From assembly GCA_022646745.1 (NCBI GenBank), contig CP060262.1, forward strand, positions 1,410,001 through 1,442,000: a DNA stretch of 32,000 bases. Reading direction: 5' to 3'. The translations under genes were made by a program, and so were the position numbers. The notes beneath the pieces were generated by a model that had not been told where the DNA came from, made no database searches, and saw only the letters and a program-made list of their open reading frames with translations. Positions 1 through 32,000 of the stretch are shown here, piece by piece. Positions within the stretch are counted from its first letter, which is position 1; each line of letters opens with the position of its first letter. The stretch comes from Planctomycetales bacterium. GTDB lineage: Bacteria > 4484-113 > JAFGCY01.

Positions 1-922
1 TCACGTTGACCCGGCCACGGGCGCGCACCACATGCGCCTCGAGGTCGATGCTGACACCCGGTGCCGCACTGTCCGGCGCGGGTGGAGCGGACTGGCTGCC
101 GCCGGGCACCAGCGGGTCAAGCTCCCTGGCAACACTCTGCTCCAGGCTGCCGTCGTCCGGCTGCGGGCTGATCAGCATGTCGATCCCGCTGTACGCCAGC
201 CGCACCTCACCGGGCACATTGACAATCCCGGTGTTCATGTTGAACACGCAGCCTGAAGTCTGCAGCTGCAGCGGCTCAGCCATTCCCTTCTGCCTGTAAC
301 TGCCGGAGATGTGACCGGAGGCGGTCACGATACCGGCATTGCTGTCCAGGTGGATCCCGTCCGCACTGAGCCGCGTGCTGCCGTTGGCATCATCCATCGA
401 GAGGCTGGTGCGTCCACTGCCGGTCCAGGTCTGGCCGCCGTCGGTGCTTTCCACGCTGGCGGTGCTGATCACCACGCCGTGGCCCTCGAAGCGCACGTTG
501 CCATTCGCCTTCAGCCGGCGCACGCTGTCGGAGCGGAAGCGTGCCTTCGGCAGTTCGAGATCACGCGCGATCTGCCCGAGGTCCTCGCCCTCGGCGCGGT
601 TCTCCAGTTCCTCCGGCAGGCTCGGGATGCCCTCATCGGGCAGCTCCAGCTTGCCGTCGACCGGCAGCGCCTCGCCGACCAGCGTCAGTTCCAGCGCGTC
701 GGTGTACAGTACCAGCCCGCGCCCTTCGATGCGAACCCCGCCGGAGAAGCGCATCAGGGTCAGTTCCTCCATCGGCGTGATCGTCAGGCCGTTGGCGTAG
801 ACCTGGTAGCTGCGCATCATCGGCGCCGGTTCCTGCGGTGCGGGAGCACTGTCCTGGGCCCTTGCCTGCATGAGCGCCGCCGCCAGCAGCAGCACTGCCA
901 TGCCCATCCTGACTGCCATCAT
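1..922 (-). CDS. secreted protein, N-terminal ~307 codons only (3' end runs off the left edge); possibly OstA/LptA-like beta-strand repeat protein
   Basis: Hand translation of the minus strand from ATG at 920-922 stays open to position 1: MMAVRMGMAVLLLAAALMQARAQDSAPAPQEP...ANGNVRFEGHGVVIS...ASGHISGSY. It is missing from the ORF track because no stop lies in the window. It has an N-terminal signal peptide and starts 2 nt after the dnaG stop. The OstA/LptA resemblance is only a by-eye impression. Confidence 0.55.
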   Translation of the reverse strand, partial: MMAVRMGMAVLLLAAALMQARAQDSAPAPQEPAPMMRSYQVYANGLTITPMEELTLMRFSGGVRIEGRGLVLYTDALELTLVGEALPVDGKLELPDEGIPSLPEELENRAEGEDLGQIARDLELPKARFRSDSVRRLKANGNVRFEGHGVVISTASVESTDGGQTWTGSGRTSLSMDDANGSTRLSADGIHLDSNAGIVTASGHISGSYRQKGMAEPLQLQTSGCVFNMNTGIVNVPGEVRLAYSGIDMLISPQPDDGSLEQSVARELDPLVPGGSQSAPPAPDSAAPGVSIDLEAHVVRARGRVNV

Positions 923-924
923 TC

Positions 925-2814
925 TCAATTCATACCTCCGATGCCCTGCACCGGCCTGATCTGCTTCTTTGTGTCAAGCAGCTCGATTGTCAGCTGCTGC
1001 ACCCGCTCATGGTTGCCACGCTGCTCCTCCTGCTTCATCTCACGCAGCAGCTCGGCCACGCGCCGCTCGAGGAAGATGTTGCAGTGCCGGCGGATCAGCA
1101 TGTCCGCGCTGGACTCCTGTTCCTCCTCCTGCGGCCGGCTGAGCAGCTCAGCGAAGAAGCGCCGCCAGCGGTCGTCATGCACCACCCGGTCCGGCTTCTC
1201 CTGCTCGAGCAGCAGTGCATTGTAGATCTCGCGGTGCAGCCCGTTCACGAACCATTCCGGCTGGGCGATGCGCAGGTAGATGAAGCGGAACTCGTCATCC
1301 GTTGCCAGCCTGCGCAGCACCTCGCGCTCGACGGGCTGGCTGCCCTGCATCGCGGCGCGGTTGCGGGCATCCTCCACCAGCGCGCGGCGGTGCAGCTGCT
1401 CGCTCTCCTCCACGTCCTCGGTCCAGCCGGGACGGATGTTCACGAGCCCCTTGCGCCGCTCCTCGCGCTGCAGCTTGCGGTAGCGGTCCTGTGCCAGGCG
1501 CTGCTTGTCAATCGCGCGCCCCGCCTGCCGCGGCTGGACGTTGCCACTGAGCAGCTGGCTGACGATCTCCGGGCGCAGCAGCAGGTGGTCCGCCAGCTGG
1601 CGGCGAATGTCCTCGCGCAGCAGCTCGTCCGAGATGCCCATGTACAGCGGCCGCAGCTCAGCGATCCAGGCCCGCCTGAGCGGCAGGTCCGCATCCGGGT
1701 GCGCGGCCAGCTGGTGCTCCAGCCAGAACTGCACCACGCCGCGTGACTCGCTCAGCAGGCCCTTCCAGGCTGCGTTGCCACGTTCGCGCACGAAGTCATC
1801 GGGATCCATCCCGCCCGGGATCACCACCACCCGCGCGTCGATCCCCTCGCCGAGGAACAGCTTGCCGGCTTTCCAGGCCGCGCTGCGCCCGGCGTTGTCA
1901 CCGTCGAAGGCGAGGTAGACGCGTTCGGTGTAGCTGCGGATCTGGGCTACATGCTCCGGGGTCAGCGCCGTGCCGCAGGTCGCCACCGCATTGGCAACGC
2001 CATGCTGGGCCAGGCCGATCACGTCCATGTAGCCCTCGGTGACCACGATGCCCTCGTCACGCGCCACGCTGCGCGCACGGTTGAGGTTGTACAGCACCTT
2101 GCTCTTCTCGTAGAGCGGGGTGGCACCGGTGTTCAGGTATTTCGGGTTGTCCTCGTCGCTCAGCGCACGGCCGCCGAAGCCCACCACGTTGCGTCCCATC
2201 ACGTCGTGGATCGGGAAGATCAGGCGGTGGCGGAAGAAGTCGTAGTAGCCGCCGCCCTGGCTGCGGGGGCGCGCGAGGCTGATCGCATCCAGCTCGGAGC
2301 TCTTGACGTTCTTGGCCAGCAGCAGGTCGGTCAGCGAACTCCACTCCTTCGGCGCATAGCCCAGCTCGAACTGCATCGCCACCTCCGGGTCGATGCCGCG
2401 CTTCTTCAGGTAGCTGCGCGCCAGCTCGCCATCGGGTGACTGCAGCTTGCCGGCGTAGTACTTCTGCGCCGCCTGGTTCAGTTCCTGCATGCGCTGCTTC
2501 GCGCTCTTCTCCCGCTTCTGCCCCGGGTTGTACTGCGGGATCTCGATGCCGTAGCGCCCGGCGAGGAATTCCATCGCGGGGTAGAACTCGAGGTTCTCGC
2601 GCGCCATCACGAAGTCGATCACATTCCCGCCGGCCTTGCAGCCGAAGCAGTGGTACATCCGCTTGGCCGGCACCACGTTGAAGCTCGGCGTCTTCTCATT
2701 GTGGAAGGGGCAGCAGGCCTTGAACTCGTTGTTGCCCGAGCGCACGAGCGTGACATACTGGCCGATCAGCTCGGCGATGTTCACGCGCTCGAGGATTGTT
2801 TCCTTCAGGTCCAT
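925..2814 (-). CDS. dnaG: DNA primase DnaG
   Basis: CHC2 zinc ribbon CCPFHNEKTPSFNV...CFGC, TOPRIM motifs EGYMDVI and DGDNAG. I trimmed the track ORF (925..2898) to the internal ATG at 2814 (MDLKETILERVNIAELIGQYV), the usual primase N-terminus. Confidence 0.95.
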   Translation of the reverse strand: MDLKETILERVNIAELIGQYVTLVRSGNNEFKACCPFHNEKTPSFNVVPAKRMYHCFGCKAGGNVIDFVMARENLEFYPAMEFLAGRYGIEIPQYNPGQKREKSAKQRMQELNQAAQKYYAGKLQSPDGELARSYLKKRGIDPEVAMQFELGYAPKEWSSLTDLLLAKNVKSSELDAISLARPRSQGGGYYDFFRHRLIFPIHDVMGRNVVGFGGRALSDEDNPKYLNTGATPLYEKSKVLYNLNRARSVARDEGIVVTEGYMDVIGLAQHGVANAVATCGTALTPEHVAQIRSYTERVYLAFDGDNAGRSAAWKAGKLFLGEGIDARVVVIPGGMDPDDFVRERGNAAWKGLLSESRGVVQFWLEHQLAAHPDADLPLRRAWIAELRPLYMGISDELLREDIRRQLADHLLLRPEIVSQLLSGNVQPRQAGRAIDKQRLAQDRYRKLQREERRKGLVNIRPGWTEDVEESEQLHRRALVEDARNRAAMQGSQPVEREVLRRLATDDEFRFIYLRIAQPEWFVNGLHREIYNALLLEQEKPDRVVHDDRWRRFFAELLSRPQEEEQESSADMLIRRHCNIFLERRVAELLREMKQEEQRGNHERVQQLTIELLDTKKQIRPVQGIGGMN

Positions 2815-2910
2815 CCGCTCAACTAATAATACCGACTGCGGCATGCTAGCAGTGCAGTCTTGGCCGGCCTGGCAATCGGCTATGCTATTTCCCGGCACCG
2901 GAGGAAGGCG

Positions 2911-3576
2911 ATGAGCAAGCAGTCACTGGCACAGAAACTTGAGGAGCTCGTGCGCAATTCGCAGATCAACGAGCAGCAGCTGGACATCCTGCTGGCCGGT
3001 TTCAGGCGCCTGTCCGGCAGCGGCCTGCTTGAGACCGCCCTGCGCGAGGGCGCCCAGGCACCGGACTTCCGCCTGGAGGACACCAATGGGAACTTTCAGG
3101 AACTGAATGCCTGGCTGGAGCATGGCCCGGTGCTCCTGCAGTTCTTCCGCGGCGACTGGTGCCCCTTCTGCCAGGCCCAGCTCAGGGAGCTGACCGCGCA
3201 GAAGGAGCAGATCACCGCACTTGGTACGAGCATCCTCTGCGTCAGTCCTGAGAGCCCGGACAGGCACCGCGCGATGATGGAGAAGCATGGCATCGAGCTG
3301 ATGCTCCTGAGTGACCCGGGCGGGGCGGTTGCCAACCGCTACGGCATCGCCTATGACCTGAACGCCGCGGAAAGCGAGCTGTACGGCGAGCTGGGAATCG
3401 AGCTGACCCGGAAGGCGGACAGCGGTTCTGATTTCCTGCCGATCCCGGCCAGCTACATCGTGCTGCCCGGTGGCCGGATCAGCTACAGCTACATCGATCC
3501 GGACTGGCGCAAGCGCTCGGAACCAGCCGACCTGCTCGGCCGGCTGCAGGCGCTCGCAGCGGGAGGCCAGGGCTGA
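2911..3576 (+). CDS. AhpC/TSA-family thioredoxin-fold protein (peroxiredoxin-like, CxxC type)
   Basis: FFRGDWCPFCQAQLREL thioredoxin-fold CPFC motif. ATG at 2911 is preceded by GGAGGAAGG (2900-2908). Divergent from dnaG. Confidence 0.8.
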   Translation: MSKQSLAQKLEELVRNSQINEQQLDILLAGFRRLSGSGLLETALREGAQAPDFRLEDTNGNFQELNAWLEHGPVLLQFFRGDWCPFCQAQLRELTAQKEQITALGTSILCVSPESPDRHRAMMEKHGIELMLLSDPGGAVANRYGIAYDLNAAESELYGELGIELTRKADSGSDFLPIPASYIVLPGGRISYSYIDPDWRKRSEPADLLGRLQALAAGGQG

Positions 3577-3584
3577 TCAGGCCC

Positions 3585-3607
3585 CTGCAGGATCATGGAT
3601 CCTGCGG
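3585..3607 (+). terminator. 10 bp stem hairpin after the peroxiredoxin-like gene (no clear U tract)
   Basis: ctgcaggatc-atg-gatcctgcgg, 9 nt downstream of the TGA at 3574-3576. The lack of a T run lowers confidence. Confidence 0.3.
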
Positions 3608-3772
3608 TATCACTTACTGAGGAAAAGCCATACGAGTCCGCATCAACCTCCACGGTGCGGACGCAGGCGGGAACGGGAAATACCTGGTTCAGGCGGTCCG
3701 GTTGACGGATCGCCTGTTTGTTATGTGAGGGTGTAGGATCTGGGTTGTCGGGAGTAGCGAATCAATTGATTG

Positions 3773-3886
3773 CTACTGAATGATGTTCACCAGATTGAAG
3801 ATTGGTGGATTGAACCAGAACCATACAATTGCTGCAACGGCAAAAACAACCAGTCCTAATACCAACCAGTTCGATTTCCTTTTCAT
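3773..3886 (-). CDS. candidate 37 aa hydrophobic small membrane peptide
   Basis: Hand translation: MKRKSNWLVLGLVVFAVAAIVWFWFNPPIFNLVNIIQ*. Basic N-terminus plus one TM-length hydrophobic stretch. GGAAGG lies 7 nt upstream of the ATG. It sits in a locally AT-rich gap, in a different frame from the 97 aa track ORF 3762..4055. A near-palindrome gtagcgaatcaattgattgctac overlaps its stop. Confidence 0.3.
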   Translation of the reverse strand: MKRKSNWLVLGLVVFAVAAIVWFWFNPPIFNLVNIIQ

Positions 3887-3987
3887 TCGTGTACCTTCCG
3901 CTCCCCTCTTGACTCGGCCCTTCTTGTCTCGCCAGGCTTACAGCCTGGCCTCCCCTACACCCTACAACGGAGCTCCTAATTCCACGG

Positions 3988-4719
3988 TCAGTGGCAGGGT
4001 CCGCCGCGCAGGTCGATCTCGCTGATCGCCGCATCGGCATACTTTTTCCCGTCACGCACGCCGATGATCTCCAGCGTGATCACGGGGTCATATTCACCGC
4101 TGAGGTACAGTGGTGGGAAGCTGACTTCCTGGATGTCCATGCTGTCCTGCAGGTCCACAACGCAGGCCGGCACACCGTTGAGTGAGACCTTCAGCATCAG
4201 CGGGCAGGCGTTTGCCAGGTGCAGGGCCTGGCTCTTGGCATAGCCGGTCACGATCTCCAGCCCGTTGACATACTGCTGCTGATAGGAACCACCATCCATG
4301 TTCTCCCCGCCATGCGTGCGGAAGGTGAATTCCAGCGACTGTCCGACGCCGTTCCCTTCCACACCCTCCACCCAGGCGGTGGTGTAGTCAAAGTCCATGC
4401 ACTGGTCCGCATCGTACTTCAGGCCGGCACTGTCCTCCAGGCTGGATGAGGCATACAGGTCGATCACCGGGGCGCAGCAGTTCACATAGCTGCACCAGCC
4501 CTCCCGCTCGCGGAATTCCTCAAGCGGCGGCAGCTGCTCCATGATCTTCGCCGAGTACAGCGGCAGGCCGTCATGCTCACCGGATGCGAATGCTGCAGCG
4601 GCATTGTTCAGCCATTCACGTGCCTCGGCGGCATTGGCCTCCTCGTCTATCTCATCCGCCAGAGCGGATGTGAAGCACAGCACTAGCATTGCCATAATCA
4701 GGGCGGTGGTGTATCGCAT
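3988..4719 (-). CDS. secreted protein with discoidin-like / NADase-type glycan-binding-like C-terminal domain
   Basis: Signal peptide MRYTTALIMAMLVLCFTSALA. C-terminal half shows TAWVEGVEGNGVGQSLEFTF...IVTGYAKSQ...GKKYADAAISEIDLRG, a pattern I associate with that glycan-binding beta-sandwich family (recalled, not searched). Confidence 0.7.
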   Translation of the reverse strand: MRYTTALIMAMLVLCFTSALADEIDEEANAAEAREWLNNAAAAFASGEHDGLPLYSAKIMEQLPPLEEFREREGWCSYVNCCAPVIDLYASSSLEDSAGLKYDADQCMDFDYTTAWVEGVEGNGVGQSLEFTFRTHGGENMDGGSYQQQYVNGLEIVTGYAKSQALHLANACPLMLKVSLNGVPACVVDLQDSMDIQEVSFPPLYLSGEYDPVITLEIIGVRDGKKYADAAISEIDLRGGPCH

Positions 4720-4841
4720 GCCTGCATTATCGCACCCGCATCCAGCAACCGGGCAGGGCTGCCCGCGCGGGCTCCGATGGTAGAATCTGTCCGCCGCAGC
4801 CCATCCAGAGGCTGTTAATGTCCGTCAGGAGGAAGTCAGGA

Positions 4842-5381
4842 ATGAGTGCAGAAGCACCAGCCTATGCAGGCGTTCCGCTCGTGGGCAACCCTGCCCCCGA
4901 GTGGAAGGCGACCGGTTATCTGAATGGTGAATTCAAGGAGTACTCCAGCGAGGCACTGAAGGGCAAGTGGTACATGCTGTTCTTCTACCCGCTGGACTTT
5001 ACCCCGCTTTGAAGCACGGAAATGCCCGCAGTTGGCGAGGCAGCATCTGAATTCAGCGGGATGGGCTGCGAGGTGTTCGGCGTGAGCATCGACAGCCAGT
5101 TCAGCCACCAGGCCTGGGTCGAGAAGGACCTCGGCGGCCTGAACTACCCGCTGCTGGCGGACATGGGCCATCGCATGAGCCGCTCCTACGGTGTGCTGGC
5201 GGCAGCCGGAATTGCCCTGCGTGGCGTGTTCTTCGTTGACCCGAAGGGCATCGTGCAGTTTGCCAGCATCTACAACCTGCAGGTCGGACGCAATACCGAG
5301 GAACTGATCAGGACACTCGCCGCCCTGCAGGCTGGTGGTGCCTGCCCGATCAACTGGAAACGGGGAGACAAGACCCTGTAG
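4842..5381 (+). CDS. 2-Cys peroxiredoxin (AhpC/Prx1 type) with in-frame TGA (5010-5012) at the peroxidatic Cys position; probable selenocysteine peroxiredoxin
   Basis: Track ORFs 4818..5012 and 5022..5381 are in the same frame (5022-4818=204). The joined product reads ...KGKWYMLFFYPLDFTPL[TGA]STEMPAVG...GVSIDSQFSHQAW...ALRGVFFVDPKG...GGACPINWKRGDKTL. This aligns with the canonical FYPxDFTFVCPTE, with TGA exactly on the catalytic Cys. The resolving Cys motif (CPxNWxxG) is intact. AGGAGG (4827-4832) lies 9 nt before ATG 4842; the alternative start is ATG 4818. Confidence 0.8.
5023..5042 (+). promoter_or_regulatory. candidate bacterial SECIS hairpin
   Basis: Starts 10 nt after the TGA. Pairs are t5023-a5042, g-c, c-g, c-g, then bulged a5038, then c5027-g5037, g-c, c-g, with apical loop AGUUG (5030-5034). 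Spacing, a bulge and a G/U-containing apical loop are the hallmarks of bacterial SECIS elements such as the one in fdhF. Confidence 0.55.
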
Positions 5382-5413
5382 CTTGCTGACCTGATTCTCA
5401 CGATTATGAAAGC

Positions 5414-5442
5414 AAAGGGAAGGCCATGGCCTTCCCTTTTTT
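5414..5442. terminator. bidirectional rho-independent terminator between the convergent prx and the secreted-protein gene
   Basis: aaagggaaggcc-at-ggccttcccttt perfect palindrome followed by a T run (tttttt) on the plus strand and an A run on the other side. Confidence 0.7.
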
Positions 5443-5472
5443 GTTGCCAGATTTATTGCCAGCTGTCCTTGC

Positions 5473-7116
5473 CTACTCCGCCCGGTACAACCAGGCGATC
5501 GGCCAGACCTCGCCAAGCACTATCTCATCGCCGCTGTTGAGGATCGTGAACACCCCGGGGCCCATCACCACCTGGTCCTCGGAGTCGAACACGGTCCAGG
5601 TCAGGTCGAGGCCTTCCGGCGAGGGGATCTCCGTTGGCAGCCAGTCCACCACGAATTCATACTCACCCAGCTCAGCCAGTTCGGTGAAGCCGATCCATTC
5701 CGTTGATGTACCGGCGGTGCTGCTGTCGTCACTGAATGTCAGCTGCCCGGCCAGGTCATCCGTCCAGCCCGGGCCGGCATAGAGGTATGAGGGGGACTCA
5801 ACCCACAGGTCGATGTTCTGCTCCACGTCGTCCCAGTCCACCTGCAGCCGGTAGCCGGGTTGCCAGCCGCCTGCCTGCGGCCAGCTGGCCGGGTCCTGGC
5901 GCAGGTAGAGGTAGTCAAAGGCGCCGTTGAAGCCCGGGGTGACGTTGCCAAGTGACTGCTTCAGCGCTCCCTCCGAGTCATACAGCCTAAGGGCATATGT
6001 CTGGCCCGGGGCGTTGTGCAGCTCCAGCAGGAAGCCGCCGGAGTTGGCATCCACGAGTGTCGCACTCTCCAATGCCACGCCGCTGACCGCGCTGTCCTCG
6101 CTGAACTGCACCATGCCGGCCATGCCCTCCGGTGACTCCGGGAAGCCCTCCGTGTTGTCAGGTCCCAGCAGCACGAGGGTGCTGTCCGCCAGCGGGTCCT
6201 GCCAGCTCACTTCGAAGCGGTCACCCGGCACCCAGTCGAAGATGAAGTCCTCAAAGCGCTCGCTGAAGGATGCGCCGAGGAAGTTGGTGTTTGTTGTCAC
6301 GTTGCCGGCACTGTCCCGGGCCCGTACGCCGTAGTCAAAGGATTCGGTGCTTTCCTCAGGCACGATCACATGCGTGTCAAGGAAGCCGGCCGGCACCACC
6401 TGCTGCGGGTTGTCCCAGTCAATCCCTTCACTGCTCAATGCCTGGTAGACCAGGTATTCCACCGGACCGCTTTCACTGTCAGTCGCCTCATGCCAGCTCA
6501 GTTCAACCCACAGGTGGCTGGCATCCACACTGATGATCCCCTCACCATCAGTCCAGGCCGGCGGGGTGACATCCGTGTCCGGCACACCGTAGTTGAGGGT
6601 CAGCCCGACCTGCCCGCTGGCATCCAGCGGTGCGATCACGGCGAAGTAGATGGAACCACCCGAATTGGTGTAGTCCCCCTCCGGCAGGGCCAGCAGCGCT
6701 TCTTCGGTCAGGTTGCTGCCGATGTACTTCCAGCGCCCGTTGCCATAATCACTGACCGCCACGTGCAGGCCGCTCAGCGTCCCACTCAGTGCGATCGATG
6801 CAGCCGGCTCGTCATCAATGTCCACGCCGACGATGCTCCAGGCGAAGGATGGGCCGTCCAGGCTGAGCACACTGCCTTCCCATGTGCAGTTCAGGGAAGC
6901 CGCCTGGTCAGCCTCGGTGAACACATGCTGCATCAGCGCTGAGGTCCCGCGCGGGGCTTCCCCGGCAGGCAGTCCGGGCAGCTGCTGCGCCATGCTTGCC
7001 GCAGGCTGGTGCAGGGGCATCGCGCTGTCCTGGGCGCAGCTGCCGGCGCACAGGGCGATGGCAAGCACGCAGATGATGGCAGGGCTGAGTTTCGCTGGCA
7101 GGCGGGTCAGTCGCAT
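5473..7116 (-). CDS. secreted (possibly lipo-) protein with fibronectin type III-like segment, function unknown
   Basis: Trimmed to ATG 7116 (MRLTRLPAKLSPAIICVLAIALCAGSCAQ, signal peptide with a possible lipobox; GAGGA 8 nt upstream). FN3-like segment: PPAWTDGEGIISVDASHLWVELSWHEATDSESGPVEYLVY. Confidence 0.75.
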   Translation of the reverse strand: MRLTRLPAKLSPAIICVLAIALCAGSCAQDSAMPLHQPAASMAQQLPGLPAGEAPRGTSALMQHVFTEADQAASLNCTWEGSVLSLDGPSFAWSIVGVDIDDEPAASIALSGTLSGLHVAVSDYGNGRWKYIGSNLTEEALLALPEGDYTNSGGSIYFAVIAPLDASGQVGLTLNYGVPDTDVTPPAWTDGEGIISVDASHLWVELSWHEATDSESGPVEYLVYQALSSEGIDWDNPQQVVPAGFLDTHVIVPEESTESFDYGVRARDSAGNVTTNTNFLGASFSERFEDFIFDWVPGDRFEVSWQDPLADSTLVLLGPDNTEGFPESPEGMAGMVQFSEDSAVSGVALESATLVDANSGGFLLELHNAPGQTYALRLYDSEGALKQSLGNVTPGFNGAFDYLYLRQDPASWPQAGGWQPGYRLQVDWDDVEQNIDLWVESPSYLYAGPGWTDDLAGQLTFSDDSSTAGTSTEWIGFTELAELGEYEFVVDWLPTEIPSPEGLDLTWTVFDSEDQVVMGPGVFTILNSGDEIVLGEVWPIAWLYRAE

Positions 7117-7135
7117 TGCATGTTCCTCTGGGTTG

Positions 7136-7159
7136 AAAAAAAGTAGCCCGTCACCGGGC
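7136..7159 (-). terminator. weak candidate terminator downstream of htpX
   Basis: Minus strand reads gcccg-gtga-cgggc followed by tacttttttt. The stem is only 5 bp. Confidence 0.3.
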
Positions 7160-7266
7160 AAATTAACCGCCAGAATTCTAACGCCATTTCAGCCAGGCTT
7201 ACATGTCCCCCGGTCAGGACTGATAAAGGGTCATTTCCCGGCCTGGGCCTGCAGCATTCGTGGAGC

Positions 7267-8190
7267 CTACATTCGGTCCAGCGCGGCGATGCGGGCCTCG
7301 ATCGGCGGGTGCGTGGCGAACATCGCAGCCATCCCGCCACCGCTGAATTCCTTCTTCTGCGGATGGTCGATGAACAGCGCGCTGAGTTCCTGCTCCACCT
7401 CCGGCATCGGCTCTGCGGACTGGCTGATCTTCAGCAGTGCATTCTTCAGGCCTTCCGGGTTGCGCGTCAGCTTGACCGCGGTCGCGTCAGCGAGGAACTC
7501 GCGCTTGCGGGACAGCATCAGGTTCAGCAGGTTGGCGAAGATCGGGGCAAGGATCAGGAACACGATCCCAACCAGCGCGAAGATCCCGGCGCCGCCTCCA
7601 CCGCTGTCATTGTCCCGTCGCCGCCCGCCGCCGCCGTAGAACAGCACGCGGGTCATCACATGGCAGAACATCGCGATGCCGCCCACGAGGATCGCGGCCA
7701 CGCCCATCAGCATGATGTCGCGGTTGTAGATATGCGACATCTCATGCGCCAGCACGCCTTCCAGCTCCTGGCGGTCCAGGGTGTCCAGCAGGCCGGTGGT
7801 AACCGCTATCAGCGAGTGCTGCGGGTCGCGCCCGGTGGCGAAGGCATTCATCGCCGGGCTGTCAATCACATAGGCCCGCGGGATTGCCGGCAGGCCACAG
7901 GCCAGCACCAGGCCCTCGATGCTGTCAATCAGGAAGCGCTCGCGGTAGACGTTCGGATTGGCCGGCCGCGCGCCGACCATGCTTGTGATGATCGAATCGC
8001 TGTACCAGTAGCCGATGCCGGTGCCGAAGATGCTGAATACCAGGCAGCCGCTGAGGATCACATATGTCATCTCCGGTGAGTAGGCCTCACCGACGACATA
8101 GCCAAGCAGCATGATGAACAGCGTGAAGCCCAGCACGACCCAGAAGGTCTTGAGCTTGTTCGCCGCAATCTGTGCCTCGAATCCGTACAT
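7267..8190 (-). CDS. htpX: M48-family zinc metalloprotease HtpX
   Basis: HEMSHI (HExxH) motif, multiple TM segments, Gly/Arg-rich loop GGGGRRRDNDSGGGG, C-terminal FATHPPIEARIAAL. Trimmed from the track ORF to ATG 8190 (MYGFEAQIAANKLKTF). Confidence 0.9.
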   Translation of the reverse strand: MYGFEAQIAANKLKTFWVVLGFTLFIMLLGYVVGEAYSPEMTYVILSGCLVFSIFGTGIGYWYSDSIITSMVGARPANPNVYRERFLIDSIEGLVLACGLPAIPRAYVIDSPAMNAFATGRDPQHSLIAVTTGLLDTLDRQELEGVLAHEMSHIYNRDIMLMGVAAILVGGIAMFCHVMTRVLFYGGGGRRRDNDSGGGGAGIFALVGIVFLILAPIFANLLNLMLSRKREFLADATAVKLTRNPEGLKNALLKISQSAEPMPEVEQELSALFIDHPQKKEFSGGGMAAMFATHPPIEARIAALDRM

Positions 8191-8312
8191 TGGTCCCGAA
8201 TATGTTAGCCGCAGAACACTGCTGTTCCGGGCATTGGATGATGCCCTGTAAGACGCAATCTCCACCCCTGAGGTGTTCAACAGTTTGCCGTCCCGGACCG
8301 TCCGGAGATCCG

Positions 8313-9296
8313 ATGTGTTATCTTCCTCGCGTGAACAGATTCATTCCCCTGCTGCTGGCCTCTCTGGTCCTGCTGGCCGCCCGTCCGGCGCTGGCCCAGG
8401 ATCGCGCACTCGTAATCCGCGAGCTGTCCGTGTTTGACCTGGCGCTAGGTGCCGACTCCGCCGCCCGCAGCTTCGACTACGAGGAAGCCAATGAACTGGG
8501 CCTGTACGCCCTGCTCGACATCCGCGGCCTCGACGGGCGGCGCAATGAGAAGGTCGACATGTTCATGGTGGTCTATCGCGCGGAGGATGAGGAGCGCAAG
8601 CATCCGCTGCTCAAGCAGAAGCGCACGGAAAGCCTTGGCAACGGCGAATTCGTGGTCGAGTTCCGCGAGTTCATGGATGCTGATTCCTGGTTTGACGATT
8701 GCGACTTCACCGCCGTGCTGGAAGCTTCGCTCAAGGGTGCGAAGACCGTCAGCCTGGAGCAGGACTTCACGATCGAGGGGCCCCGCATGCCCTCCGTCGG
8801 CTTTGACGACTTCCAGGTCTACAGCTGGGAGGAGGGACCGGGCTATGACAGGCTGGAGGCCGGCGATGAATTCGTGATCGACCTGGTTGTCACGGTGGAT
8901 GGCAACGAGACCGGGCTGGAACCGCGCCTGCGCCTGCTGGCGGTGATGGAGGACGACCTGTGGTTCATGGATCCGGAGGATGAATACCTGCCCAGCGGGC
9001 CGAACTGGAACGAGGCCTGGCTGCGCGGCGGTGGCAGTGAGTGGCGGGTGTATGCCCGCGGCCGCCTGCCGATCTACTATGAGCACCCCTTTGACTATTA
9101 CCACGACTGGCGCATCTACGCCTTCGTCAGCTTCGGCGAGAACCCGCAGCGGGAGTCGGACTACATCATGCTGACGCTTACCGACCCGGATGCCGGCGAG
9201 CTGCGGGAAACTGACAACGTGGTGGAACGCCTGCCGCAGCTGGTCAGCGGGGCGCACTGGACGATCCGCCAGACCAAGGGGCCAATGGAGGACTGA
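8313..9296 (+). CDS. secreted protein, function unknown
   Basis: ATG 8313 with GGAG upstream. Signal peptide (MCYLPRVNRFIPLLLASLVLLAARPALAQ). No recognisable catalytic motif. Confidence 0.7.
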   Translation: MCYLPRVNRFIPLLLASLVLLAARPALAQDRALVIRELSVFDLALGADSAARSFDYEEANELGLYALLDIRGLDGRRNEKVDMFMVVYRAEDEERKHPLLKQKRTESLGNGEFVVEFREFMDADSWFDDCDFTAVLEASLKGAKTVSLEQDFTIEGPRMPSVGFDDFQVYSWEEGPGYDRLEAGDEFVIDLVVTVDGNETGLEPRLRLLAVMEDDLWFMDPEDEYLPSGPNWNEAWLRGGGSEWRVYARGRLPIYYEHPFDYYHDWRIYAFVSFGENPQRESDYIMLTLTDPDAGELRETDNVVERLPQLVSGAHWTIRQTKGPMED

Positions 9297-9301
9297 CGGT
9301 T

Positions 9302-9946
9302 CTAGAAGAACCAGTCGTCGAAGATCACTGAGCCGGGCTCTGCGCCATACACAATGATGTGCGTCGCAGACTGCGCCTTATGTCCGGCAGCGCCTTCACG
9401 CAACAGCTCAAGGAGTTTTGCCTGAGCTTCCTCTGCATTGTCAAAGTGCTCGACGAACAGCGCGCCGGCCTGCCATTCCCTGGACTGGAAGTCCGTATAC
9501 AGCCCGTCTGTGACCGGGTCATACAGGTTGTTGTACAGGTTCAGGTTGCTGGCAGCAGAGTTGCCATCCGCATTGTCACTGACCAGGAATTCCGCCAGCA
9601 CCGCCTGTGAGTCTGCGGGCAGCGTACCGGTGCTGCGGTAGTATCTGCCGAGTAGTCCGGTTAATGTTCGCAGGCTGTGTTCAAAGCCGTTCTCGTCCAT
9701 CCAGGCGCCGAGCCTGATCTGCTCGGCCTCACTCAGCTCATGCCCCGGGCTAAGTTCGGCGGCGTCCTGCATGTTCCAGCCGATCCACTGGTACGGTCCA
9801 GGCCCGGCAAGTGATGGGTCACTGGCAATCGTCATGATGCGGCAGTCCTCATTGATGCCGTAGGCAGGCTCCCCGGCCTGCGGGGCTGTGATTGCCAGAG
9901 TCGCAATCAGCAGAGCAGCGGCGGCGGTTCTCAGCAGGTCTTTCAT
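9302..9946 (-). CDS. secreted protein, function unknown
   Basis: Signal peptide MKDLLRTAAAALLIATLAITAPQAG. GGGAGGG 4 nt upstream of the ATG. Convergent with the previous gene, 5 bp apart. Confidence 0.7.
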   Translation of the reverse strand: MKDLLRTAAAALLIATLAITAPQAGEPAYGINEDCRIMTIASDPSLAGPGPYQWIGWNMQDAAELSPGHELSEAEQIRLGAWMDENGFEHSLRTLTGLLGRYYRSTGTLPADSQAVLAEFLVSDNADGNSAASNLNLYNNLYDPVTDGLYTDFQSREWQAGALFVEHFDNAEEAQAKLLELLREGAAGHKAQSATHIIVYGAEPGSVIFDDWFF

Positions 9947-10053
9947 TTGTCCCTCCCCGGATGGTTGTTAGCAGTATAACAAGAAAGGGGGGGGTCAAGT
10001 CAGCTGCAAGGCTTCAGGACCTTGCTTGTCGGGGGTAGCGGCGCAGTCTCACT

Positions 10054-10108
10054 GCGCCTGAGAGTGCAAGCCGCGAAGTAATGAGCAATGAAGAGTGAGC
10101 AATGAGCC
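10054..10108. repeat. dispersed repeat family A, copy 1 (GAGCAATGA stutter)
   Basis: gcgcctgagagtgcaagccgcgaagtaatgagcaatgaagagtgagcaatgagcc, versus 23374..23429 gcgcctgggagtgcatgcaggtaagcaatgagcaatgaagaatgagcaatgaagcc. Confidence 0.8.
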
Positions 10109-10126
10109 TGACTGGCATTGAATTCT

Positions 10127-10154
10127 TCTGTGGAACTTTGTGGATCTCTGTGTC
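10127..10154. repeat. dispersed repeat family B, copy 1 (TCTGTGGA / CTCTGTG stutter)
   Basis: tctgtggaactttgtggatctctgtgtc. Related copies at 10761..10786 and 23912..23949. Confidence 0.8.
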
Positions 10155-10271
10155 AAACAAAGCCCAATCATCCATGATCCCATTAAAGTACCTGCGCACG
10201 CTTCGTGCGCATGGGAGTGCACGCCACGAAATAATGACAATTCAGTCATGAGCCAATCAATCATTTTCCGG

Positions 10272-10305
10272 CTCTGCGCCTCTTAATTCTCTGCGTCTCT
10301 GCGCC
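10272..10305. repeat. local stutter repeat (CTCTGCGCC words)
   Basis: ctctgcgcctcttaattctctgcgtctctgcgcc. Confidence 0.6.
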
Positions 10306-10505
10306 AGTAAAACCAGACTGGCGAGCACGCAGCTTCCCGCGCCACTGCGCGCCTCCGGAGTGTTGGCTGCATATCCCCCTGGTTCGTACCTTCACGCTTC
10401 ATCACGCCATGGCGAGATTCGACTGACGAGGAGGCACTGCCTGGCAGTCGGGCCTGGCAAGCTGCTGATTGGGCTTCGTGCCTTTGTGACCAGGCCAGCG
10501 CTGGA

Positions 10506-10535
10506 TTAACCACGAAGTCACGAAGACACGAAGAA
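10506..10535. repeat. local stutter repeat (CACGAAG x3)
   Basis: ttaaccacgaagtcacgaagacacgaagaa. Confidence 0.6.
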
Positions 10536-10613
10536 ATCATGGACATCGACGGATCATCCCCCGCCACGACTGGGAGTGGATGCCGCGAAGTGCTATTGGC
10601 AATGCGAAATGAC

Positions 10614-10665
10614 GTAGGGCGGCGGTAATACCGCCGCCGCGGATGGGGTTTTACCCCATCCCTAC
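10614..10665. repeat. two adjacent 9 bp GC-rich hairpins enclosed by gtaggg...ccctac (REP-like)
   Basis: Hairpin 1 at 10618-10638: ggcggcggt-aat-accgccgcc. Hairpin 2 at 10641-10661: ggatggggt-ttt-accccatcc. Outer gtaggg (10614-19) is complementary to ccctac (10660-65). Confidence 0.6.
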
Positions 10666-10760
10666 TTCACCTGTCCTGCGCTGCATATTGCCTCATTGCC
10701 AGATCTCGCGTGCAGGCGTTGCGGGGCAGCGCCGGTACTGTTTCTCATTCTGATTCTCTT

Positions 10761-10786
10761 TCTGTGGAACTCTGTGTTGAGAAAAC
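10761..10786. repeat. dispersed repeat family B, copy 2
   Basis: tctgtggaactctgtgttgagaaaac. Shares ctctgtgttg-gagaaaac with copy 3. Confidence 0.75.
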
Positions 10787-10891
10787 TGCTTCAAGCCAGC
10801 TCATTGCCATCCGAGTAAAGCGAGCTGCTCTGTCACTCTGATCGGGTCTGCTTTCCGCTCTCGGCTCCCTGCATGCTGCCGCAGGCAGCTC

Positions 10892-11344
10892 CTATTCCCC
10901 GTCGCCGTCCGTCTCCACACGCTGGCGGCGCAGCAGTTCCTGGATGCCGGCGGCGTCGATCTCCGCCGGGCGGGAGGCGGCGATGTTCTCTCCCTGGATC
11001 AGCTCGTAGATCTCATGGCGGTGGATCTGCACATGCCGCGGGGCCTTCACCCCGACGCGCACGCTCTCGCCCTTCACGCTGACCACCAGCACCTCGATCT
11101 GGTCCAGCCCGTCCAGCTCGATCACCACGGAGTCGTCCACCTTGCGTGTCAGGCGGATCGGGGACATCGCCCCGTCGTCGCCGCCGGGCATGGCATCAAT
11201 CTGCACATTGCCGGGCATCAGGGAGACGGGCCGGTCCACGGAGAAGGAGAATCTCACCACGCCGCGCTCAACGGAAAGCACCTCGACCTCGTAAGTGGGG
11301 CCGAGCATGATCTTCTCTCCCGGTTTGCGCGTCAGGACCAGCAC
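10892..11344 (-). CDS. csrA: tandem (fused two-domain) CsrA-family RNA-binding protein
   Basis: GTG start. Residues 1-50, MLVLTRKPGEKIMLGPTYEVEVLSVERGVVRFSFSVDRPVSLMPGNVQ, align with CsrA but lack the GVxAPxxVxVHRxEIY motif. Residues ~63-120, IRLTRKVDDSVVIELDGLDQIEVLVVSVKGESVRVGVKAPRHVQIHRHEIYELIQ, form a canonical CsrA domain. Total length is 150 aa versus ~60-75 aa for normal CsrA. Confidence 0.85.
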   Translation of the reverse strand: MLVLTRKPGEKIMLGPTYEVEVLSVERGVVRFSFSVDRPVSLMPGNVQIDAMPGGDDGAMSPIRLTRKVDDSVVIELDGLDQIEVLVVSVKGESVRVGVKAPRHVQIHRHEIYELIQGENIAASRPAEIDAAGIQELLRRQRVETDGDGE

Positions 11345-11399
11345 TACCCTGTCATTCTATCCCAAAATTAAATAATTAGGTATTTGGCCCGGGCCCGGC

Positions 11400-13562
11400 C
11401 TATTTCAGTTCGGAGAACTTGAGCCTGTCCTGCGAGTAGTCAAACTCGCTGCGCTCCGGCAGTTCGCCGTTCCCCCCCTCATCTGTATGCTGCGGGTACC
11501 AGTGGCTGACCATGTAGGCCGTGTTCTGCATGTACTTGTACAGGTTGCGCACGCTGCGCAGCACCTGCAGCCTGGTTGAGAAGTCAATGTTGCGGAACTC
11601 AATCGGCGTCTGCAACGGGTTGACACCATCCCCCGCGCCATCCTGGCCGGCCAGCGCCGGGTTCGTATCTGTCAGCTGCTTGCGGTCCAGCCTGATCCTC
11701 GCCTTGTCCGCGGCATCATCCGCCGGCTTGTTCTCGTCCCAGTAGCGGGTCGGGCCCTGGCTGTACTGCCCGCTGCGCAGCAGGTTGAGCGGGTCATGCA
11801 CGCTCTTGACCTTCTCCACCCAGTCCTCGGCATTGCGCTCGTCACGCGGCTTGCGCTTGTCGCCATCCCGCAAAAGCTCCGGCCGGCGCGGGTCGATTTC
11901 GTCCAGCGAACTGACAGGTTCGGCATCGCCGGCGGCCAGGTCCAGCCCGTCCGCCATGCTGCCATCCGCCAGGTAGGTGTAGCGGCTCTCGAAGTCCCAT
12001 GCCGCCTCGCTTCCGGTGAAGTTGAGGTCGGTGCCGGGGTTGCGCAGGTAGACCTTTCGCTGGGAGTAGTCGAAGGTGATCCCGCCGAAGTGCTGGGAGA
12101 TCATCGGGAAGCCGATCGCTCCGATCACTGGCCGGCCGCGGTAGTCATAGCTGCGCTCGTATCCTGCATCCACCACGCGGGCCGGGTAGTCCTGCCCGGC
12201 GAAGTTGATGTCCAGTTCCTCGAGGATGTAGCGCGGGGCGAAGCCGCCGGTCACGTCGCCGAGGAAGCCGTTCATCTTCAGGCTGTCGGCCAACTGGCGC
12301 TGCTCGACCCAGTCGAGGTTCATCGACAGCGGGGCACGCTGCCCGGTATCCAGCAGCAAGAGCGACGGGCCACTGTTGTTGACGTCCGCCTCAACGTGCG
12401 GCAGGTCGCGGATGAAGGTCAGCGCCAGTTCCTGGCCGCTGGGCCGTGCGCCTTCACCTGGCGGGTTGAGCGTCATCAGGCCCTGCTTCAGGTCGAGGTC
12501 CAGGCGGCAGAGCTGAAGCATCTCATTGCCGACGATGCCGTGGATGCGCATGTCCGCACCGTAGCCGAGGCTCGTGAGCTGCGAGCCGATCACCGGCATG
12601 TTGCGGAAGCTGACCCCGCCGACATCGAAGCCGAAGCCGTTGTACAGCTGCATCGAGTCCTGCTCGAGTGCACCGCCCACCTTAACGCTGCCCTGCGGGT
12701 GCAGGCCGGCATCAAGCTGCAGCACCAGCTCGTCCACGATCATCTGCTCAGCGCCACTGTCGAACACCAGGTTCAGCGGGCGGCCGTTGGGCAGCCGGGC
12801 CTGGAACACCAGCCAGTCCTTCACGGGCTTGATCGGCACCTGCTGGCTGCCGTCATTGAACTGCACGTACTGCGCCGGGTCGAACTGCGGCAGGCTGGGC
12901 AGGCTGGCCAGCTGCTGCGGGCTGTAGCTGATTTCATCGATGAAGTACTGGTAGAGTTCGCCGGCGGCATCGAGCACGCCGAAGTCGCCCGCCAGGGTAT
13001 GTCCGTCCTGCTCGCGGGTCTTGCCGAACACCACAAGCGGGGAGCCGCGGAACAGCGCGATCAGCTCGAAGCTGCCCTCGCCCTTCTCCATGCTGTCGAT
13101 CTGCAATGTATCACCGAGGTACTTCTGCCCAGACTCGAGGCTGTCCAGCTGGCCGATCACACGGCTGACGATGAAGTGGCGCAGCAGCGGGCTGTCGAAA
13201 CGTGGGAAGGCATCCGCCAGGCGCTGTGCCGTGCGCTTACCGTCTGACCAGATCGAGGGCATAGCGCTTTCTGTGCTGACCATCTGGGCCGGCATGCTGT
13301 GCCAGTTGAAGCTGTAGCTCTGGCCGACCAGCTCCTCATAGGCATTGCTGCCGAGGTCCACGCGACCGTCTACGTAGGAGATGTTCTGGCGTTCATCGTG
13401 CACCACGCGGGCACGGTAGGTGACGGAGCCGCTGTCCGCCCAGCTGCGGCCGGCAAAGATCAGTACACAGCCCAGCAGTATGGCAGCAGTGATTCGCACC
13501 AGCTTATTATAGGGGAACAGCCCGCCGCCGGGGCGGCTGGATCGGGATTTTGCACGCTTCAC
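11400..13562 (-). CDS. large secreted/membrane-anchored protein with two retropepsin-like aspartyl protease domains
   Basis: GTG start and an N-terminal hydrophobic anchor (ITAAILLGCVLIFAG). Two clan-AA-like lobes: LNLVFDSGAEQMIVD...IHGIVGNEML and LLLLDTGQRAPLSMN...VIGAIGFPMI. Basic/acidic C-terminal tail. Confidence 0.75.
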   Translation of the reverse strand: MKRAKSRSSRPGGGLFPYNKLVRITAAILLGCVLIFAGRSWADSGSVTYRARVVHDERQNISYVDGRVDLGSNAYEELVGQSYSFNWHSMPAQMVSTESAMPSIWSDGKRTAQRLADAFPRFDSPLLRHFIVSRVIGQLDSLESGQKYLGDTLQIDSMEKGEGSFELIALFRGSPLVVFGKTREQDGHTLAGDFGVLDAAGELYQYFIDEISYSPQQLASLPSLPQFDPAQYVQFNDGSQQVPIKPVKDWLVFQARLPNGRPLNLVFDSGAEQMIVDELVLQLDAGLHPQGSVKVGGALEQDSMQLYNGFGFDVGGVSFRNMPVIGSQLTSLGYGADMRIHGIVGNEMLQLCRLDLDLKQGLMTLNPPGEGARPSGQELALTFIRDLPHVEADVNNSGPSLLLLDTGQRAPLSMNLDWVEQRQLADSLKMNGFLGDVTGGFAPRYILEELDINFAGQDYPARVVDAGYERSYDYRGRPVIGAIGFPMISQHFGGITFDYSQRKVYLRNPGTDLNFTGSEAAWDFESRYTYLADGSMADGLDLAAGDAEPVSSLDEIDPRRPELLRDGDKRKPRDERNAEDWVEKVKSVHDPLNLLRSGQYSQGPTRYWDENKPADDAADKARIRLDRKQLTDTNPALAGQDGAGDGVNPLQTPIEFRNIDFSTRLQVLRSVRNLYKYMQNTAYMVSHWYPQHTDEGGNGELPERSEFDYSQDRLKFSELK

Positions 13563-13642
13563 TTTAATTCTGACGCGCCAGCCGCGGATAATATCGCGTC
13601 CGGGCGGCTTTTGCCTGTTGTGTTATACTCGGACTGACGGCC

Positions 13643-14101
13643 TTGAGTCAGGAAAACTCCAGTAAGAATCTCGACGCGGCATCCGATATAGATGTCCCTC
13701 CCCGAAGTTGGTCTGAGCTGATTTCGCTCGCAGAGGCGATGGCGCGCGGGCTGTTCCCGGCCGGGCAGGTGGCCCTGCGCGTGATGGATGACGATTCCAT
13801 CCGCCGCCTGAACCGTGAGTTCCGCAATGTGGACAGCGCCACGGATGTTCTTTCCTTCCCGGCCGACCCCTCCGACTACCCGCACCGCGGGGACCTGGCG
13901 CTCAGCTGGGATGCGGTGCTCAGGCAGGCCCGTGCCAACGGGAACACTGATGTGCAGGAGGCCTGTGCGCTGCTGGCGCACGGCATGCTGCACCTGGCGG
14001 GGCATGACCATCCGGACGATGCCGCCCAGGCGGAAATGGACAGGCTGACGCGCCTGATGTGCGCTGATGCCGGAATCAAGGTGGAAAACTTTGGACACTG
14101 A
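13643..14101 (+). CDS. ybeY: rRNA maturation endoribonuclease YbeY
   Basis: HGMLHLAGHDH zinc-binding motif, DVLSFP motif, 152 aa. Apparent TTG start. Confidence 0.9.
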   Translation: MSQENSSKNLDAASDIDVPPRSWSELISLAEAMARGLFPAGQVALRVMDDDSIRRLNREFRNVDSATDVLSFPADPSDYPHRGDLALSWDAVLRQARANGNTDVQEACALLAHGMLHLAGHDHPDDAAQAEMDRLTRLMCADAGIKVENFGH

Positions 14102-14117
14102 CGTACCCTTACAAGCC

Positions 14118-15356
14118 ATGCTGCTCCTCGACCAGATCTCCTTCACCGGGGGCGTGATGGTCGTGTTCGGCCTGCTGGCCTGCGCCGGCAGCGCACTCGC
14201 GGCAAACTCGGCGGTGGCCGGCCGGATGGCGCGCGTGCTGCGCCATGAAGAGATCCGCCGCACATTGGCCGGCGGCATCGTGCAGCTGCTGCTCGGCTTC
14301 ATCATCCTGTTCATCGGGCTGGGCAGCGTTGTCAACGCCGCCGCCACTGAGCTGAAGGACGCACTGGACCCGCAGTTCCTCGCGGCCAGTTCGCTGGAGG
14401 CCTGGGTGCTGGGCAGCCGCATCGCGCTGTCCCTGCTGCCGGCCGTGCTGCTGCCTGCGATCGGCGTGGTGGCCGGTGCCGTCAGCGCGCGCGGTGAGCG
14501 CATGACCTGGGGTATCCGCACCGGGCAGATCCTCGCCGAGGCATTCGCGAAATGGCTGCCGGCCGGCAATGCCAACGGTGAGGAGGATGAACCGGAGCCG
14601 GAGTTCCGCATCGACCTCGCCAGCGGCGAGGATGTCGAGCAGGAGGAGCGCGAGCTGATCGAGAACATCCTCGAATTCGGCGAGACCACCGCCTCCGAGG
14701 TGATGACCCCGCGCACGGACTTCGTGGCGATTGACAACGGCTGGGAGGGCCCGCGCATCATCGAGACCATCTCCGCCTCGCGCCACAGCCGCTTCCCGGT
14801 CTATGAGGACAGCATTGACAACGTGATCGGGATCCTGCACATCCGCGACCTGATGGAGTACCTCGCGCGCGGCGGTGCCAGTGAGCGGCTTGACCTGCGC
14901 GAGCTGGTGCGAGAGCCGGTGTTCTACCCGGCATCGAAGAAGATTGACGACGTGATGCGCGACCTGCAGCTGCGCAAGAGCCACATGGCGATAGTGCTCG
15001 ACGAGTACGGCGGCACCGCCGGGATGGTCACCATCGAGGACCTGCTGGAGGAGATCGTCGGCGAGATCCAGGACGAGTATGACGACGAGAGCCGCCAGAT
15101 CCACCGCATGGAGGACGGCAGCTGGATCGTCGACGCGCAGTGCCTGCTGAGCGACTTCAACGAGGAGCTCGGGGTCAGCCTCGAGGCCGAGGACGTGGAC
15201 ACACTCGGCGGCTACATTGCCAACTCGCTCGGGCGCATCCCGGAGGAAAGCGACACGGTGGACACCGGGGGCATGACACTCAAGGTGCTCAGCGTGGACC
15301 GCAACCGCATCCGCCGCGTGCGCGTCCAGCCGCATGGCGGCGCCAGCGTGGCCTGA
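14118..15356 (+). CDS. CNNM/DUF21 + CBS pair + CorC_HlyC domain protein (hemolysin/CorC family)
   Basis: TM-rich N-terminus, then [23 protein letters not shown] and [31 protein letters not shown] hallmark motifs. Follows ybeY as in the conserved ybeY-ybeX arrangement. Trimmed to ATG 14118. Confidence 0.9.
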
Positions 15357-15366
15357 GCCCGTCCCC

Positions 15367-15372
15367 TATAAT
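15367..15372 (+). promoter_or_regulatory. candidate -10 box (TATAAT) upstream of the SDR gene
   Basis: Perfect TATAAT 39 nt before ATG 15411. GGAG SD at 15399-15402. Confidence 0.3.
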
Positions 15373-15410
15373 CCCCCTTGTCAGCCGGGACCACCGGTCG
15401 GAGTGAATGC

Positions 15411-16148
15411 ATGTCCAGCGTTGCAGGGAAGGTCGTTGTCATTACTGGTGCCTCAAGCGGGATCGGCGAGGCCGCTGCCGTCGAGCTCGGCGCACATGGT
15501 GCGAAGCTGATGCTCGGCGCGCGCCGCACCGACAGGCTGGAAGCCGTCTGCGACCGGGTGCGCAGCGGGCAGGGCGAGTGCGCCTGGCGCGAGTGCGACG
15601 TGACTGATCGCTCCCAGGTGGAAGCGCTGGTGCAGGCCGCCATCAACGAGTACGGCCGGGTGGACGTGATCATCAACAACGCCGGCCTGATGCCGGTCAG
15701 CCCGCTGCGCAACATGCACGTTGACGAGTGGGACCGGATGGTGGATGTCAACATCAAGGGCACGCTGTACGGCATCGCCGCCACGCTGAACCGCTTCCTC
15801 GAACAGGGCAGCGGGCACATCATCAATGTGTCGTCAATTTCCGGGCACTGGGTCTGGCCGAACTACGCCGTGTACAGCGCCACAAAGTGGGCCGTGCGCG
15901 CCATTTCGGAGGGCCTGCGCCAGGAGCTGGATGACCGCGTGCGCGTGACCGTGATCAGCCCGGGCATCGTCAAGACCGAGCTGACGCACCACATCACCGA
16001 TGATGAAGTGATCGCCGGGCTTGGCAACCGCTTTGACTACAGCCTCGAGGCCTCCGACATCGCGAATGCGATCCTGTGGGCGATGGAGCAGCCGCCGCAT
16101 GTGGACGTGAGCGAGATCCTGGTGAGAGCTACCGGGCAGGGCCGCTAA
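15411..16148 (+). CDS. short-chain dehydrogenase/reductase (SDR) family oxidoreductase
   Basis: VVVITGASSGIGEAAA (TGxxxGxG), NNAG, YSATKWAV (YxxxK). Confidence 0.9.
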   Translation: MSSVAGKVVVITGASSGIGEAAAVELGAHGAKLMLGARRTDRLEAVCDRVRSGQGECAWRECDVTDRSQVEALVQAAINEYGRVDVIINNAGLMPVSPLRNMHVDEWDRMVDVNIKGTLYGIAATLNRFLEQGSGHIINVSSISGHWVWPNYAVYSATKWAVRAISEGLRQELDDRVRVTVISPGIVKTELTHHITDDEVIAGLGNRFDYSLEASDIANAILWAMEQPPHVDVSEILVRATGQGR

Positions 16149-16202
16149 CAGGTTGCTGGTTGCTGGTTGCAGCGGGAGGCGCGCAACTGGTTTGCGCGCA
16201 AT
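16148..16202. repeat. left inverted repeat (GGTTGCT stutter) plus family E hairpin, copy 1
   Basis: acaggttgctggttgctggttgcag (16148-16172) is the reverse complement of ctgcaaccagcaacctgt at 16667-16684. ggaggcgcgcaactggtttgcgcgcaat (16175-16202) matches 21292-21319 and, inverted, 21366-21393. Confidence 0.75.
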
Positions 16203-16248
16203 AGAGAGAATTCAATCTTGTAAATGTGATTTGCCTTTGGAGTACCGG

Positions 16249-16560
16249 ATGGGAAAGGGAAAAGAATTCATTGCGCTGTATGCAATTGTCAGAATAGACT
16301 GTTTCGATAGAGAAGTGATCAGCTTTTCTGCTAATAATGACACTATGCTCGCCACCCCCACAATCGTCAAAGTTGTAGGATCAATTGACGAAGTTGAGTC
16401 TGAGATCACTAGGCTCACTGCCATCAATGGAGATAATCAGACCAAGTATTGTTGGCAATACACGAAGATGTACCTTCCACCAAACCGGCAGTGGCTTGAT
16501 GAATTCAATGCCAAGCTAAGCGAAGCCAGGGAACATTCCGAGCCGGACGTCACAGATTGA
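16249..16560 (+). CDS. hypothetical small protein (103 aa), AT-richer than surroundings
   Basis: ATG 16249 with GGAG 7 nt upstream: MGKGKEFIALYAIVRIDCFDREV...KYCWQYTKMY.... GC content drops visibly. Bounded by inverted repeats. Confidence 0.5.
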   Translation: MGKGKEFIALYAIVRIDCFDREVISFSANNDTMLATPTIVKVVGSIDEVESEITRLTAINGDNQTKYCWQYTKMYLPPNRQWLDEFNAKLSEAREHSEPDVTD

Positions 16561-16666
16561 TACAGCTGTCCGGCGAGAACCAATAGTACATCACTAGATT
16601 GTGCGGCAGTCACGCCAAAGCGTGACCGCACCCCCACCAGGCCACCGGCCTGGCCTCCACTGCACC

Positions 16667-16701
16667 CTGCAACCAGCAACCTGTAACCTGTAACCTGTAA
16701 C
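16667..16701. repeat. right inverted repeat plus (CTGTAAC)x3 tandem
   Basis: ctgcaaccagcaacctgt (inverse of the left repeat) runs into ctgtaac ctgtaac ctgtaac (16681-16701), ending 1 nt before the subtilase stop codon. Confidence 0.75.
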
Positions 16702-19533
16702 CTAGATGCTCTCCCCAAGGAAATACCCGACCGCCGACAGGTCCACCTCGTTGACGATGCCGTCGAGGTTGCTGTCGTAGAAGGGCAGGTAGCCAGGGCT
16801 GGTCTTCAGCAGGCCGTGCTTGCTGTGGATCAGGTCGTAGTCCACCATGTCCACGTCGTTGTCAGCGTCGGCATCGCCGGGCAGGTTGAAGATCCAGCAG
16901 GGGATCGTCGTGACCGGGCCCTGGTTGCCACCGGCGTCATAGACGTACACATTCAGCTGCGCCGCCTGGTTGGGCAGGCCGGGCACGTTGATCAGGCCGT
17001 CGAACACGCCGCCGCTCTCCACATCGACGATGGTGTCCAGGCCGGGCACCAGCTCACCGAAGGGGGCGACGTCCAGCCAGTAGCGCACCTTGCTCACGTC
17101 CACCGGGTTCTCCACGCTGACGGCGAACTGCTGCAGGTTCGGCGCCAGGCCGACGCTGCTGCCCGGAATGAAGTCCACGCCGTCGATGCTCGGGAAGTCC
17201 TCCTGGTAGGCGCGGCCGACGGTGATGTCGTCCAGCCACCAGCCGGTGGCTTCACCGGTGTCCTCGCCGGCGCCGCTGGCATCGGACTCGAAGAAGAACA
17301 GCACACGCACGGTCTTGCCGGCGAAGGCCGACATGTCAACCGCCGCCGTGCTCCAGCCCGGCAGGTAGCCGCTCCAGTAGCTGTCCTTGCTGACGCCCTT
17401 CAGCTTGCCGGGGCTGTAGCTCGCGCCCTCGTCGTCAGTCACGAGCACCCAGGCGCGGTCCTTCTCGCTGCCACCGTTCTCGATGTTGAAGTGGTGGTGG
17501 AACACCAGGCTCGGGTCGGAGATGCCCTTGAAGCTGATCCGGCGGCTGATCAGCGCGTCGGTCTCGAAGGGGCTGTATGAGTTGAAGTCGTTGACAATGT
17601 GCTGCGCGAAAGCGCCGCTGTTGGTCTGGCCGGCCTGGTCCTTCCACAGCGCGGAGCCGTTGGCACGCACCGTGCCGCTGCTCCAGCCCGCCTGCTGCTT
17701 GACGGCATCCATCAGCGCATCGTTGTAGTAGCGGAAGTCCGCCGGGTAGAAGTCACGCTCGGGGTCCTCGAAGTCCTCCTGCAGCGGGAAGGTGGCCGGA
17801 GAGTTGTCAACGATCACGTCCAGCGAGCGCGAGACGGGCTGGCCGTCGATCACCGTGCTGAAGCGCAGGTTGACACTCTCGAACAGGTAGTTGCTGAAAT
17901 CCACCGTGAAGTCCCAGGGCGCGCTCGTCAGCACCTGGGCCACTTCCTCATTCACGTAGAGCACCACGCTGTCCGGGCTGCCGGCCACGTTGATGCTGAA
18001 CTGCTTCGTGCCGCTGACGGTCAGGCTGTCCAAGAGCGGCAGCTCGATCGCCTCGGCGGCCAGCACCTCGAAGATGCCGGGCAGGTCCACACGGCGCACC
18101 GGGCTGGAGCCGGAGAAGCCGCTGGTCGGCTGGCCGGTGTCGTACATCATCGCGCGGATCTCTGAGTTGGTCAGGTCCGACTTGAAGCTCCACATCAGCG
18201 CGGCCACGGAGGCCACGATCGGGGCGCTGAAGCTGGTGCCCTGGCTGTTCGGCACATAGGCGCTGTCACCGGTCTCGCGGCAGCTCTTGAGCGAGTTGCC
18301 CGGGGCCGCCATGTCGACATAGGTGCCGAAGTTGCTGAAGCCGGCGCGTGCGTCATTGGTGCCGACGGAGGTGGAGCCTGTGCTGATCGAGTTGGTGTAG
18401 CTGCAGGGGTAGTGCGCGTCACTGGTGTTGTCATTTCCGGCTGCGCTGACGAAGATCCCGCCGTTGTTCCAGATGAAGTTGACCATCGCCTGTTCCTGCG
18501 GGACGGGGCCGCCGTAGCTGCCCCAGCTCAGGTTGATCACGTCCGCACCGAGGTTGAAGCCGAGGTAGCAGCCGTCGATGATCGAGCCGAGCGGGGCGGA
18601 GCCGCCGTTGGCGATCTTCACCGGCAGCACGCGGATGTCGGGGGCCACGCCGGTGATGGTGCGCCCGTTGTTGCCCTCCGCCGCCACGATGCCGGCAATG
18701 AAGGTGCCGTGGCCGTCGCCGTCGGAGATGTTCGTGTTGTCATTGATCACGTTCAGCTTCTCGCCGGGGAAGTCCGCCGAGGTGAAGCAGGCGCGGTTCA
18801 GCTCCTCGTGCGTGGTACGCACGCCGGTGTCCACCACCGCCAGCCAGACGTCGCTGGCACCGCGGGTGAAGTCCCAGCCGGTGGAGGCACCGATCTTGTG
18901 CAGGCTCCACTGCCCGCCGCTGCCGCCGTTCGAATTGCTCGACAGGTAGTCCGGGTCATTCGGGGTGAAGCAGGCCTGGTGCAGCGGCTCGTAGAATGCG
19001 TGCTCGACGGCCGGGGCCAGCGAGGCATCGCTGCGAATCGCCATGATGATGCCGGCGGCATCACTGCCGTCCGTCGTCTGGAAGCAGGCGAAATTGTTGT
19101 CAGCCACATAGAGCTGAGTGCGGATCTCCAGCCCATAGTCCTGGGCGATCTTGTCCGTCCAGGCGATGAACTGCGTGTTCTGCTTGTTGATTGCATTGCC
19201 CTGGCTGGCCGCACTGCTGCTGCCTGCGCCCGGGAGCTGGCTGCCGCCCTTGAGCGCCGGGGCCTGCGGGTCGTAGGCCACCATGATCCGGCTGGCGTCA
19301 TAGTCCGTGCCGGCAGTACCGGGACTGTTCTCCAGCCGCAGGTAGGCATCCGCATAGCTGATGCGCTCGCCGCCCTTGAGGTCGAAGTAGGTACCGGCCT
19401 CATCCATCCCACCGGCGGCGGTGTCGCGGCTGGCGGACTGATCGACGGAACTGGACTGTCCCGCGCAGGAGGCGAGCAGGATTGCAAGCAGCAGGAAGAC
19501 GCCCAGACGGGCCGATGTCATGACCAATTTCAT
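16702..19533 (-). CDS. S8 subtilisin-like serine protease lipoprotein with C-terminal dockerin-like Ca-binding repeats
   Basis: Catalytic triad motifs VAVVDTGV, DGHGTFIAG and GTSFSAPIVAS. N-terminal MKLVMTSARLGVFLLLAILLASCAG (lipobox LASC). C-terminus GDADADNDVDMVDYDL...YDSNLDGIVNEVDLSAV. Confidence 0.9.
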   Translation of the reverse strand: MKLVMTSARLGVFLLLAILLASCAGQSSSVDQSASRDTAAGGMDEAGTYFDLKGGERISYADAYLRLENSPGTAGTDYDASRIMVAYDPQAPALKGGSQLPGAGSSSAASQGNAINKQNTQFIAWTDKIAQDYGLEIRTQLYVADNNFACFQTTDGSDAAGIIMAIRSDASLAPAVEHAFYEPLHQACFTPNDPDYLSSNSNGGSGGQWSLHKIGASTGWDFTRGASDVWLAVVDTGVRTTHEELNRACFTSADFPGEKLNVINDNTNISDGDGHGTFIAGIVAAEGNNGRTITGVAPDIRVLPVKIANGGSAPLGSIIDGCYLGFNLGADVINLSWGSYGGPVPQEQAMVNFIWNNGGIFVSAAGNDNTSDAHYPCSYTNSISTGSTSVGTNDARAGFSNFGTYVDMAAPGNSLKSCRETGDSAYVPNSQGTSFSAPIVASVAALMWSFKSDLTNSEIRAMMYDTGQPTSGFSGSSPVRRVDLPGIFEVLAAEAIELPLLDSLTVSGTKQFSINVAGSPDSVVLYVNEEVAQVLTSAPWDFTVDFSNYLFESVNLRFSTVIDGQPVSRSLDVIVDNSPATFPLQEDFEDPERDFYPADFRYYNDALMDAVKQQAGWSSGTVRANGSALWKDQAGQTNSGAFAQHIVNDFNSYSPFETDALISRRISFKGISDPSLVFHHHFNIENGGSEKDRAWVLVTDDEGASYSPGKLKGVSKDSYWSGYLPGWSTAAVDMSAFAGKTVRVLFFFESDASGAGEDTGEATGWWLDDITVGRAYQEDFPSIDGVDFIPGSSVGLAPNLQQFAVSVENPVDVSKVRYWLDVAPFGELVPGLDTIVDVESGGVFDGLINVPGLPNQAAQLNVYVYDAGGNQGPVTTIPCWIFNLPGDADADNDVDMVDYDLIHSKHGLLKTSPGYLPFYDSNLDGIVNEVDLSAVGYFLGESI

Positions 19534-19741
19534 ATCCTCACAGCGATGATGCCCTAAGATGCCTGTCAAAGGGATATTGCCCGGTTACCAGCCGGTATTG
19601 CCTCGGCGCACGTGTCAGGGCGCCGGCGGGCACAGTTTAGACTACCGGCCCCGGCTGGTGTTCCATTTATACCTTATAGATTTGCAGCAATCAATATTCC
19701 CCGGAAAGCTTTAGCCGGATGTGAGCCGGGCTCCACCCCGC

Positions 19742-19747
19742 TATAAT
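19742..19747 (+). promoter_or_regulatory. candidate -10 box (TATAAT) 8 nt upstream of the gltX ATG
   Basis: gcTATAATctgcgcctATG. No Shine-Dalgarno in between, suggesting a leaderless or near-leaderless transcript. Confidence 0.35.
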
Positions 19748-19755
19748 CTGCGCCT

Positions 19756-21213
19756 ATGGCTGGAACACTGAGAGTCCGATTCGCCCCGTCACCGACGGGC
19801 TACCTGCACACCGGTGGCGCGCGCACCGCTCTGTTCAACTACCTCTGGGCCAAGGGCCAGGGCGGCGTGTTCATCCTGCGCGTGGAGGACACCGACGAGG
19901 AGCGCTCCACCGAGGAAAGCATGCGCGCGATCCTCGACGGCCTGCAGTGGCTCGGGATCATGTGGGACGAGGGGCCGGACCCGAAGCAGTTCGGCGAGTC
20001 CATCGGGCCCTTCCCGCCCTACTACCAGAGCATGCGCCGCCCGCTGCACCAGGAATACATGAAGAAGCTCTGGGACGCGGGGCATGTGTTCTACTGTCCG
20101 GCAACGGCTGAGGAAATGACTGGCCCGGACGGCAAGAAGCTGACCTTCTCCCCCTACCGCGACATCACGAGAGAGGAGCAGGAGAAGCGGCTGGCTGCCG
20201 GCGAGGTGATGCCGGTGCGCTTCCGCTGCCCACGTGATGTGGAGGTCAGCTGGGAGGATGCCGTGCGAGGCAAGGTTACGTTCAGCAGCAATGAGGTCGG
20301 CGACTTCGTGCTGTTCAAGGGCAACGGCCAGCCGTTGTACAACTTCGTCGTGGTCTGTGATGACATCGACATGCAGATCACGAACGTGCTGCGCGGCGAG
20401 GACCACATCTCCAACACCCCGAAGCAGATCCTCTTGCATGAGGCGCTTGGGCATACCCCGCCGGAGTTCGGGCATGTGCCGCTGATCGTCGGGATGGACC
20501 GCCAGAGGTTGTCAAAGCGCCACGGTGCCACGGCGGTGGATGCCTACGAGGAGCAGGGTGTGCTGCCGGAGGCGATGGTGAACTTCCTCGCGCTGATCGG
20601 CTGGGCACCTGGGGATGACCGCGAGAAGATGACGCTCGAGGAGATGAAGCAGGCCTTCGATCCGCACCGCTGCACCAAGGCGGCGGGGGCTTTCAACCCT
20701 GACAAGCTGAAATTCTTCAATGAGCTGTACATCCGCGAGCTGTCGCCGGATGCGCTGCTGGAGCGCCTGCGCCGCTTCATCCCGCCTGTCTGGCTTGAGC
20801 ACCGCGGTGAGGACTATGCAAAGCATGTGTTCACCCTGTTCCAGGAGAAGATCGCCTACCTGAACGAGATGGAGGCAAATGCCTGGTATTTCTTCCGCGA
20901 CCCCGTCGAGGCTGACAACAACGAGAAGAGCGTTGCCAAGTTCCTCACGGAGAATGAAAGTGCGAAGCAGGTGTTGTCCGAGATCGCAGCCGGGATGGAA
21001 GCGCTGGGCGATGGCGAGTGGACCGAGGAGAAGCTGGCCCCGATCGTGGACGGCTTCGTGGAGTCAAGCGGACTCGGGCGTGGCAAGGTGATGCAGCCCT
21101 GGCGCGTGGCCCTGACGGGCGATGCGATCAGCCCTGGCTTCTACGACCTCGTTGTCACGCTCGGCAAGGAGACGGTGCTGCGCCGCGTACAGCCCTGGAT
21201 CGACAGGCTGTAG
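19756..21213 (+). CDS. gltX: glutamate--tRNA ligase
   Basis: RFAPSPTGYLHTGGARTALFNY (HIGH-type motif), RLSKRHG (KMSKS-type motif), 485 aa. Confidence 0.95.
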   Translation: MAGTLRVRFAPSPTGYLHTGGARTALFNYLWAKGQGGVFILRVEDTDEERSTEESMRAILDGLQWLGIMWDEGPDPKQFGESIGPFPPYYQSMRRPLHQEYMKKLWDAGHVFYCPATAEEMTGPDGKKLTFSPYRDITREEQEKRLAAGEVMPVRFRCPRDVEVSWEDAVRGKVTFSSNEVGDFVLFKGNGQPLYNFVVVCDDIDMQITNVLRGEDHISNTPKQILLHEALGHTPPEFGHVPLIVGMDRQRLSKRHGATAVDAYEEQGVLPEAMVNFLALIGWAPGDDREKMTLEEMKQAFDPHRCTKAAGAFNPDKLKFFNELYIRELSPDALLERLRRFIPPVWLEHRGEDYAKHVFTLFQEKIAYLNEMEANAWYFFRDPVEADNNEKSVAKFLTENESAKQVLSEIAAGMEALGDGEWTEEKLAPIVDGFVESSGLGRGKVMQPWRVALTGDAISPGFYDLVVTLGKETVLRRVQPWIDRL

Positions 21214-21215
21214 GA

Positions 21216-21275
21216 GGTCAGTCCCGCGAAGCAGGACTGACCAGGGGTGCTGCATCCCGCCGCAGGCGGATGCAG
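21216..21275 (+). terminator. two consecutive 8-9 bp hairpins after gltX (no U tract)
   Basis: ggtcagtcc-cgcgaagca-ggactgacc (21216-21242) and ctgcatcc...ggatgcag (21250-21275). Confidence 0.4.
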
Positions 21276-21291
21276 TGGTCGCATTGCCAAC

Positions 21292-21319
21292 GGAGGCGCG
21301 CAACTTGCTTGCGCGCAAT
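21292..21319. repeat. family E hairpin repeat, copy 2
   Basis: ggaggcgcgcaacttgcttgcgcgcaat. Confidence 0.8.
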
Positions 21320-21365
21320 GTGGCGCAGCAATCATTCTCAGTGTCGCAATCCTGTCAACCATATC

Positions 21366-21393
21366 ATTGTGCGCAAGCGAGTTGCGCACCTCC
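21366..21393. repeat. family E hairpin repeat, copy 3 (inverted)
   Basis: attgtgcgcaagcgagttgcgcacctcc. Its reverse complement ggaggtgcgcaactcgcttgcgcacaat matches copy 2 at 25 of 28 positions. Confidence 0.8.
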
Positions 21394-21465
21394 AGACTTA
21401 CTTCTGCCTGTTGGCTCCTGCCTTTTGCCTGTTGCCCGATCCTTCAGCATGCGATAATCCCTTCC

Positions 21466-23088
21466 ATGCTGCGACTCCCCCTCCGCCTGCTTGTCATCTG
21501 CTGCGCGTTGACTGCCACTGCCTTCGCGCAGGAACCTGCCCCGCGCGACATCGTCACCGATGGCTGCAGCCTGGTCTCACCCTTCAATGTGATGAGCGCC
21601 ACTGTTGCCACATCCGAAAACCTCTACCCCTTGATCTGGGGCAGTGAACTGGCCAGTTCCAGCGATACCCGCGGCCTGCAGGGCACCAAGCCCGCCCCGG
21701 CCTGGCTCGGTACTTACGGCAGCGGGCGCGTCGCCATCTGGGACGGGCACCCGGCATTCTTCACCGCCGGTGCCGACGGACGTGATGACAACGACCGGTT
21801 GCGCACCCAGCTGATTGACTGGCTGCGGGATGGCGGCAGCGTGGCCTTCGCCCGCGGGCATGGAGAGAAGCCGATGGGCGAGGTGTTCAGCGGCGTGCCA
21901 TGGCAGCACCTGCTTGACGGCAGCGCCGAACCGCATGAAATTGATGGCGAGCTGACAACGGAGAATCTTGCTGGCAGCGGGCTGCTGGTGATCGGTTCCA
22001 GCTGGCAGCGCATCACTGAAAGTGAACTCGATGCCGTGGAGGATTATGTGCTCAACGGTGGCGGCCTGCTAGTGATCGGCATCGGCTGGGCCTACAGCGG
22101 TTATGCCGACGATCCCGACCCGGACCAGTACATCCCCAACCGGCTCGGTGAGCGCTTCGGCTGGCGGGTGCAGTTCAGCACCATCAAGGACCCCGGCTCG
22201 CCGATGGGCGAGGCCGGCACCCCGGCATTCAGTGTGCTGCCACTGGAACAGTACAATCCCGGCCGCATCGTGGTGATCTTGGAAGATCCTGACAGTGTGG
22301 TGCAGCGGGCCGCCGACAACCCGCAGGACATCTTCGTGGTGGAGGGGGAGCACACCGGGCTGTGCCTGCCGAATGAGTACTGGGGCCAGCTGGAATCCGT
22401 CGGCGGCATCATCGGGCTGTTTGATGAGATGTACGTGTCGCACAACCTGCTGATCGGCAATGCCAATCCACCCTACGATGGTGCGAAGCAGTGGTTTGTG
22501 CCCCAGCAGTCTGATGAGCCCGGCTGGTACATGCACAGTGGCAACCCGGTGGTCTACAAGCAGTACGCCGCGAAGGACATCGTGGAAACCTACAACAATG
22601 AGCACAGGCTGGGCTGGGGCATCGTGCATGAACTGGGGCACAACATGCACATCTCCAGCTGTGGCAACAACATGGTGCCGGACGGCACCGGAGAGAACTG
22701 GGCCAATGTCTGGAGCGTGTGGACCAACAACGCGATGGGCTGGCCGAACCATGAGAACTACGGCAGGGCAGGCGGGGACTACCACGAGCATCCGGACTAC
22801 GCGAAGCTCAGCTCTGACAACTGGATCCTGCTGGGCTGCCTGGACATGATCTGGCAACGCTACGGCTGGGACGGGATGCAGGCCTTCCTGACGGATGTGG
22901 CAACCCGGCGCGCAGCCGGGGAGAAGCTCAAGGACAATGCGGAGCGCCAGCGCCTGCTGATCGAGGGCATGAGCATCGGCTACGGCATCGACTTCTCGGA
23001 GCTGTTCGCCCACTGGGGCTTCCCCGTCAGCGACGAGACCCGTGAGCTGTTGTCAAAATACCCGAAGAACGACATCCCAATTCCATAG
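21466..23088 (+). CDS. secreted M60-like (enhancin-like) zinc metallopeptidase
   Basis: Signal peptide MLRLPLRLLVICCALTATAFAQE. HELGHNMH followed by E 18 residues later fits the gluzincin HExxH(8-28)E pattern I associate with M60-like peptidases. The track ORF's N-terminal extension (21247-21465) lies over repeats. Confidence 0.7.
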   Translation: MLRLPLRLLVICCALTATAFAQEPAPRDIVTDGCSLVSPFNVMSATVATSENLYPLIWGSELASSSDTRGLQGTKPAPAWLGTYGSGRVAIWDGHPAFFTAGADGRDDNDRLRTQLIDWLRDGGSVAFARGHGEKPMGEVFSGVPWQHLLDGSAEPHEIDGELTTENLAGSGLLVIGSSWQRITESELDAVEDYVLNGGGLLVIGIGWAYSGYADDPDPDQYIPNRLGERFGWRVQFSTIKDPGSPMGEAGTPAFSVLPLEQYNPGRIVVILEDPDSVVQRAADNPQDIFVVEGEHTGLCLPNEYWGQLESVGGIIGLFDEMYVSHNLLIGNANPPYDGAKQWFVPQQSDEPGWYMHSGNPVVYKQYAAKDIVETYNNEHRLGWGIVHELGHNMHISSCGNNMVPDGTGENWANVWSVWTNNAMGWPNHENYGRAGGDYHEHPDYAKLSSDNWILLGCLDMIWQRYGWDGMQAFLTDVATRRAAGEKLKDNAERQRLLIEGMSIGYGIDFSELFAHWGFPVSDETRELLSKYPKNDIPIP

Positions 23089-23373
23089 GGGAGGTGCGGC
23101 GCAAGTCGCACAGCGGAGGTCAGACAAAAGTCTGACAACAGAACCCAATGAAATTCTCACAACGGTTAGCACAGGGAATTCTCCGGCTAGCCGCCTGACA
23201 TCCCGGGTGGGGATTGCAGCGCAGCTGCGATCCACGGGCGGGGATGGCAAACAGGCAGGCGGCGAGGCGAGATGGGCATCAGCAATCTGCAGTCAGTGTT
23301 CTCTGTCCCTCGGTGGTACATCATCTTTATCTGGACAATATGAACCCGGAACATGTACCGGCGCGGCCCTGCA

Positions 23374-23429
23374 GCGCCTGGGAGTGCATGCAGGTAAGCA
23401 ATGAGCAATGAAGAATGAGCAATGAAGCC
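23374..23429. repeat. dispersed repeat family A, copy 2
   Basis: See 10054..10108. Confidence 0.8.
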
Positions 23430-23509
23430 AATTTTCCTTCTTTTCCTTCGCGCCTTGGCGTTAAGGAAAACCGTTGATGCCTCTTCGTTGCCACTTTGGT
23501 TGCTGCGTG

Positions 23510-23818
23510 TCACTTGAACCGGCCGCCGGTGACAATCTCCACCACTTCGGATTTGAGCGTGCTTAGTTCGCCTTCCTCCAGCTGGTGCCCGAGCAGTCCT
23601 TCCAGCTCAGTTCGCATCTGCGGACTGCACTGGATCTCCCCTTCGAACCAGTTGTCCCAGCCGAAGCGGATCTCCTCACCCGGCCGCTCGAGGATGTACA
23701 GGTCGTAGTCAATCCCCTTGTCGAACATGTCGTAGGAGAACACGCATTTCCAGCCAGTGTCAACGCAGTGCGCCAGCAGGCGGTTCCATTCATCCGTGAC
23801 AATCCCGGTCAGGTTCAC
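23510..23818 (-). CDS. hypothetical small protein (about 102 aa), start uncertain
   Basis: The coding-looking part of track ORF 23510..24157 is ...DEWNRLLAHCVDTGWKCVFSYDMFDKGIDYDLYILERPGEEIRFGWDNWFEGEIQC.... In-frame GTG at 23818, no convincing SD. The upstream part of the track ORF runs through repeat family B and word repeats. Confidence 0.4.
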   Translation of the reverse strand: MNLTGIVTDEWNRLLAHCVDTGWKCVFSYDMFDKGIDYDLYILERPGEEIRFGWDNWFEGEIQCSPQMRTELEGLLGHQLEEGELSTLKSEVVEIVTGGRFK

Positions 23819-23911
23819 AGAATGATTATGGGACAGGGAAGAAGATGTTGGCAAACAGTGCCTGCCGCATGAAGGCCAGCCTTTGGACCGATTGGTGGAT
23901 TCTGAGTTTTC

Positions 23912-23949
23912 GCTGTGGACCTCTGTGGATCTCTGTGTTGTGAGAAAAC
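23912..23949. repeat. dispersed repeat family B, copy 3
   Basis: gctgtggacctctgtggatctctgtgttgtgagaaaac. Confidence 0.75.
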
Positions 23950-24235
23950 GGTCTGGACAAACACAGAGTTCCAAAGAGATCAACGGAGAATCACTTGATT
24001 TAACCCATTCGCAGTCGAACTCATGCGAGCCACTACCGCTGAAGCGGATAGCTCCGCATCCCTCATCCCGCATCCCACATCCCCGATCTGTACTGCTCAA
24101 GATTCCACTTTCTGAATCTGTTATGTCCGTCCCATCGGCGTGATCATCTCCCTGCATGAACCTGCCGGCCCGGGCTGCGTAATATTTCCCCGTGCCAAGT
24201 CAGTGCGGGCTGGCGGTTCTGCCCAGGACCATCAC

Positions 24236-24952
24236 ATGAGCACAATCTGCATCAGTACCACTCCAAGCCGCCGCGCCAGCTTCACCGCCGGCCTGCTGGA
24301 TGTCGCGCCGATCCTGCTCAGTGCGCTGCCCTTCGGCATCATCTGCGGTGTCGGCGCGCTCGAAGCGGGCATGTCCGCCGGCCAGGCCGTGCTGTTCAGC
24401 TTCGCCGTGTTCGCCGGCAGCTCGCAGCTGATCGCCACGCAGTTCATTGCCAGCGGTGCCCCGACCGCCGTGGTCGTGCTCGCGGCCCTCGCCGTCAACC
24501 TGCGCTTCCTGATGTACTCCGCCGCAATCTCCCCCGAGTTCTCCCGGCGCAGCCTCTCCGAAAAGCTCGGCCTGTCCTACCTGCTGACGGACCAGGCCTT
24601 CGCCATATCCATGCGCGCCTTCAACCAGGACCGCACAGGGCTCAGGCGCATCAGCTACTACATGGGTGCCGCGCTCGGCCTGCTCGCGGCCTTCCAGCTT
24701 GGCAACCTGCTCGGCATTTCGCTGGGCGGCAGCCTGCCGGCCGGCTGGGGCATCGACTTCAGCGTTCCGCTTATCTTCTGCGCGCTGCTGACCACCGCCA
24801 TCCGCAACCGCTCCATGGCACTCGCCGCCGTTATCGCCGCGCTGGGCAGCATGCTGCTGTGCGGCCTGCCATACATGCTCGGTGTGTTCATCTCGGCTGT
24901 GCTGGCGATCATCGTCGGCTATGCCCATGCGGAGCGCAGCCATGCAGCCTGA
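24236..24952 (+). CDS. azlC: AzlC-family branched-chain amino acid permease subunit
   Basis: Polytopic membrane protein with AzlC-like FAGSSQLIA segment. Its stop overlaps the start of the next small membrane gene. Trimmed to ATG 24236. Confidence 0.8.
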   Translation: MSTICISTTPSRRASFTAGLLDVAPILLSALPFGIICGVGALEAGMSAGQAVLFSFAVFAGSSQLIATQFIASGAPTAVVVLAALAVNLRFLMYSAAISPEFSRRSLSEKLGLSYLLTDQAFAISMRAFNQDRTGLRRISYYMGAALGLLAAFQLGNLLGISLGGSLPAGWGIDFSVPLIFCALLTTAIRNRSMALAAVIAALGSMLLCGLPYMLGVFISAVLAIIVGYAHAERSHAA

Positions 24953-25280
24953 GCTCCTGCAGTTCGCCACGGTGACGCTGTGCGTCGGTGCCGGCACCCT
25001 CGCCCTGCGCTCGGCCTTCATCCTGCCGGGATCAGCCGCCCGCCTGCCGGAAGGCTTCCGCCGCGCCCTGGCCTTCGTGCCCGCCGCCGTGTTCGCCGGC
25101 CTGCTGGTGGCCAGCCTGCATCCCGAGCGCGTGATCCATCCCGGAGACCCGGTGCAGCTGCGCCTGCCGGCGATGCTGATTGCCACACTGGTGGCGCTGC
25201 GCACCAAGAGCATCCTCTGGACGATCCTCAGCGGCATGGGCAGCCTCTGGCTGCTCAGCTGGCTGGCAACACTGCTCTGA
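24942..25280 (+). CDS. azlD: AzlD-family small membrane protein
   Basis: 112 aa hydrophobic protein. ATG 24942 overlaps the azlC stop (ATGCAGCCTGA), the typical azlCD coupling. Confidence 0.75.
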   Translation: MQPELLQFATVTLCVGAGTLALRSAFILPGSAARLPEGFRRALAFVPAAVFAGLLVASLHPERVIHPGDPVQLRLPAMLIATLVALRTKSILWTILSGMGSLWLLSWLATLL

Positions 25281-26708
25281 TCAGCCCTGCTCGCGAGCCA
25301 GCTGGCCGAGCCGCTGGATCGCCCCCTCCACTTCATCCGTCCAGCGCAGCGCGCAGTTCAGCCGGATGCAGTTGCCATAGCGCGCCTGGCTGGTGAAGAT
25401 CGGCCCCGGCGCAATCGAGATCCCCTCCGCCATCGCCGCCTGGAACAGCCGGATCGCGTTGGCTCCACCCGGCAGCTCCACCCACAGCACGTAGCCACCG
25501 CTGGGCCGGGTCAGGCGTGTGCCGCGCGGGAAGTGCTCGCGCACTGACAGCGAGCAGCGCTCCATGCAGTCCCTGAGTGTGCGGCGGAAGCGGCGCAGGT
25601 GTGCATCATAGGCCCCGCTGGCGAGGAAATCCGCCAGCGCCAGCTGCTGGATCGACGGTGCGCCGATCGTGGTGTTGAACTGCAGCTGCTCCATTTCCCC
25701 GAGCAGGGACTGCCCCGCCGCAATCCAGCCGATGCGCAGCCCGGGCGCCAGGCTCTTCGAGAAGGACGAGCACAGCACCACACGGCCCTCCGTATCCCAG
25801 GCCTTGATCGGCGTCGGGCGGCGGCCGGAGTACTGCAGCTCACCGTAGATGTCGTCCTCCAGCACCATGAAGTCGTGCTTCGCCGCCAGCTCCAGCAGCT
25901 TCTGCTTGGACTGGTCCGGCATCAGGCTGCCGAGCGGGTTGCTGAAGCAGGGGATCGTCAGCACGGCGCGGATCCGCCGCACACTGGCCGCCTCCTCCAG
26001 TGCCCGCAGGTCCATCCCGGTCTGCGGGCTGGTCGGCAGCTCCAGCGCACGCAGGCCGTGGTGCTCCAGCACCTGCAGCAGGCCGAAGAAGGTCGGCGAT
26101 TCCACCGCGACTGTGTCCCCCGGCTTGGTCAGTGCCTGCAGGGTCAGGTTCAGCGCATCCATCCCCCCGCTGGTGATCAGGATGTCCCGCGAGCTCAGCT
26201 CGCCCATCCACTTCAGGCTGCGCGCCGCGATCTGCCGCCGCAGCTCCGGCAGGCCCGGCGGGAACTGGTACTGCATTGCAGCTTCGGTCTGCTCGCGTAC
26301 GCAGCGGCCGAGGATCGAAGCCATCCGCTTCACGGGCAGGAAGTCCAGGCTGGGAGCCGCGCAGCCCAGCTGCACATGCTCCGGGTTGGCCGCACTGTGC
26401 AGGAAGTCGTGCAGCATGCGGTTGCCCGGTACATTGGTTCGTTCCATGTCCGGGCTGGTGATCGCGGGAAGCTCCAGCGGCCGCGCCGTACTGTGTCGCA
26501 CATAGTGGCCGCTCTGGGGCAGGGTCTCGATCAGTCCACGGCTTTCCAGCAGGCCGTAGGCCTGCATCACGGTCGAGATGCTGATGCCGAGTTCCGTGCT
26601 CATCGCACGCAGCGACGGCATCTTGTCCCCGGGTTGCATCACACCGCTGCCGATCCGGCGGGCGATGTTGTCCGCGACAGTTTCGTAAAGGAATCCCTGC
26701 TGAGCCAT
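25281..26708 (-). CDS. MocR-family transcriptional regulator (GntR wHTH + class I aminotransferase-like domain)
   Basis: N-terminal SLRAMSTELGISISTVMQAYGLLESRGLIE wHTH. C-terminal fold-type-I domain with SFSKSLAPGLRIGW (PLP-lysine motif). Its stop abuts the azlD stop with 0 bp between (convergent). Confidence 0.9.
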   Translation of the reverse strand: MAQQGFLYETVADNIARRIGSGVMQPGDKMPSLRAMSTELGISISTVMQAYGLLESRGLIETLPQSGHYVRHSTARPLELPAITSPDMERTNVPGNRMLHDFLHSAANPEHVQLGCAAPSLDFLPVKRMASILGRCVREQTEAAMQYQFPPGLPELRRQIAARSLKWMGELSSRDILITSGGMDALNLTLQALTKPGDTVAVESPTFFGLLQVLEHHGLRALELPTSPQTGMDLRALEEAASVRRIRAVLTIPCFSNPLGSLMPDQSKQKLLELAAKHDFMVLEDDIYGELQYSGRRPTPIKAWDTEGRVVLCSSFSKSLAPGLRIGWIAAGQSLLGEMEQLQFNTTIGAPSIQQLALADFLASGAYDAHLRRFRRTLRDCMERCSLSVREHFPRGTRLTRPSGGYVLWVELPGGANAIRLFQAAMAEGISIAPGPIFTSQARYGNCIRLNCALRWTDEVEGAIQRLGQLAREQG

Positions 26709-26709
26709 T

Positions 26710-26778
26710 GCATAACAGATGTACCTTATGCTGCAGGAATTGCAACTGTTATGCTTGTTTTGCAGGCATCTGTTATGC
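26710..26778. promoter_or_regulatory. candidate operator: 11 bp perfect inverted repeat plus a direct copy (CTGTTATGC)
   Basis: gcataacagat (26710-26720) and atctgttatgc (26768-26778) are exact reverse complements. A further ctgttatgc lies at 26746-26754. The first copy begins 2 nt upstream of the regulator's ATG. Confidence 0.4.
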
Positions 26779-26939
26779 CTTTCACGGATGGGATATGCAG
26801 GGGATGTGATTCAGGTACTTGCCAGGTGGGCAACCAGGGAGGGTGGAAGCAAATAACCGCTTCCGAGACTTTATCCGGCCTGTCTTTTCAGGCTCTTCAT
26901 TGCCTGCCACAAACAGCACATGCTTGCGGCAGCAAAGCT

Positions 26940-27113
26940 TCAGGCCGAGGCGATCCTGTCCAGCAGGTAGATCTTCTCGCGGGTATCAAGGCCTTCAAGC
27001 ACCGGGTTGCGGCGCAGTTCCATCAGGAGCAGCTCGAAATCCCAGCTGTTGACCATGTGGTTGAAATGGCTGGTTTCCTCCAGCCGCTGCGAATGTAGTT
27101 CTTCAGCCCGCAT
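26940..27113 (-). CDS. small protein S1 (57 aa), WDFE-LL--LR-NPV family; not in the ORF track
   Basis: Hand translation: MRAEELHSQRLEETSHFNHMVNSWDFELLLMELRRNPVLEGLDTREKIYLLDRIASA*. GGGAGG lies 5 nt upstream of the ATG. Same length as S3 and collinear with S2 and S3 from the Trp to the C-terminus (34 residues each). Confidence 0.6.
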   Translation of the reverse strand: MRAEELHSQRLEETSHFNHMVNSWDFELLLMELRRNPVLEGLDTREKIYLLDRIASA

Positions 27114-27320
27114 GCGGACCTCCCGTTTCCCTTTTCTCCCAACCGCAGCCAGTCCATTTGCCCCGAACTGCTGCGATTGAAATAATCGTAATTAAGTTAC
27201 CTATAGTTAGCCGTAATGAAAAGGGATTTTAATTAACAACCAGTTAAATGGAAGTCAAGCGGTAGTTAACCTTTGGTAAGGCCAGTACTGATGCGGATTG
27301 ATCGCTTGCCGGGCGAGTGC

Positions 27321-27536
27321 TCAGGCCCTGGCGAAGTATTCCTTTGCAATGATCGGTGCGCCGCTTACCACGCATTTCAGGACGGGGTTTCTGCGCAGGT
27401 CTGCCAGTAACTCCTCAAAGTCCCAGCGCTGCAGCAGGTGCTGCTGGTCCCATTCCGCCTGTTCCCAGCGATTGATGCCCCGCTGGTTCCTGTTCTCCTC
27501 ACTGCCCCGCTCTTCCCGGATTCCGTCTACCTGCAT
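27321..27536 (-). CDS. small protein S2 (71 aa), WDFE-LL--LR-NPV family
   Basis: MQVDGIREERGSEENRNQRGINRWEQAEWDQQHLLQRWDFEELLADLRRNPVLKCVVSGAPIIAKEYFARA. GGAGG lies 4 nt upstream. The leader ggaatgcactggaggca is conserved with S3. Confidence 0.65.
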   Translation of the reverse strand: MQVDGIREERGSEENRNQRGINRWEQAEWDQQHLLQRWDFEELLADLRRNPVLKCVVSGAPIIAKEYFARA

Positions 27537-27706
27537 GTTGCCTCCAGTGCATTCCTTCCCACAGCGCGGATCGCATTCCAGCCAACCATCCTTGTCAGCC
27601 TGCGAGCTAATTGATAATACCGAAATTTAACCGGAATTTCAGAATATCCGGCAAATTTAACTTTTATTCCCAAAGCTTGATCAGGTGGCCAGGTCCGCCC
27701 CGTAAC

Positions 27707-27736
27707 AAAAAGTGGCCCCACCATCTGCAGGGCCAC
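27707..27736 (-). terminator. rho-independent terminator of lipoprotein A
   Basis: Minus strand: gtggccc-loop-gggccac followed by tttttg. The stem sequence is shared with the terminator of lipoprotein B. Confidence 0.7.
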
Positions 27737-27792
27737 TCCATATCCACTCTGGGTAGCCGGCTCACCTCCCTGTGATGCCGGCCTCGATTCAC

Positions 27793-29289
27793 TTAGTTAT
27801 CGTTACCGCTGTCGTCTCCGCCACCCTTGCCGGAGTTGTCATCGTCTTCACCGTCATCGTCGCCGCCCTTGCCGGAGTTGTCGTCATCCCCGCCATTGTC
27901 GTCGCCCATGTCATCGCCGCCGTTGTCGTCGCCGGCACCGTCATCATTGCCGCCGCCATTGTCGTCACCGGCGCCATCATCATTGCCACCGCCATTGTCA
28001 TCACCGGCGCCGTCATCGTTGCCGTTGCCGCCATTGTCATCACCGATGTCATCGCCTCCGTTGTCGTCACCGCCGTTGCCGCCGCTGATGCCATCGTCCT
28101 CGAGCTTGACGCGGCGGGCATGCCAGCTGTCACCGCTCAGGTCGCCGGTGATCTCCACGAACATCCCGACCATGAACAGCGCGGGATCCGCATTGCGGTC
28201 GTCGCCGATGCGCCAGACGGTGCTGTCGGAGAGGTCGAAGTCCTGGCCGGCCACCGTGATGATGCTGTCGGAGATCTTCTCGATGAAGCCCTTCACCTCG
28301 AGCTCGTCGATGCCCGTGCCGCTGCCGATGCCGCTGTCATCGCCGCTGCCGGAGCCGCTGCCGATGAAGCCGTCCTCGGTCTTGACCTTGCTCGCGATCC
28401 AGCCGCCGTTGCCGTCGGTGAATCCCTCCACCTCGACGAAAGTGCCGGCGGTGAACTGGGCCGGGTCCGCATTGCGGTTGTCACCGATCCGCCAGACCGT
28501 GCTGCTGGACAGGGCGAAGGTGCTGCCGCCGACGGTGATGCTGTCGGCGCTGATGCTCTCGATCAGTCCCTTGACCTCAAGCTCGTGCAGGCCGCTGTTG
28601 CTGCTGTCATCGATACTGCCGCCGCTGAAGCTGGTGTCCGGCAGTCCGTCGCCGTCGCTGTCATCGAAGCTGTCATCGAAGCTGCCGTCGTTGTTGTCGT
28701 CCACGCGGGTCTCGCCGCCGCGGCGGCGGTGCTGGCGGTGGCTGCTCTCGGAGTTGCCCTTGTCATCGTTCAGGTGGAACTCGACCTCAAGCGCATCAAG
28801 CTGCCCGTCGCTGTCGGAGTCGCTAACGCCGATCTGCTGCAGCAGGTCCGTGACTGCCTGGTTGGCCAGGTCCACCGGGAAGTACAGCTCGATCTCGTCG
28901 AGGCGGCCGTCACCGTCCAGGTCCTGGGTGGACTTGAACTCGATCTTGACCAGGTAGCCGTCGCCGCTGGGGATGCCCTTGAACTCGTACTTGCCGAGGC
29001 TGTCGGTCACATCCGTGCCCATCAGCTGGCCAGTGGAGGTGTTGATCAGGCTGATCAGCAGGCCGGCCATGCCGTCGCCCACAGCGCTGGAGGCCTTCAC
29101 ATCCGTGCCCTGAAGCACGGTGCCATTCACATTGGTGGTGCCGGCGGCCACACCGTTCCCGTTGCCGAGGCCATTGTCACCCGGCAGGGGGGCGCTTGCA
29201 CCGCCACCGCCGCAGGAGGCGATGGTCAGGCTGGTGATGACCGCCGCGAGGAGGCCGATTGCGTTGTTTCTGAATCCCGTGTTTTTCAT
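27793..29289 (-). CDS. lipoprotein A: CarboxypepD_reg-like domain, Asp-rich Ca-binding-like loops, two DUF5666-like repeats, ~95 aa D/G/N/S tail
   Basis: ATG 29289 (AGGAG 8 nt upstream). MKNTGFRNNAIGLLAAVITSLTIASCGGGG lipobox. GTDVTDSLGKYEFKGIPSGDGYLVKIEF. DLDGDGRLDEIE. Two copies of ELEVKG-IE-IS...STVWRIGD-RNADPA-F..G-FVE. C-terminus GGNGGDDNGGDDIGDDNGGNGNDDGAGDDNGGGNDDGAG...DDSGNDN. Confidence 0.85.
   Translation of the reverse strand: MKNTGFRNNAIGLLAAVITSLTIASCGGGGASAPLPGDNGLGNGNGVAAGTTNVNGTVLQGTDVKASSAVGDGMAGLLISLINTSTGQLMGTDVTDSLGKYEFKGIPSGDGYLVKIEFKSTQDLDGDGRLDEIELYFPVDLANQAVTDLLQQIGVSDSDSDGQLDALEVEFHLNDDKGNSESSHRQHRRRGGETRVDDNNDGSFDDSFDDSDGDGLPDTSFSGGSIDDSSNSGLHELEVKGLIESISADSITVGGSTFALSSSTVWRIGDNRNADPAQFTAGTFVEVEGFTDGNGGWIASKVKTEDGFIGSGSGSGDDSGIGSGTGIDELEVKGFIEKISDSIITVAGQDFDLSDSTVWRIGDDRNADPALFMVGMFVEITGDLSGDSWHARRVKLEDDGISGGNGGDDNGGDDIGDDNGGNGNDDGAGDDNGGGNDDGAGDDNGGGNDDGAGDDNGGDDMGDDNGGDDDNSGKGGDDDGEDDDNSGKGGGDDSGNDN
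27796..28100. repeat. coding low-complexity tandem repeats (about 36 bp period in part) encoding the D/G/N tail of lipoprotein A
   Basis: gccgccattgtcgtcaccggcgccatcatcattgcc-type units repeated (DDGAGDDNGGGN on the minus strand). Confidence 0.8.
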
Positions 29290-29370
29290 GTCAGTGCTCC
29301 TGAGTTGAATCTGATGTTGGTAGTGTACCTGCCAAGTAAATCCATAAACAGGTTCACTAATACGAATTAA

Positions 29371-29383
29371 CACCGGTGACACT
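29371..29383. promoter_or_regulatory. conserved CACCGGTGACACT element 82 nt upstream of the lipoprotein A start
   Basis: An identical 13-mer lies at 30950-30962, 83 nt upstream of the lipoprotein B start. The CACCGGTG core is palindromic. Confidence 0.45.
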
Positions 29384-29471
29384 CATGCATGGATTAATAC
29401 TGCATTAGGTGAAAATGATGATAAGCCCTTTATTTAAGGGACTTGTCGAGTATCCAGGGCAAAGGTGCACG

Positions 29472-29513
29472 TAAAAATGTGACCCTTATAACAGTCGCAG
29501 AAACAAGGGTCAC
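29472..29513 (-). terminator. candidate terminator after S3
   Basis: Minus strand: gtgaccctt-17 nt loop-aagggtcac followed by attttta. Confidence 0.45.
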
Positions 29514-29554
29514 TAATGTTTTTCAGTGGAGTTTGCCTGCAGCTTATTCCCGGT

Positions 29555-29728
29555 TCAGGCGCAGGCGAGATAGTCCTGGGCCACGATGAAGCAGTCATCG
29601 GTATCGCCGCGCATCACGGGGTTGTGGCGCAGGGCCGTCAGCAGTTCCTCAAAGTCCCAGCGGCGCAGTTGCTCGAGGTAGTACTCCTCGACCACAAGCC
29701 GCCCGGCGATGGTTGTCCGGTCATTCAT
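29555..29728 (-). CDS. small protein S3 (57 aa), WDFE-LL--LR-NPV family
   Basis: Trimmed from track ORF 29555..29797 to ATG 29728, which has GGAGG 6 nt upstream: MNDRTTIAGRLVVEEYYLEQLRRWDFEELLTALRHNPVMRGDTDDCFIVAQDYLACA. Confidence 0.65.
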   Translation of the reverse strand: MNDRTTIAGRLVVEEYYLEQLRRWDFEELLTALRHNPVMRGDTDDCFIVAQDYLACA

Positions 29729-29867
29729 GACCTGCCTCCATGCATTCCCGTCTACAGCACACTGGCCATCCGGCGGACTTCCCTGTCCGCTGGCCATGCA
29801 TACATTTTATCGGAATTTAACTTTCCTGTGGAGGGACAATTCCAGGCTGTTTCAGCGGTCACATTCC

Positions 29868-29900
29868 AAAAAAAAGTGGCCCCGCAATCCGCAGGGCCAC
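29868..29900 (-). terminator. rho-independent terminator of lipoprotein B
   Basis: Minus strand: gtggccc-tgcggattgcg-gggccac followed by tttttttt. Confidence 0.75.
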
Positions 29901-29952
29901 TTTCGGTCAGTTGCCGGTCCGCCTCCTGCGGGCCGGTAATGCACGTCGCTAA

Positions 29953-30867
29953 TCAGATGTCGTCGCCGGAGTCATCACCGGAATCGTCTCCACTATCGTC
30001 ACCGGAGTCATCTCCACTGTCGTCGCCGGAGTCATCGCCGCTGTCATCACCGGAATCATCGCCGACATCATCGCCACTGTCATCGCCGGAGTCGTCTCCG
30101 ACATCGTCGCCGCCATTGTCATCCCCGCCGTTGTCGTCACCGACATCGTCGCCGCCATTGTCGTCCCCACCGTTGTCGTCGCCGATGTCATCGCCGCCGT
30201 TGTCGTCGCTGGAGTCGTGGTCGTCATCATCATCGGAGATGCCGTCGGCATCGCTGTCATCGAAGCTGTCCTCAAACTGGCCATCGCCGTCGTCGTCGAT
30301 CAGGGTCTCGCCGCTGCGGTGGCGGTGCTCACTGTGGTGGTCCTCCATATGGCCGTGGTCGTCGCTGTAATGGAACTCAACCTCCACTGCATCGAACTCA
30401 CCGTCATCGTCCGAGTCACTCACACCGATGCGCTGCAGCAGCTGGGTGACGGACTGGTCAGCAAGGTTGACCGGGAAGTTCAGCTCGACATGGTCCGGAT
30501 TGCCGTCGCCGTCCAGGTCCTGGCTGGACTGGAACTCGACCTTGACCATGTAGCCGTTGCCGCTCGGCACGCCCTTGAACTCATAATGTCCGGTGCTGTC
30601 GGTCACATCGGTGCCGAATGACTGGCCGCTGCCGTTGAGCAGGGAGACGAGGATGCCGGGCAGGCCGGAGCCGACCGTGGCGGAAACCTTTACATCGCTG
30701 CCCTGCACCAGCTGGCCGCTGACATTGGTGGTACCCGGAGCAACGCCGTTGCCGGGGTCGGGCTGGCCGGCCGCTCCACCGCCGCCGCCGCAGGAAGATA
30801 CTGCGAGAGCGCCCAGCAGGATGCCGGAGGCGAGGATACGGTTGCTCCACTTGCTTGAGTTCTTCAT
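29953..30867 (-). CDS. lipoprotein B: paralog of A lacking the DUF5666-like repeats, with a His-rich segment and ~90 aa (DDSG/DDNGG)n tail
   Basis: ATG 30867 (GGAG upstream). MKNSSKWSNRILASGILLGALAVSSCGGGGG lipobox. GTDVTDSTGHYEFKGVPSGNGYMVKVEF. DLDGDGNPDHVE. EFHYSDDHGHMEDHHSEHRHRSGE. The tail ends DDSGDDSGDDSGDDSGDDSGDDSGDDSGDDSGDDI. Confidence 0.85.
   Translation of the reverse strand: MKNSSKWSNRILASGILLGALAVSSCGGGGGAAGQPDPGNGVAPGTTNVSGQLVQGSDVKVSATVGSGLPGILVSLLNGSGQSFGTDVTDSTGHYEFKGVPSGNGYMVKVEFQSSQDLDGDGNPDHVELNFPVNLADQSVTQLLQRIGVSDSDDDGEFDAVEVEFHYSDDHGHMEDHHSEHRHRSGETLIDDDGDGQFEDSFDDSDADGISDDDDDHDSSDDNGGDDIGDDNGGDDNGGDDVGDDNGGDDNGGDDVGDDSGDDSGDDVGDDSGDDSGDDSGDDSGDDSGDDSGDDSGDDSGDDI
29956..30240. 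repeat. coding tandem repeats (12 bp DDSG units, then DDNGG/DDVG units) of lipoprotein B
   Basis: gtcatcaccggaatcgtctccactatcgtcaccggagtc.... Synonymous codons vary between units. Confidence 0.8.
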
Positions 30868-30911
30868 TTGATTGCTCCAGGTGAGGTTCATGATGTGATG
30901 AGTGTACCGAG

Positions 30912-30968
30912 ACTGAAAGTGATCGAACAGTGTCACTACTGGCTGATTGCACCGGTGACACTTTCAGT
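30912..30968. promoter_or_regulatory. 10 bp inverted repeat ACTGAAAGTG / CACTTTCAGT enclosing CACCGGTGACACT, in the divergent lipoprotein B / MocR intergenic region
   Basis: actgaaagtg (30912-30921) and cactttcagt (30959-30968). A third actttcagtg lies at 31137-31146, 3 nt before the regulator's ATG. Confidence 0.45.
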
Positions 30969-31148
30969 TGCCCCGCCAGTTGATACACGGATACCTATTT
31001 AGATATCATTGCCGTTTGGAACATGTGTTCTTTTCTGAATAAATGATAGGCATTCTCAGTTCCCGGGGCCGCTGGCAAGTGTGCCCGCCCCTAATTGAAA
31101 CAAGTGTCTCTTGCCCGGGATAGTCACAGCGGGGATACTTTCAGTGCA

Positions 31149-32000
31149 ATGGATCTAAGAATTGACAAAGACAGCGAGCAGCCGATCTACGAGCAGATCC
31201 GCCGGCAGATCGTGCAGCTCGTCCGTGACGGGCTGCTGCCCCCGGGCAGCAAGATCCCTTCCGTGCGCCAGCTTGCGCTGAAGCTCGGTGTCGGCAAGAA
31301 CACGGTGAGCCAGGCCTATGACGAACTGTCGGCCGAAAGCATCATCGAGACCAGGCATGGCAGTGGTACATATATCACTGACAGCCCGGGGATTGCCATC
31401 GAGCACAACCTGCGCACCACGAAGGAGAACGGCAACGGCGGAGATTCCCGCAAGATGCGCTGGGATCCCTATAACTTCCGCAGCGAATTCTTCGGCCTGC
31501 CGCGCAGCCGTCGTGACGAGGAGCTGGTTGACTTCACCCGTGCTTCGCCTGATCCGGAACTGTTCCCCTTTGAGCGCATCAAGCAGGTCAGCGCCAACAT
31601 GCTGTGGTACCCCAAGGAGTTCTTCTTCGATGTGGGACACCCCCAGGGCTACCAGCCGCTGGTGGAACACCTCGAGAAGCAGATGGCGCTCAGTGGGGTG
31701 GCGATGGCGGAAGGCGAGAATGACATCATCGTCACCGCCGGCTTCCGCCGTGCACTCGACCTGATCCTCGGCTTCATCCTGCAGCCGGGCCAGAAGGTCG
31801 CCGTGGAGGTGCCGAGCTACAGCGGCCTGCTCAACGTGCTGATTGCCAAGCGCGTCGGCATTGAGCCGGTGCCGATGGACAGCGAAGGCATGGACACCGC
31901 CTACCTCGAGGGCCTCGTTCGCCGTGGTGAGATTTCCGCGGTGATCACTATCCCGACCTACCACAATCCGACCGGGATCACGATGTCCCAGGCCCGCCGC
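31149..32000 (+). CDS. MocR-family transcriptional regulator (N-terminal 284 codons; continues past the right edge)
   Basis: Hand translation from ATG 31149: MDLRIDKDSEQPIYEQIRRQIVQLVRDGLLPPGSKIPSVRQLALKLGVGKNTVSQAYDELSAESIIETRHGSGTYI (GntR wHTH), then an aminotransferase-like region ...VTAGFRRALDLILGFILQPGQKVAVEVPSYSG...ITIPTYHNPTG. Open to the window end, so absent from the ORF track. Confidence 0.85.
   Translation, partial: MDLRIDKDSEQPIYEQIRRQIVQLVRDGLLPPGSKIPSVRQLALKLGVGKNTVSQAYDELSAESIIETRHGSGTYITDSPGIAIEHNLRTTKENGNGGDSRKMRWDPYNFRSEFFGLPRSRRDEELVDFTRASPDPELFPFERIKQVSANMLWYPKEFFFDVGHPQGYQPLVEHLEKQMALSGVAMAEGENDIIVTAGFRRALDLILGFILQPGQKVAVEVPSYSGLLNVLIAKRVGIEPVPMDSEGMDTAYLEGLVRRGEISAVITIPTYHNPTGITMSQARR

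Follow-up and report, generated by a model that had tools for sequence, protein, structure and literature searches.

The model bacterial SECIS is that of E. coli fdhF, whose loop is GGUC and whose 5′ arm carries a bulged U. The reference typical 2-Cys peroxiredoxin (Prx) is human peroxiredoxin-2 (PRDX2; 5ijt, 1qmv), and among Sec-containing Prx the described system is PrxU of Eubacterium acidaminophilum (NF040737). PrxU has the AhpC/TSA fold, the motif PxxxTxxU with UGA at the peroxidatic position, and a SECIS hairpin inside the coding sequence; the gene considered here shares these traits, its own hairpin being a candidate SECIS. According to Sohling et al., as related in PMC13188914, a Sec-Prx was first characterised biochemically in 2001, and five independent Cys-to-Sec events have been counted among 12 Sec-Prx (PMC1794560). 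Within the 32,000-nucleotide stretch of DNA that we analysed (the window), positions 4842-5381 very probably encode one selenoprotein, a short typical 2-Cys Prx in which the UGA at 5010-5012 would be decoded as Sec. A preliminary description of this DNA had seen a probable selenoprotein split in two by ORF calling, and this reading is supported by the column in which the TGA falls, by the orthologues, by a hairpin downstream of the TGA and by the stop codons of neighbouring genes.

To place the gene among known Sec-Prx, we scanned one genome per GTDB species for the pattern FYPxDFTxx-TGA-xTE. Matches were found in at least 120 species belonging to many phyla, so the statement in the preliminary description that Sec-Prx are uncommon in bacteria did not hold up. 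Nearly all of the matches listed are genuine Prx genes with 140-160 codons after the TGA, and most are of the PrxU type (NF040737). In 68 PrxU-type sequences, positions +13..+19 pair with +24..+30 to form a helix enclosing the loop GGUC or AGUU at +20..+23 (46 nt from the TGA). The helix is paired in 91.8% of cells. Of the six slid controls, five gave values of 33-45% and the one at -3 gave 77.9%. Four of the seven pairs of the helix show compensatory changes, and the covariation score is 0.424 as against 0.124 in shuffles. A second Sec-Prx subfamily, with the active-site sequence FFYPADFTFVUATEF (L016, L021, L023, L086, L088, L093, L116, L126 and L135), has hosts in Rokubacteria, Planctomycetota, Nitrospirota and Krumholzibacteria, and its downstream hairpin is a different one, with 3 nt in the loop and a stem of 8-9 bp (GCUGCUC...GAGCAGC). 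A third type, AFYPKDFTGGUTTEL, occurs in Poribacteria. The Sec-peroxiredoxins therefore comprise several SECIS types.

Direct translation of window 4842-5381 (+) gave a single frame of 179 codons, in which the sole internal stop is the TGA at 5010-5012 and the terminal stop is the TAG at 5379-5381. Both mechanical ORFs (4818/4842-5012 and 5022-5381) lie in this one frame, as had been reported, and the peptide across the proposed Sec site reads FYPLDFTPL-U-STEMPAVGEAASEF. The features of the locus are as follows.

4828..4833, + strand: Shine-Dalgarno sequence AGGAGG, 8 nt 5′ of the ATG at 4842, read directly.
4842..5381, + strand: coding sequence of a typical 2-Cys peroxiredoxin of 179 residues with proposed Sec (U57) at the peroxidatic position, from Pfam, PRDX2 and homologue alignment.
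5010..5012, + strand: in-frame UGA, the proposed Sec codon, in the motif P50-x-x-x-T54-x-x-U57, at the peroxidatic Cys column of PRDX2.
5017..5049, + strand: candidate bacterial SECIS, from fold energies, published rules and conservation.
5343..5345, + strand: codon TGC of the resolving Cys, C168, in the motif GGACPINWKRG, an invariant column that matches the resolving Cys of PRDX2.
5414..5445, + strand: intrinsic terminator with an 11-bp stem, AAAGGGAAGGCC/GGCCTTCCCTTT (5414-5439), followed by a T run.

DNA alignment with relatives showed that the block TCAGGAGGAA.TCAG.AATGA around the start of the gene is kept in all three of the lineages described below, and that the terminator is kept in L001, L015 and L008. 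Since both the AGGAGG and the strong intrinsic terminator are conserved in relatives, the Prx gene is a monocistronic unit. An antisense ORF of 226 codons (window 4836-5516, -) spans the entire gene; its third-position G+C of 0.58 is low compared to the real genes of this region, so that the high G+C content is the likeliest reason for its existence.

When the TGA was translated as Cys, the product matched PF00578 (AhpC/TSA) with E=6e-37 and 126.7 bits, well over the gathering cut-off of 26 bits, across profile positions 1-123 of 124. Residues 10-178 aligned with human PRDX2 (5ijt) with E=2e-46, the TGA column falling on the peroxidatic Cys of the PRDX2 motif FTFVCPTE and CPINW lying opposite the resolving-Cys motif CPAGW. 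Both catalytic positions thus correspond to those of PRDX2, which differs in having Cys rather than Sec and in a longer C-terminal tail that is missing in the window protein. Alignment with the 14 nearest homologues of full length showed that every one of them carries Cys in the peroxidatic column and that P50, T54, R127 and C168 are invariant. A PF00578 match above the gathering score, the PxxxTxxC/U motif, a conserved Arg and a C-terminal resolving Cys were therefore all found, as expected of a typical 2-Cys Prx (Prx1/AhpC subfamily). These results confirm the earlier view of a complete 2-Cys Prx in which TGA replaces the catalytic Cys and the resolving-Cys motif is intact. The protein reached neither of two equivalog cut-offs, scoring 139 bits against the curated 270 of PrxU (NF040737) and 144.5 bits against the curated 272 of AhpC (TIGR03137).

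The highest identity, 46-53%, was to sampled short (~173-residue) Cys-type 2-Cys Prx, namely those of Kuenenia/Brocadiaceae, of other Planctomycetota (P0027, P0034 and P0036) and of metagenomic origin (P0004, P0005 and P0009). Identity to the Sec-type proteins among the GTDB-scan matches listed was 35-44%. The short Cys-type proteins share with the window protein its length class, the C-terminal end GxKTL and the resolving-Cys motif, and P0005 and P0009 also have FTPV before the active site. They differ in carrying TGC or TGT at the peroxidatic position and in being non-syntenic with the window. For lack of synteny, P0005 was rejected as a Cys orthologue and cannot be called one. Cys and Sec thus alternate at this column, with Cys in the nearest homologues and TGA in the window clade. 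Because identity to the Cys forms exceeds that to the Sec forms, these alignments suggest that a Cys-to-Sec switch inside the clade of short 2-Cys Prx, distinct from that of the common PrxU selenoproteins, gave rise to the gene.

We then considered whether the TGA could have lost its role as a stop codon. Three genes of the window, CorC_HlyC (14067-15356), a GntR-aminotransferase (25281-26708) and NADase_transloc (3988-4719), have a complete Pfam domain at the C-terminus with a TGA immediately behind it, and TGA also terminates DnaG (925-2898). The window has a G+C content of 62.5%. To our knowledge, such a composition is unlike that of the known TGA-recoded lineages. A genome-wide reassignment of TGA (translation table 4 or 25) has the in-frame TGA itself in its favour and nothing else; since TGA is a genuine stop in the neighbouring genes, the genetic code is not reassigned here, and this explanation was refuted, its residual probability being close to nil. 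The preliminary description had likewise judged reassignment unlikely from the use of TGA as an ordinary stop by the neighbours, which DnaG and the three genes with complete Pfam domains bear out.

In the databases, every one of the closest proteins is a C-terminal fragment, 119 or 106 residues long (P0001, 99%; P0003, 87%; P0002, 82%). In the related contigs, each C-terminal fragment is preceded in the same frame by a 56-residue AhpC/TSA fragment, and gene callers give 56 plus 119 or 106 residues in every one of these contigs. DNA alignment placed the TGA at the identical codon in three orthologous lineages, the first comprising the window together with L015 and L221-223, the second L005-L014 and the third L001-L004; amino-acid identity to the window protein is 87.7% for L005-L014 and 78.8% for L001-L004. 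In total, at least 18 independent contigs, which differ in sample and assembler (ENA, Logan assemblies), carry the split gene with its TGA. L221, which comes from another sample, matches the window in every base across the gene (window 4803-5421). A scan of metagenome contigs with the Prx protein gave a best identity of 40%, with the TGA motif present in none of 80 loci.

Synonymous and non-synonymous codon differences were counted by hand on the codon alignments A4 and A5. Between the window and L005, the 122 codons downstream of the TGA contain 35 synonymous and 14 non-synonymous differences, and the 56 codons upstream contain 12 and 8, respectively, five of the latter eight lying in the first ten residues. 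Downstream of the TGA, the window and L001 differ by 26 synonymous and 22 non-synonymous changes. The corresponding dN/dS, a rough hand estimate, is 0.15-0.4, and no lineage has an indel or frameshift across the TGA. Synonymous differences thus outnumber non-synonymous ones although about three-quarters of sites are non-synonymous, which argues that both halves of the Prx are under purifying selection. The L001 orthologue stands apart in its larger non-synonymous share (26 vs 22) and, relative to window 5013-5378, it has three extra Cys, two of them in place of S and one in place of N.

These comparisons bear on whether the gene is dead or the TGA an artefact. In favour of a pseudogene, or of a sequencing or assembly error, it can be said that a single base change turns TGC or TGT into TGA. 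However, the same TGA recurs across the contigs, samples, assemblers and diverged lineages listed above, synonymous changes predominate on both sides of it with no frameshift, and the ribosome-binding site and terminator are conserved. Sequencing error was therefore discarded on the strength of this recurrence and of the base-identical L221, and a pseudogene on that of purifying selection on both halves and the absence of indels; jointly we regard the two as extremely unlikely.

A further explanation takes the annotation at face value: the gene would truly be split into a 56-residue peptide ending at the TGA and a 119-residue fragment starting from the ATG at 5022, which act separately or reassemble. 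This ATG is kept in all three lineages and is the start used by the gene callers, but it has no recognisable Shine-Dalgarno sequence before it (the upstream sequence is AGCACGGAA), and the peroxidatic residue would belong to neither fragment. Moreover, the frame is held across the stop in every lineage, and PrxU, a proven selenoprotein, has the same arrangement. We consider a true split very unlikely.

Next, we examined the sequence downstream of the TGA for a SECIS. The minimum-free-energy fold contains a hairpin at 5023-5042, UGCCCGC-AGUUG-GCG(A)GGCA, with an energy of -9.3 kcal/mol. Its upper stem (5023-5029/5035-5042) has 7 bp and a bulged A5038, its apical loop is AGUUG (5030-5034), and a lower stem (5017-5021/5045-5049) extends it to -12.8 kcal/mol. 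The hairpin begins 10 nt after the UGA and the apical loop 17 nt after it. The 7 bp, the single-base bulge, the AGUUG loop and the distance of ten nt are therefore as had been described. Hairpin stability is somewhat above chance and indecisive alone, since four of 200 shuffles fold as well (z-score -2.3, a modest value).

The candidate agrees with all of the rules that make up the published bacterial SECIS consensus (PMC13188914), as had been proposed from its geometry. The apical loop is 5 nt long (rule, 3-9 nt) and the upper stem 7 bp (4-16 bp); the spacing between UGA and loop is 17 nt (16-37 nt), and the minimum free energy of -9.3 kcal/mol is below the limit of -7.5 kcal/mol. The consensus also calls for a G at loop position 1 or 2, after which G or U is usual; the loop here begins A-G-U, with the G at position 2. 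Because these rules are permissive, stronger tests were sought.

The hairpin lies within a 26-nt run, ACGGAAATGCCCGCAGTTGGCGAGGC, that is invariant in the three lineages; downstream of the TGA, no other invariant run is as long. A 25-nt invariant run also occurs upstream in the Prx gene, and a hand estimate of the excess conservation gave p~0.05; given that invariant runs of similar length occur elsewhere in the gene, the excess is only suggestive. The pairs of 5017-5049 are represented by only three distinct sequences, among which nine of the 12 pairs never vary, two show one-sided compatible changes and none shows a compensatory change. Of the three variable paired positions, two remain paired (U-A becomes U-G, and G-U becomes G-C), and the third makes or breaks a single terminal pair. 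The TGA and the hairpin are kept together in all three lineages, which amount to at least 18 contigs. At the equivalent site, no hairpin is present in the two nearest Cys-type genes, which are less G+C-rich (-0.2 and -0.4 kcal/mol). No Rfam family reached its gathering score within the window, and a permissive Rfam scan of 4950-5120 returned a snoRNA match alone, which we dismissed as meaningless.

The window hairpin has the register of the PrxU SECIS, with the stem starting at +13 and AGUU at +20..+23, and in both PrxU and the window clade the GU of the loop belongs to a Val codon at U+7. The residue at U+7 is F, L, M, I or Y in the ten tabulated nearest Cys homologues and never Val. This difference suggests that the coding sequence was shaped to hold the loop.

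We also built a covariance model, R1, from the 68 PrxU SECIS sequences. It scored 34 held-out PrxU members at 41-63 bits, other Sec-Prx subfamilies at 13-29 bits and L001 at 13.6 bits; the window element reached 7.0 bits, which is not significant (E=1.3, the fifth-ranked match within the window). By this test the hairpin is not a PrxU-type SECIS. Since the other, non-PrxU subfamilies of Sec-Prx also score low, the low score separates SECIS types and does not refute function.

The genes selA, selB and selD, tRNA-Sec and indeed any tRNA were sought in the window and ~23 kb beyond it, and none was found in the ~55 kb of the lineage so covered. This is an absence of data and not evidence of absence. 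It is nevertheless one of two observations in keeping with the UGA being read through as a standard amino acid, by a near-cognate Trp or Cys tRNA or by a suppressor tRNA and without Sec machinery, to yield an ordinary or weakened Prx; the other is that R1 does not recognise the hairpin. General suppression is made unlikely by the TGA codons that end well-defined neighbouring genes, and Trp at the peroxidatic position would inactivate an enzyme that is under purifying selection. Furthermore, the codon lies exactly at the residue that is Sec instead of Cys in no fewer than 120 other species and is followed, at the canonical distance, by a hairpin that agrees with the SECIS rules. Read-through as a standard amino acid is therefore, in our estimation, improbable.

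For decoding as Sec, the mechanism that we envisage follows what is known of the family. A SelB-type elongation factor carrying Sec-tRNA(Sec) would bind the mRNA hairpin, leading to insertion of Sec at the UGA at 5010-5012. The selenolate of U57 would attack the peroxide, forming a selenenic acid, which C168 of the partner subunit would resolve to a selenenylsulfide. A thioredoxin-like reductant would then reduce the selenenylsulfide and recycle the enzyme.

Window 2860-3576 (+) encodes an AhpC/TSA-like protein in which the CxxC motif reads WCPFC, and this gene is conserved next to that of the Sec-Prx: L001, L005 and L221-223 all have the order AhpC/TSA-like protein, NADase_transloc (on the opposite strand) and Sec-Prx. 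The 2860-3576 protein is similar to the 'Prx-like thiol:disulfide oxidoreductase' in its Cys form; other bacteria have this oxidoreductase as a UxxC selenoprotein. One may speculate that the 2860-3576 protein could be a thioredoxin-type reductant partner of the Sec-Prx. Further along, L001 has a gene for a 531-residue protein with TPR and TIR_2 domains (L001:14271-15866) between genes of 327 and 214 aa, which abut in the window (9296-9302) and in L222, 5 nt apart. The TIR-domain gene would represent a lineage-specific insertion or deletion, possibly with a role in defence. The GltX protein encoded at window 19756-21213 (+) has relatives from named phyla at ~44% identity, and P0128 at 62%. The ~44% identity to named phyla indicates that the lineage of the window is deep.

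Bringing these strands together, we entertain the more detailed proposal that this is an independently evolved Sec-Prx, derived from a short Cys-type clade and not from PrxU, with its own SECIS variant (AGUUG loop, bulged A) in a deep lineage; the chances for and against this proposal seem to us evenly balanced. If it is true, the gene would give the first indication of a Sec-decoding trait in the lineage of the window, and a clean example of a coding sequence reshaped, by Val at U+7, so that a GU loop is placed in the PrxU register. The selenoprotein assignment would by itself imply Sec use in an uncultured bacterial lineage. It would also call for a correction of annotation: the NCBI entry MCB1187615.1 (L001:10001-10360) holds the 119-residue C-terminal fragment only, as a 'redoxin domain-containing protein', and NCBI and metagenome gene callers alike record a 'redoxin domain' fragment of 119 or 106 residues and not the full selenoenzyme.

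Sec-peroxiredoxins are already established, common and widespread, and the window gene adds a family member with its own SECIS variant; it does not overturn the current understanding. It would add to the apparently independent Cys-to-Sec switches of peroxiredoxins, whose recurrence is already documented (PMC1794560). It further suggests that a SECIS may vary in sequence, loop and bulge geometry while its register stays, and SECIS search models trained on PrxU alone would miss the window hairpin.

Compared with the SECIS of E. coli fdhF, the candidate is alike in being a coding-region hairpin directly after the UGA, with a single bulged base in the upper stem and a small apical loop whose GU follows the UGA at a distance of ~18-20 nt. 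It differs in sequence, in having AGUUG and not GGUC as its loop, and in carrying its bulged A on the 3′ arm; its binding by SelB is putative. With the SECIS of PrxU it shares the stem from +13 and a loop of the form RGUY at +20..+23. However, the PrxU element has a 7-bp stem and a 4-nt loop (GGUC or AGUU), whereas in the window hairpin the loop is 5 nt long and the stem, with its bulged A, has another sequence. As to the proteins, PrxU is ~230 aa long, the window protein 179 aa, identity is 35-44%, and the active site continues as U(A/P)TE(V/L) in PrxU and as USTEM in the window protein.

Follow-up and report, generated by a model that had tools for sequence, protein, structure and literature searches.

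We propose that the 150-residue protein encoded in the window (the whole stretch of DNA analysed here, 32,000 nucleotides) is probably a single-chain, asymmetric CsrA pseudo-dimer that has one canonical GGA site and acts as a monovalent regulator. CsrA is among the best-studied bacterial post-transcriptional regulators, and its symmetric dimer with two sites underlies models of dual-GGA bridging, of cooperative sequestration by sponge RNAs and of 2:2 complexes with FliW. In the arrangement that we favor, domain 1 (D1), a CsrA repeat without the C-terminal helix, would pack on domain 2 (D2) as the two protomers of a CsrA dimer do, with some 12 flexible residues serving as the linker between them. 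One composite site (site A), made up of beta1 of D1 together with beta4, beta5 and the helix of D2, would be a canonical site for GGA RNA. The other (site B), made up of beta1 of D2 together with beta4 and the LMPG segment of D1, would be without R44, H43, E45 and the helix, and because of this high-affinity binding of GGA is not expected there.

Two CsrA domains in one open reading frame

The reading frame of the tandem CsrA is complete (Table 1) and the exact protein is present in NCBI (MCB1219229.1 / UNM09556.1; 'Planctomycetales bacterium' / 'bacterium', 4.11-Mb contig). Its residues agree with those quoted in the original prediction, MLVLTRKPGEK..., SFSVDRPVSLMPGNVQ and IRLTRK...VRVGVKAPRHVQIHRHEIY; no strand was given there, and the gene lies on the minus strand.

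Scanned as a whole, the protein scores 93.6 bits against Pfam CsrA (PF02599) and 94.8 bits against TIGR00202, above the curated thresholds of these CsrA/RsmA profiles and with two matched stretches in each case. Scanned alone, residues 1–60 give 39.5 bits (E 5.7e-10, model positions 1–41 of 53) and residues 61–150 give 59.3 bits (E 3.7e-16, model positions 3–52), and as each half exceeds the Pfam gathering score of 27 bits by itself, neither can be a chance match. The original prediction had described two CsrA domains in one chain and had expected a CsrA profile to hit both of them, which is what we observe. Being above the Pfam threshold, the N-terminal half is a true CsrA repeat, and its match ends at the point where beta5 should start.

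What had been said of the individual domains also stands. D1 keeps the beta1 signature, MLVLTRK being common to the whole family, and its beta5 is degenerate, L-M-P-G standing where the canonical H43-R44-E45 would be expected. D2 is canonical, a complete CsrA of the FliW type with beta1 to beta5 and the alpha-helix. The R44 motif (V-H-R-E-E) and the C-terminal helix are found in D2, as VQIHRHEIY and helix 110–124, and D1 has LMPG and no helix. As judged from these residues, it is D2 that places the tandem protein in the CsrA family, D1 being a divergent repeat.

Table 1. Features of the tandem CsrA gene and its upstream flank (positions within the window)
Feature	Positions	Strand	Description	Basis
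Tandem CsrA, complete ORF	10892–11344	minus	150 aa, GTG start, stop codon 10892–10894	
Domain 1 (residues 1–50)	11195–11344	minus	beta1–beta4 and degenerate beta5, without helix	Pfam, AlphaFold2, dN/dS
D1 beta1	11312–11344	minus	MLVLTRKPGEK, beta1 half of predicted site A	Conservation
D1 beta5-equivalent	11204–11227	minus	VSLMPGNV; L42-M43-P44-G45 in place of V42-H43-R44-E45	Alignment
Flexible linker (residues 51–62)	11159–11194	minus	AMPGGDDGAMSP	pLDDT, variability
Domain 2 (residues 63–125)	10970–11158	minus	Full CsrA, beta1–beta5 and alpha-helix	Pfam, AlphaFold2
D2 beta5 and helix	10973–11032	minus	VQIHRHEIYELIQGENIAAS	Conservation
C-terminal tail (residues 126–150)	10895–10969	minus	Second predicted helix, low confidence, fast evolving	pLDDT, dN/dS
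-10-like hexamer	11354–11359	minus	TAGAAT, 9 nt upstream of GTG start	
Conserved upstream neighbor	11400–13562	minus	720 aa, N-terminal hydrophobic segment, two D[ST]G motifs	Synteny

Predicted fold

An AlphaFold2 prediction of the monomer, run on a 59-sequence alignment of the family, has a mean pLDDT of 83.7 and a pTM of 0.69; averaged over successive ten-residue segments, pLDDT is 95, 92, 94, 93, 86, 64, 92, 90, 95, 95, 91, 80, 64, 67 and 56. Strands are predicted in D1 (pLDDT 86–95) at residues 2–6, 11–14, 18–26, 29–35, 40–42 and 49–51, and in D2 at 63–68, 72–76, 82–91, 94–100 and 107–109, followed by the helix at 110–124. Apart from this helix there is a single other, at 131–146, which belongs to the low-confidence tail (pLDDT 56–67), and linker residues 51–60 have a mean pLDDT of 64. 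The model is thus one of two five-strand CsrA repeats, with pLDDT above 90 in both, a single CsrA helix and a low-confidence linker, which is consistent with the original prediction, where modeling of the structure had been suggested as a check. A rearrangement of the RsmN/RsmF type was considered and rejected, as the model shows no helix before residue 110.

Comparison of the model with PDB chains by Foldseek gave no significant match, and single-chain comparison of this kind is uninformative for CsrA because a lone chain is one extended half of a dimer whose protomers interdigitate. The sole CsrA-family chains listed were those of RsmN/RsmF (4KJI and 4K59), at non-significant E values of 0.08–0.4. 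We infer intramolecular pairing of D1 with D2 from the confidence values, the secondary structure and the precedent of an engineered CsrA described below.

Conservation of one predicted composite site

In canonical CsrA both protomers contribute to each RNA site, one supplying beta1 and the other beta5, and L4 and R44 are critical for RNA binding, the R44A substitution abolishing both binding and regulation (PMC7652899). Across the 59 homologues these two elements are retained on opposite domains. In D1 the beta1 residues that contact RNA (L2, L4, T5, R6 and R/K7) are all present, column entropy over positions 1–10 is close to zero, and L2, V3, T5, R6, K7, P8, G9 and E10 are invariant or nearly so. 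In D2, R96, G98, A101, P102, R103, R109 and E111, which are the equivalents of R31, G33, A36, P37, K38, R44 and E46, are likewise invariant or nearly so in beta4 and beta5; the equivalents of R31, R44 and E46 show no exception and R103 is present in 58 of the 59 sequences. Within the helix N120, the equivalent of the FliW-contact residue N55, is at least 90% conserved, and N120 and A123 are both invariant or nearly so.

The elements that would contribute to site B behave differently. The D2 equivalents of L2–T5 vary, with an entropy of 1.3–2.7 bits over positions 1–5 of beta1; the L4 equivalent is V in 40 sequences, L in 12, F in four and I in three, and the T5 equivalent T in 36, S in 18, K in four and E in one. 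The R31 equivalent of D1 is also relaxed (K in 43, T in 10, R in three and S in three), and elsewhere among the site B contacts residues are either relaxed or replaced. Site B keeps R67-K68, the equivalents of R6 and R7, and it may have residual or altered RNA binding.

These patterns support, at the level of family conservation, a pseudo-dimer with one canonical GGA site, and the original prediction of a single intact composite site, formed from beta1 of D1 and beta5 of D2, is supported by the near-invariance of the site A elements and the relaxation or replacement of the site B contacts. Pairing of D1 with D1 and of D2 with D2 across two chains is disfavored, since it would predict a conserved beta1 in D2 and a relaxed beta1 in D1, and the reverse is observed.

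If this assignment is correct, the tandem CsrA would be a monovalent post-transcriptional regulator, engaging one GGA element per molecule. It may act by occluding a single GGA site, such as one that overlies a Shine-Dalgarno sequence, and occlusion of a single site is the means by which E. coli CsrA represses hfq, as cited in PMC7652899. It would be unable to bridge two sites on one RNA, and cooperative titration by sponge RNAs with multiple sites would not be possible.

A possible role for the second face

Two segments of the site B face are as invariant as the canonical residues of site A. L42, P44 and G45 of D1 are invariant and M43 is present in 58 of the 59 sequences; in the beta1–beta2 turn of D2, R67, K68 (58 of 59), V69, D70, D71 and S72 are invariant or nearly so. 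In addition, the beta5-equivalent of D1 (residues 36–50) has a dN of 0 in comparisons of the window with the related loci L002, L003 and L004, for which dS is 0.32–0.47, a degree of constraint that may go beyond the needs of a simple turn. The distant asymmetric tandems P0098 and P0155 have a related motif (LMPEG or VLPEG). These observations would fit a re-purposed site B, at which LMPG and R67-K68-V69-D70-D71-S72 together bind either a protein or some non-GGA RNA, binding of GGA being left to site A; the protein would then be a heterobifunctional adaptor. We consider this unlikely, however, as RK-V-D-[DE]-S is a normal beta1–beta2 turn of CsrA and its conservation could be purely structural, and the P-G pair may simply reverse the chain into the linker. 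Moreover, beta1 of D2 has been lost altogether in other asymmetric families (P0091, P0095 and P0126), as would be expected of a face that has no function. The broader proposal, that site B is newly evolved and tethers a GGA-containing mRNA to a second partner, and that monovalent single-chain CsrAs constitute an unrecognized class of natural regulator, is one that we put forward as speculation, and as rather doubtful.

Pairing within or between chains

The site-wise conservation described above is equally compatible with pairing of D1 and D2 in trans, and prediction of a monomer is blind to the distinction between cis and trans. A reciprocal domain swap, in which each D1 takes its D2 partner from another chain to give a dimer or a chain of tandem proteins, would place two A sites in each particle on flexible tethers, and bridging of GGA sites would be kept or even extended. 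It seems improbable nonetheless: the linker, at about 12 residues, equals in length that of the engineered Re-CsrA, which folds in cis, Re-CsrA is in solution a discrete unit of 12.5 kDa, two of which are found per CesT dimer (PMC5864733), and cis pairing is entropically favored. The pseudo-dimer formed within one chain is thus the reading that we prefer.

Conservation of the fusion and selection on both domains

When GTDB species representatives were scanned, nine genomes (loci L001–L009) proved to carry the tandem form, all of them metagenome-assembled and labeled UBP7, 'bacterium' or 'Planctomycetales bacterium', the remaining matches being ordinary single-domain CsrAs of Acidobacteriota, Bacillota or Actinomycetota. 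A protein search gave about 60 further clusters (90% identity) of 137–174 aa that cover the whole query. The fusion, for which a survey of taxonomic spread had been suggested, is accordingly conserved in nine related genomes and about 60 metagenome clusters. No interruption is seen in any of the nine reading frames, which all begin MLV[LV]TRKPGE; four of them (L005, L006, L007 and L009) start with ATG. Many automatic gene calls start instead at M13, giving a product of 138 aa, which removes beta1 of D1 and so hides the architecture, although the 12 codons before M13 encode an invariant CsrA beta1.

Selection was assessed from Nei-Gojobori dN/dS. Between the window and L002 the ratio is 0.017 for D1 (residues 2–50) and the same for D2 (residues 63–125), compared with 0.28 for both the linker and the tail; between L007 and L008 it is 0.003 for D1 and 0.007 for D2. 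Across comparisons the linker ranges from 0.17 to 0.45 and the tail from 0.28 to 0.40, and in the 59-sequence alignment the linker differs in both length and sequence. D1 is not a decaying relic, and purifying selection on it is as strong as on D2. Although a CsrA of 150 aa is unusual a priori and some gene callers prefer the 138-aa form, a frameshift joining two adjacent csrA genes, or a D1 that is a decaying pseudo-domain, can be dismissed with near certainty, since the same open frame recurs in nine independent genomes and some 60 metagenome clusters, D1 and D2 are equally constrained, an invariant beta1 precedes M13 and four genomes use ATG; the conservation of the uninterrupted frame is itself sufficient to exclude a frameshift or assembly artefact.

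The FliW question

The best PDB sequence match to D2 is 5DMB (E 1.2e-12), the CsrA of Geobacillus thermodenitrificans from its complex with FliW; aligned residues reach into the C-terminal extension, and N120 falls opposite N55. In CsrA, N55 is required for FliW binding and is reported to be invariant where both proteins occur (bioRxiv 10.1101/2020.07.02.184341). Having both N55 and the C-terminal extension, D2 is by its sequence of the FliW-type subclass of CsrA, and the tandem protein would have a single docking surface of the FliW type, made up of the N55 equivalent and the C-terminal extension. FliW was sought with a profile HMM built from eight fliW genes that adjoin canonical csrA: this eight-sequence model found none in the window or in loci L001–L009, and in a database search none of the 120 matches listed, of 263, was placed with a tandem-CsrA genome.

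Gene neighborhood

In all nine loci a 720-aa reading frame lies directly upstream of the tandem CsrA and is co-oriented with it, the gap varying from 41 to 133 nt. The tandem CsrA had originally been placed 56 bp downstream of an aspartyl protease gene in the same orientation. The orientation is correct, and the gap is 55 nt; as to the protease, the match to Pfam Asp_protease_2 is below the cutoff (22.5 bits, cutoff 24.3), although the protein has an invariant pair of D[ST]G motifs (LDSGA, residue 267; LDTGQ, residue 404). Further upstream is a divergent CorC/CBS gene, and downstream are a 374-aa protein of unknown function and an M48 peptidase. As all nine genomes belong to one lineage this synteny may be inherited rather than functional. 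A reading frame at 13559–14770 (403 aa, minus strand) might have formed an operon with the 720-aa gene but was not accepted as a gene, as it overlaps the well-supported CorC/CBS gene on the opposite strand and has a shadow-like translation.

A hexamer TA[GC]AAT is present 6–11 nt before the start codon in nine of nine related loci, within flanks that are otherwise divergent, and we infer that the conserved TAnAAT box may represent a -10-like element. A scan for consensus sigma-70 promoters and terminators around the gene found none on the minus strand. The gene-poor stretch of 945 nt downstream was considered as a source of a cis-encoded, GGA-rich sponge RNA; this was rejected because GGA counts equal the shuffled expectation in 10 of 10 loci. 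Nor is the motif enriched over the 300 nt that follow the gene, again in 10 loci, and Rfam gave no match to the 945-nt stretch at E values as high as 1. Neither flagellar genes nor tRNA genes were found in the 32-kb window, and no second csrA was found in about 150 kb of the related loci.

Other fused CsrAs

The original prediction had implied that fused CsrAs are rare, and this does not hold: they are numerous in metagenomes, where forms with two to four domains are common, and most are symmetric. A search of 1.84 billion cluster representatives with the family profile gave 22,861 CsrA matches at E up to 1e-3, of which only three, all from the tandem-CsrA family, were at E up to 1e-30. Of the 150 cluster representatives that scored best, 65 or more have at least two CsrA domains. 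We compared 63 two-domain representatives, all outside the set of about 60 homologous clusters, and 44 of these are symmetric, with R6 and R44 in both domains. R44 of D1 is lost in 10, R6 of D2 in eight and R44 of D2 in one, and beta1 of D1 is missing only in three N-terminally truncated reading frames, although the set was retrieved with the tandem-CsrA profile and is biased toward a canonical beta1 in D1 and beta5 in D2. The families P0091, P0095 and P0126 introduced above keep MLV[LI]TRK in D1 and [YFS]R[ED] in D2. Notwithstanding that the retrieval favors this very pattern, the losses among other fused CsrAs support the assignment of site A as the sole canonical site of the present protein.

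The symmetric tandems, such as P0084, P0096, P0097 and P0101, resemble the tandem CsrA in having two CsrA domains in one polypeptide, but differ in retaining beta1, beta5 and the helix in both domains, and they share little with it beyond the CsrA core. Presumably these are covalent dimers with two working sites. Domain-architecture listings in Pfam and InterPro probably already show CsrA-CsrA entries. We found no description of a natural fused CsrA in the literature searched, within which subscription journals are poorly covered, or in the 2026 NAR survey of CsrA diversity.

Discussion

The importance of the second site of CsrA has so far been probed only with laboratory heterodimers of wild-type and R44A chains or with the engineered Re-CsrA, and the tandem CsrA appears to be a natural counterpart of a construct that had previously only been engineered. 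A CsrA that is conserved and under purifying selection, and in which one site seems to have been given up, would indicate that monovalent regulation by CsrA is viable in vivo. The degree to which CsrA function needs bivalency could then be tested directly with a natural protein. If monomeric and single-site, as predicted, it may also be useful as a structural tool, since 1:1 complexes avoid the aggregation that occurs between bivalent partners, and as a part for synthetic post-transcriptional circuits.

Among the closest known systems is Re-CsrA, CsrA(1–44)-GGGGSGGGGS-CsrA(1–61) (Ye et al. 2018, Nat Commun, PMC5864733). On superposition its crystal structure (PDB 5Z38) matches the native swapped dimer, and to its one ligand site the N-terminal moiety contributes beta1' and the C-terminal moiety beta4, beta5 and alpha1. 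Like the tandem CsrA it has a helix-less N-terminal copy followed by a linker, in its case Gly-rich and of about 10 residues, and then a full-length CsrA, and this precedent supports by analogy a cis pseudo-dimer layout for the natural protein. The differences are that Re-CsrA was built artificially by joining two copies of one E. coli sequence, with R44 retained in the first (residues 1–44), and served as an aid to crystallization and not as a regulator, whereas the tandem CsrA is natural, with diverged copies, an invariant LMPG in place of V-H-R-E and a C-terminus of the FliW type.

A second comparison is with the heterodimer of wild-type and R44A chains, which, as predicted for the tandem CsrA, has one working and one disabled RNA surface per particle. 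This heterodimer was obtained in the laboratory from separate chains that differ by a point mutation, and it is neither covalently fused nor natural. According to PMC7652899, which cites Mercante et al. 2009, full repression of glgC requires both surfaces and CsrA bridges two sites that are 10–63 nt apart. RsmN/RsmF, like the tandem CsrA, belongs to the CsrA family with its structure rearranged, but is a single-domain homodimer with a helix inserted between beta2 and beta3. Finally, the FliW-regulated CsrA of Bacillota (B. subtilis and G. thermodenitrificans) is a homodimer of 74–83-aa chains with two RNA sites and two FliW sites, compared with which the tandem CsrA is one chain, with one RNA site and one FliW site predicted.

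Start of the tandem csrA gene

The nine related loci that carry tandem csrA (L001-L009, metagenome-assembled species representatives) provide insights into how the gene may be expressed. In every locus a -10-like hexamer, TA[GC]AAT, is situated 6-11 nt 5' of the start codon, and its retention at this distance despite diverged flanks suggests that tandem csrA is transcribed from a promoter of its own, into an mRNA with no leader or a very short one. GTG would be the start codon in the window's clade.

Automatic callers often place the start of tandem csrA at the internal Met13, giving products of 138-140 aa (P0002-P0005 and P0351-P0360 in the protein searches). As this start removes the invariant beta1 strand of domain 1, the tandem architecture is under-reported in database entries.

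Outside the window, the profile search returned many further multi-domain CsrAs in metagenomes (proteins P0084-P0216), for which no description was found in the searchable literature. Most of the metagenomic proteins are symmetric, with two domains and Planctomycetota-like VDIRGDKVRLG cores. P0169 (303 aa) contains four CsrA domains, and CsrA is also fused to other domains: in P0213, for example, the C-terminus is deaminase-like, while P0015 and P0019 end in zinc-ribbon tails.

Sequences 3' of tandem csrA

The gene-poor stretch beyond tandem csrA lacks a convincing ORF, gave no match in Rfam and tRNA scans, and showed no GGA enrichment when this was looked for. About 500 nt of it are missing from L001, a 99%-identical relative, and a CAGAG/CAGAA-rich tract is common to the window and L001-L003. 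By eye, the motif TTCG[CT]GGC.T.CACTC[CT]CA occurs three times on the minus strand, near 10587, 10228 and 10078. The stretch also includes a double hairpin (MFE -42.3 kcal/mol; z = -5.3 against shuffles), found with the same structure in L001 but missing in L002 and L003. This double hairpin probably terminates either a long 3' UTR or a small transcript distinct from csrA.

At the far end of the stretch, the region 5' of the 214-aa ORF is near-invariant across L001-L003 and contains TTGAC, a C8 run and TTTCTTGTTATACTGCTAACAACCATCCGGGGAGGGACAAATG. It reads as a putative promoter followed by a GGA-containing Shine-Dalgarno region, so that a single-site CsrA could conceivably target it.

Features in and around the tandem csrA region (window coordinates)
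Feature	Position	Strand	Remarks
214-aa ORF	9302-9946
Region 5' of 214-aa ORF	9947-10010	minus
Gene-poor stretch	9947-10891		945 nt
Two neighbouring GC-rich hairpins within an outer stem	10608-10671	minus	~220-280 nt past csrA stop
-10-like hexamer	11354-11359	minus	equivalents in L001-L009
720-aa ORF	11400-13562	minus	directly upstream of tandem csrA; homologues in same place in L001-L009
403-aa ORF	13559-14770	minus
CorC/CBS transporter gene	14067-15356	plus

Neighbouring genes

The 403-aa ORF overlaps the CorC/CBS gene on the opposite strand by ~700 nt and has an Arg-rich translation that looks like that of a shadow ORF; this leaves ~500 nt apparently non-coding between the divergent CorC and 720-aa genes.

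The 720-aa neighbour has a hydrophobic N-terminal segment and two D[ST]G motifs that are invariant in 9/9 genomes, LDSGA at residue 267 and LDTGQ at residue 404, and Pfam gives a single, sub-threshold retropepsin-like match. Judged from these sequence features, it may be a protease whose single chain forms two lobes, each corresponding to a retropepsin-like half. If so, it would be a second fused pseudo-dimer, adjoining tandem CsrA, itself the proposed single-chain version of the CsrA dimer.

Follow-up and report, generated by a model that had tools for sequence, protein, structure and literature searches.

Gene organization of the lipoprotein/S block

The window analysed here is a 32,000-nt stretch from the genome of an uncultivated wastewater bacterium (contig CP060262.1, nt 1410001–1442000), and all coordinates below refer to it. 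It contains a series of minus-strand genes which, read 5' to 3', comprises lipoB (nt 29953–30867), S3 (nt 29555–29728), lipoA (nt 27793–29289), S2 (nt 27321–27536) and S1 (nt 26940–27113). Two MocR regulator genes flank the series: MocR1 (nt 25281–26708, minus strand) and, divergently oriented, MocR2 (nt 31149–32000, plus strand), which is cut by the window end. As an earlier note on this DNA had described, the repeated unit consists of a lipoprotein gene with its own terminator and a small gene that has a separate promoter, no enzyme or transporter gene is present inside the block, and homology reaches into the non-coding parts. The 13-mer CACCGGTGACACT occurs exactly twice (nt 29371 and 30950; 0.00 expected), the lipoB and lipoA terminators share 88% identity over 34 nt, the leader elements GTTAAATT and GGAATGCA..TGGAGGCA are found in the block, and promoters, terminators and leaders are common to the minus-strand units.

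The same gene order, with MocR2 opposed to one or more lipoprotein genes, after which come an S2-type gene and one of the S1 type, was found in six related lineages. The S2-S1 pair lies directly 3' of a lipoprotein gene in all six, including L010, despite its different downstream context. The block is a genuine conserved gene module and not an artefact. It is confined to one uncultivated bacterial lineage, the records of which are labelled 'bacterium', UBP7 or 4484-113. Since the lineages that carry S genes are close relatives with extended synteny, the co-localization of S, lipoprotein and MocR genes, which the neighbourhood comparison bore out, could partly reflect inheritance. Nor is it strict, as a solitary fourth S paralogue adjoins DNA-repair genes in L103, and the more distant MocR2-lipoprotein divergon of L102 has no S gene within 2.7 kb downstream.

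Lipoproteins

LipoA (498 aa, lipobox IASC) and LipoB (304 aa, lipobox VSSC) are both predicted to be lipid-anchored at Cys26 and, judged from their translations, are extremely acidic; LipoB has 82 Asp+Glu against 9 Lys+Arg. LipoB displays a beta-sandwich-like N-domain, four DxDxDG loops and an acidic tail of DDNGG/DDSG type, has no DUF5666 domain according to Pfam, and fails the strict EF-hand pattern PS00018. LipoA carries two DUF5666 OB-fold domains (Pfam, 3.6e-25, two stretches), two strict EF-hand loops (residues 123 and 157, PROSITE PS00018) that are kept in orthologues, two further DxDxDG loops, and an acidic DDNGG-type tail that is poly-Asp and strain-variable in orthologues. The two proteins share 63% identity over the alignment, which is gap-free only across the N-terminal ~230 residues, and LipoB forms a separate clade in three lineages. 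As neither DUF5666 domain is present in LipoB, the two units count as old paralogues (60–66% identity); the duplication proposed in the earlier note stands as paralogy, not as recent copying, and the lipoprotein/S duplication is a single old event. Of the domains the note had named, DUF5666 was confirmed in LipoA but is missing from LipoB, and CarboxypepD_reg scored 20–27 bits, below the Pfam cut-off of 32.3.

The AF2 model of LipoA reached pLDDT values of 72–88 for the DUF5666 domains only, the N-domain being unreliable (below 50). The nearest solved folds to the DUF5666 domains are PilY2 and the periplasmic OB-fold metallochaperones CusF, SilF and SilB-C (Foldseek TM 0.6–0.7, probability 1.0), but with E-values that are not significant (E ≥ 0.004) and 12–21% identity the similarity is confined to the fold. 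Reading the LipoA DUF5666 sequences by eye revealed no Met/His/Trp Cu(I) site, and no solved structure was found among the sequence relatives of the lipoprotein.

Bacterial EF-hand or DxDxDG calcium-binding proteins include EfhP of Pseudomonas and those with dockerin-type loops. LipoA resembles these in being an extracytoplasmic protein with paired 12-residue D-x-D-x-D-G-x-[ILV]-D-x-x-E loops. It differs in that the loops are flanked by a beta-sandwich-like domain on one side and the OB-fold DUF5666 domains on the other, and in that the lipoprotein ends in an 80–110-residue Asp/Gly/Asn/Ser tail with a strain-variable repeat number. The acidic surface lipoproteins probably bind calcium. The earlier speculation on metal or calcium handling gains weight from the two PS00018 matches, the two additional DxDxDG loops and a MocR2 paralogue opposite feoAB (see below), although it is weakened by the lack of a strict EF-hand in LipoB.

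Small proteins

S1 and S3 are 57 aa in length and S2, which has a 14-residue insertion, is 71 aa. S1 represents one type (WDFELLLMELR...LLDRIASA) and S2 the other (C-end PIIAKEYFARA), of which S3 is a duplicate. The 80-aa version of S3 given previously is replaced by one of 57 aa starting at the ATG at nt 29728, a form identical to database protein P0001 and consistent with the conserved Shine-Dalgarno (SD) spacing. All three share an invariant core, WDFExLL..LR.NPV. The length of 57 codons is maintained in six lineages, and S1 has it wherever the start is clear, L104 having two extra in-frame N-terminal codons. Purifying selection on the S ORFs was borne out by dN/dS values of 0.13–0.37 for S1, which is the best conserved (dS from about 1 to saturation), 0.09–0.19 for the S2 type, and 0.42–0.88 for S3, which evolves fastest. 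By these sequence criteria S1, S2 and S3 are genuine genes that encode proteins, members of an orphan family of 57 aa. The family comprises 11 clusters in 5.8 billion proteins and seven representatives in a set of 1.84 billion representative proteins, with no relatives detectable outside its own lineage among the latter, and no match in Pfam, NCBIfam, PHROG, PADLOC or PDB. The proteins are acidic, conserved chiefly in mid-sequence, carry no signal or leader motifs, and end in an invariant A-x-A. Their structure model is poor (pLDDT 59), so fold-based guesses about them are weak.

Promoters, operators and terminators

LipoB and lipoA are each monocistronic, with their own promoter and a strong terminator. 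The lipoB promoter and operator (nt 30901–30963, minus strand) consist of box L AAGTGTCAC (nt 30955–30963), N17, box R AGTGACAC (nt 30930–30937), the -35 element TGTTCG, 17 nt, and the -10 element TACACT (nt 30901–30906), followed by a 5'UTR of 33 nt. Those of lipoA (nt 29322–29384, minus strand) have the corresponding elements GAGTGTCAC (nt 29376–29384), N17, AGTGAACC (nt 29351–29358), TGTTTA, 17 nt, and TACACT (nt 29322–29327), with a 32-nt 5'UTR, CCAACATCAGATTCAACTCAGGAGCACTGAC, that is near-invariant across lineages. The bipartite operator AAGTGTCAC-N17-AGTGRCCC abuts the -35 element in all ten lipoprotein promoters examined, its architecture being identical in 8/8 promoters of five lineages and alike in L104. 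The composite pattern has two matches in the window (0.00 expected), and across all loci compared its matches are confined to lipoprotein promoters (0.00 expected). Six of the seven window matches to AAGTGTCAC with at most one mismatch fall within the 4.4-kb block.

A position weight matrix (PWM) trained solely on lipoprotein promoters was applied to 12–32 kb per locus. It scored 28.2 and 24.2 at the two lipoprotein promoters of L104, an independent lineage, and, for the distant L102 divergon, 18.0 on one side and 15.6 on the other. The next-best sites after the training promoters were the S3 promoters (3/3, in the same register), the S2 promoters of L009 and L010, and a pair of boxes close to MocR2 (5/5). 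This pair (AAGTGTGCC, nt 31077–31085, N16, and AAGTGTCTC, nt 31102–31110, within nt 31077–31139, plus strand) scored 13.2–13.8 on the MocR2 strand in five of five lineages and lies in a block conserved among the aligned lineages; the weakest example is that of L104 (10.5, equal to another site elsewhere in that locus). The putative MocR2 promoter, TTGCCC (nt 31111–31116), 17 nt and GATACT (nt 31134–31139), ends 9 nt before the ATG, and the mRNA would have little or no leader. The boxes of the lipoprotein operator are ~25 bp apart, a non-integral number of helical turns, and they could belong to a different regulator encoded elsewhere.

Separate promoters and long leaders precede all three S genes. 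The S3 promoter (nt 29804–29866, minus strand; TCCACA, 17 nt, TAAAAT, with AGTTAAATT in the spacer) is preceded by boxes GAATGTGAC (nt 29858–29866) and ATTGTCCC (nt 29833–29840), in the same register as at the lipoprotein promoters. At this fixed register the S3 promoters of three lineages scored 9.6, 19.1 and 20.6 (background fractions 1.4e-4 to 4.6e-5); that of L104 has box R only and a score below 8. The lipoprotein-type operator is also present at two of six S2 promoters (L009 and L010), and the PWM detected no MocR2-type boxes at the S2 promoter (nt 27614–27642, minus strand; CTGAAA, 17 nt, TATTAT, with GGTTAAATT in the spacer) or S1 promoter (nt 27231–27259, minus strand; CTTGAC, 17 nt, TTAATT, with ATTTAAC in the spacer) of the window. 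The latter promoter is conserved in 5/5 lineages and gives a 5'UTR of 117 nt. Directly 5' of S3 is a block, GCTGTAG..GGAATGCA.TGGAGGC (nt 29729–29760, minus strand), that includes the SD and recurs before S2 (nt 27537–27567, minus strand). It is near-invariant in nucleotides in 8/8 aligned leaders of five lineages and in the L104 S2 leader; the L104 S3 leader deviates (GGAATAAGCAATGGAGGC). No stable consensus RNA structure was found in this block.

The intrinsic terminator of lipoB (nt 29868–29904, minus strand) has a 14-bp stem and a U-run (-26.1 kcal/mol, z = -5.2), and is conserved in other lineages with compensatory stem changes. That of lipoA (nt 27704–27739, minus strand) has a 13-bp stem and a U-run (-24.4 kcal/mol, z = -5.4). 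A terminator-like hairpin with AUUUUUA follows S3 (nt 29477–29513, minus strand; -18.2 kcal/mol, z = -5.1), the arms of which are operator-like boxes, GTGACCCTT and AAGGGTCAC. Between S1 and MocR1 there is a hairpin without a U-run, so that read-through from S1 into MocR1 is possible.

The two MocR regulators

MocR2 (509 aa at full length in L006) carries a GntR winged-helix domain (Pfam 9.8e-18) plus an aminotransferase-like domain (Aminotran_1_2), retains the PLP lysine motif TYSK, and scores below the NCBIfam cut-off for PdxR. It is present and divergent in 7/7 lineages. Its subfamily, of ~510 aa, has expanded, with three or more copies in each genome. All copies examined are translationally coupled to a gene for a 611–793-aa dockerin-loop lipoprotein, and they stand opposite DUF5666 lipoproteins or feoAB, the latter facing a MocR2 paralogue in the same genome. 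The module is one among several paralogous cassettes per genome, opposite envelope- or metal-related genes.

MocR1 (475 aa, GntR and Aminotran_1_2 in Pfam) is found in two of the seven lineages, and is absent from L005, L009, L010, L104 and L102. Its predicted operator (nt 26711–26777, minus strand) has two direct copies of CATAACAG 24 nt apart (nt 26770–26777 and 26746–26753) and an inverted copy (nt 26711–26718) that stops 2 nt before the MocR1 ATG, a layout shared by L001 and L006. There are four exact matches to CATAACAG in the window (0.34 expected), the fourth (nt 24118–24125) lying ~110 nt upstream of azlC, the likely start of which, read by eye, is the ATG at nt 24236; the context of this box, CTTTCTGNATCTGTTATG, is conserved in L001. 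Boxes of this kind were never found at lipoprotein or S promoters, nor in genomes without MocR1. The earlier description of a block bracketed by two MocR regulators does not hold: MocR1 is absent in 5/7 lineages, shares 29% identity with MocR2 and has a different operator, and MocR2 alone, divergently oriented, is therefore the core partner of the module. MocR1 is a late addition beside azlCD, outside the core module.

Proposed model and alternatives

We consider it somewhat more probable than its negation that the block makes up the target half of a MocR divergon, with regulation by MocR2, cation-binding lipoproteins, S proteins as adaptors, and MocR1 as a separate element. From the arrangement of boxes and genes, we infer that the block may form one local regulon under the divergent MocR2. 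A MocR2 dimer would bind the bipartite boxes and its PLP domain an amino compound, whereupon the weak TGTTNN-17-TACACT lipoprotein promoters would be driven; activation is modelled on GabR, TauR and PdxR at their divergons, and MocR2 would regulate itself. At the cell surface, the lipoproteins would use their EF loops and poly-Asp tail to bind divalent cations, Ca2+ or others. The S proteins would be cytoplasmic, the S2 and S1 types representing an ancient paralogous pair, and most likely small regulatory or adaptor proteins for this cassette alone, which is the weakest step. MocR1 would have been acquired separately, regulating itself and the neighbouring azlCD exporter.

The S genes may instead be functionally independent neighbours, encoding lineage-specific small cytoplasmic proteins (e.g. 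general regulators or stress proteins) that were copied once along with a lipoprotein gene, an explanation we hold to be unlikely yet deserving of serious attention. It would account for the separate promoters, the strong terminator between S and lipoprotein genes, the lack of an operator at S1 promoters and at the S2 promoter of the window, the solitary paralogue in L103, the absence of S genes from L102 and the other MocR-510 cassettes, and the single old duplication. Against this, three S3 and two S2 promoters bear the lipoprotein-type operator in the same register, and the S2-S1 pair directly follows a lipoprotein gene in 6/6 lineages, even where the downstream context is different (L010).

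Joint control of the block by both regulators is improbable. Both genes flank it in the window and in L001, and MocR1 could receive read-through from S1, but MocR1 is missing from most of the lineages that keep the module, is only distantly similar to MocR2, and has its boxes solely at its own start and before azlC. It is very hard to believe that the S regions are conserved non-coding RNAs or regulatory leaders with incidental ORFs, as the length of the leaders (75–125 nt) and the nucleotide conservation of ~26 nt before the ATG might suggest, given dN/dS well under 1 with saturated synonymous change, a frame and 57-codon length kept in all lineages, an SD at fixed distance from the ATG, and neither an Rfam match nor a significant or shared RNA structure. 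Equally disfavoured are toxin/immunity-like or RiPP-like pairs of a secreted protein and a small immunity protein or precursor peptide, for although the tandem repeat of large secreted and small proteins and the A-x-A terminus recall these, toxin, peptidase, modifying-enzyme and transporter domains are absent in and beside the units, PADLOC gave no match, the S proteins are acidic, mostly conserved in the middle and free of signal or leader motifs, and the lipoproteins resemble ion-binding proteins rather than toxins.

Comparison with known MocR systems

The MocR2 divergon proposed here has much in common with GabR-gabTD of Bacillus subtilis, TauR-tpa and PdxR-pdxST, which share the GntR wHTH, the fold-type-I aminotransferase-like domain with its PLP lysine, and a regulator divergent from its presumed targets. 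Known MocR regulators autoregulate, their divergent targets are positively regulated, and their operators have two to four boxes, direct and/or inverted (PMC5320631). As in MocR/GabR-type divergons, repeated 8–9-bp boxes, direct and inverted, precede both the -35 element of the targets and the regulator gene (PMC5320631). Unlike in those systems, MocR2 would act on genes for secreted lipoproteins and orphan mini-proteins instead of those for enzymes or transporters of PLP, GABA, taurine or ectoine, and the word 'lipoprotein' is absent from the 2016 survey of MocR regulons (PMC5320631). Further differences from GabR, TauR and PdxR are the translational coupling of MocR2-type regulators to a large lipoprotein gene and the multiplication of the subfamily within one genome. 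The MocR motif class of Suvorova and Rodionov (2016) in which two boxes are direct and one is inverted is matched exactly by MocR1, and also by the MocR2 paralogue of L108, with GTCCCAGT twice in direct orientation, 25 nt apart, and an inverted copy. Compared with this class, the MocR2 lipoprotein promoters have a box R that is an inverted copy of box L, and the regulator side has two direct boxes.

Organization of the gene block

Five genes (lipoB, S3, lipoA, S2 and S1, in that order) lie on the minus strand between nt 31148 and nt 26709, flanked on one side by the MocR-type regulator gene MocR2 (nt 31149 onward, cut by the window end), which is read from the opposite strand, and on the other by a second MocR gene, MocR1 (nt 25281 – 26708), on the same strand as the block. 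Two of the five encode acidic lipoproteins, lipoB (nt 29953 – 30867, 304 aa) and lipoA (nt 27793 – 29289, 498 aa), and three encode small proteins, S3 (nt 29555 – 29728, 57 aa), S2 (nt 27321 – 27536, 71 aa) and S1 (nt 26940 – 27113, 57 aa). All elements of the tandem module described in an earlier note on this sequence were recovered between the two regulators, and its proposal that the homology between the units extends into non-coding DNA proved real: the 13-mer CACCGGTGACACT is found exactly twice (0.00 expected), the terminators are shared, and S3 and S2 each have a promoter-like site in a corresponding position upstream. The terminators of lipoB and lipoA are 88% identical and have 13 – 14-bp stems (fold z = -5.2 and -5.4) followed by U-runs. 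A GC-rich hairpin directly before a U-run, as in intrinsic terminators, is present after lipoA, lipoB and S3. A simple terminator scan (maximum loop 8) missed the first two of these, at lipoA because the U-run is interrupted (UUUUUGUU) and at lipoB because the hairpin copy in the scan has an 11-nt loop, which exceeds the limit. Between nt 26500 and 31400, an Rfam scan (E ≤ 1) returned nothing but one chance match to a snoRNA.

Both regulators belong to the MocR subfamily. They carry an N-terminal GntR winged helix-turn-helix domain (PF00392; E = 2.9e-15 in MocR1, 9.8e-18 in MocR2) and a C-terminal aminotransferase-like domain of fold type I (PF00155; E = 2.7e-35 in MocR1, 9.2e-7 in the window-truncated MocR2, and on record for a full-length, 509-aa MocR2 orthologue), and their PLP-binding lysine motifs, SFSK and TYSK, align. 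The nearest NCBIfam family for both is PdxR (NF052282); assignment to it was rejected, as MocR1 (284 bits) and the MocR2 fragment (168 bits) fall below its cut-off of 320, and neither is filed as PdxR, GabR, EhuR or PtsJ.

A shared operator and a proposed MocR2 regulon

With every promoter aligned at its -10 element, the same architecture emerged for all eight promoters of lipoprotein genes, from five lineages: [AAGTGTCAC]-N17-[AGTGRCCC], then TGTTNN, 17 nt, TACACT, and 32 – 33 nt to the ATG, with an almost invariant 5'UTR. The right half of this bipartite operator (box R) is an inverted copy of the left half (box L). The composite pattern matches only lipoprotein promoters in the window and in all loci examined (0.00 expected). 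Only such composite or stricter forms are enriched, and GTGACACT with one mismatch or AAGTGTCAC with two show no window-wide enrichment. A metagenome-wide scan with the composite operator returned 87 stretches, all of them unrelated chance matches, none of which had the TACACT -10 element or an S gene.

A weight matrix trained on the eight lipoprotein sites only was then used to scan both strands of 12 – 32 kb per locus. The next-best sites were at the S3 promoters (3/3, in identical register, background fractions 5e-5 to 1.4e-4), at the S2 promoters of the related loci L009 and L010, and immediately 5' of MocR2, where a pair lies on the same strand as the gene (5/5). At locus L104, which had been left out of the training, the lipoprotein promoters score 28.2 and 24.2 and the MocR2-proximal site 10.5, while the S3 promoter has box R only and scores below the listing threshold. 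The more distant locus L102 has sites on both sides of the divergon (18.0 and 15.6). On the MocR2 side of the window, the boxes are followed by TTGCCC-17-GATACT, which ends 9 nt 5' of the ATG, and this stretch (nt 31111 – 31151) shows no Shine-Dalgarno sequence. Since the inferred promoter ends so close to the start codon, the MocR2 mRNA is probably leaderless or nearly so.

Established features of MocR regulators are divergons, autoregulation and two to four boxes in direct and/or inverted orientation (PMC5320631). A divergon with operator boxes can be recognized in the sequence for both MocR2 and MocR1, and the MocR2 operator layout agrees with that of established cases (PMC5320631). Taken together, the box architecture, the matrix sites and the MocR-like layout lead us to infer that lipoB, lipoA, S3 and MocR2, with S2 in some lineages, belong to a single local regulon whose boxes are probably bound by MocR2. 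The operator-promoter system is compact and clean, which makes in vitro work possible despite the uncultivated host.

MocR1 and azlCD

The earlier note had pictured the block as bracketed by two MocR regulators. The half of this picture that involves MocR2 stands, in that the block is predicted to be the target side of its divergon, while MocR1 is a separate and unrelated neighbour: it is only 29% identical to MocR2, is confined to the window species and the closest relative of that species, and has boxes of its own. These, CATAACAG, occur three times at nt 26711 – 26777 (direct, direct 24 nt on, and inverted), ending 2 nt before the ATG, an arrangement of two direct copies and an inverted one that is the most frequent class among MocR motifs (PMC5320631). 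A fourth box (nt 24118 – 24125) lies about 110 nt upstream of azlC. The four exact matches in the window (0.34 expected) have counterparts at the related loci L001 and L006, and no such boxes were found in genomes without MocR1. This distribution suggests that MocR1 is an autoregulated regulator of the azlCD exporter. Its gene was inserted between S1 and azlD.

Conservation across lineages

The related contigs stem from metagenomes, of activated sludge among others, and are labelled 'bacterium', UBP7 or 4484-113. The last two labels conflict with each other (record titles of L012 – L014 and L009). UBP7 genomes are 0.8 – 1.4 Mb in size (PMC11382960), which does not agree with the 4.1-Mb contig and its G+C content of about 62%.

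The window species and L001 share the full arrangement, in which MocR2 diverges from lipoB-S3-lipoA-S2-S1-MocR1, followed by azlDC. The same order without MocR1 is seen at L009 and L104, and a single unit, with MocR2 divergent from lipoA-S2-S1, at L005 and L010. At the distant locus L102, MocR2 faces a lipoA-type lipoprotein gene, and the 2.7 kb covered downstream contain no S gene. The proposed co-localisation of S genes, lipoproteins and MocR2 is therefore conserved, within a narrow clade, and is not absolute, the exceptions being L102 and a solitary S paralogue at L103. The lipoA-type gene of L102 (nt 3234 – 4654) was called as two ORFs (151 and 321 aa) abutting at nt 3689, which may reflect either a frameshift, an assembly error or a real split. 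LipoB proteins form a clade of their own, with 70 – 90% identity among themselves compared to 60 – 66% to lipoA, so the duplication was a single old event.

Related MocR-lipoprotein cassettes

Beyond the right end of the window, as seen at L006 (nt 2146 – 7054), MocR2 overlaps by 4 nt a gene for a 612-aa lipoprotein with a lipobox (LASC, Cys17), two EF loops of the dockerin-like kind and a C-terminal part resembling DUF5666. It is followed by genes for a 212-aa protein, a 98-aa protein and a secreted M28-PA-PDZ peptidase, and this arm is kept in all lineages. A homology search with MocR2 recovered 716 proteins (E ≤ 1e-30). The best 120 are mostly about 510 aa long and 56 – 95% identical, several coming from the same genome; a few are shorter, and probably partial, or reach 555 aa. 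Each paralogue of about 510 aa that was examined overlaps a homologous gene for a dockerin-loop lipoprotein of 611 – 793 aa (E = 5e-20 and 2e-36 to the 612-aa protein). The divergent neighbour differs between the paralogue loci: a 572-aa DUF5666 lipoprotein at L108 (nt 6021 – 11659), a 588-aa DUF5666 lipoprotein at the first cassette of L109 (within nt 3494 – 13368), and feoAB at L107 (nt 7432 – 11554). The second cassette of L109, within the same interval, is co-oriented with the 588-aa gene, lies downstream of it and has no divergent neighbour in the sequence covered. At L108 the MocR boxes consist of GTCCCAGT in two direct copies, 25 nt apart, and one inverted copy. No S gene was found in the cassettes of L107, L108 and L109.

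These cassettes, from the same or related genomes, are a lineage-specific expansion of one MocR subfamily, to which the block in the window, as the predicted target side of a MocR divergon, belongs. The whole subfamily appears to be linked to lipoproteins that are secreted and, in the case of one paralogue, to the uptake of iron.

The lipoproteins

LipoA and lipoB are 63% identical over their alignment, in which only the first ~230 residues pair without gaps; two DUF5666 domains are inserted in lipoA and lacking in lipoB. Both proteins and most orthologues have a signal peptide that ends in a lipobox of the form [LVI][ASTVI][GAS]C (IASC in lipoA and VSSC in lipoB, Cys26). EF-hand loops were sought with the full 13-residue PROSITE pattern PS00018, D-x-[DNS]-x-[DENSTG]-[DNQGHRK]-x-[LIVMC]-[DENQSTAGC]-x(2)-[DE]-[LIVMFYW], including the exclusions at x positions. 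LipoA has two strict matches, DLDGDGRLDEIEL (residue 123) and DSDSDGQLDALEV (residue 157), as well as two further DxDxDG loops; every lipoA orthologue has at least one strict loop, and both are present in four of five lineages. LipoB has only DxDxDG loops and no strict match. DUF5666 (PF18914) is matched by lipoA over two stretches with 88.4 bits (Pfam gathering score 27 bits), and has no match in lipoB. The CarboxypepD_reg assignment (PF13620) of the earlier note was not upheld, the scores of lipoA (20.1 bits) and lipoB (27.0 bits) lying below the Pfam gathering score of 32.3, and the AlphaFold2 model of this region is unreliable. In the lipoA model the DUF5666 domains alone are confident (pLDDT 72 – 88 by 10-residue block); they adopt OB folds, the nearest structures being PilY2 and the CusF/SilB metallochaperones, with non-significant E-values.

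The tail repeats differ by lineage (DDNGG, DDSG, DGSGDGTD or DDDS), and in lipoA their copy number varies even among near-identical strains, giving proteins of 503, 498 and 484 aa (window nt 27793 – 28100; L006 nt 10440 – 11951, L007 nt 7662 – 9158, L008 nt 5988 – 7442). The tail behaves like a fast-evolving, slippage-prone low-complexity region. A homology search with the N-terminal domain returned three proteins, the known orthologues not among them, and therefore gives little information on distribution. It is a reasonable inference that the lipoproteins bind calcium or other divalent cations at the cell surface, and they are candidate surface calcium binders in organisms of activated-sludge flocs.

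Promoters, leaders and products of the S genes

The -10 elements of the S promoters are close to consensus, and the 17-nt spacer of each (nt 27620 – 27636 in S2, nt 29810 – 29826 in S3, nt 27237 – 27253 in S1) holds a conserved GGTTAAATT, in S1 in an ATTTAAY version, possibly the site of a second regulator. A sigma-28 type for the S promoters, considered because of CCGATAA in S3, was dropped, as neither the spacing nor the other copies agree with it. Directly 5' of the ATG, S2- and S3-type genes have a block of about 26 nt that is rich in GGA, GCTGTAGGC.GGAATGCAYTGGAGGC (nt 27537 – 27567 and 29729 – 29760). Apart from the S3 leader of L104, the copies seen hardly vary, and the block is conserved in its nucleotides while the sequence coding for the N-terminus diverges. 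Folding of the S leaders, both singly and as a consensus, gave neither shared nor significant structure (z -3.0 to +0.5), and a hairpin with an AGGGAA loop, spotted by eye, is not general. CsrA/RsmA control was judged by A(N)GGA motifs in hairpin loops, one of them overlapping the Shine-Dalgarno sequence, together with csrA in the genome; GGA motifs are frequent in the leaders, some within hairpin loops (the S3 leaders of the window and L009), in folds that are neither shared nor significant.

The invariant core of S1 – S3 is W-D-F-E-x-L-L-x-x-L-R-x-N-P-V, and all three proteins end in A-x-A. The 57-aa start of S3 agrees with the conserved Shine-Dalgarno spacing, and a database protein identical to S3 begins with MNDRTT and has 57 aa. 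In the recovered lineages the ORFs are 57 codons long, with three exceptions: S2 of the window species (71 aa), S2 of L001 (58 aa) and S1 of L104, called at 59 aa with two extra N-terminal codons. Purifying selection is evident, dN/dS being below 1: 0.13 – 0.37 for S1 orthologues (dS about 1 to saturated), 0.09 – 0.19 for S2-type pairs and 0.42 – 0.88 for S3, on which constraint is therefore more relaxed. The absence of purifying selection, which the earlier note had named as refuting, is therefore not what was found. The S ORFs are genes, and their family is an orphan one. A profile search of 5.8 billion proteins gave 11 clusters, and an HMM search run exhaustively on 1.84 billion representatives gave seven real members and no match further away. 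Pfam, NCBIfam, PHROGs, PADLOC and a PDB profile search yielded no match (best, TFIIH p52, E = 0.07). The AlphaFold2 model, a helix-helix-hairpin, is of low confidence (pLDDT 59), and the winged-helix-like matches it gave in Foldseek (E ≥ 4) are meaningless. The family comprises two ancient types, S1 (...WDFELLLMELR...LLDRIASA) and S2 (...WDFEELLAELR...PIIAKEYFARA), S3 being a diverged S2-type copy. The family is strongly constrained, and its promoters and leaders are unusually well defined.

As to function, the idea of a RiPP precursor was rejected, since neither the window nor the flanks examined at the related loci (up to 10 kb) contain genes for a modifying enzyme, an RRE or export. Recognition of the A-x-A end by the PDZ domain of the M28 peptidase nearby was dropped because the peptidase has a signal peptide and S has none. 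With low confidence, the S proteins may be small cytoplasmic regulatory or adaptor proteins of the lipoprotein cassette.

A fourth, divergent member of the family, P0015 (L103, nt 6345 – 6518), is solitary; its gene follows those for DNA-alkylation repair and an adenine glycosylase, with no lipoprotein or MocR gene nearby.

Possible role of the cassette

MocR proteins are known as PLP-dependent switches that act on the metabolism of vitamin B6, GABA, taurine and ectoine, as well as on some transporters. The presumed targets here, calcium-binding-type acidic lipoproteins and an orphan mini-protein family, would be unprecedented for the class and, if the regulon is true, would widen its range of uses. 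A joint reading, which we regard as improbable, would make the ~510-aa MocR a multiplied switch of envelope and metal modules, combined with small regulatory partners (S1, S2 and S3) and a lipoprotein display controlled by amino compounds. Each MocR copy would be coupled translationally to a dockerin-loop lipoprotein and would face DUF5666 lipoproteins or feoAB. Within the calcium-binding cassette, the S proteins would represent a novel class of small partners with a regulatory role, perhaps a heterodimeric co-regulator or anti-regulator of winged-helix-like form that is controlled through the invariant leader block and the A-x-A C-terminus. Amino-compound sensing would in this way be linked to the display of poly-Asp calcium-binding lipoproteins, which in sludge could serve, for example, in cation buffering, floc cohesion or mineral nucleation.

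Elsewhere in the window, a DnaG primase is encoded at nt 925 – 2898 and a class I Glu/Gln-tRNA synthetase at nt 19756 – 21213. The region from nt 11400 to 23088 is rich in predicted peptidases, namely an aspartyl-protease-like protein (nt 11400 – 13562, a weak match), a predicted subtilase of family S8 (nt 16702 – 19569) and a predicted M60 enhancin-like protein (nt 21247 – 23088).

Follow-up and report, generated by a model that had tools for sequence, protein, structure and literature searches.

A family of small acidic proteins, S1 to S3, at a lipoprotein and peptidase locus of UBP7 / 4484-113-type bacteria: putative cytoplasmic regulators

Sda of Bacillus subtilis is a kinase inhibitor of 46 aa that is degraded by ClpXP via its C-terminal residues, and Caulobacter CtrA ends in Ala-Ala. 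FliW is a small acidic antagonist of CsrA. PDZ domains typically bind C-terminal residues, and the p8/p52C fold has the order helix, strand, strand, short helix. The SELEX consensus for CsrA, RUACARGGAUGU, has a 6-nt loop with AC and GU paired (PMC7652899). Daptide clusters encode a mean of 2.3 precursors per BGC; their leader motif is conserved, their C-terminal Thr invariant, and the BGC also encodes a PLP aminotransferase (PMC10028931).

Three genes for small proteins, S1, S2 and S3, lie in a 32,000-nt stretch of a Planctomycetales bacterium (GCA_022646745.1, contig CP060262.1, positions 1,410,001 to 1,442,000), referred to here as the window. In the best reading, to which we give a probability of roughly 0.4, S1–S3 are short-lived α/β proteins of the cytoplasm with a binding or regulatory role, and CsrA gates their translation.

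The S genes and their products

A re-reading of the ORFs agrees with the preliminary description of three paralogous genes for 57, 71 and 57 aa, each of which has the GGAGG-type Shine-Dalgarno sequence (SD) ascribed to it; all three lie on the minus strand. S1 and the 57-aa form of S3 are shorter than the default minimum of 60 aa in the ORF lister. S1 (26940..27113; MRAEEL...WDFELLLMELRRNPVL...DRIASA) has GGAGG at 27119-27123 with a spacer of 5 nt. It is identical to annotated KDL29_04555 (P0005), has orthologs in L006, L007, L008, L010 and L016, and represents a type found in single copy per locus in every genome. S2 (27321..27536; GGAGG 27541-27545, spacer 4 nt; tail PIIAKEYFARA) is the 57-aa family protein with a lineage-specific insertion of 14 aa (ENRNQRGINRWEQA) within the variable N-terminal part, common only to P0002. 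S3 (29555..29728; GGAGG 29735-29739, spacer 6 nt; tail TDDCFIVAQDYLACA) is identical to KDL29_04540 (P0007), and S3-type orthologs occur in L008 and L016 and also as P0018 and P0019. All three are annotated as "hypothetical protein" in GenBank, S2 through a 99%-identical sequence (KDL29_04550). S3 is taken as 57 aa because GGAGG stands 6 nt before ATG 29728 and all its orthologs have 57 aa. An ORF of 80 aa from ATG 29797 was rejected; it is without SD, lies 7 nt after the -10 box TAAAAT and coincides with the predicted 5' end of the S3 transcript (promoter 29832 to 29804).

The count of 34 residues from the conserved Trp to the C-terminus is the same in S1, S2 and S3, as reported earlier. The three paralogs agree without exception at M1, in W-D-F-E-x-L-L-x-x-L-R-x-N-P-V, at one Ile and in the C-terminal A-x-A; the family as a whole has the invariant core H-phi-phi-x-x-W-D-F-E-x-L-L-x-x-L-R-x-N-P-V-L and an invariant A-x-A-COOH terminus. 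At least 17 homologs carry the same invariants in 57-58 aa, or 71 aa in the P0001/P0002 lineage. Divergence of the last ~18 residues, claimed initially, holds between paralogs only, and fails in S2 orthologs, where no segment is better conserved than the last 11 residues (column entropy 0.16 vs 0.34 for the WDFE core). Across paralogs, the C-terminal part retains a hydrophobic pattern, phi-phi-phi-x-x-[DE]-[YR]-phi-A-x-A. The variable regions proper are residues 1-18 and the 40-46 loop, and mean column entropy over all members is 2.45 for the N-terminus, 0.60 for the core, 2.43 for loop 40-46 and 1.29 for the C-terminus. Judged from the alignment, this alternation (conserved, variable, conserved) is as expected for a folded mini-domain.

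In six or more further MAGs, the orthologs have the reading frame and the length of 57 aa intact. With pN/pS of 0.32-0.36 across orthologs (~0.3; ~0.36 for S1), pS of 0.61-0.71 and pN of ~0.22, S1–S3 are, by comparative evidence, protein-coding genes of fixed length under purifying selection. The very strong nucleotide conservation of the upstream leaders, and the many spurious ORFs on both strands of this GC-rich genome, could instead suggest that the conservation stems from chance ORFs or from elements of the RNA or DNA, with the S ORFs untranslated. This is strongly disfavoured by the comparisons: synonymous sites are near saturation (pS 0.6-0.7) with amino acids retained; start, stop, length and SD are kept in all genomes with S genes; and the paralogs inside the window have diverged as DNA (pS ~0.5) yet have the invariant residues in common.

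A profile search run exhaustively over 1.84 billion representative proteins returned seven family representatives only and no relatives beyond the S family itself, which bears out the first impression that the motif lies outside known families. No match was found in Pfam, in NCBIfam (a set that should contain the Nif11 and NHLP leader models; none of its leader models scored at E<=1) or in PHROG, PADLOC, PDB and Foldseek. In MAGs of UBP7 / 4484-113 type, a handful of uncultured bacteria, the family occupies a single locus in each genome; on the searched sequences, S1–S3 are an orphan family of ~57 residues, acidic and confined to these few bacteria.

S proteins have a pI of 4.5-5.3 and a Kyte-Doolittle maximum over 15 residues of <=1.3, no signal peptide, TM segment or double-glycine leader was found in them, and their predicted location is the cytoplasm. 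In the AF2 model of S1, residues 21-50 have pLDDT 70-85, with a helix at 26-35, strands at 38-40 and 47-49, and the variable 40-46 segment as the hairpin turn. The structure models are of low-to-moderate confidence (mean pLDDT 56 and 66), and Foldseek found no structural analogue for them. The conserved 39-residue part may form a module of helix, NP-turn, beta-hairpin and short C-terminal helix, and the N-terminal 18 residues would be a variable extension that tolerates indels. The small helical adaptor or regulator suggested at the outset is compatible with all findings as to adaptor or regulator, but the predicted core, at moderate confidence, is a helix plus beta-hairpin and not all-helical. 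Such a role fits the acidic, cytoplasmic character of the proteins, their own heavily conserved promoters and the conserved 5'UTR of S2 and S3.

Transcription units and leader RNAs

By its flanking signals, each S gene forms a separate transcription unit: a terminator lies upstream, and the conserved sigma-70-like promoter bears a GTTAAAT box within its spacer. The S1 promoter (27230..27258, minus strand; TTGACT, 17 nt, TAATTA) has GTTAAAT at 27243-27249 on the plus strand within its spacer, with rTTAAyT boxes on either side of it, and is conserved in an alignment of six genomes. The S2 promoter (27614..27642, minus; CTGAAA, 17 nt, TATTAT) has the invariant box GTTAAATT in its spacer at 27625-27631, and 30 bp upstream lies a second GTTAAAT (27655-27661); the S3 promoter (29804..29832, minus; TCCACA, 17 nt, TAAAAT) has the spacer box GTTAAATT at 29815-29821. 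GTTAAAT occurs five times in the window against 0.34 expected, with four of the five sites in S promoter regions, and GTTAAATTnnGrTAwwAT matches the S2 and S3 sites only (0.01 expected). A repressor may act at this operator. The MocR operator-like repeats ACTGAAAGT and GCATAACAG (three of each) are not GTTAAAT, so the S-promoter regulator is probably neither MocR; at the level of these motifs, the repeats weaken a MocR link to the S genes.

An intrinsic terminator (27706..27736, minus; GUGGCCC...GGGCCAC + U5) parts lipoprotein A from the S2 unit. The terminator pattern scan passed over this hairpin, the loop of which exceeds 8 nt, and it was found by reading the sequence; it is also present 3' of the lipoprotein gene in other genomes. 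The terminator of lipoprotein B lies at 29868..29900 (minus; GUGGCCC...GGGCCAC + U8), and a hairpin with a U-run after S3 (29473..29513, minus; GUGACCCUU...AAGGGUCAC AUUUUU) is probably the S3 terminator.

The S2 5'UTR (27537..27606, minus; ~70 nt) consists of an outer stem, a hairpin with GGA in its loop (27580-27600; GGCUGAC-AAGGAUG-GUUGGCU) and then an invariant block, GCUGUrG..GGAAUGCA..GGAGGC, and its UGCAyUG is able to pair with CAUGCA, which leaves the SD in a loop. The S3 5'UTR (29729..29797, minus; ~69 nt) has an outer stem UGGCCA/UGGCCA that encloses the hairpin GCGGAC-AGGGAA-GUCCGC (29773-29790), followed by invariant block and SD as in S2; it folds with an MFE of -30.6 kcal/mol (z -2.4). 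In all loci the invariant block stands upstream of S2/S3-type genes only, and Rfam has no family that matches the S2/S3 leader. In seven of eight leaders a hairpin of 4-7 bp has GGA in its loop, and all stem sequences differ. The hairpin covaries and presents ACA(R)GGA(W)G, with loop and closing pairs ACAGGGAAGU or ACAAGGAUGG, and a second GGA is inside the SD. On its primary sequence and pairing, the S2/S3 leader hairpin matches the CsrA binding consensus. An AUGGAU and an AGGAG SD are also present in the lipoprotein A leader.

The candidate trans-acting regulator of these leaders is a protein of 150 aa with two CsrA domains (10892..11344, minus; tblastn, Pfam CsrA 6.9e-27, 2 stretches), encoded outside the S locus. 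CsrA on the leader hairpin and SD would block S2/S3 translation. CsrA control is a putative step: the GGA motifs are short, csrA is 16 kb away and its two-domain form is unusual.

Neighbouring genes and proposed role

Each locus has two or three S paralogs adjoining lipoprotein genes in a fixed order: one S2/S3-type gene after each lipoprotein gene, then one S1-type gene, so that every complete locus has one S gene more than lipoprotein genes. The S and lipoprotein genes lie opposite a MocR-lipoprotein-M28/PDZ peptidase operon, and this synteny is held in six divergent genomes. Lipoprotein A (27793..29289, minus; 498 aa), which S2 follows, has the lipobox IASC, a CarboxypepD_reg-like domain, two DUF5666 (Pfam) and an acidic G/D-rich tail; lipoprotein B (29953..30867, minus; 304 aa, as in L001), which S3 follows, has the lipobox VSSC, a CarboxypepD_reg-like domain and an acidic G/D-rich tail. 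The 5' part of a co-conserved MocR/PdxR-like regulator of 509 aa (31149..32000, plus; NCBIfam PdxR 337.5 bits vs cutoff 320) is divergent from them and continues beyond the window edge. In four of six related loci (L001, L006, L007, L010) there is a 4-nt overlap between its stop and the start of a gene for a 610-615-aa lipoprotein, and in L008 the gap is 5 nt. An M28-PA-PDZ peptidase is conserved at the locus in all six genomes; it has a signal peptide and so works outside the cytoplasm.

The pairing of one S2/S3-type gene with each lipoprotein gene, apparently duplicated as a unit, has suggested that S proteins could be cytoplasmic escorts or homeostatic sensors of the neighbouring pre-lipoproteins in a partner switch like that of Hag-FliW-CsrA: S2 or S3 would bind its cognate pre-lipoprotein, and export would free S to antagonise CsrA, with translation thereby coupled to secretion. 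S proteins are small and acidic like FliW, a CsrA gene and CsrA-type sites in the S2/S3 leaders are present, and the lipoprotein A leader has the AUGGAU and SD given above. We consider this possibility rather unlikely. Pfam gives no similarity to FliW, CesT or SecB-type chaperones, the strong GGA hairpins are on S mRNAs and not clearly on lipoprotein mRNAs, and S1-type genes have no cognate lipoprotein. The copy that follows lipoprotein B in L007 is S2-like and not S3-like, so pairing of S and lipoprotein types is not strict. Distant lipoprotein A homologs (46% identity) have no S gene called nearby, as confirmed by six-frame search for L018 only, so the S/lipoprotein coupling is not obligatory.

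With an invariant C-terminus on the S proteins and the M28-PA-PDZ peptidase always at the locus, S proteins might instead be exported signals or ligands, their A-x-A-COOH recognised by the PDZ domain of the secreted aminopeptidase or by the lipoproteins. This is very unlikely, as the peptidase is secreted whereas S proteins are predicted cytoplasmic, without signal peptide, hydrophobic segment or double-glycine leader, and no transporter conserved at the locus was found (AzlCD is absent from L010).

The other early proposal, a leader-plus-variable-core peptide, is poorly supported. As precursor or scaffold peptides of RiPP type, S proteins would have WDFE..LL..LR.NPVL as leader and a C-terminal part or Ala that is modified, extended or released, by enzymes encoded elsewhere in the genome or with the help of the M28/PDZ peptidase and of the PLP domains in both MocR-like proteins. 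Similar short ORFs that are clustered, keep an internal motif and end in an invariant residue are formally daptide-like, and a peptidase and two PLP-fold proteins are encoded nearby. However, both PLP proteins are MocR regulators of full length with a GntR-HTH (one exceeds the PdxR cutoff), the peptidase has a signal peptide where S proteins have no export signal, and no NCBIfam or Pfam leader or precursor model matches at E<=1. The genes conserved up to 10 kb on either side in the six genomes include no radical-SAM, YcaO, LanB/C/M, ATP-grasp, P450, RRE/PqqD-like protein, methyltransferase, dehydrogenase or ABC/C39 exporter. There is no conserved GG cleavage motif, the tail, which is the best-conserved part in S2 orthologs, lacks a conserved Cys, Ser or Thr pattern, and variability lies in the N-terminus and internal loop, not in a C-terminal 'core'. 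A separate promoter for each gene and a long regulated leader are unlike typical co-transcribed precursor arrays. Altogether, a RiPP origin is improbable.

In the favoured reading, S proteins would act by binding other proteins, as regulators or adaptors on the cytoplasmic side of an envelope lipoprotein/peptidase locus. The MocR/PdxR-like regulator is the first candidate partner because no other conserved cytoplasmic protein at the locus is of known type. S1 would probably form hetero-oligomers with S2/S3, an idea drawn from the invariable co-occurrence of both types. The non-polar A-x-A terminus may be an ssrA/CtrA-like degron for a ClpXP-type protease, or its invariance may reflect a packing requirement.

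Comparison with known systems

Daptide, pearlin and other RiPP precursors (PMC10028931) resemble S proteins in their multiple similar short ORFs, internal motif, invariant C-terminal residue and PLP-fold neighbours. The S locus differs in having no RRE protein, oxidative decarboxylase, methyltransferase, LanB-like PEARL, S2P peptidase or ABC exporter; its PLP proteins are GntR-fused MocR of aminotransferase class I/II (PF00155), not class III (PF00202), and the S tail is not hypervariable. WXG100 / Esx pairs are likewise tandem paralogous small proteins, with a conserved Trp where two predicted helices join, but have ~100 aa against 57 and W-x-G against W-D-F; no T7SS (EssC/FtsK-type ATPase) genes are near S, and Pfam WXG100 does not match.

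The best PDB sequence match is TFIIH p52, aligned to WDFEeLLaeLRrnPVLrG with a non-significant E of 0.036 and in human-type TFIIH p52 only. The p52 C-terminal domain and p8 (Tfb5) share with the predicted S fold the order of elements and the pairing of a small module with a paralogous-looking partner, as S1 and S2 might do. They belong to a eukaryotic system, and there is no Foldseek match and no Pfam Tfb5 or Tfb2_C match, so the resemblance is a lead only.

Likeness to CsrA-repressed leaders (B. subtilis hag, E. coli glgC; PMC7652899) concerns the mRNA, not the S protein. S2/S3 share the 6-7-nt loop ACA(R)GGA(W)G with closing pairs of AC/GU type, and further GGA, including one in the SD, in the classical layout of two-site translational repression, so that S2/S3 would be candidate CsrA targets; the csrA of the window is unlike in having two CsrA domains in one chain.

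Unstable regulators of the Sda/CtrA type have no sequence or detectable structural similarity to S proteins, which have a beta-hairpin in the predicted core and occur as two or three paralogs per locus beside lipoprotein genes. The analogy would lie in a tiny soluble protein with a helical core and a conserved non-polar C-terminus, made from its own tightly regulated transcription unit and acting by binding, not catalysis.

The S1, S2 and S3 genes and their family

The three small-protein genes proposed in the preliminary description are confirmed, all on the minus strand: S1 (26940..27113, 57 aa), S2 (27321..27536, 71 aa) and S3 (29555..29728, 57 aa). Each is preceded, 4-6 nt ahead of its ATG, by a GGAGG-type ribosome-binding site (SD; 27119-27123, 27541-27545 and 29735-29739, respectively), and comparison of the paralogs bears out the count of 34 residues from the Trp to the C-terminus. 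Common to all three are M1, the core W-D-F-E-x-L-L-x-x-L-R-x-N-P-V, one Ile and a C-terminal A-x-A. The 57-aa frame is the right one for S3, since all orthologs have 57 aa; an 80-aa ORF from the ATG at 29797 has no SD and begins where the transcript is predicted to start, given a -10 box (TAAAAT) that ends at 29804. The N-terminal part of S2 (codons 14-27; region 27495-27536) carries a 14-residue insertion, ENRNQRGINRWEQA, found otherwise only in one close relative, P0002; this segment therefore tolerates indels. GenBank has sequences identical to S3 (KDL29_04540) and S1 (KDL29_04555), and one 99% identical to S2 (KDL29_04550), all three labelled hypothetical proteins.

Among 5.8 billion proteins, a word-indexed search with the family alignment turned up 17, all of 57-71 aa. 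Of the 1.84 billion cluster representatives searched exhaustively with a HMMER profile, only seven belong to the family; two further matches are repeat artefacts with only 'HNPVL' in common. Six-frame HMM searches find two or three S copies per fetched locus, and no further copy elsewhere in the window. About 26 family sequences (20 of them in the column-entropy table) share M1, W, D, E, L, P, V and the terminal A-x-A-COOH without exception, and all but S2 and its closest relative are 57-58 aa long. The sequences form three types: S1-type (MRAEEL...WDFELLLMELR...DRIASA), S2-type (...WDFEELLAELR...PIIAKEYFARA) and S3-type (...TDDxFIVAxDYLAxA).

The S proteins are under purifying selection at the protein level, because in ortholog comparisons, the check that the preliminary description had proposed, pS is near saturation (0.61-0.71) while pN is about 0.22. 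Beside such values, the reading that the S ORFs are not translated is scarcely credible. Proteins this small, below 60 residues, are systematically overlooked and seldom classified.

Among 185,579 GTDB species representatives the family occurs in four genomes, 'UBP7 HKST-UBA01' (with a 99%-identical S2), 'UBP7 HKST-UBA03', 'AC1.30' and a MAG with a Planctomycetales label, and the remaining members are on contigs binned as phylum 4484-113. A scan of metagenome contigs added one short contig. The S proteins have no tblastn match in plasmids or phages, so the family does not belong to mobile elements. The earlier impression that the motif belongs to no known family holds: Pfam, NCBIfam, PHROGs and PADLOC are empty at E<=1-10, and hmmscan of S1, S2 and S3 finds 0 families in NCBIfam at E<=1 and 0 in Pfam. 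The family is new, without a curated or solved relative, and restricted to a candidate phylum. To our knowledge, the UBP7-type phylum has no cultured member. The S family is a clean case, supported by selection and unmatched among 1.84 billion representative proteins.

Predicted fold and the modified-peptide alternative

Column entropies divide the S proteins into variable residues 1-18 and 40-46, the latter coinciding with a predicted hairpin turn, and a conserved core (24-39) and C-terminal 11 residues. The paralog tails retain the pattern phi-phi-phi-x-x-[DE]-[YR]-phi-A-x-A (phi, hydrophobic). A distribution of this kind marks what would be a folded mini-domain whose N-terminal extension is floppy, not a leader with a diversifying core. 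The leader-plus-variable-core reading offered earlier runs against the S2 orthologs, in which the C-terminal 11 residues are more conserved (entropy 0.16) than the WDFE core (0.34), although this comparison would miss cofactor-type modified peptides (RiPPs) with conserved cores.

Structure prediction by AF2 with the family alignment gives pLDDT 66 overall for S1, with 70-85 over residues 21-50, so that the core alone is usable; the S2 model (pLDDT 56) is too poor for use. The S1 model has a helix at 26-35 (FELLLMELRR), an NP turn, strands at 38-40 and 47-49 and a short C-terminal helix. The best match in a PDB profile search, the C-terminal domain of TFIIH p52, is not significant (E = 0.036 over 36 residues) and confined to human-type TFIIH p52 sequences. 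Two other searches bear on the TFIIH p8/p52-C fold: the S family has no Pfam match, and a Foldseek search of the PDB with the moderate-confidence S1 model found no structural relative (nothing at E < 5). WXG100 proteins are about 100 aa long and have a W-x-G turn, in contrast to the 57 aa and W-D-F of S proteins, which have no Pfam WXG100 match; EssC-type (T7SS) genes are absent from the annotated neighbourhoods.

With a pI of 4.5-5.3 and no hydrophobic segment, the S proteins are acidic and are taken to be cytoplasmic. A role as exported PDZ ligand or pheromone, for which the locus offers a secreted PDZ-containing peptidase, is very unlikely.

The RiPP or scaffold-peptide reading draws on the short length and the invariant C-terminus. 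Membership of the Nif11 or NHLP leader families, suggested for checking in the preliminary description, finds no NCBIfam match at E<=1 (NCBIfam should contain both sets of models), and the family has no GG/GA leader cleavage motif of the Nif11/NHLP type: NPVL is followed by x-G, but the G is replaced by C, S or I in some members. No ABC/C39 gene lies within ±10 kb of the S locus in six genomes, and the Pfam-annotated neighbours in these six loci (L001, L006, L007, L008, L010 and L016) include no radical SAM, YcaO, LanB/C/M, ATP-grasp, P450 or RRE protein. With no maturase, RRE protein or exporter in the six neighbourhoods, the RiPP reading becomes decidedly improbable; it would need enzymes encoded elsewhere in the genome, or MocR PLP domains that act in an unprecedented way.

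Daptides offer a comparison. They have an invariant C-terminal Thr, and their gene cluster encodes a DUF-RRE protein, an oxidative decarboxylase, a class III aminotransferase, a methyltransferase, an RRE-peptidase and an ABC transporter (PMC10028931). The PLP aminotransferase acts on the invariant C-terminal residue and needs the RRE protein, decarboxylase, methyltransferase and transporter (PMC10028931). In the S family the C-terminal residue is Ala, not Thr; the only PLP proteins are MocR regulators (PF00155 plus GntR), and the other daptide enzymes are absent from the neighbourhoods in the six genomes. It is a long shot that S proteins feed, as substrates or scaffolds, a new peptide C-terminus chemistry, in which the PLP domain of the co-conserved MocR-like proteins would help to process the invariant C-terminal Ala of two or three paralogous 57-mers. 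Equally far-fetched is the related view that S1 pairs with S2/S3 in a bacterial heterodimeric mini-fold of a new kind and, by exchanging partners with the translational regulator CsrA, would couple lipoprotein export to translation. We know of no case in which the MocR-like transcription-factor family acts on peptides. The C-terminus chemistry, if true, would mean that a candidate phylum has a RiPP-like or cofactor-like class not recognised before.

Locus organization and promoter elements

The locus has the same synteny in the same six divergent genomes. One strand carries MocR509 (a 509-aa MocR/PdxR-like gene, from 31149, +), a 610-615-aa lipoprotein with dockerin-like repeats, a protein of about 220 aa, usually a 98-aa protein and a PA-M28-PDZ peptidase with a signal peptide; the MocR509 stop overlaps the start of the lipoprotein gene in four of the six loci. 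The divergent strand carries an optional lipoprotein B (29953..30867, -) with an S2/S3-type gene, here S3, then the DUF5666 lipoprotein A (27793..29289, -), an S2-type and an S1-type gene, and every complete locus has one S gene more than it has lipoprotein genes. Compared with the related loci, the second MocR gene, MocR475 (25281-26708), and AzlCD are not conserved parts. Two more distant lipoprotein A homologs (46% identity) have unrelated surroundings in which no S gene is called, and a six-frame search confirms this for one of them, L018.

Past the right end of the window, L001 encodes a 612-aa lipoprotein (L001 3009-4847, -) with an ATGA 4-nt overlap with the MocR509 stop and two dockerin-like repeats (DYDHNGEVGISDL... 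and DGDGNGLITLADI...). A dockerin-repeat lipoprotein is an unusual operon partner of a transcription factor. The 612-, 212- and 98-aa neighbours have no match in Pfam, NCBIfam or PADLOC, and the literature on DUF5666 and UBP7 yielded nothing bearing on this locus.

Lipoproteins A and B have long, very acidic, G/D/N-rich low-complexity C-terminal tails (27793-28130 and 29953-30250, -; GDDNGG..., GDDSGDD...). After a CarboxypepD_reg-like domain both also carry DxDxDG-like loops, suggestive of cation binding. The tail varies in length between near-identical strains, lipoprotein A as a whole having 498 or 503 aa. The stretch 11400-23088 is rich in secreted or putative peptidase genes (a 720-aa weakly Asp_protease_2-like protein, a 955-aa S8 subtilase and a 613-aa M60-like protein), and the M28/PDZ peptidase sits just outside the window, a density that suggests a proteolytic lifestyle.

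Separate terminators and promoters set the S genes apart from the lipoprotein genes. Strong intrinsic terminators follow lipoprotein A (27706-27736) and lipoprotein B (29868-29900), and similar hairpins lie upstream of most S2/S3-type genes in other genomes. The S2 promoter (27642-27614, -) reads CTGAAA-17-TATTAT and the S3 promoter (29832-29804, -) TCCACA-17-TAAAAT; the spacer box GTTAAATT is invariant in promoters of this type, and the extended motif has just two sites in the window (0.01 expected). The S1 promoter (27258-27230, -; TTGAy-17-TAATTA) differs from these and is equally conserved, the region 27230-27275 (-) being near-invariant in L006, L007, L008, L010 and L016. Promoters of the S1 type have GTTAAAT in the spacer on the opposite strand and rTTAAyT boxes on both flanks, making three boxes, two direct copies 33 bp apart and one inverted between -35 and -10; conserved GGCTAAnTAT and TACGATTAT follow downstream. 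Since GTTAAAT occurs in both S1-type and S2/S3-type promoters, a shared operator bound by a putative regulator is likely in all S promoters. A fifth GTTAAAT site, at 23998, has no promoter alongside and is taken as chance.

Other repeats mark the neighbouring genes. GTGTCACCGGTG, upstream of both lipoprotein genes (29371-29382 and 30950-30961, -), has three matches in the window at <=1 mismatch (0.19 expected); other genomes do not conserve it, and near-identical strain L001 retains one copy only. ACTGAAAGT, with four copies in the whole window against 0.04 expected, lies three times between lipoprotein B and MocR509 (30912-30920, +; 30960-30968, -; 31137-31145, -), the last copy lying 4 nt ahead of the MocR509 start codon. 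Such a layout is typical of MocR operators. GCATAACAG occurs immediately upstream of MocR475 as two direct copies and one inverted (26710-26718, +; 26746-26754, -; 26770-26778, -) and is probably the operator of MocR475's own gene. Because both repeats differ from the GTTAAAT box, the MocRs are weaker candidates for the regulator of the S promoters, and for partners, than first thought.

mRNA leaders, CsrA and the proposed role

The S2 (27537-27606, -) and S3 (29729-29797, -) transcripts have leaders of about 70 nt with an architecture conserved also in L006, L007, L008 and L010, an outer stem around an inner hairpin. The inner stems differ in every sequence (GGCUGAC/GUUGGCU, GCGGAC/GUCCGC, UGGUC/GACCG, GGAGCC/GGCUCC, CGGAC/GUCCG and others) around a constant loop, AGGGAA or AAGGAUG. 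Scored per sequence, since the MAFFT/RNAalifold alignment misplaced the inner hairpin, seven of eight leaders have a 4-7 bp hairpin with GGA in the loop and stems unlike one another. The covarying hairpin presents ACA(R)GGA(W)G and with its closing pairs reads ACAGGGAAGU or ACAAGGAUGG. On its 3' side, upstream of S2/S3-type genes only and in all loci, is the invariant block GCUGUrG..GGAAUGCA.yGGAGGC, in which UGCAyUG can pair with CAUGCA (the start codon and the next), which would place the SD in a loop. The leaders match no known RNA family in Rfam, whether the locus or the full window is scanned, and the window has no tRNA or tmRNA.

The SELEX consensus of CsrA, RUACARGGAUGU, pairs AC with GU around a 6-nt loop, and the CsrB repeat is CAGGA(U/A/C)G (PMC7652899). 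The S2 and S3 leaders match this binding-site architecture, with one GGA in the loop of a short hairpin and a second overlapping the SD (GGAGG), GGAAUGCA lying just upstream. A csrA gene is present in the window (10892-11344, -). Its product, 150 aa long, joins two CsrA domains (Pfam CsrA 6.9e-27 over two stretches), the N-terminal one being the shorter and more degenerate; such a single-chain 'pseudo-dimer' seems unusual. The csrA gene adjoins that of the 720-aa protein, whose Asp_protease_2 match is weak and which has a hydrophobic N-terminal segment. We infer CsrA-type translational control of S2 and S3, which, if right, would give the first concrete CsrA target, together with a two-domain CsrA, in UBP7-type bacteria.

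The S proteins may, on these grounds, be regulatory binding modules whose abundance is set by a repressor, CsrA and possibly proteolysis, a tentative reading to which, taken as a whole chain, we give a probability of about 0.4. They would be small cytoplasmic α/β modules, S1 and S2/S3 probably working as hetero-oligomers, that regulate or adapt some cytoplasmic component tied to the envelope lipoprotein/peptidase locus. A repressor would act at the GTTAAAT operator, CsrA would bind the leader, and the A-x-A end might serve as a C-terminal degron. In degrons of the ssrA/CtrA type, non-polar C-terminal residues are required for ClpXP-dependent turnover. The leaders and the S2/S3-type gene after each lipoprotein gene could also be read as a FliW-like escort, a CsrA partner switch for lipoprotein precursors, which appears unlikely; the remaining probability belongs to something else.

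The family has a fixed place in a conserved envelope locus, and its own regulatory DNA and RNA are unusually elaborate. Should they prove to regulate the lipoprotein/peptidase locus, the S proteins would offer a handle on surface control in these organisms of sludge and sediment, which are probably proteolytic. The link between leader and CsrA and the two-domain form of CsrA are minor additions. For the present the findings are of modest practical use, a well-defined family with testable hypotheses. Nothing found indicates a new mechanism, and the kind of object is one already known, a lineage-specific small regulatory protein.
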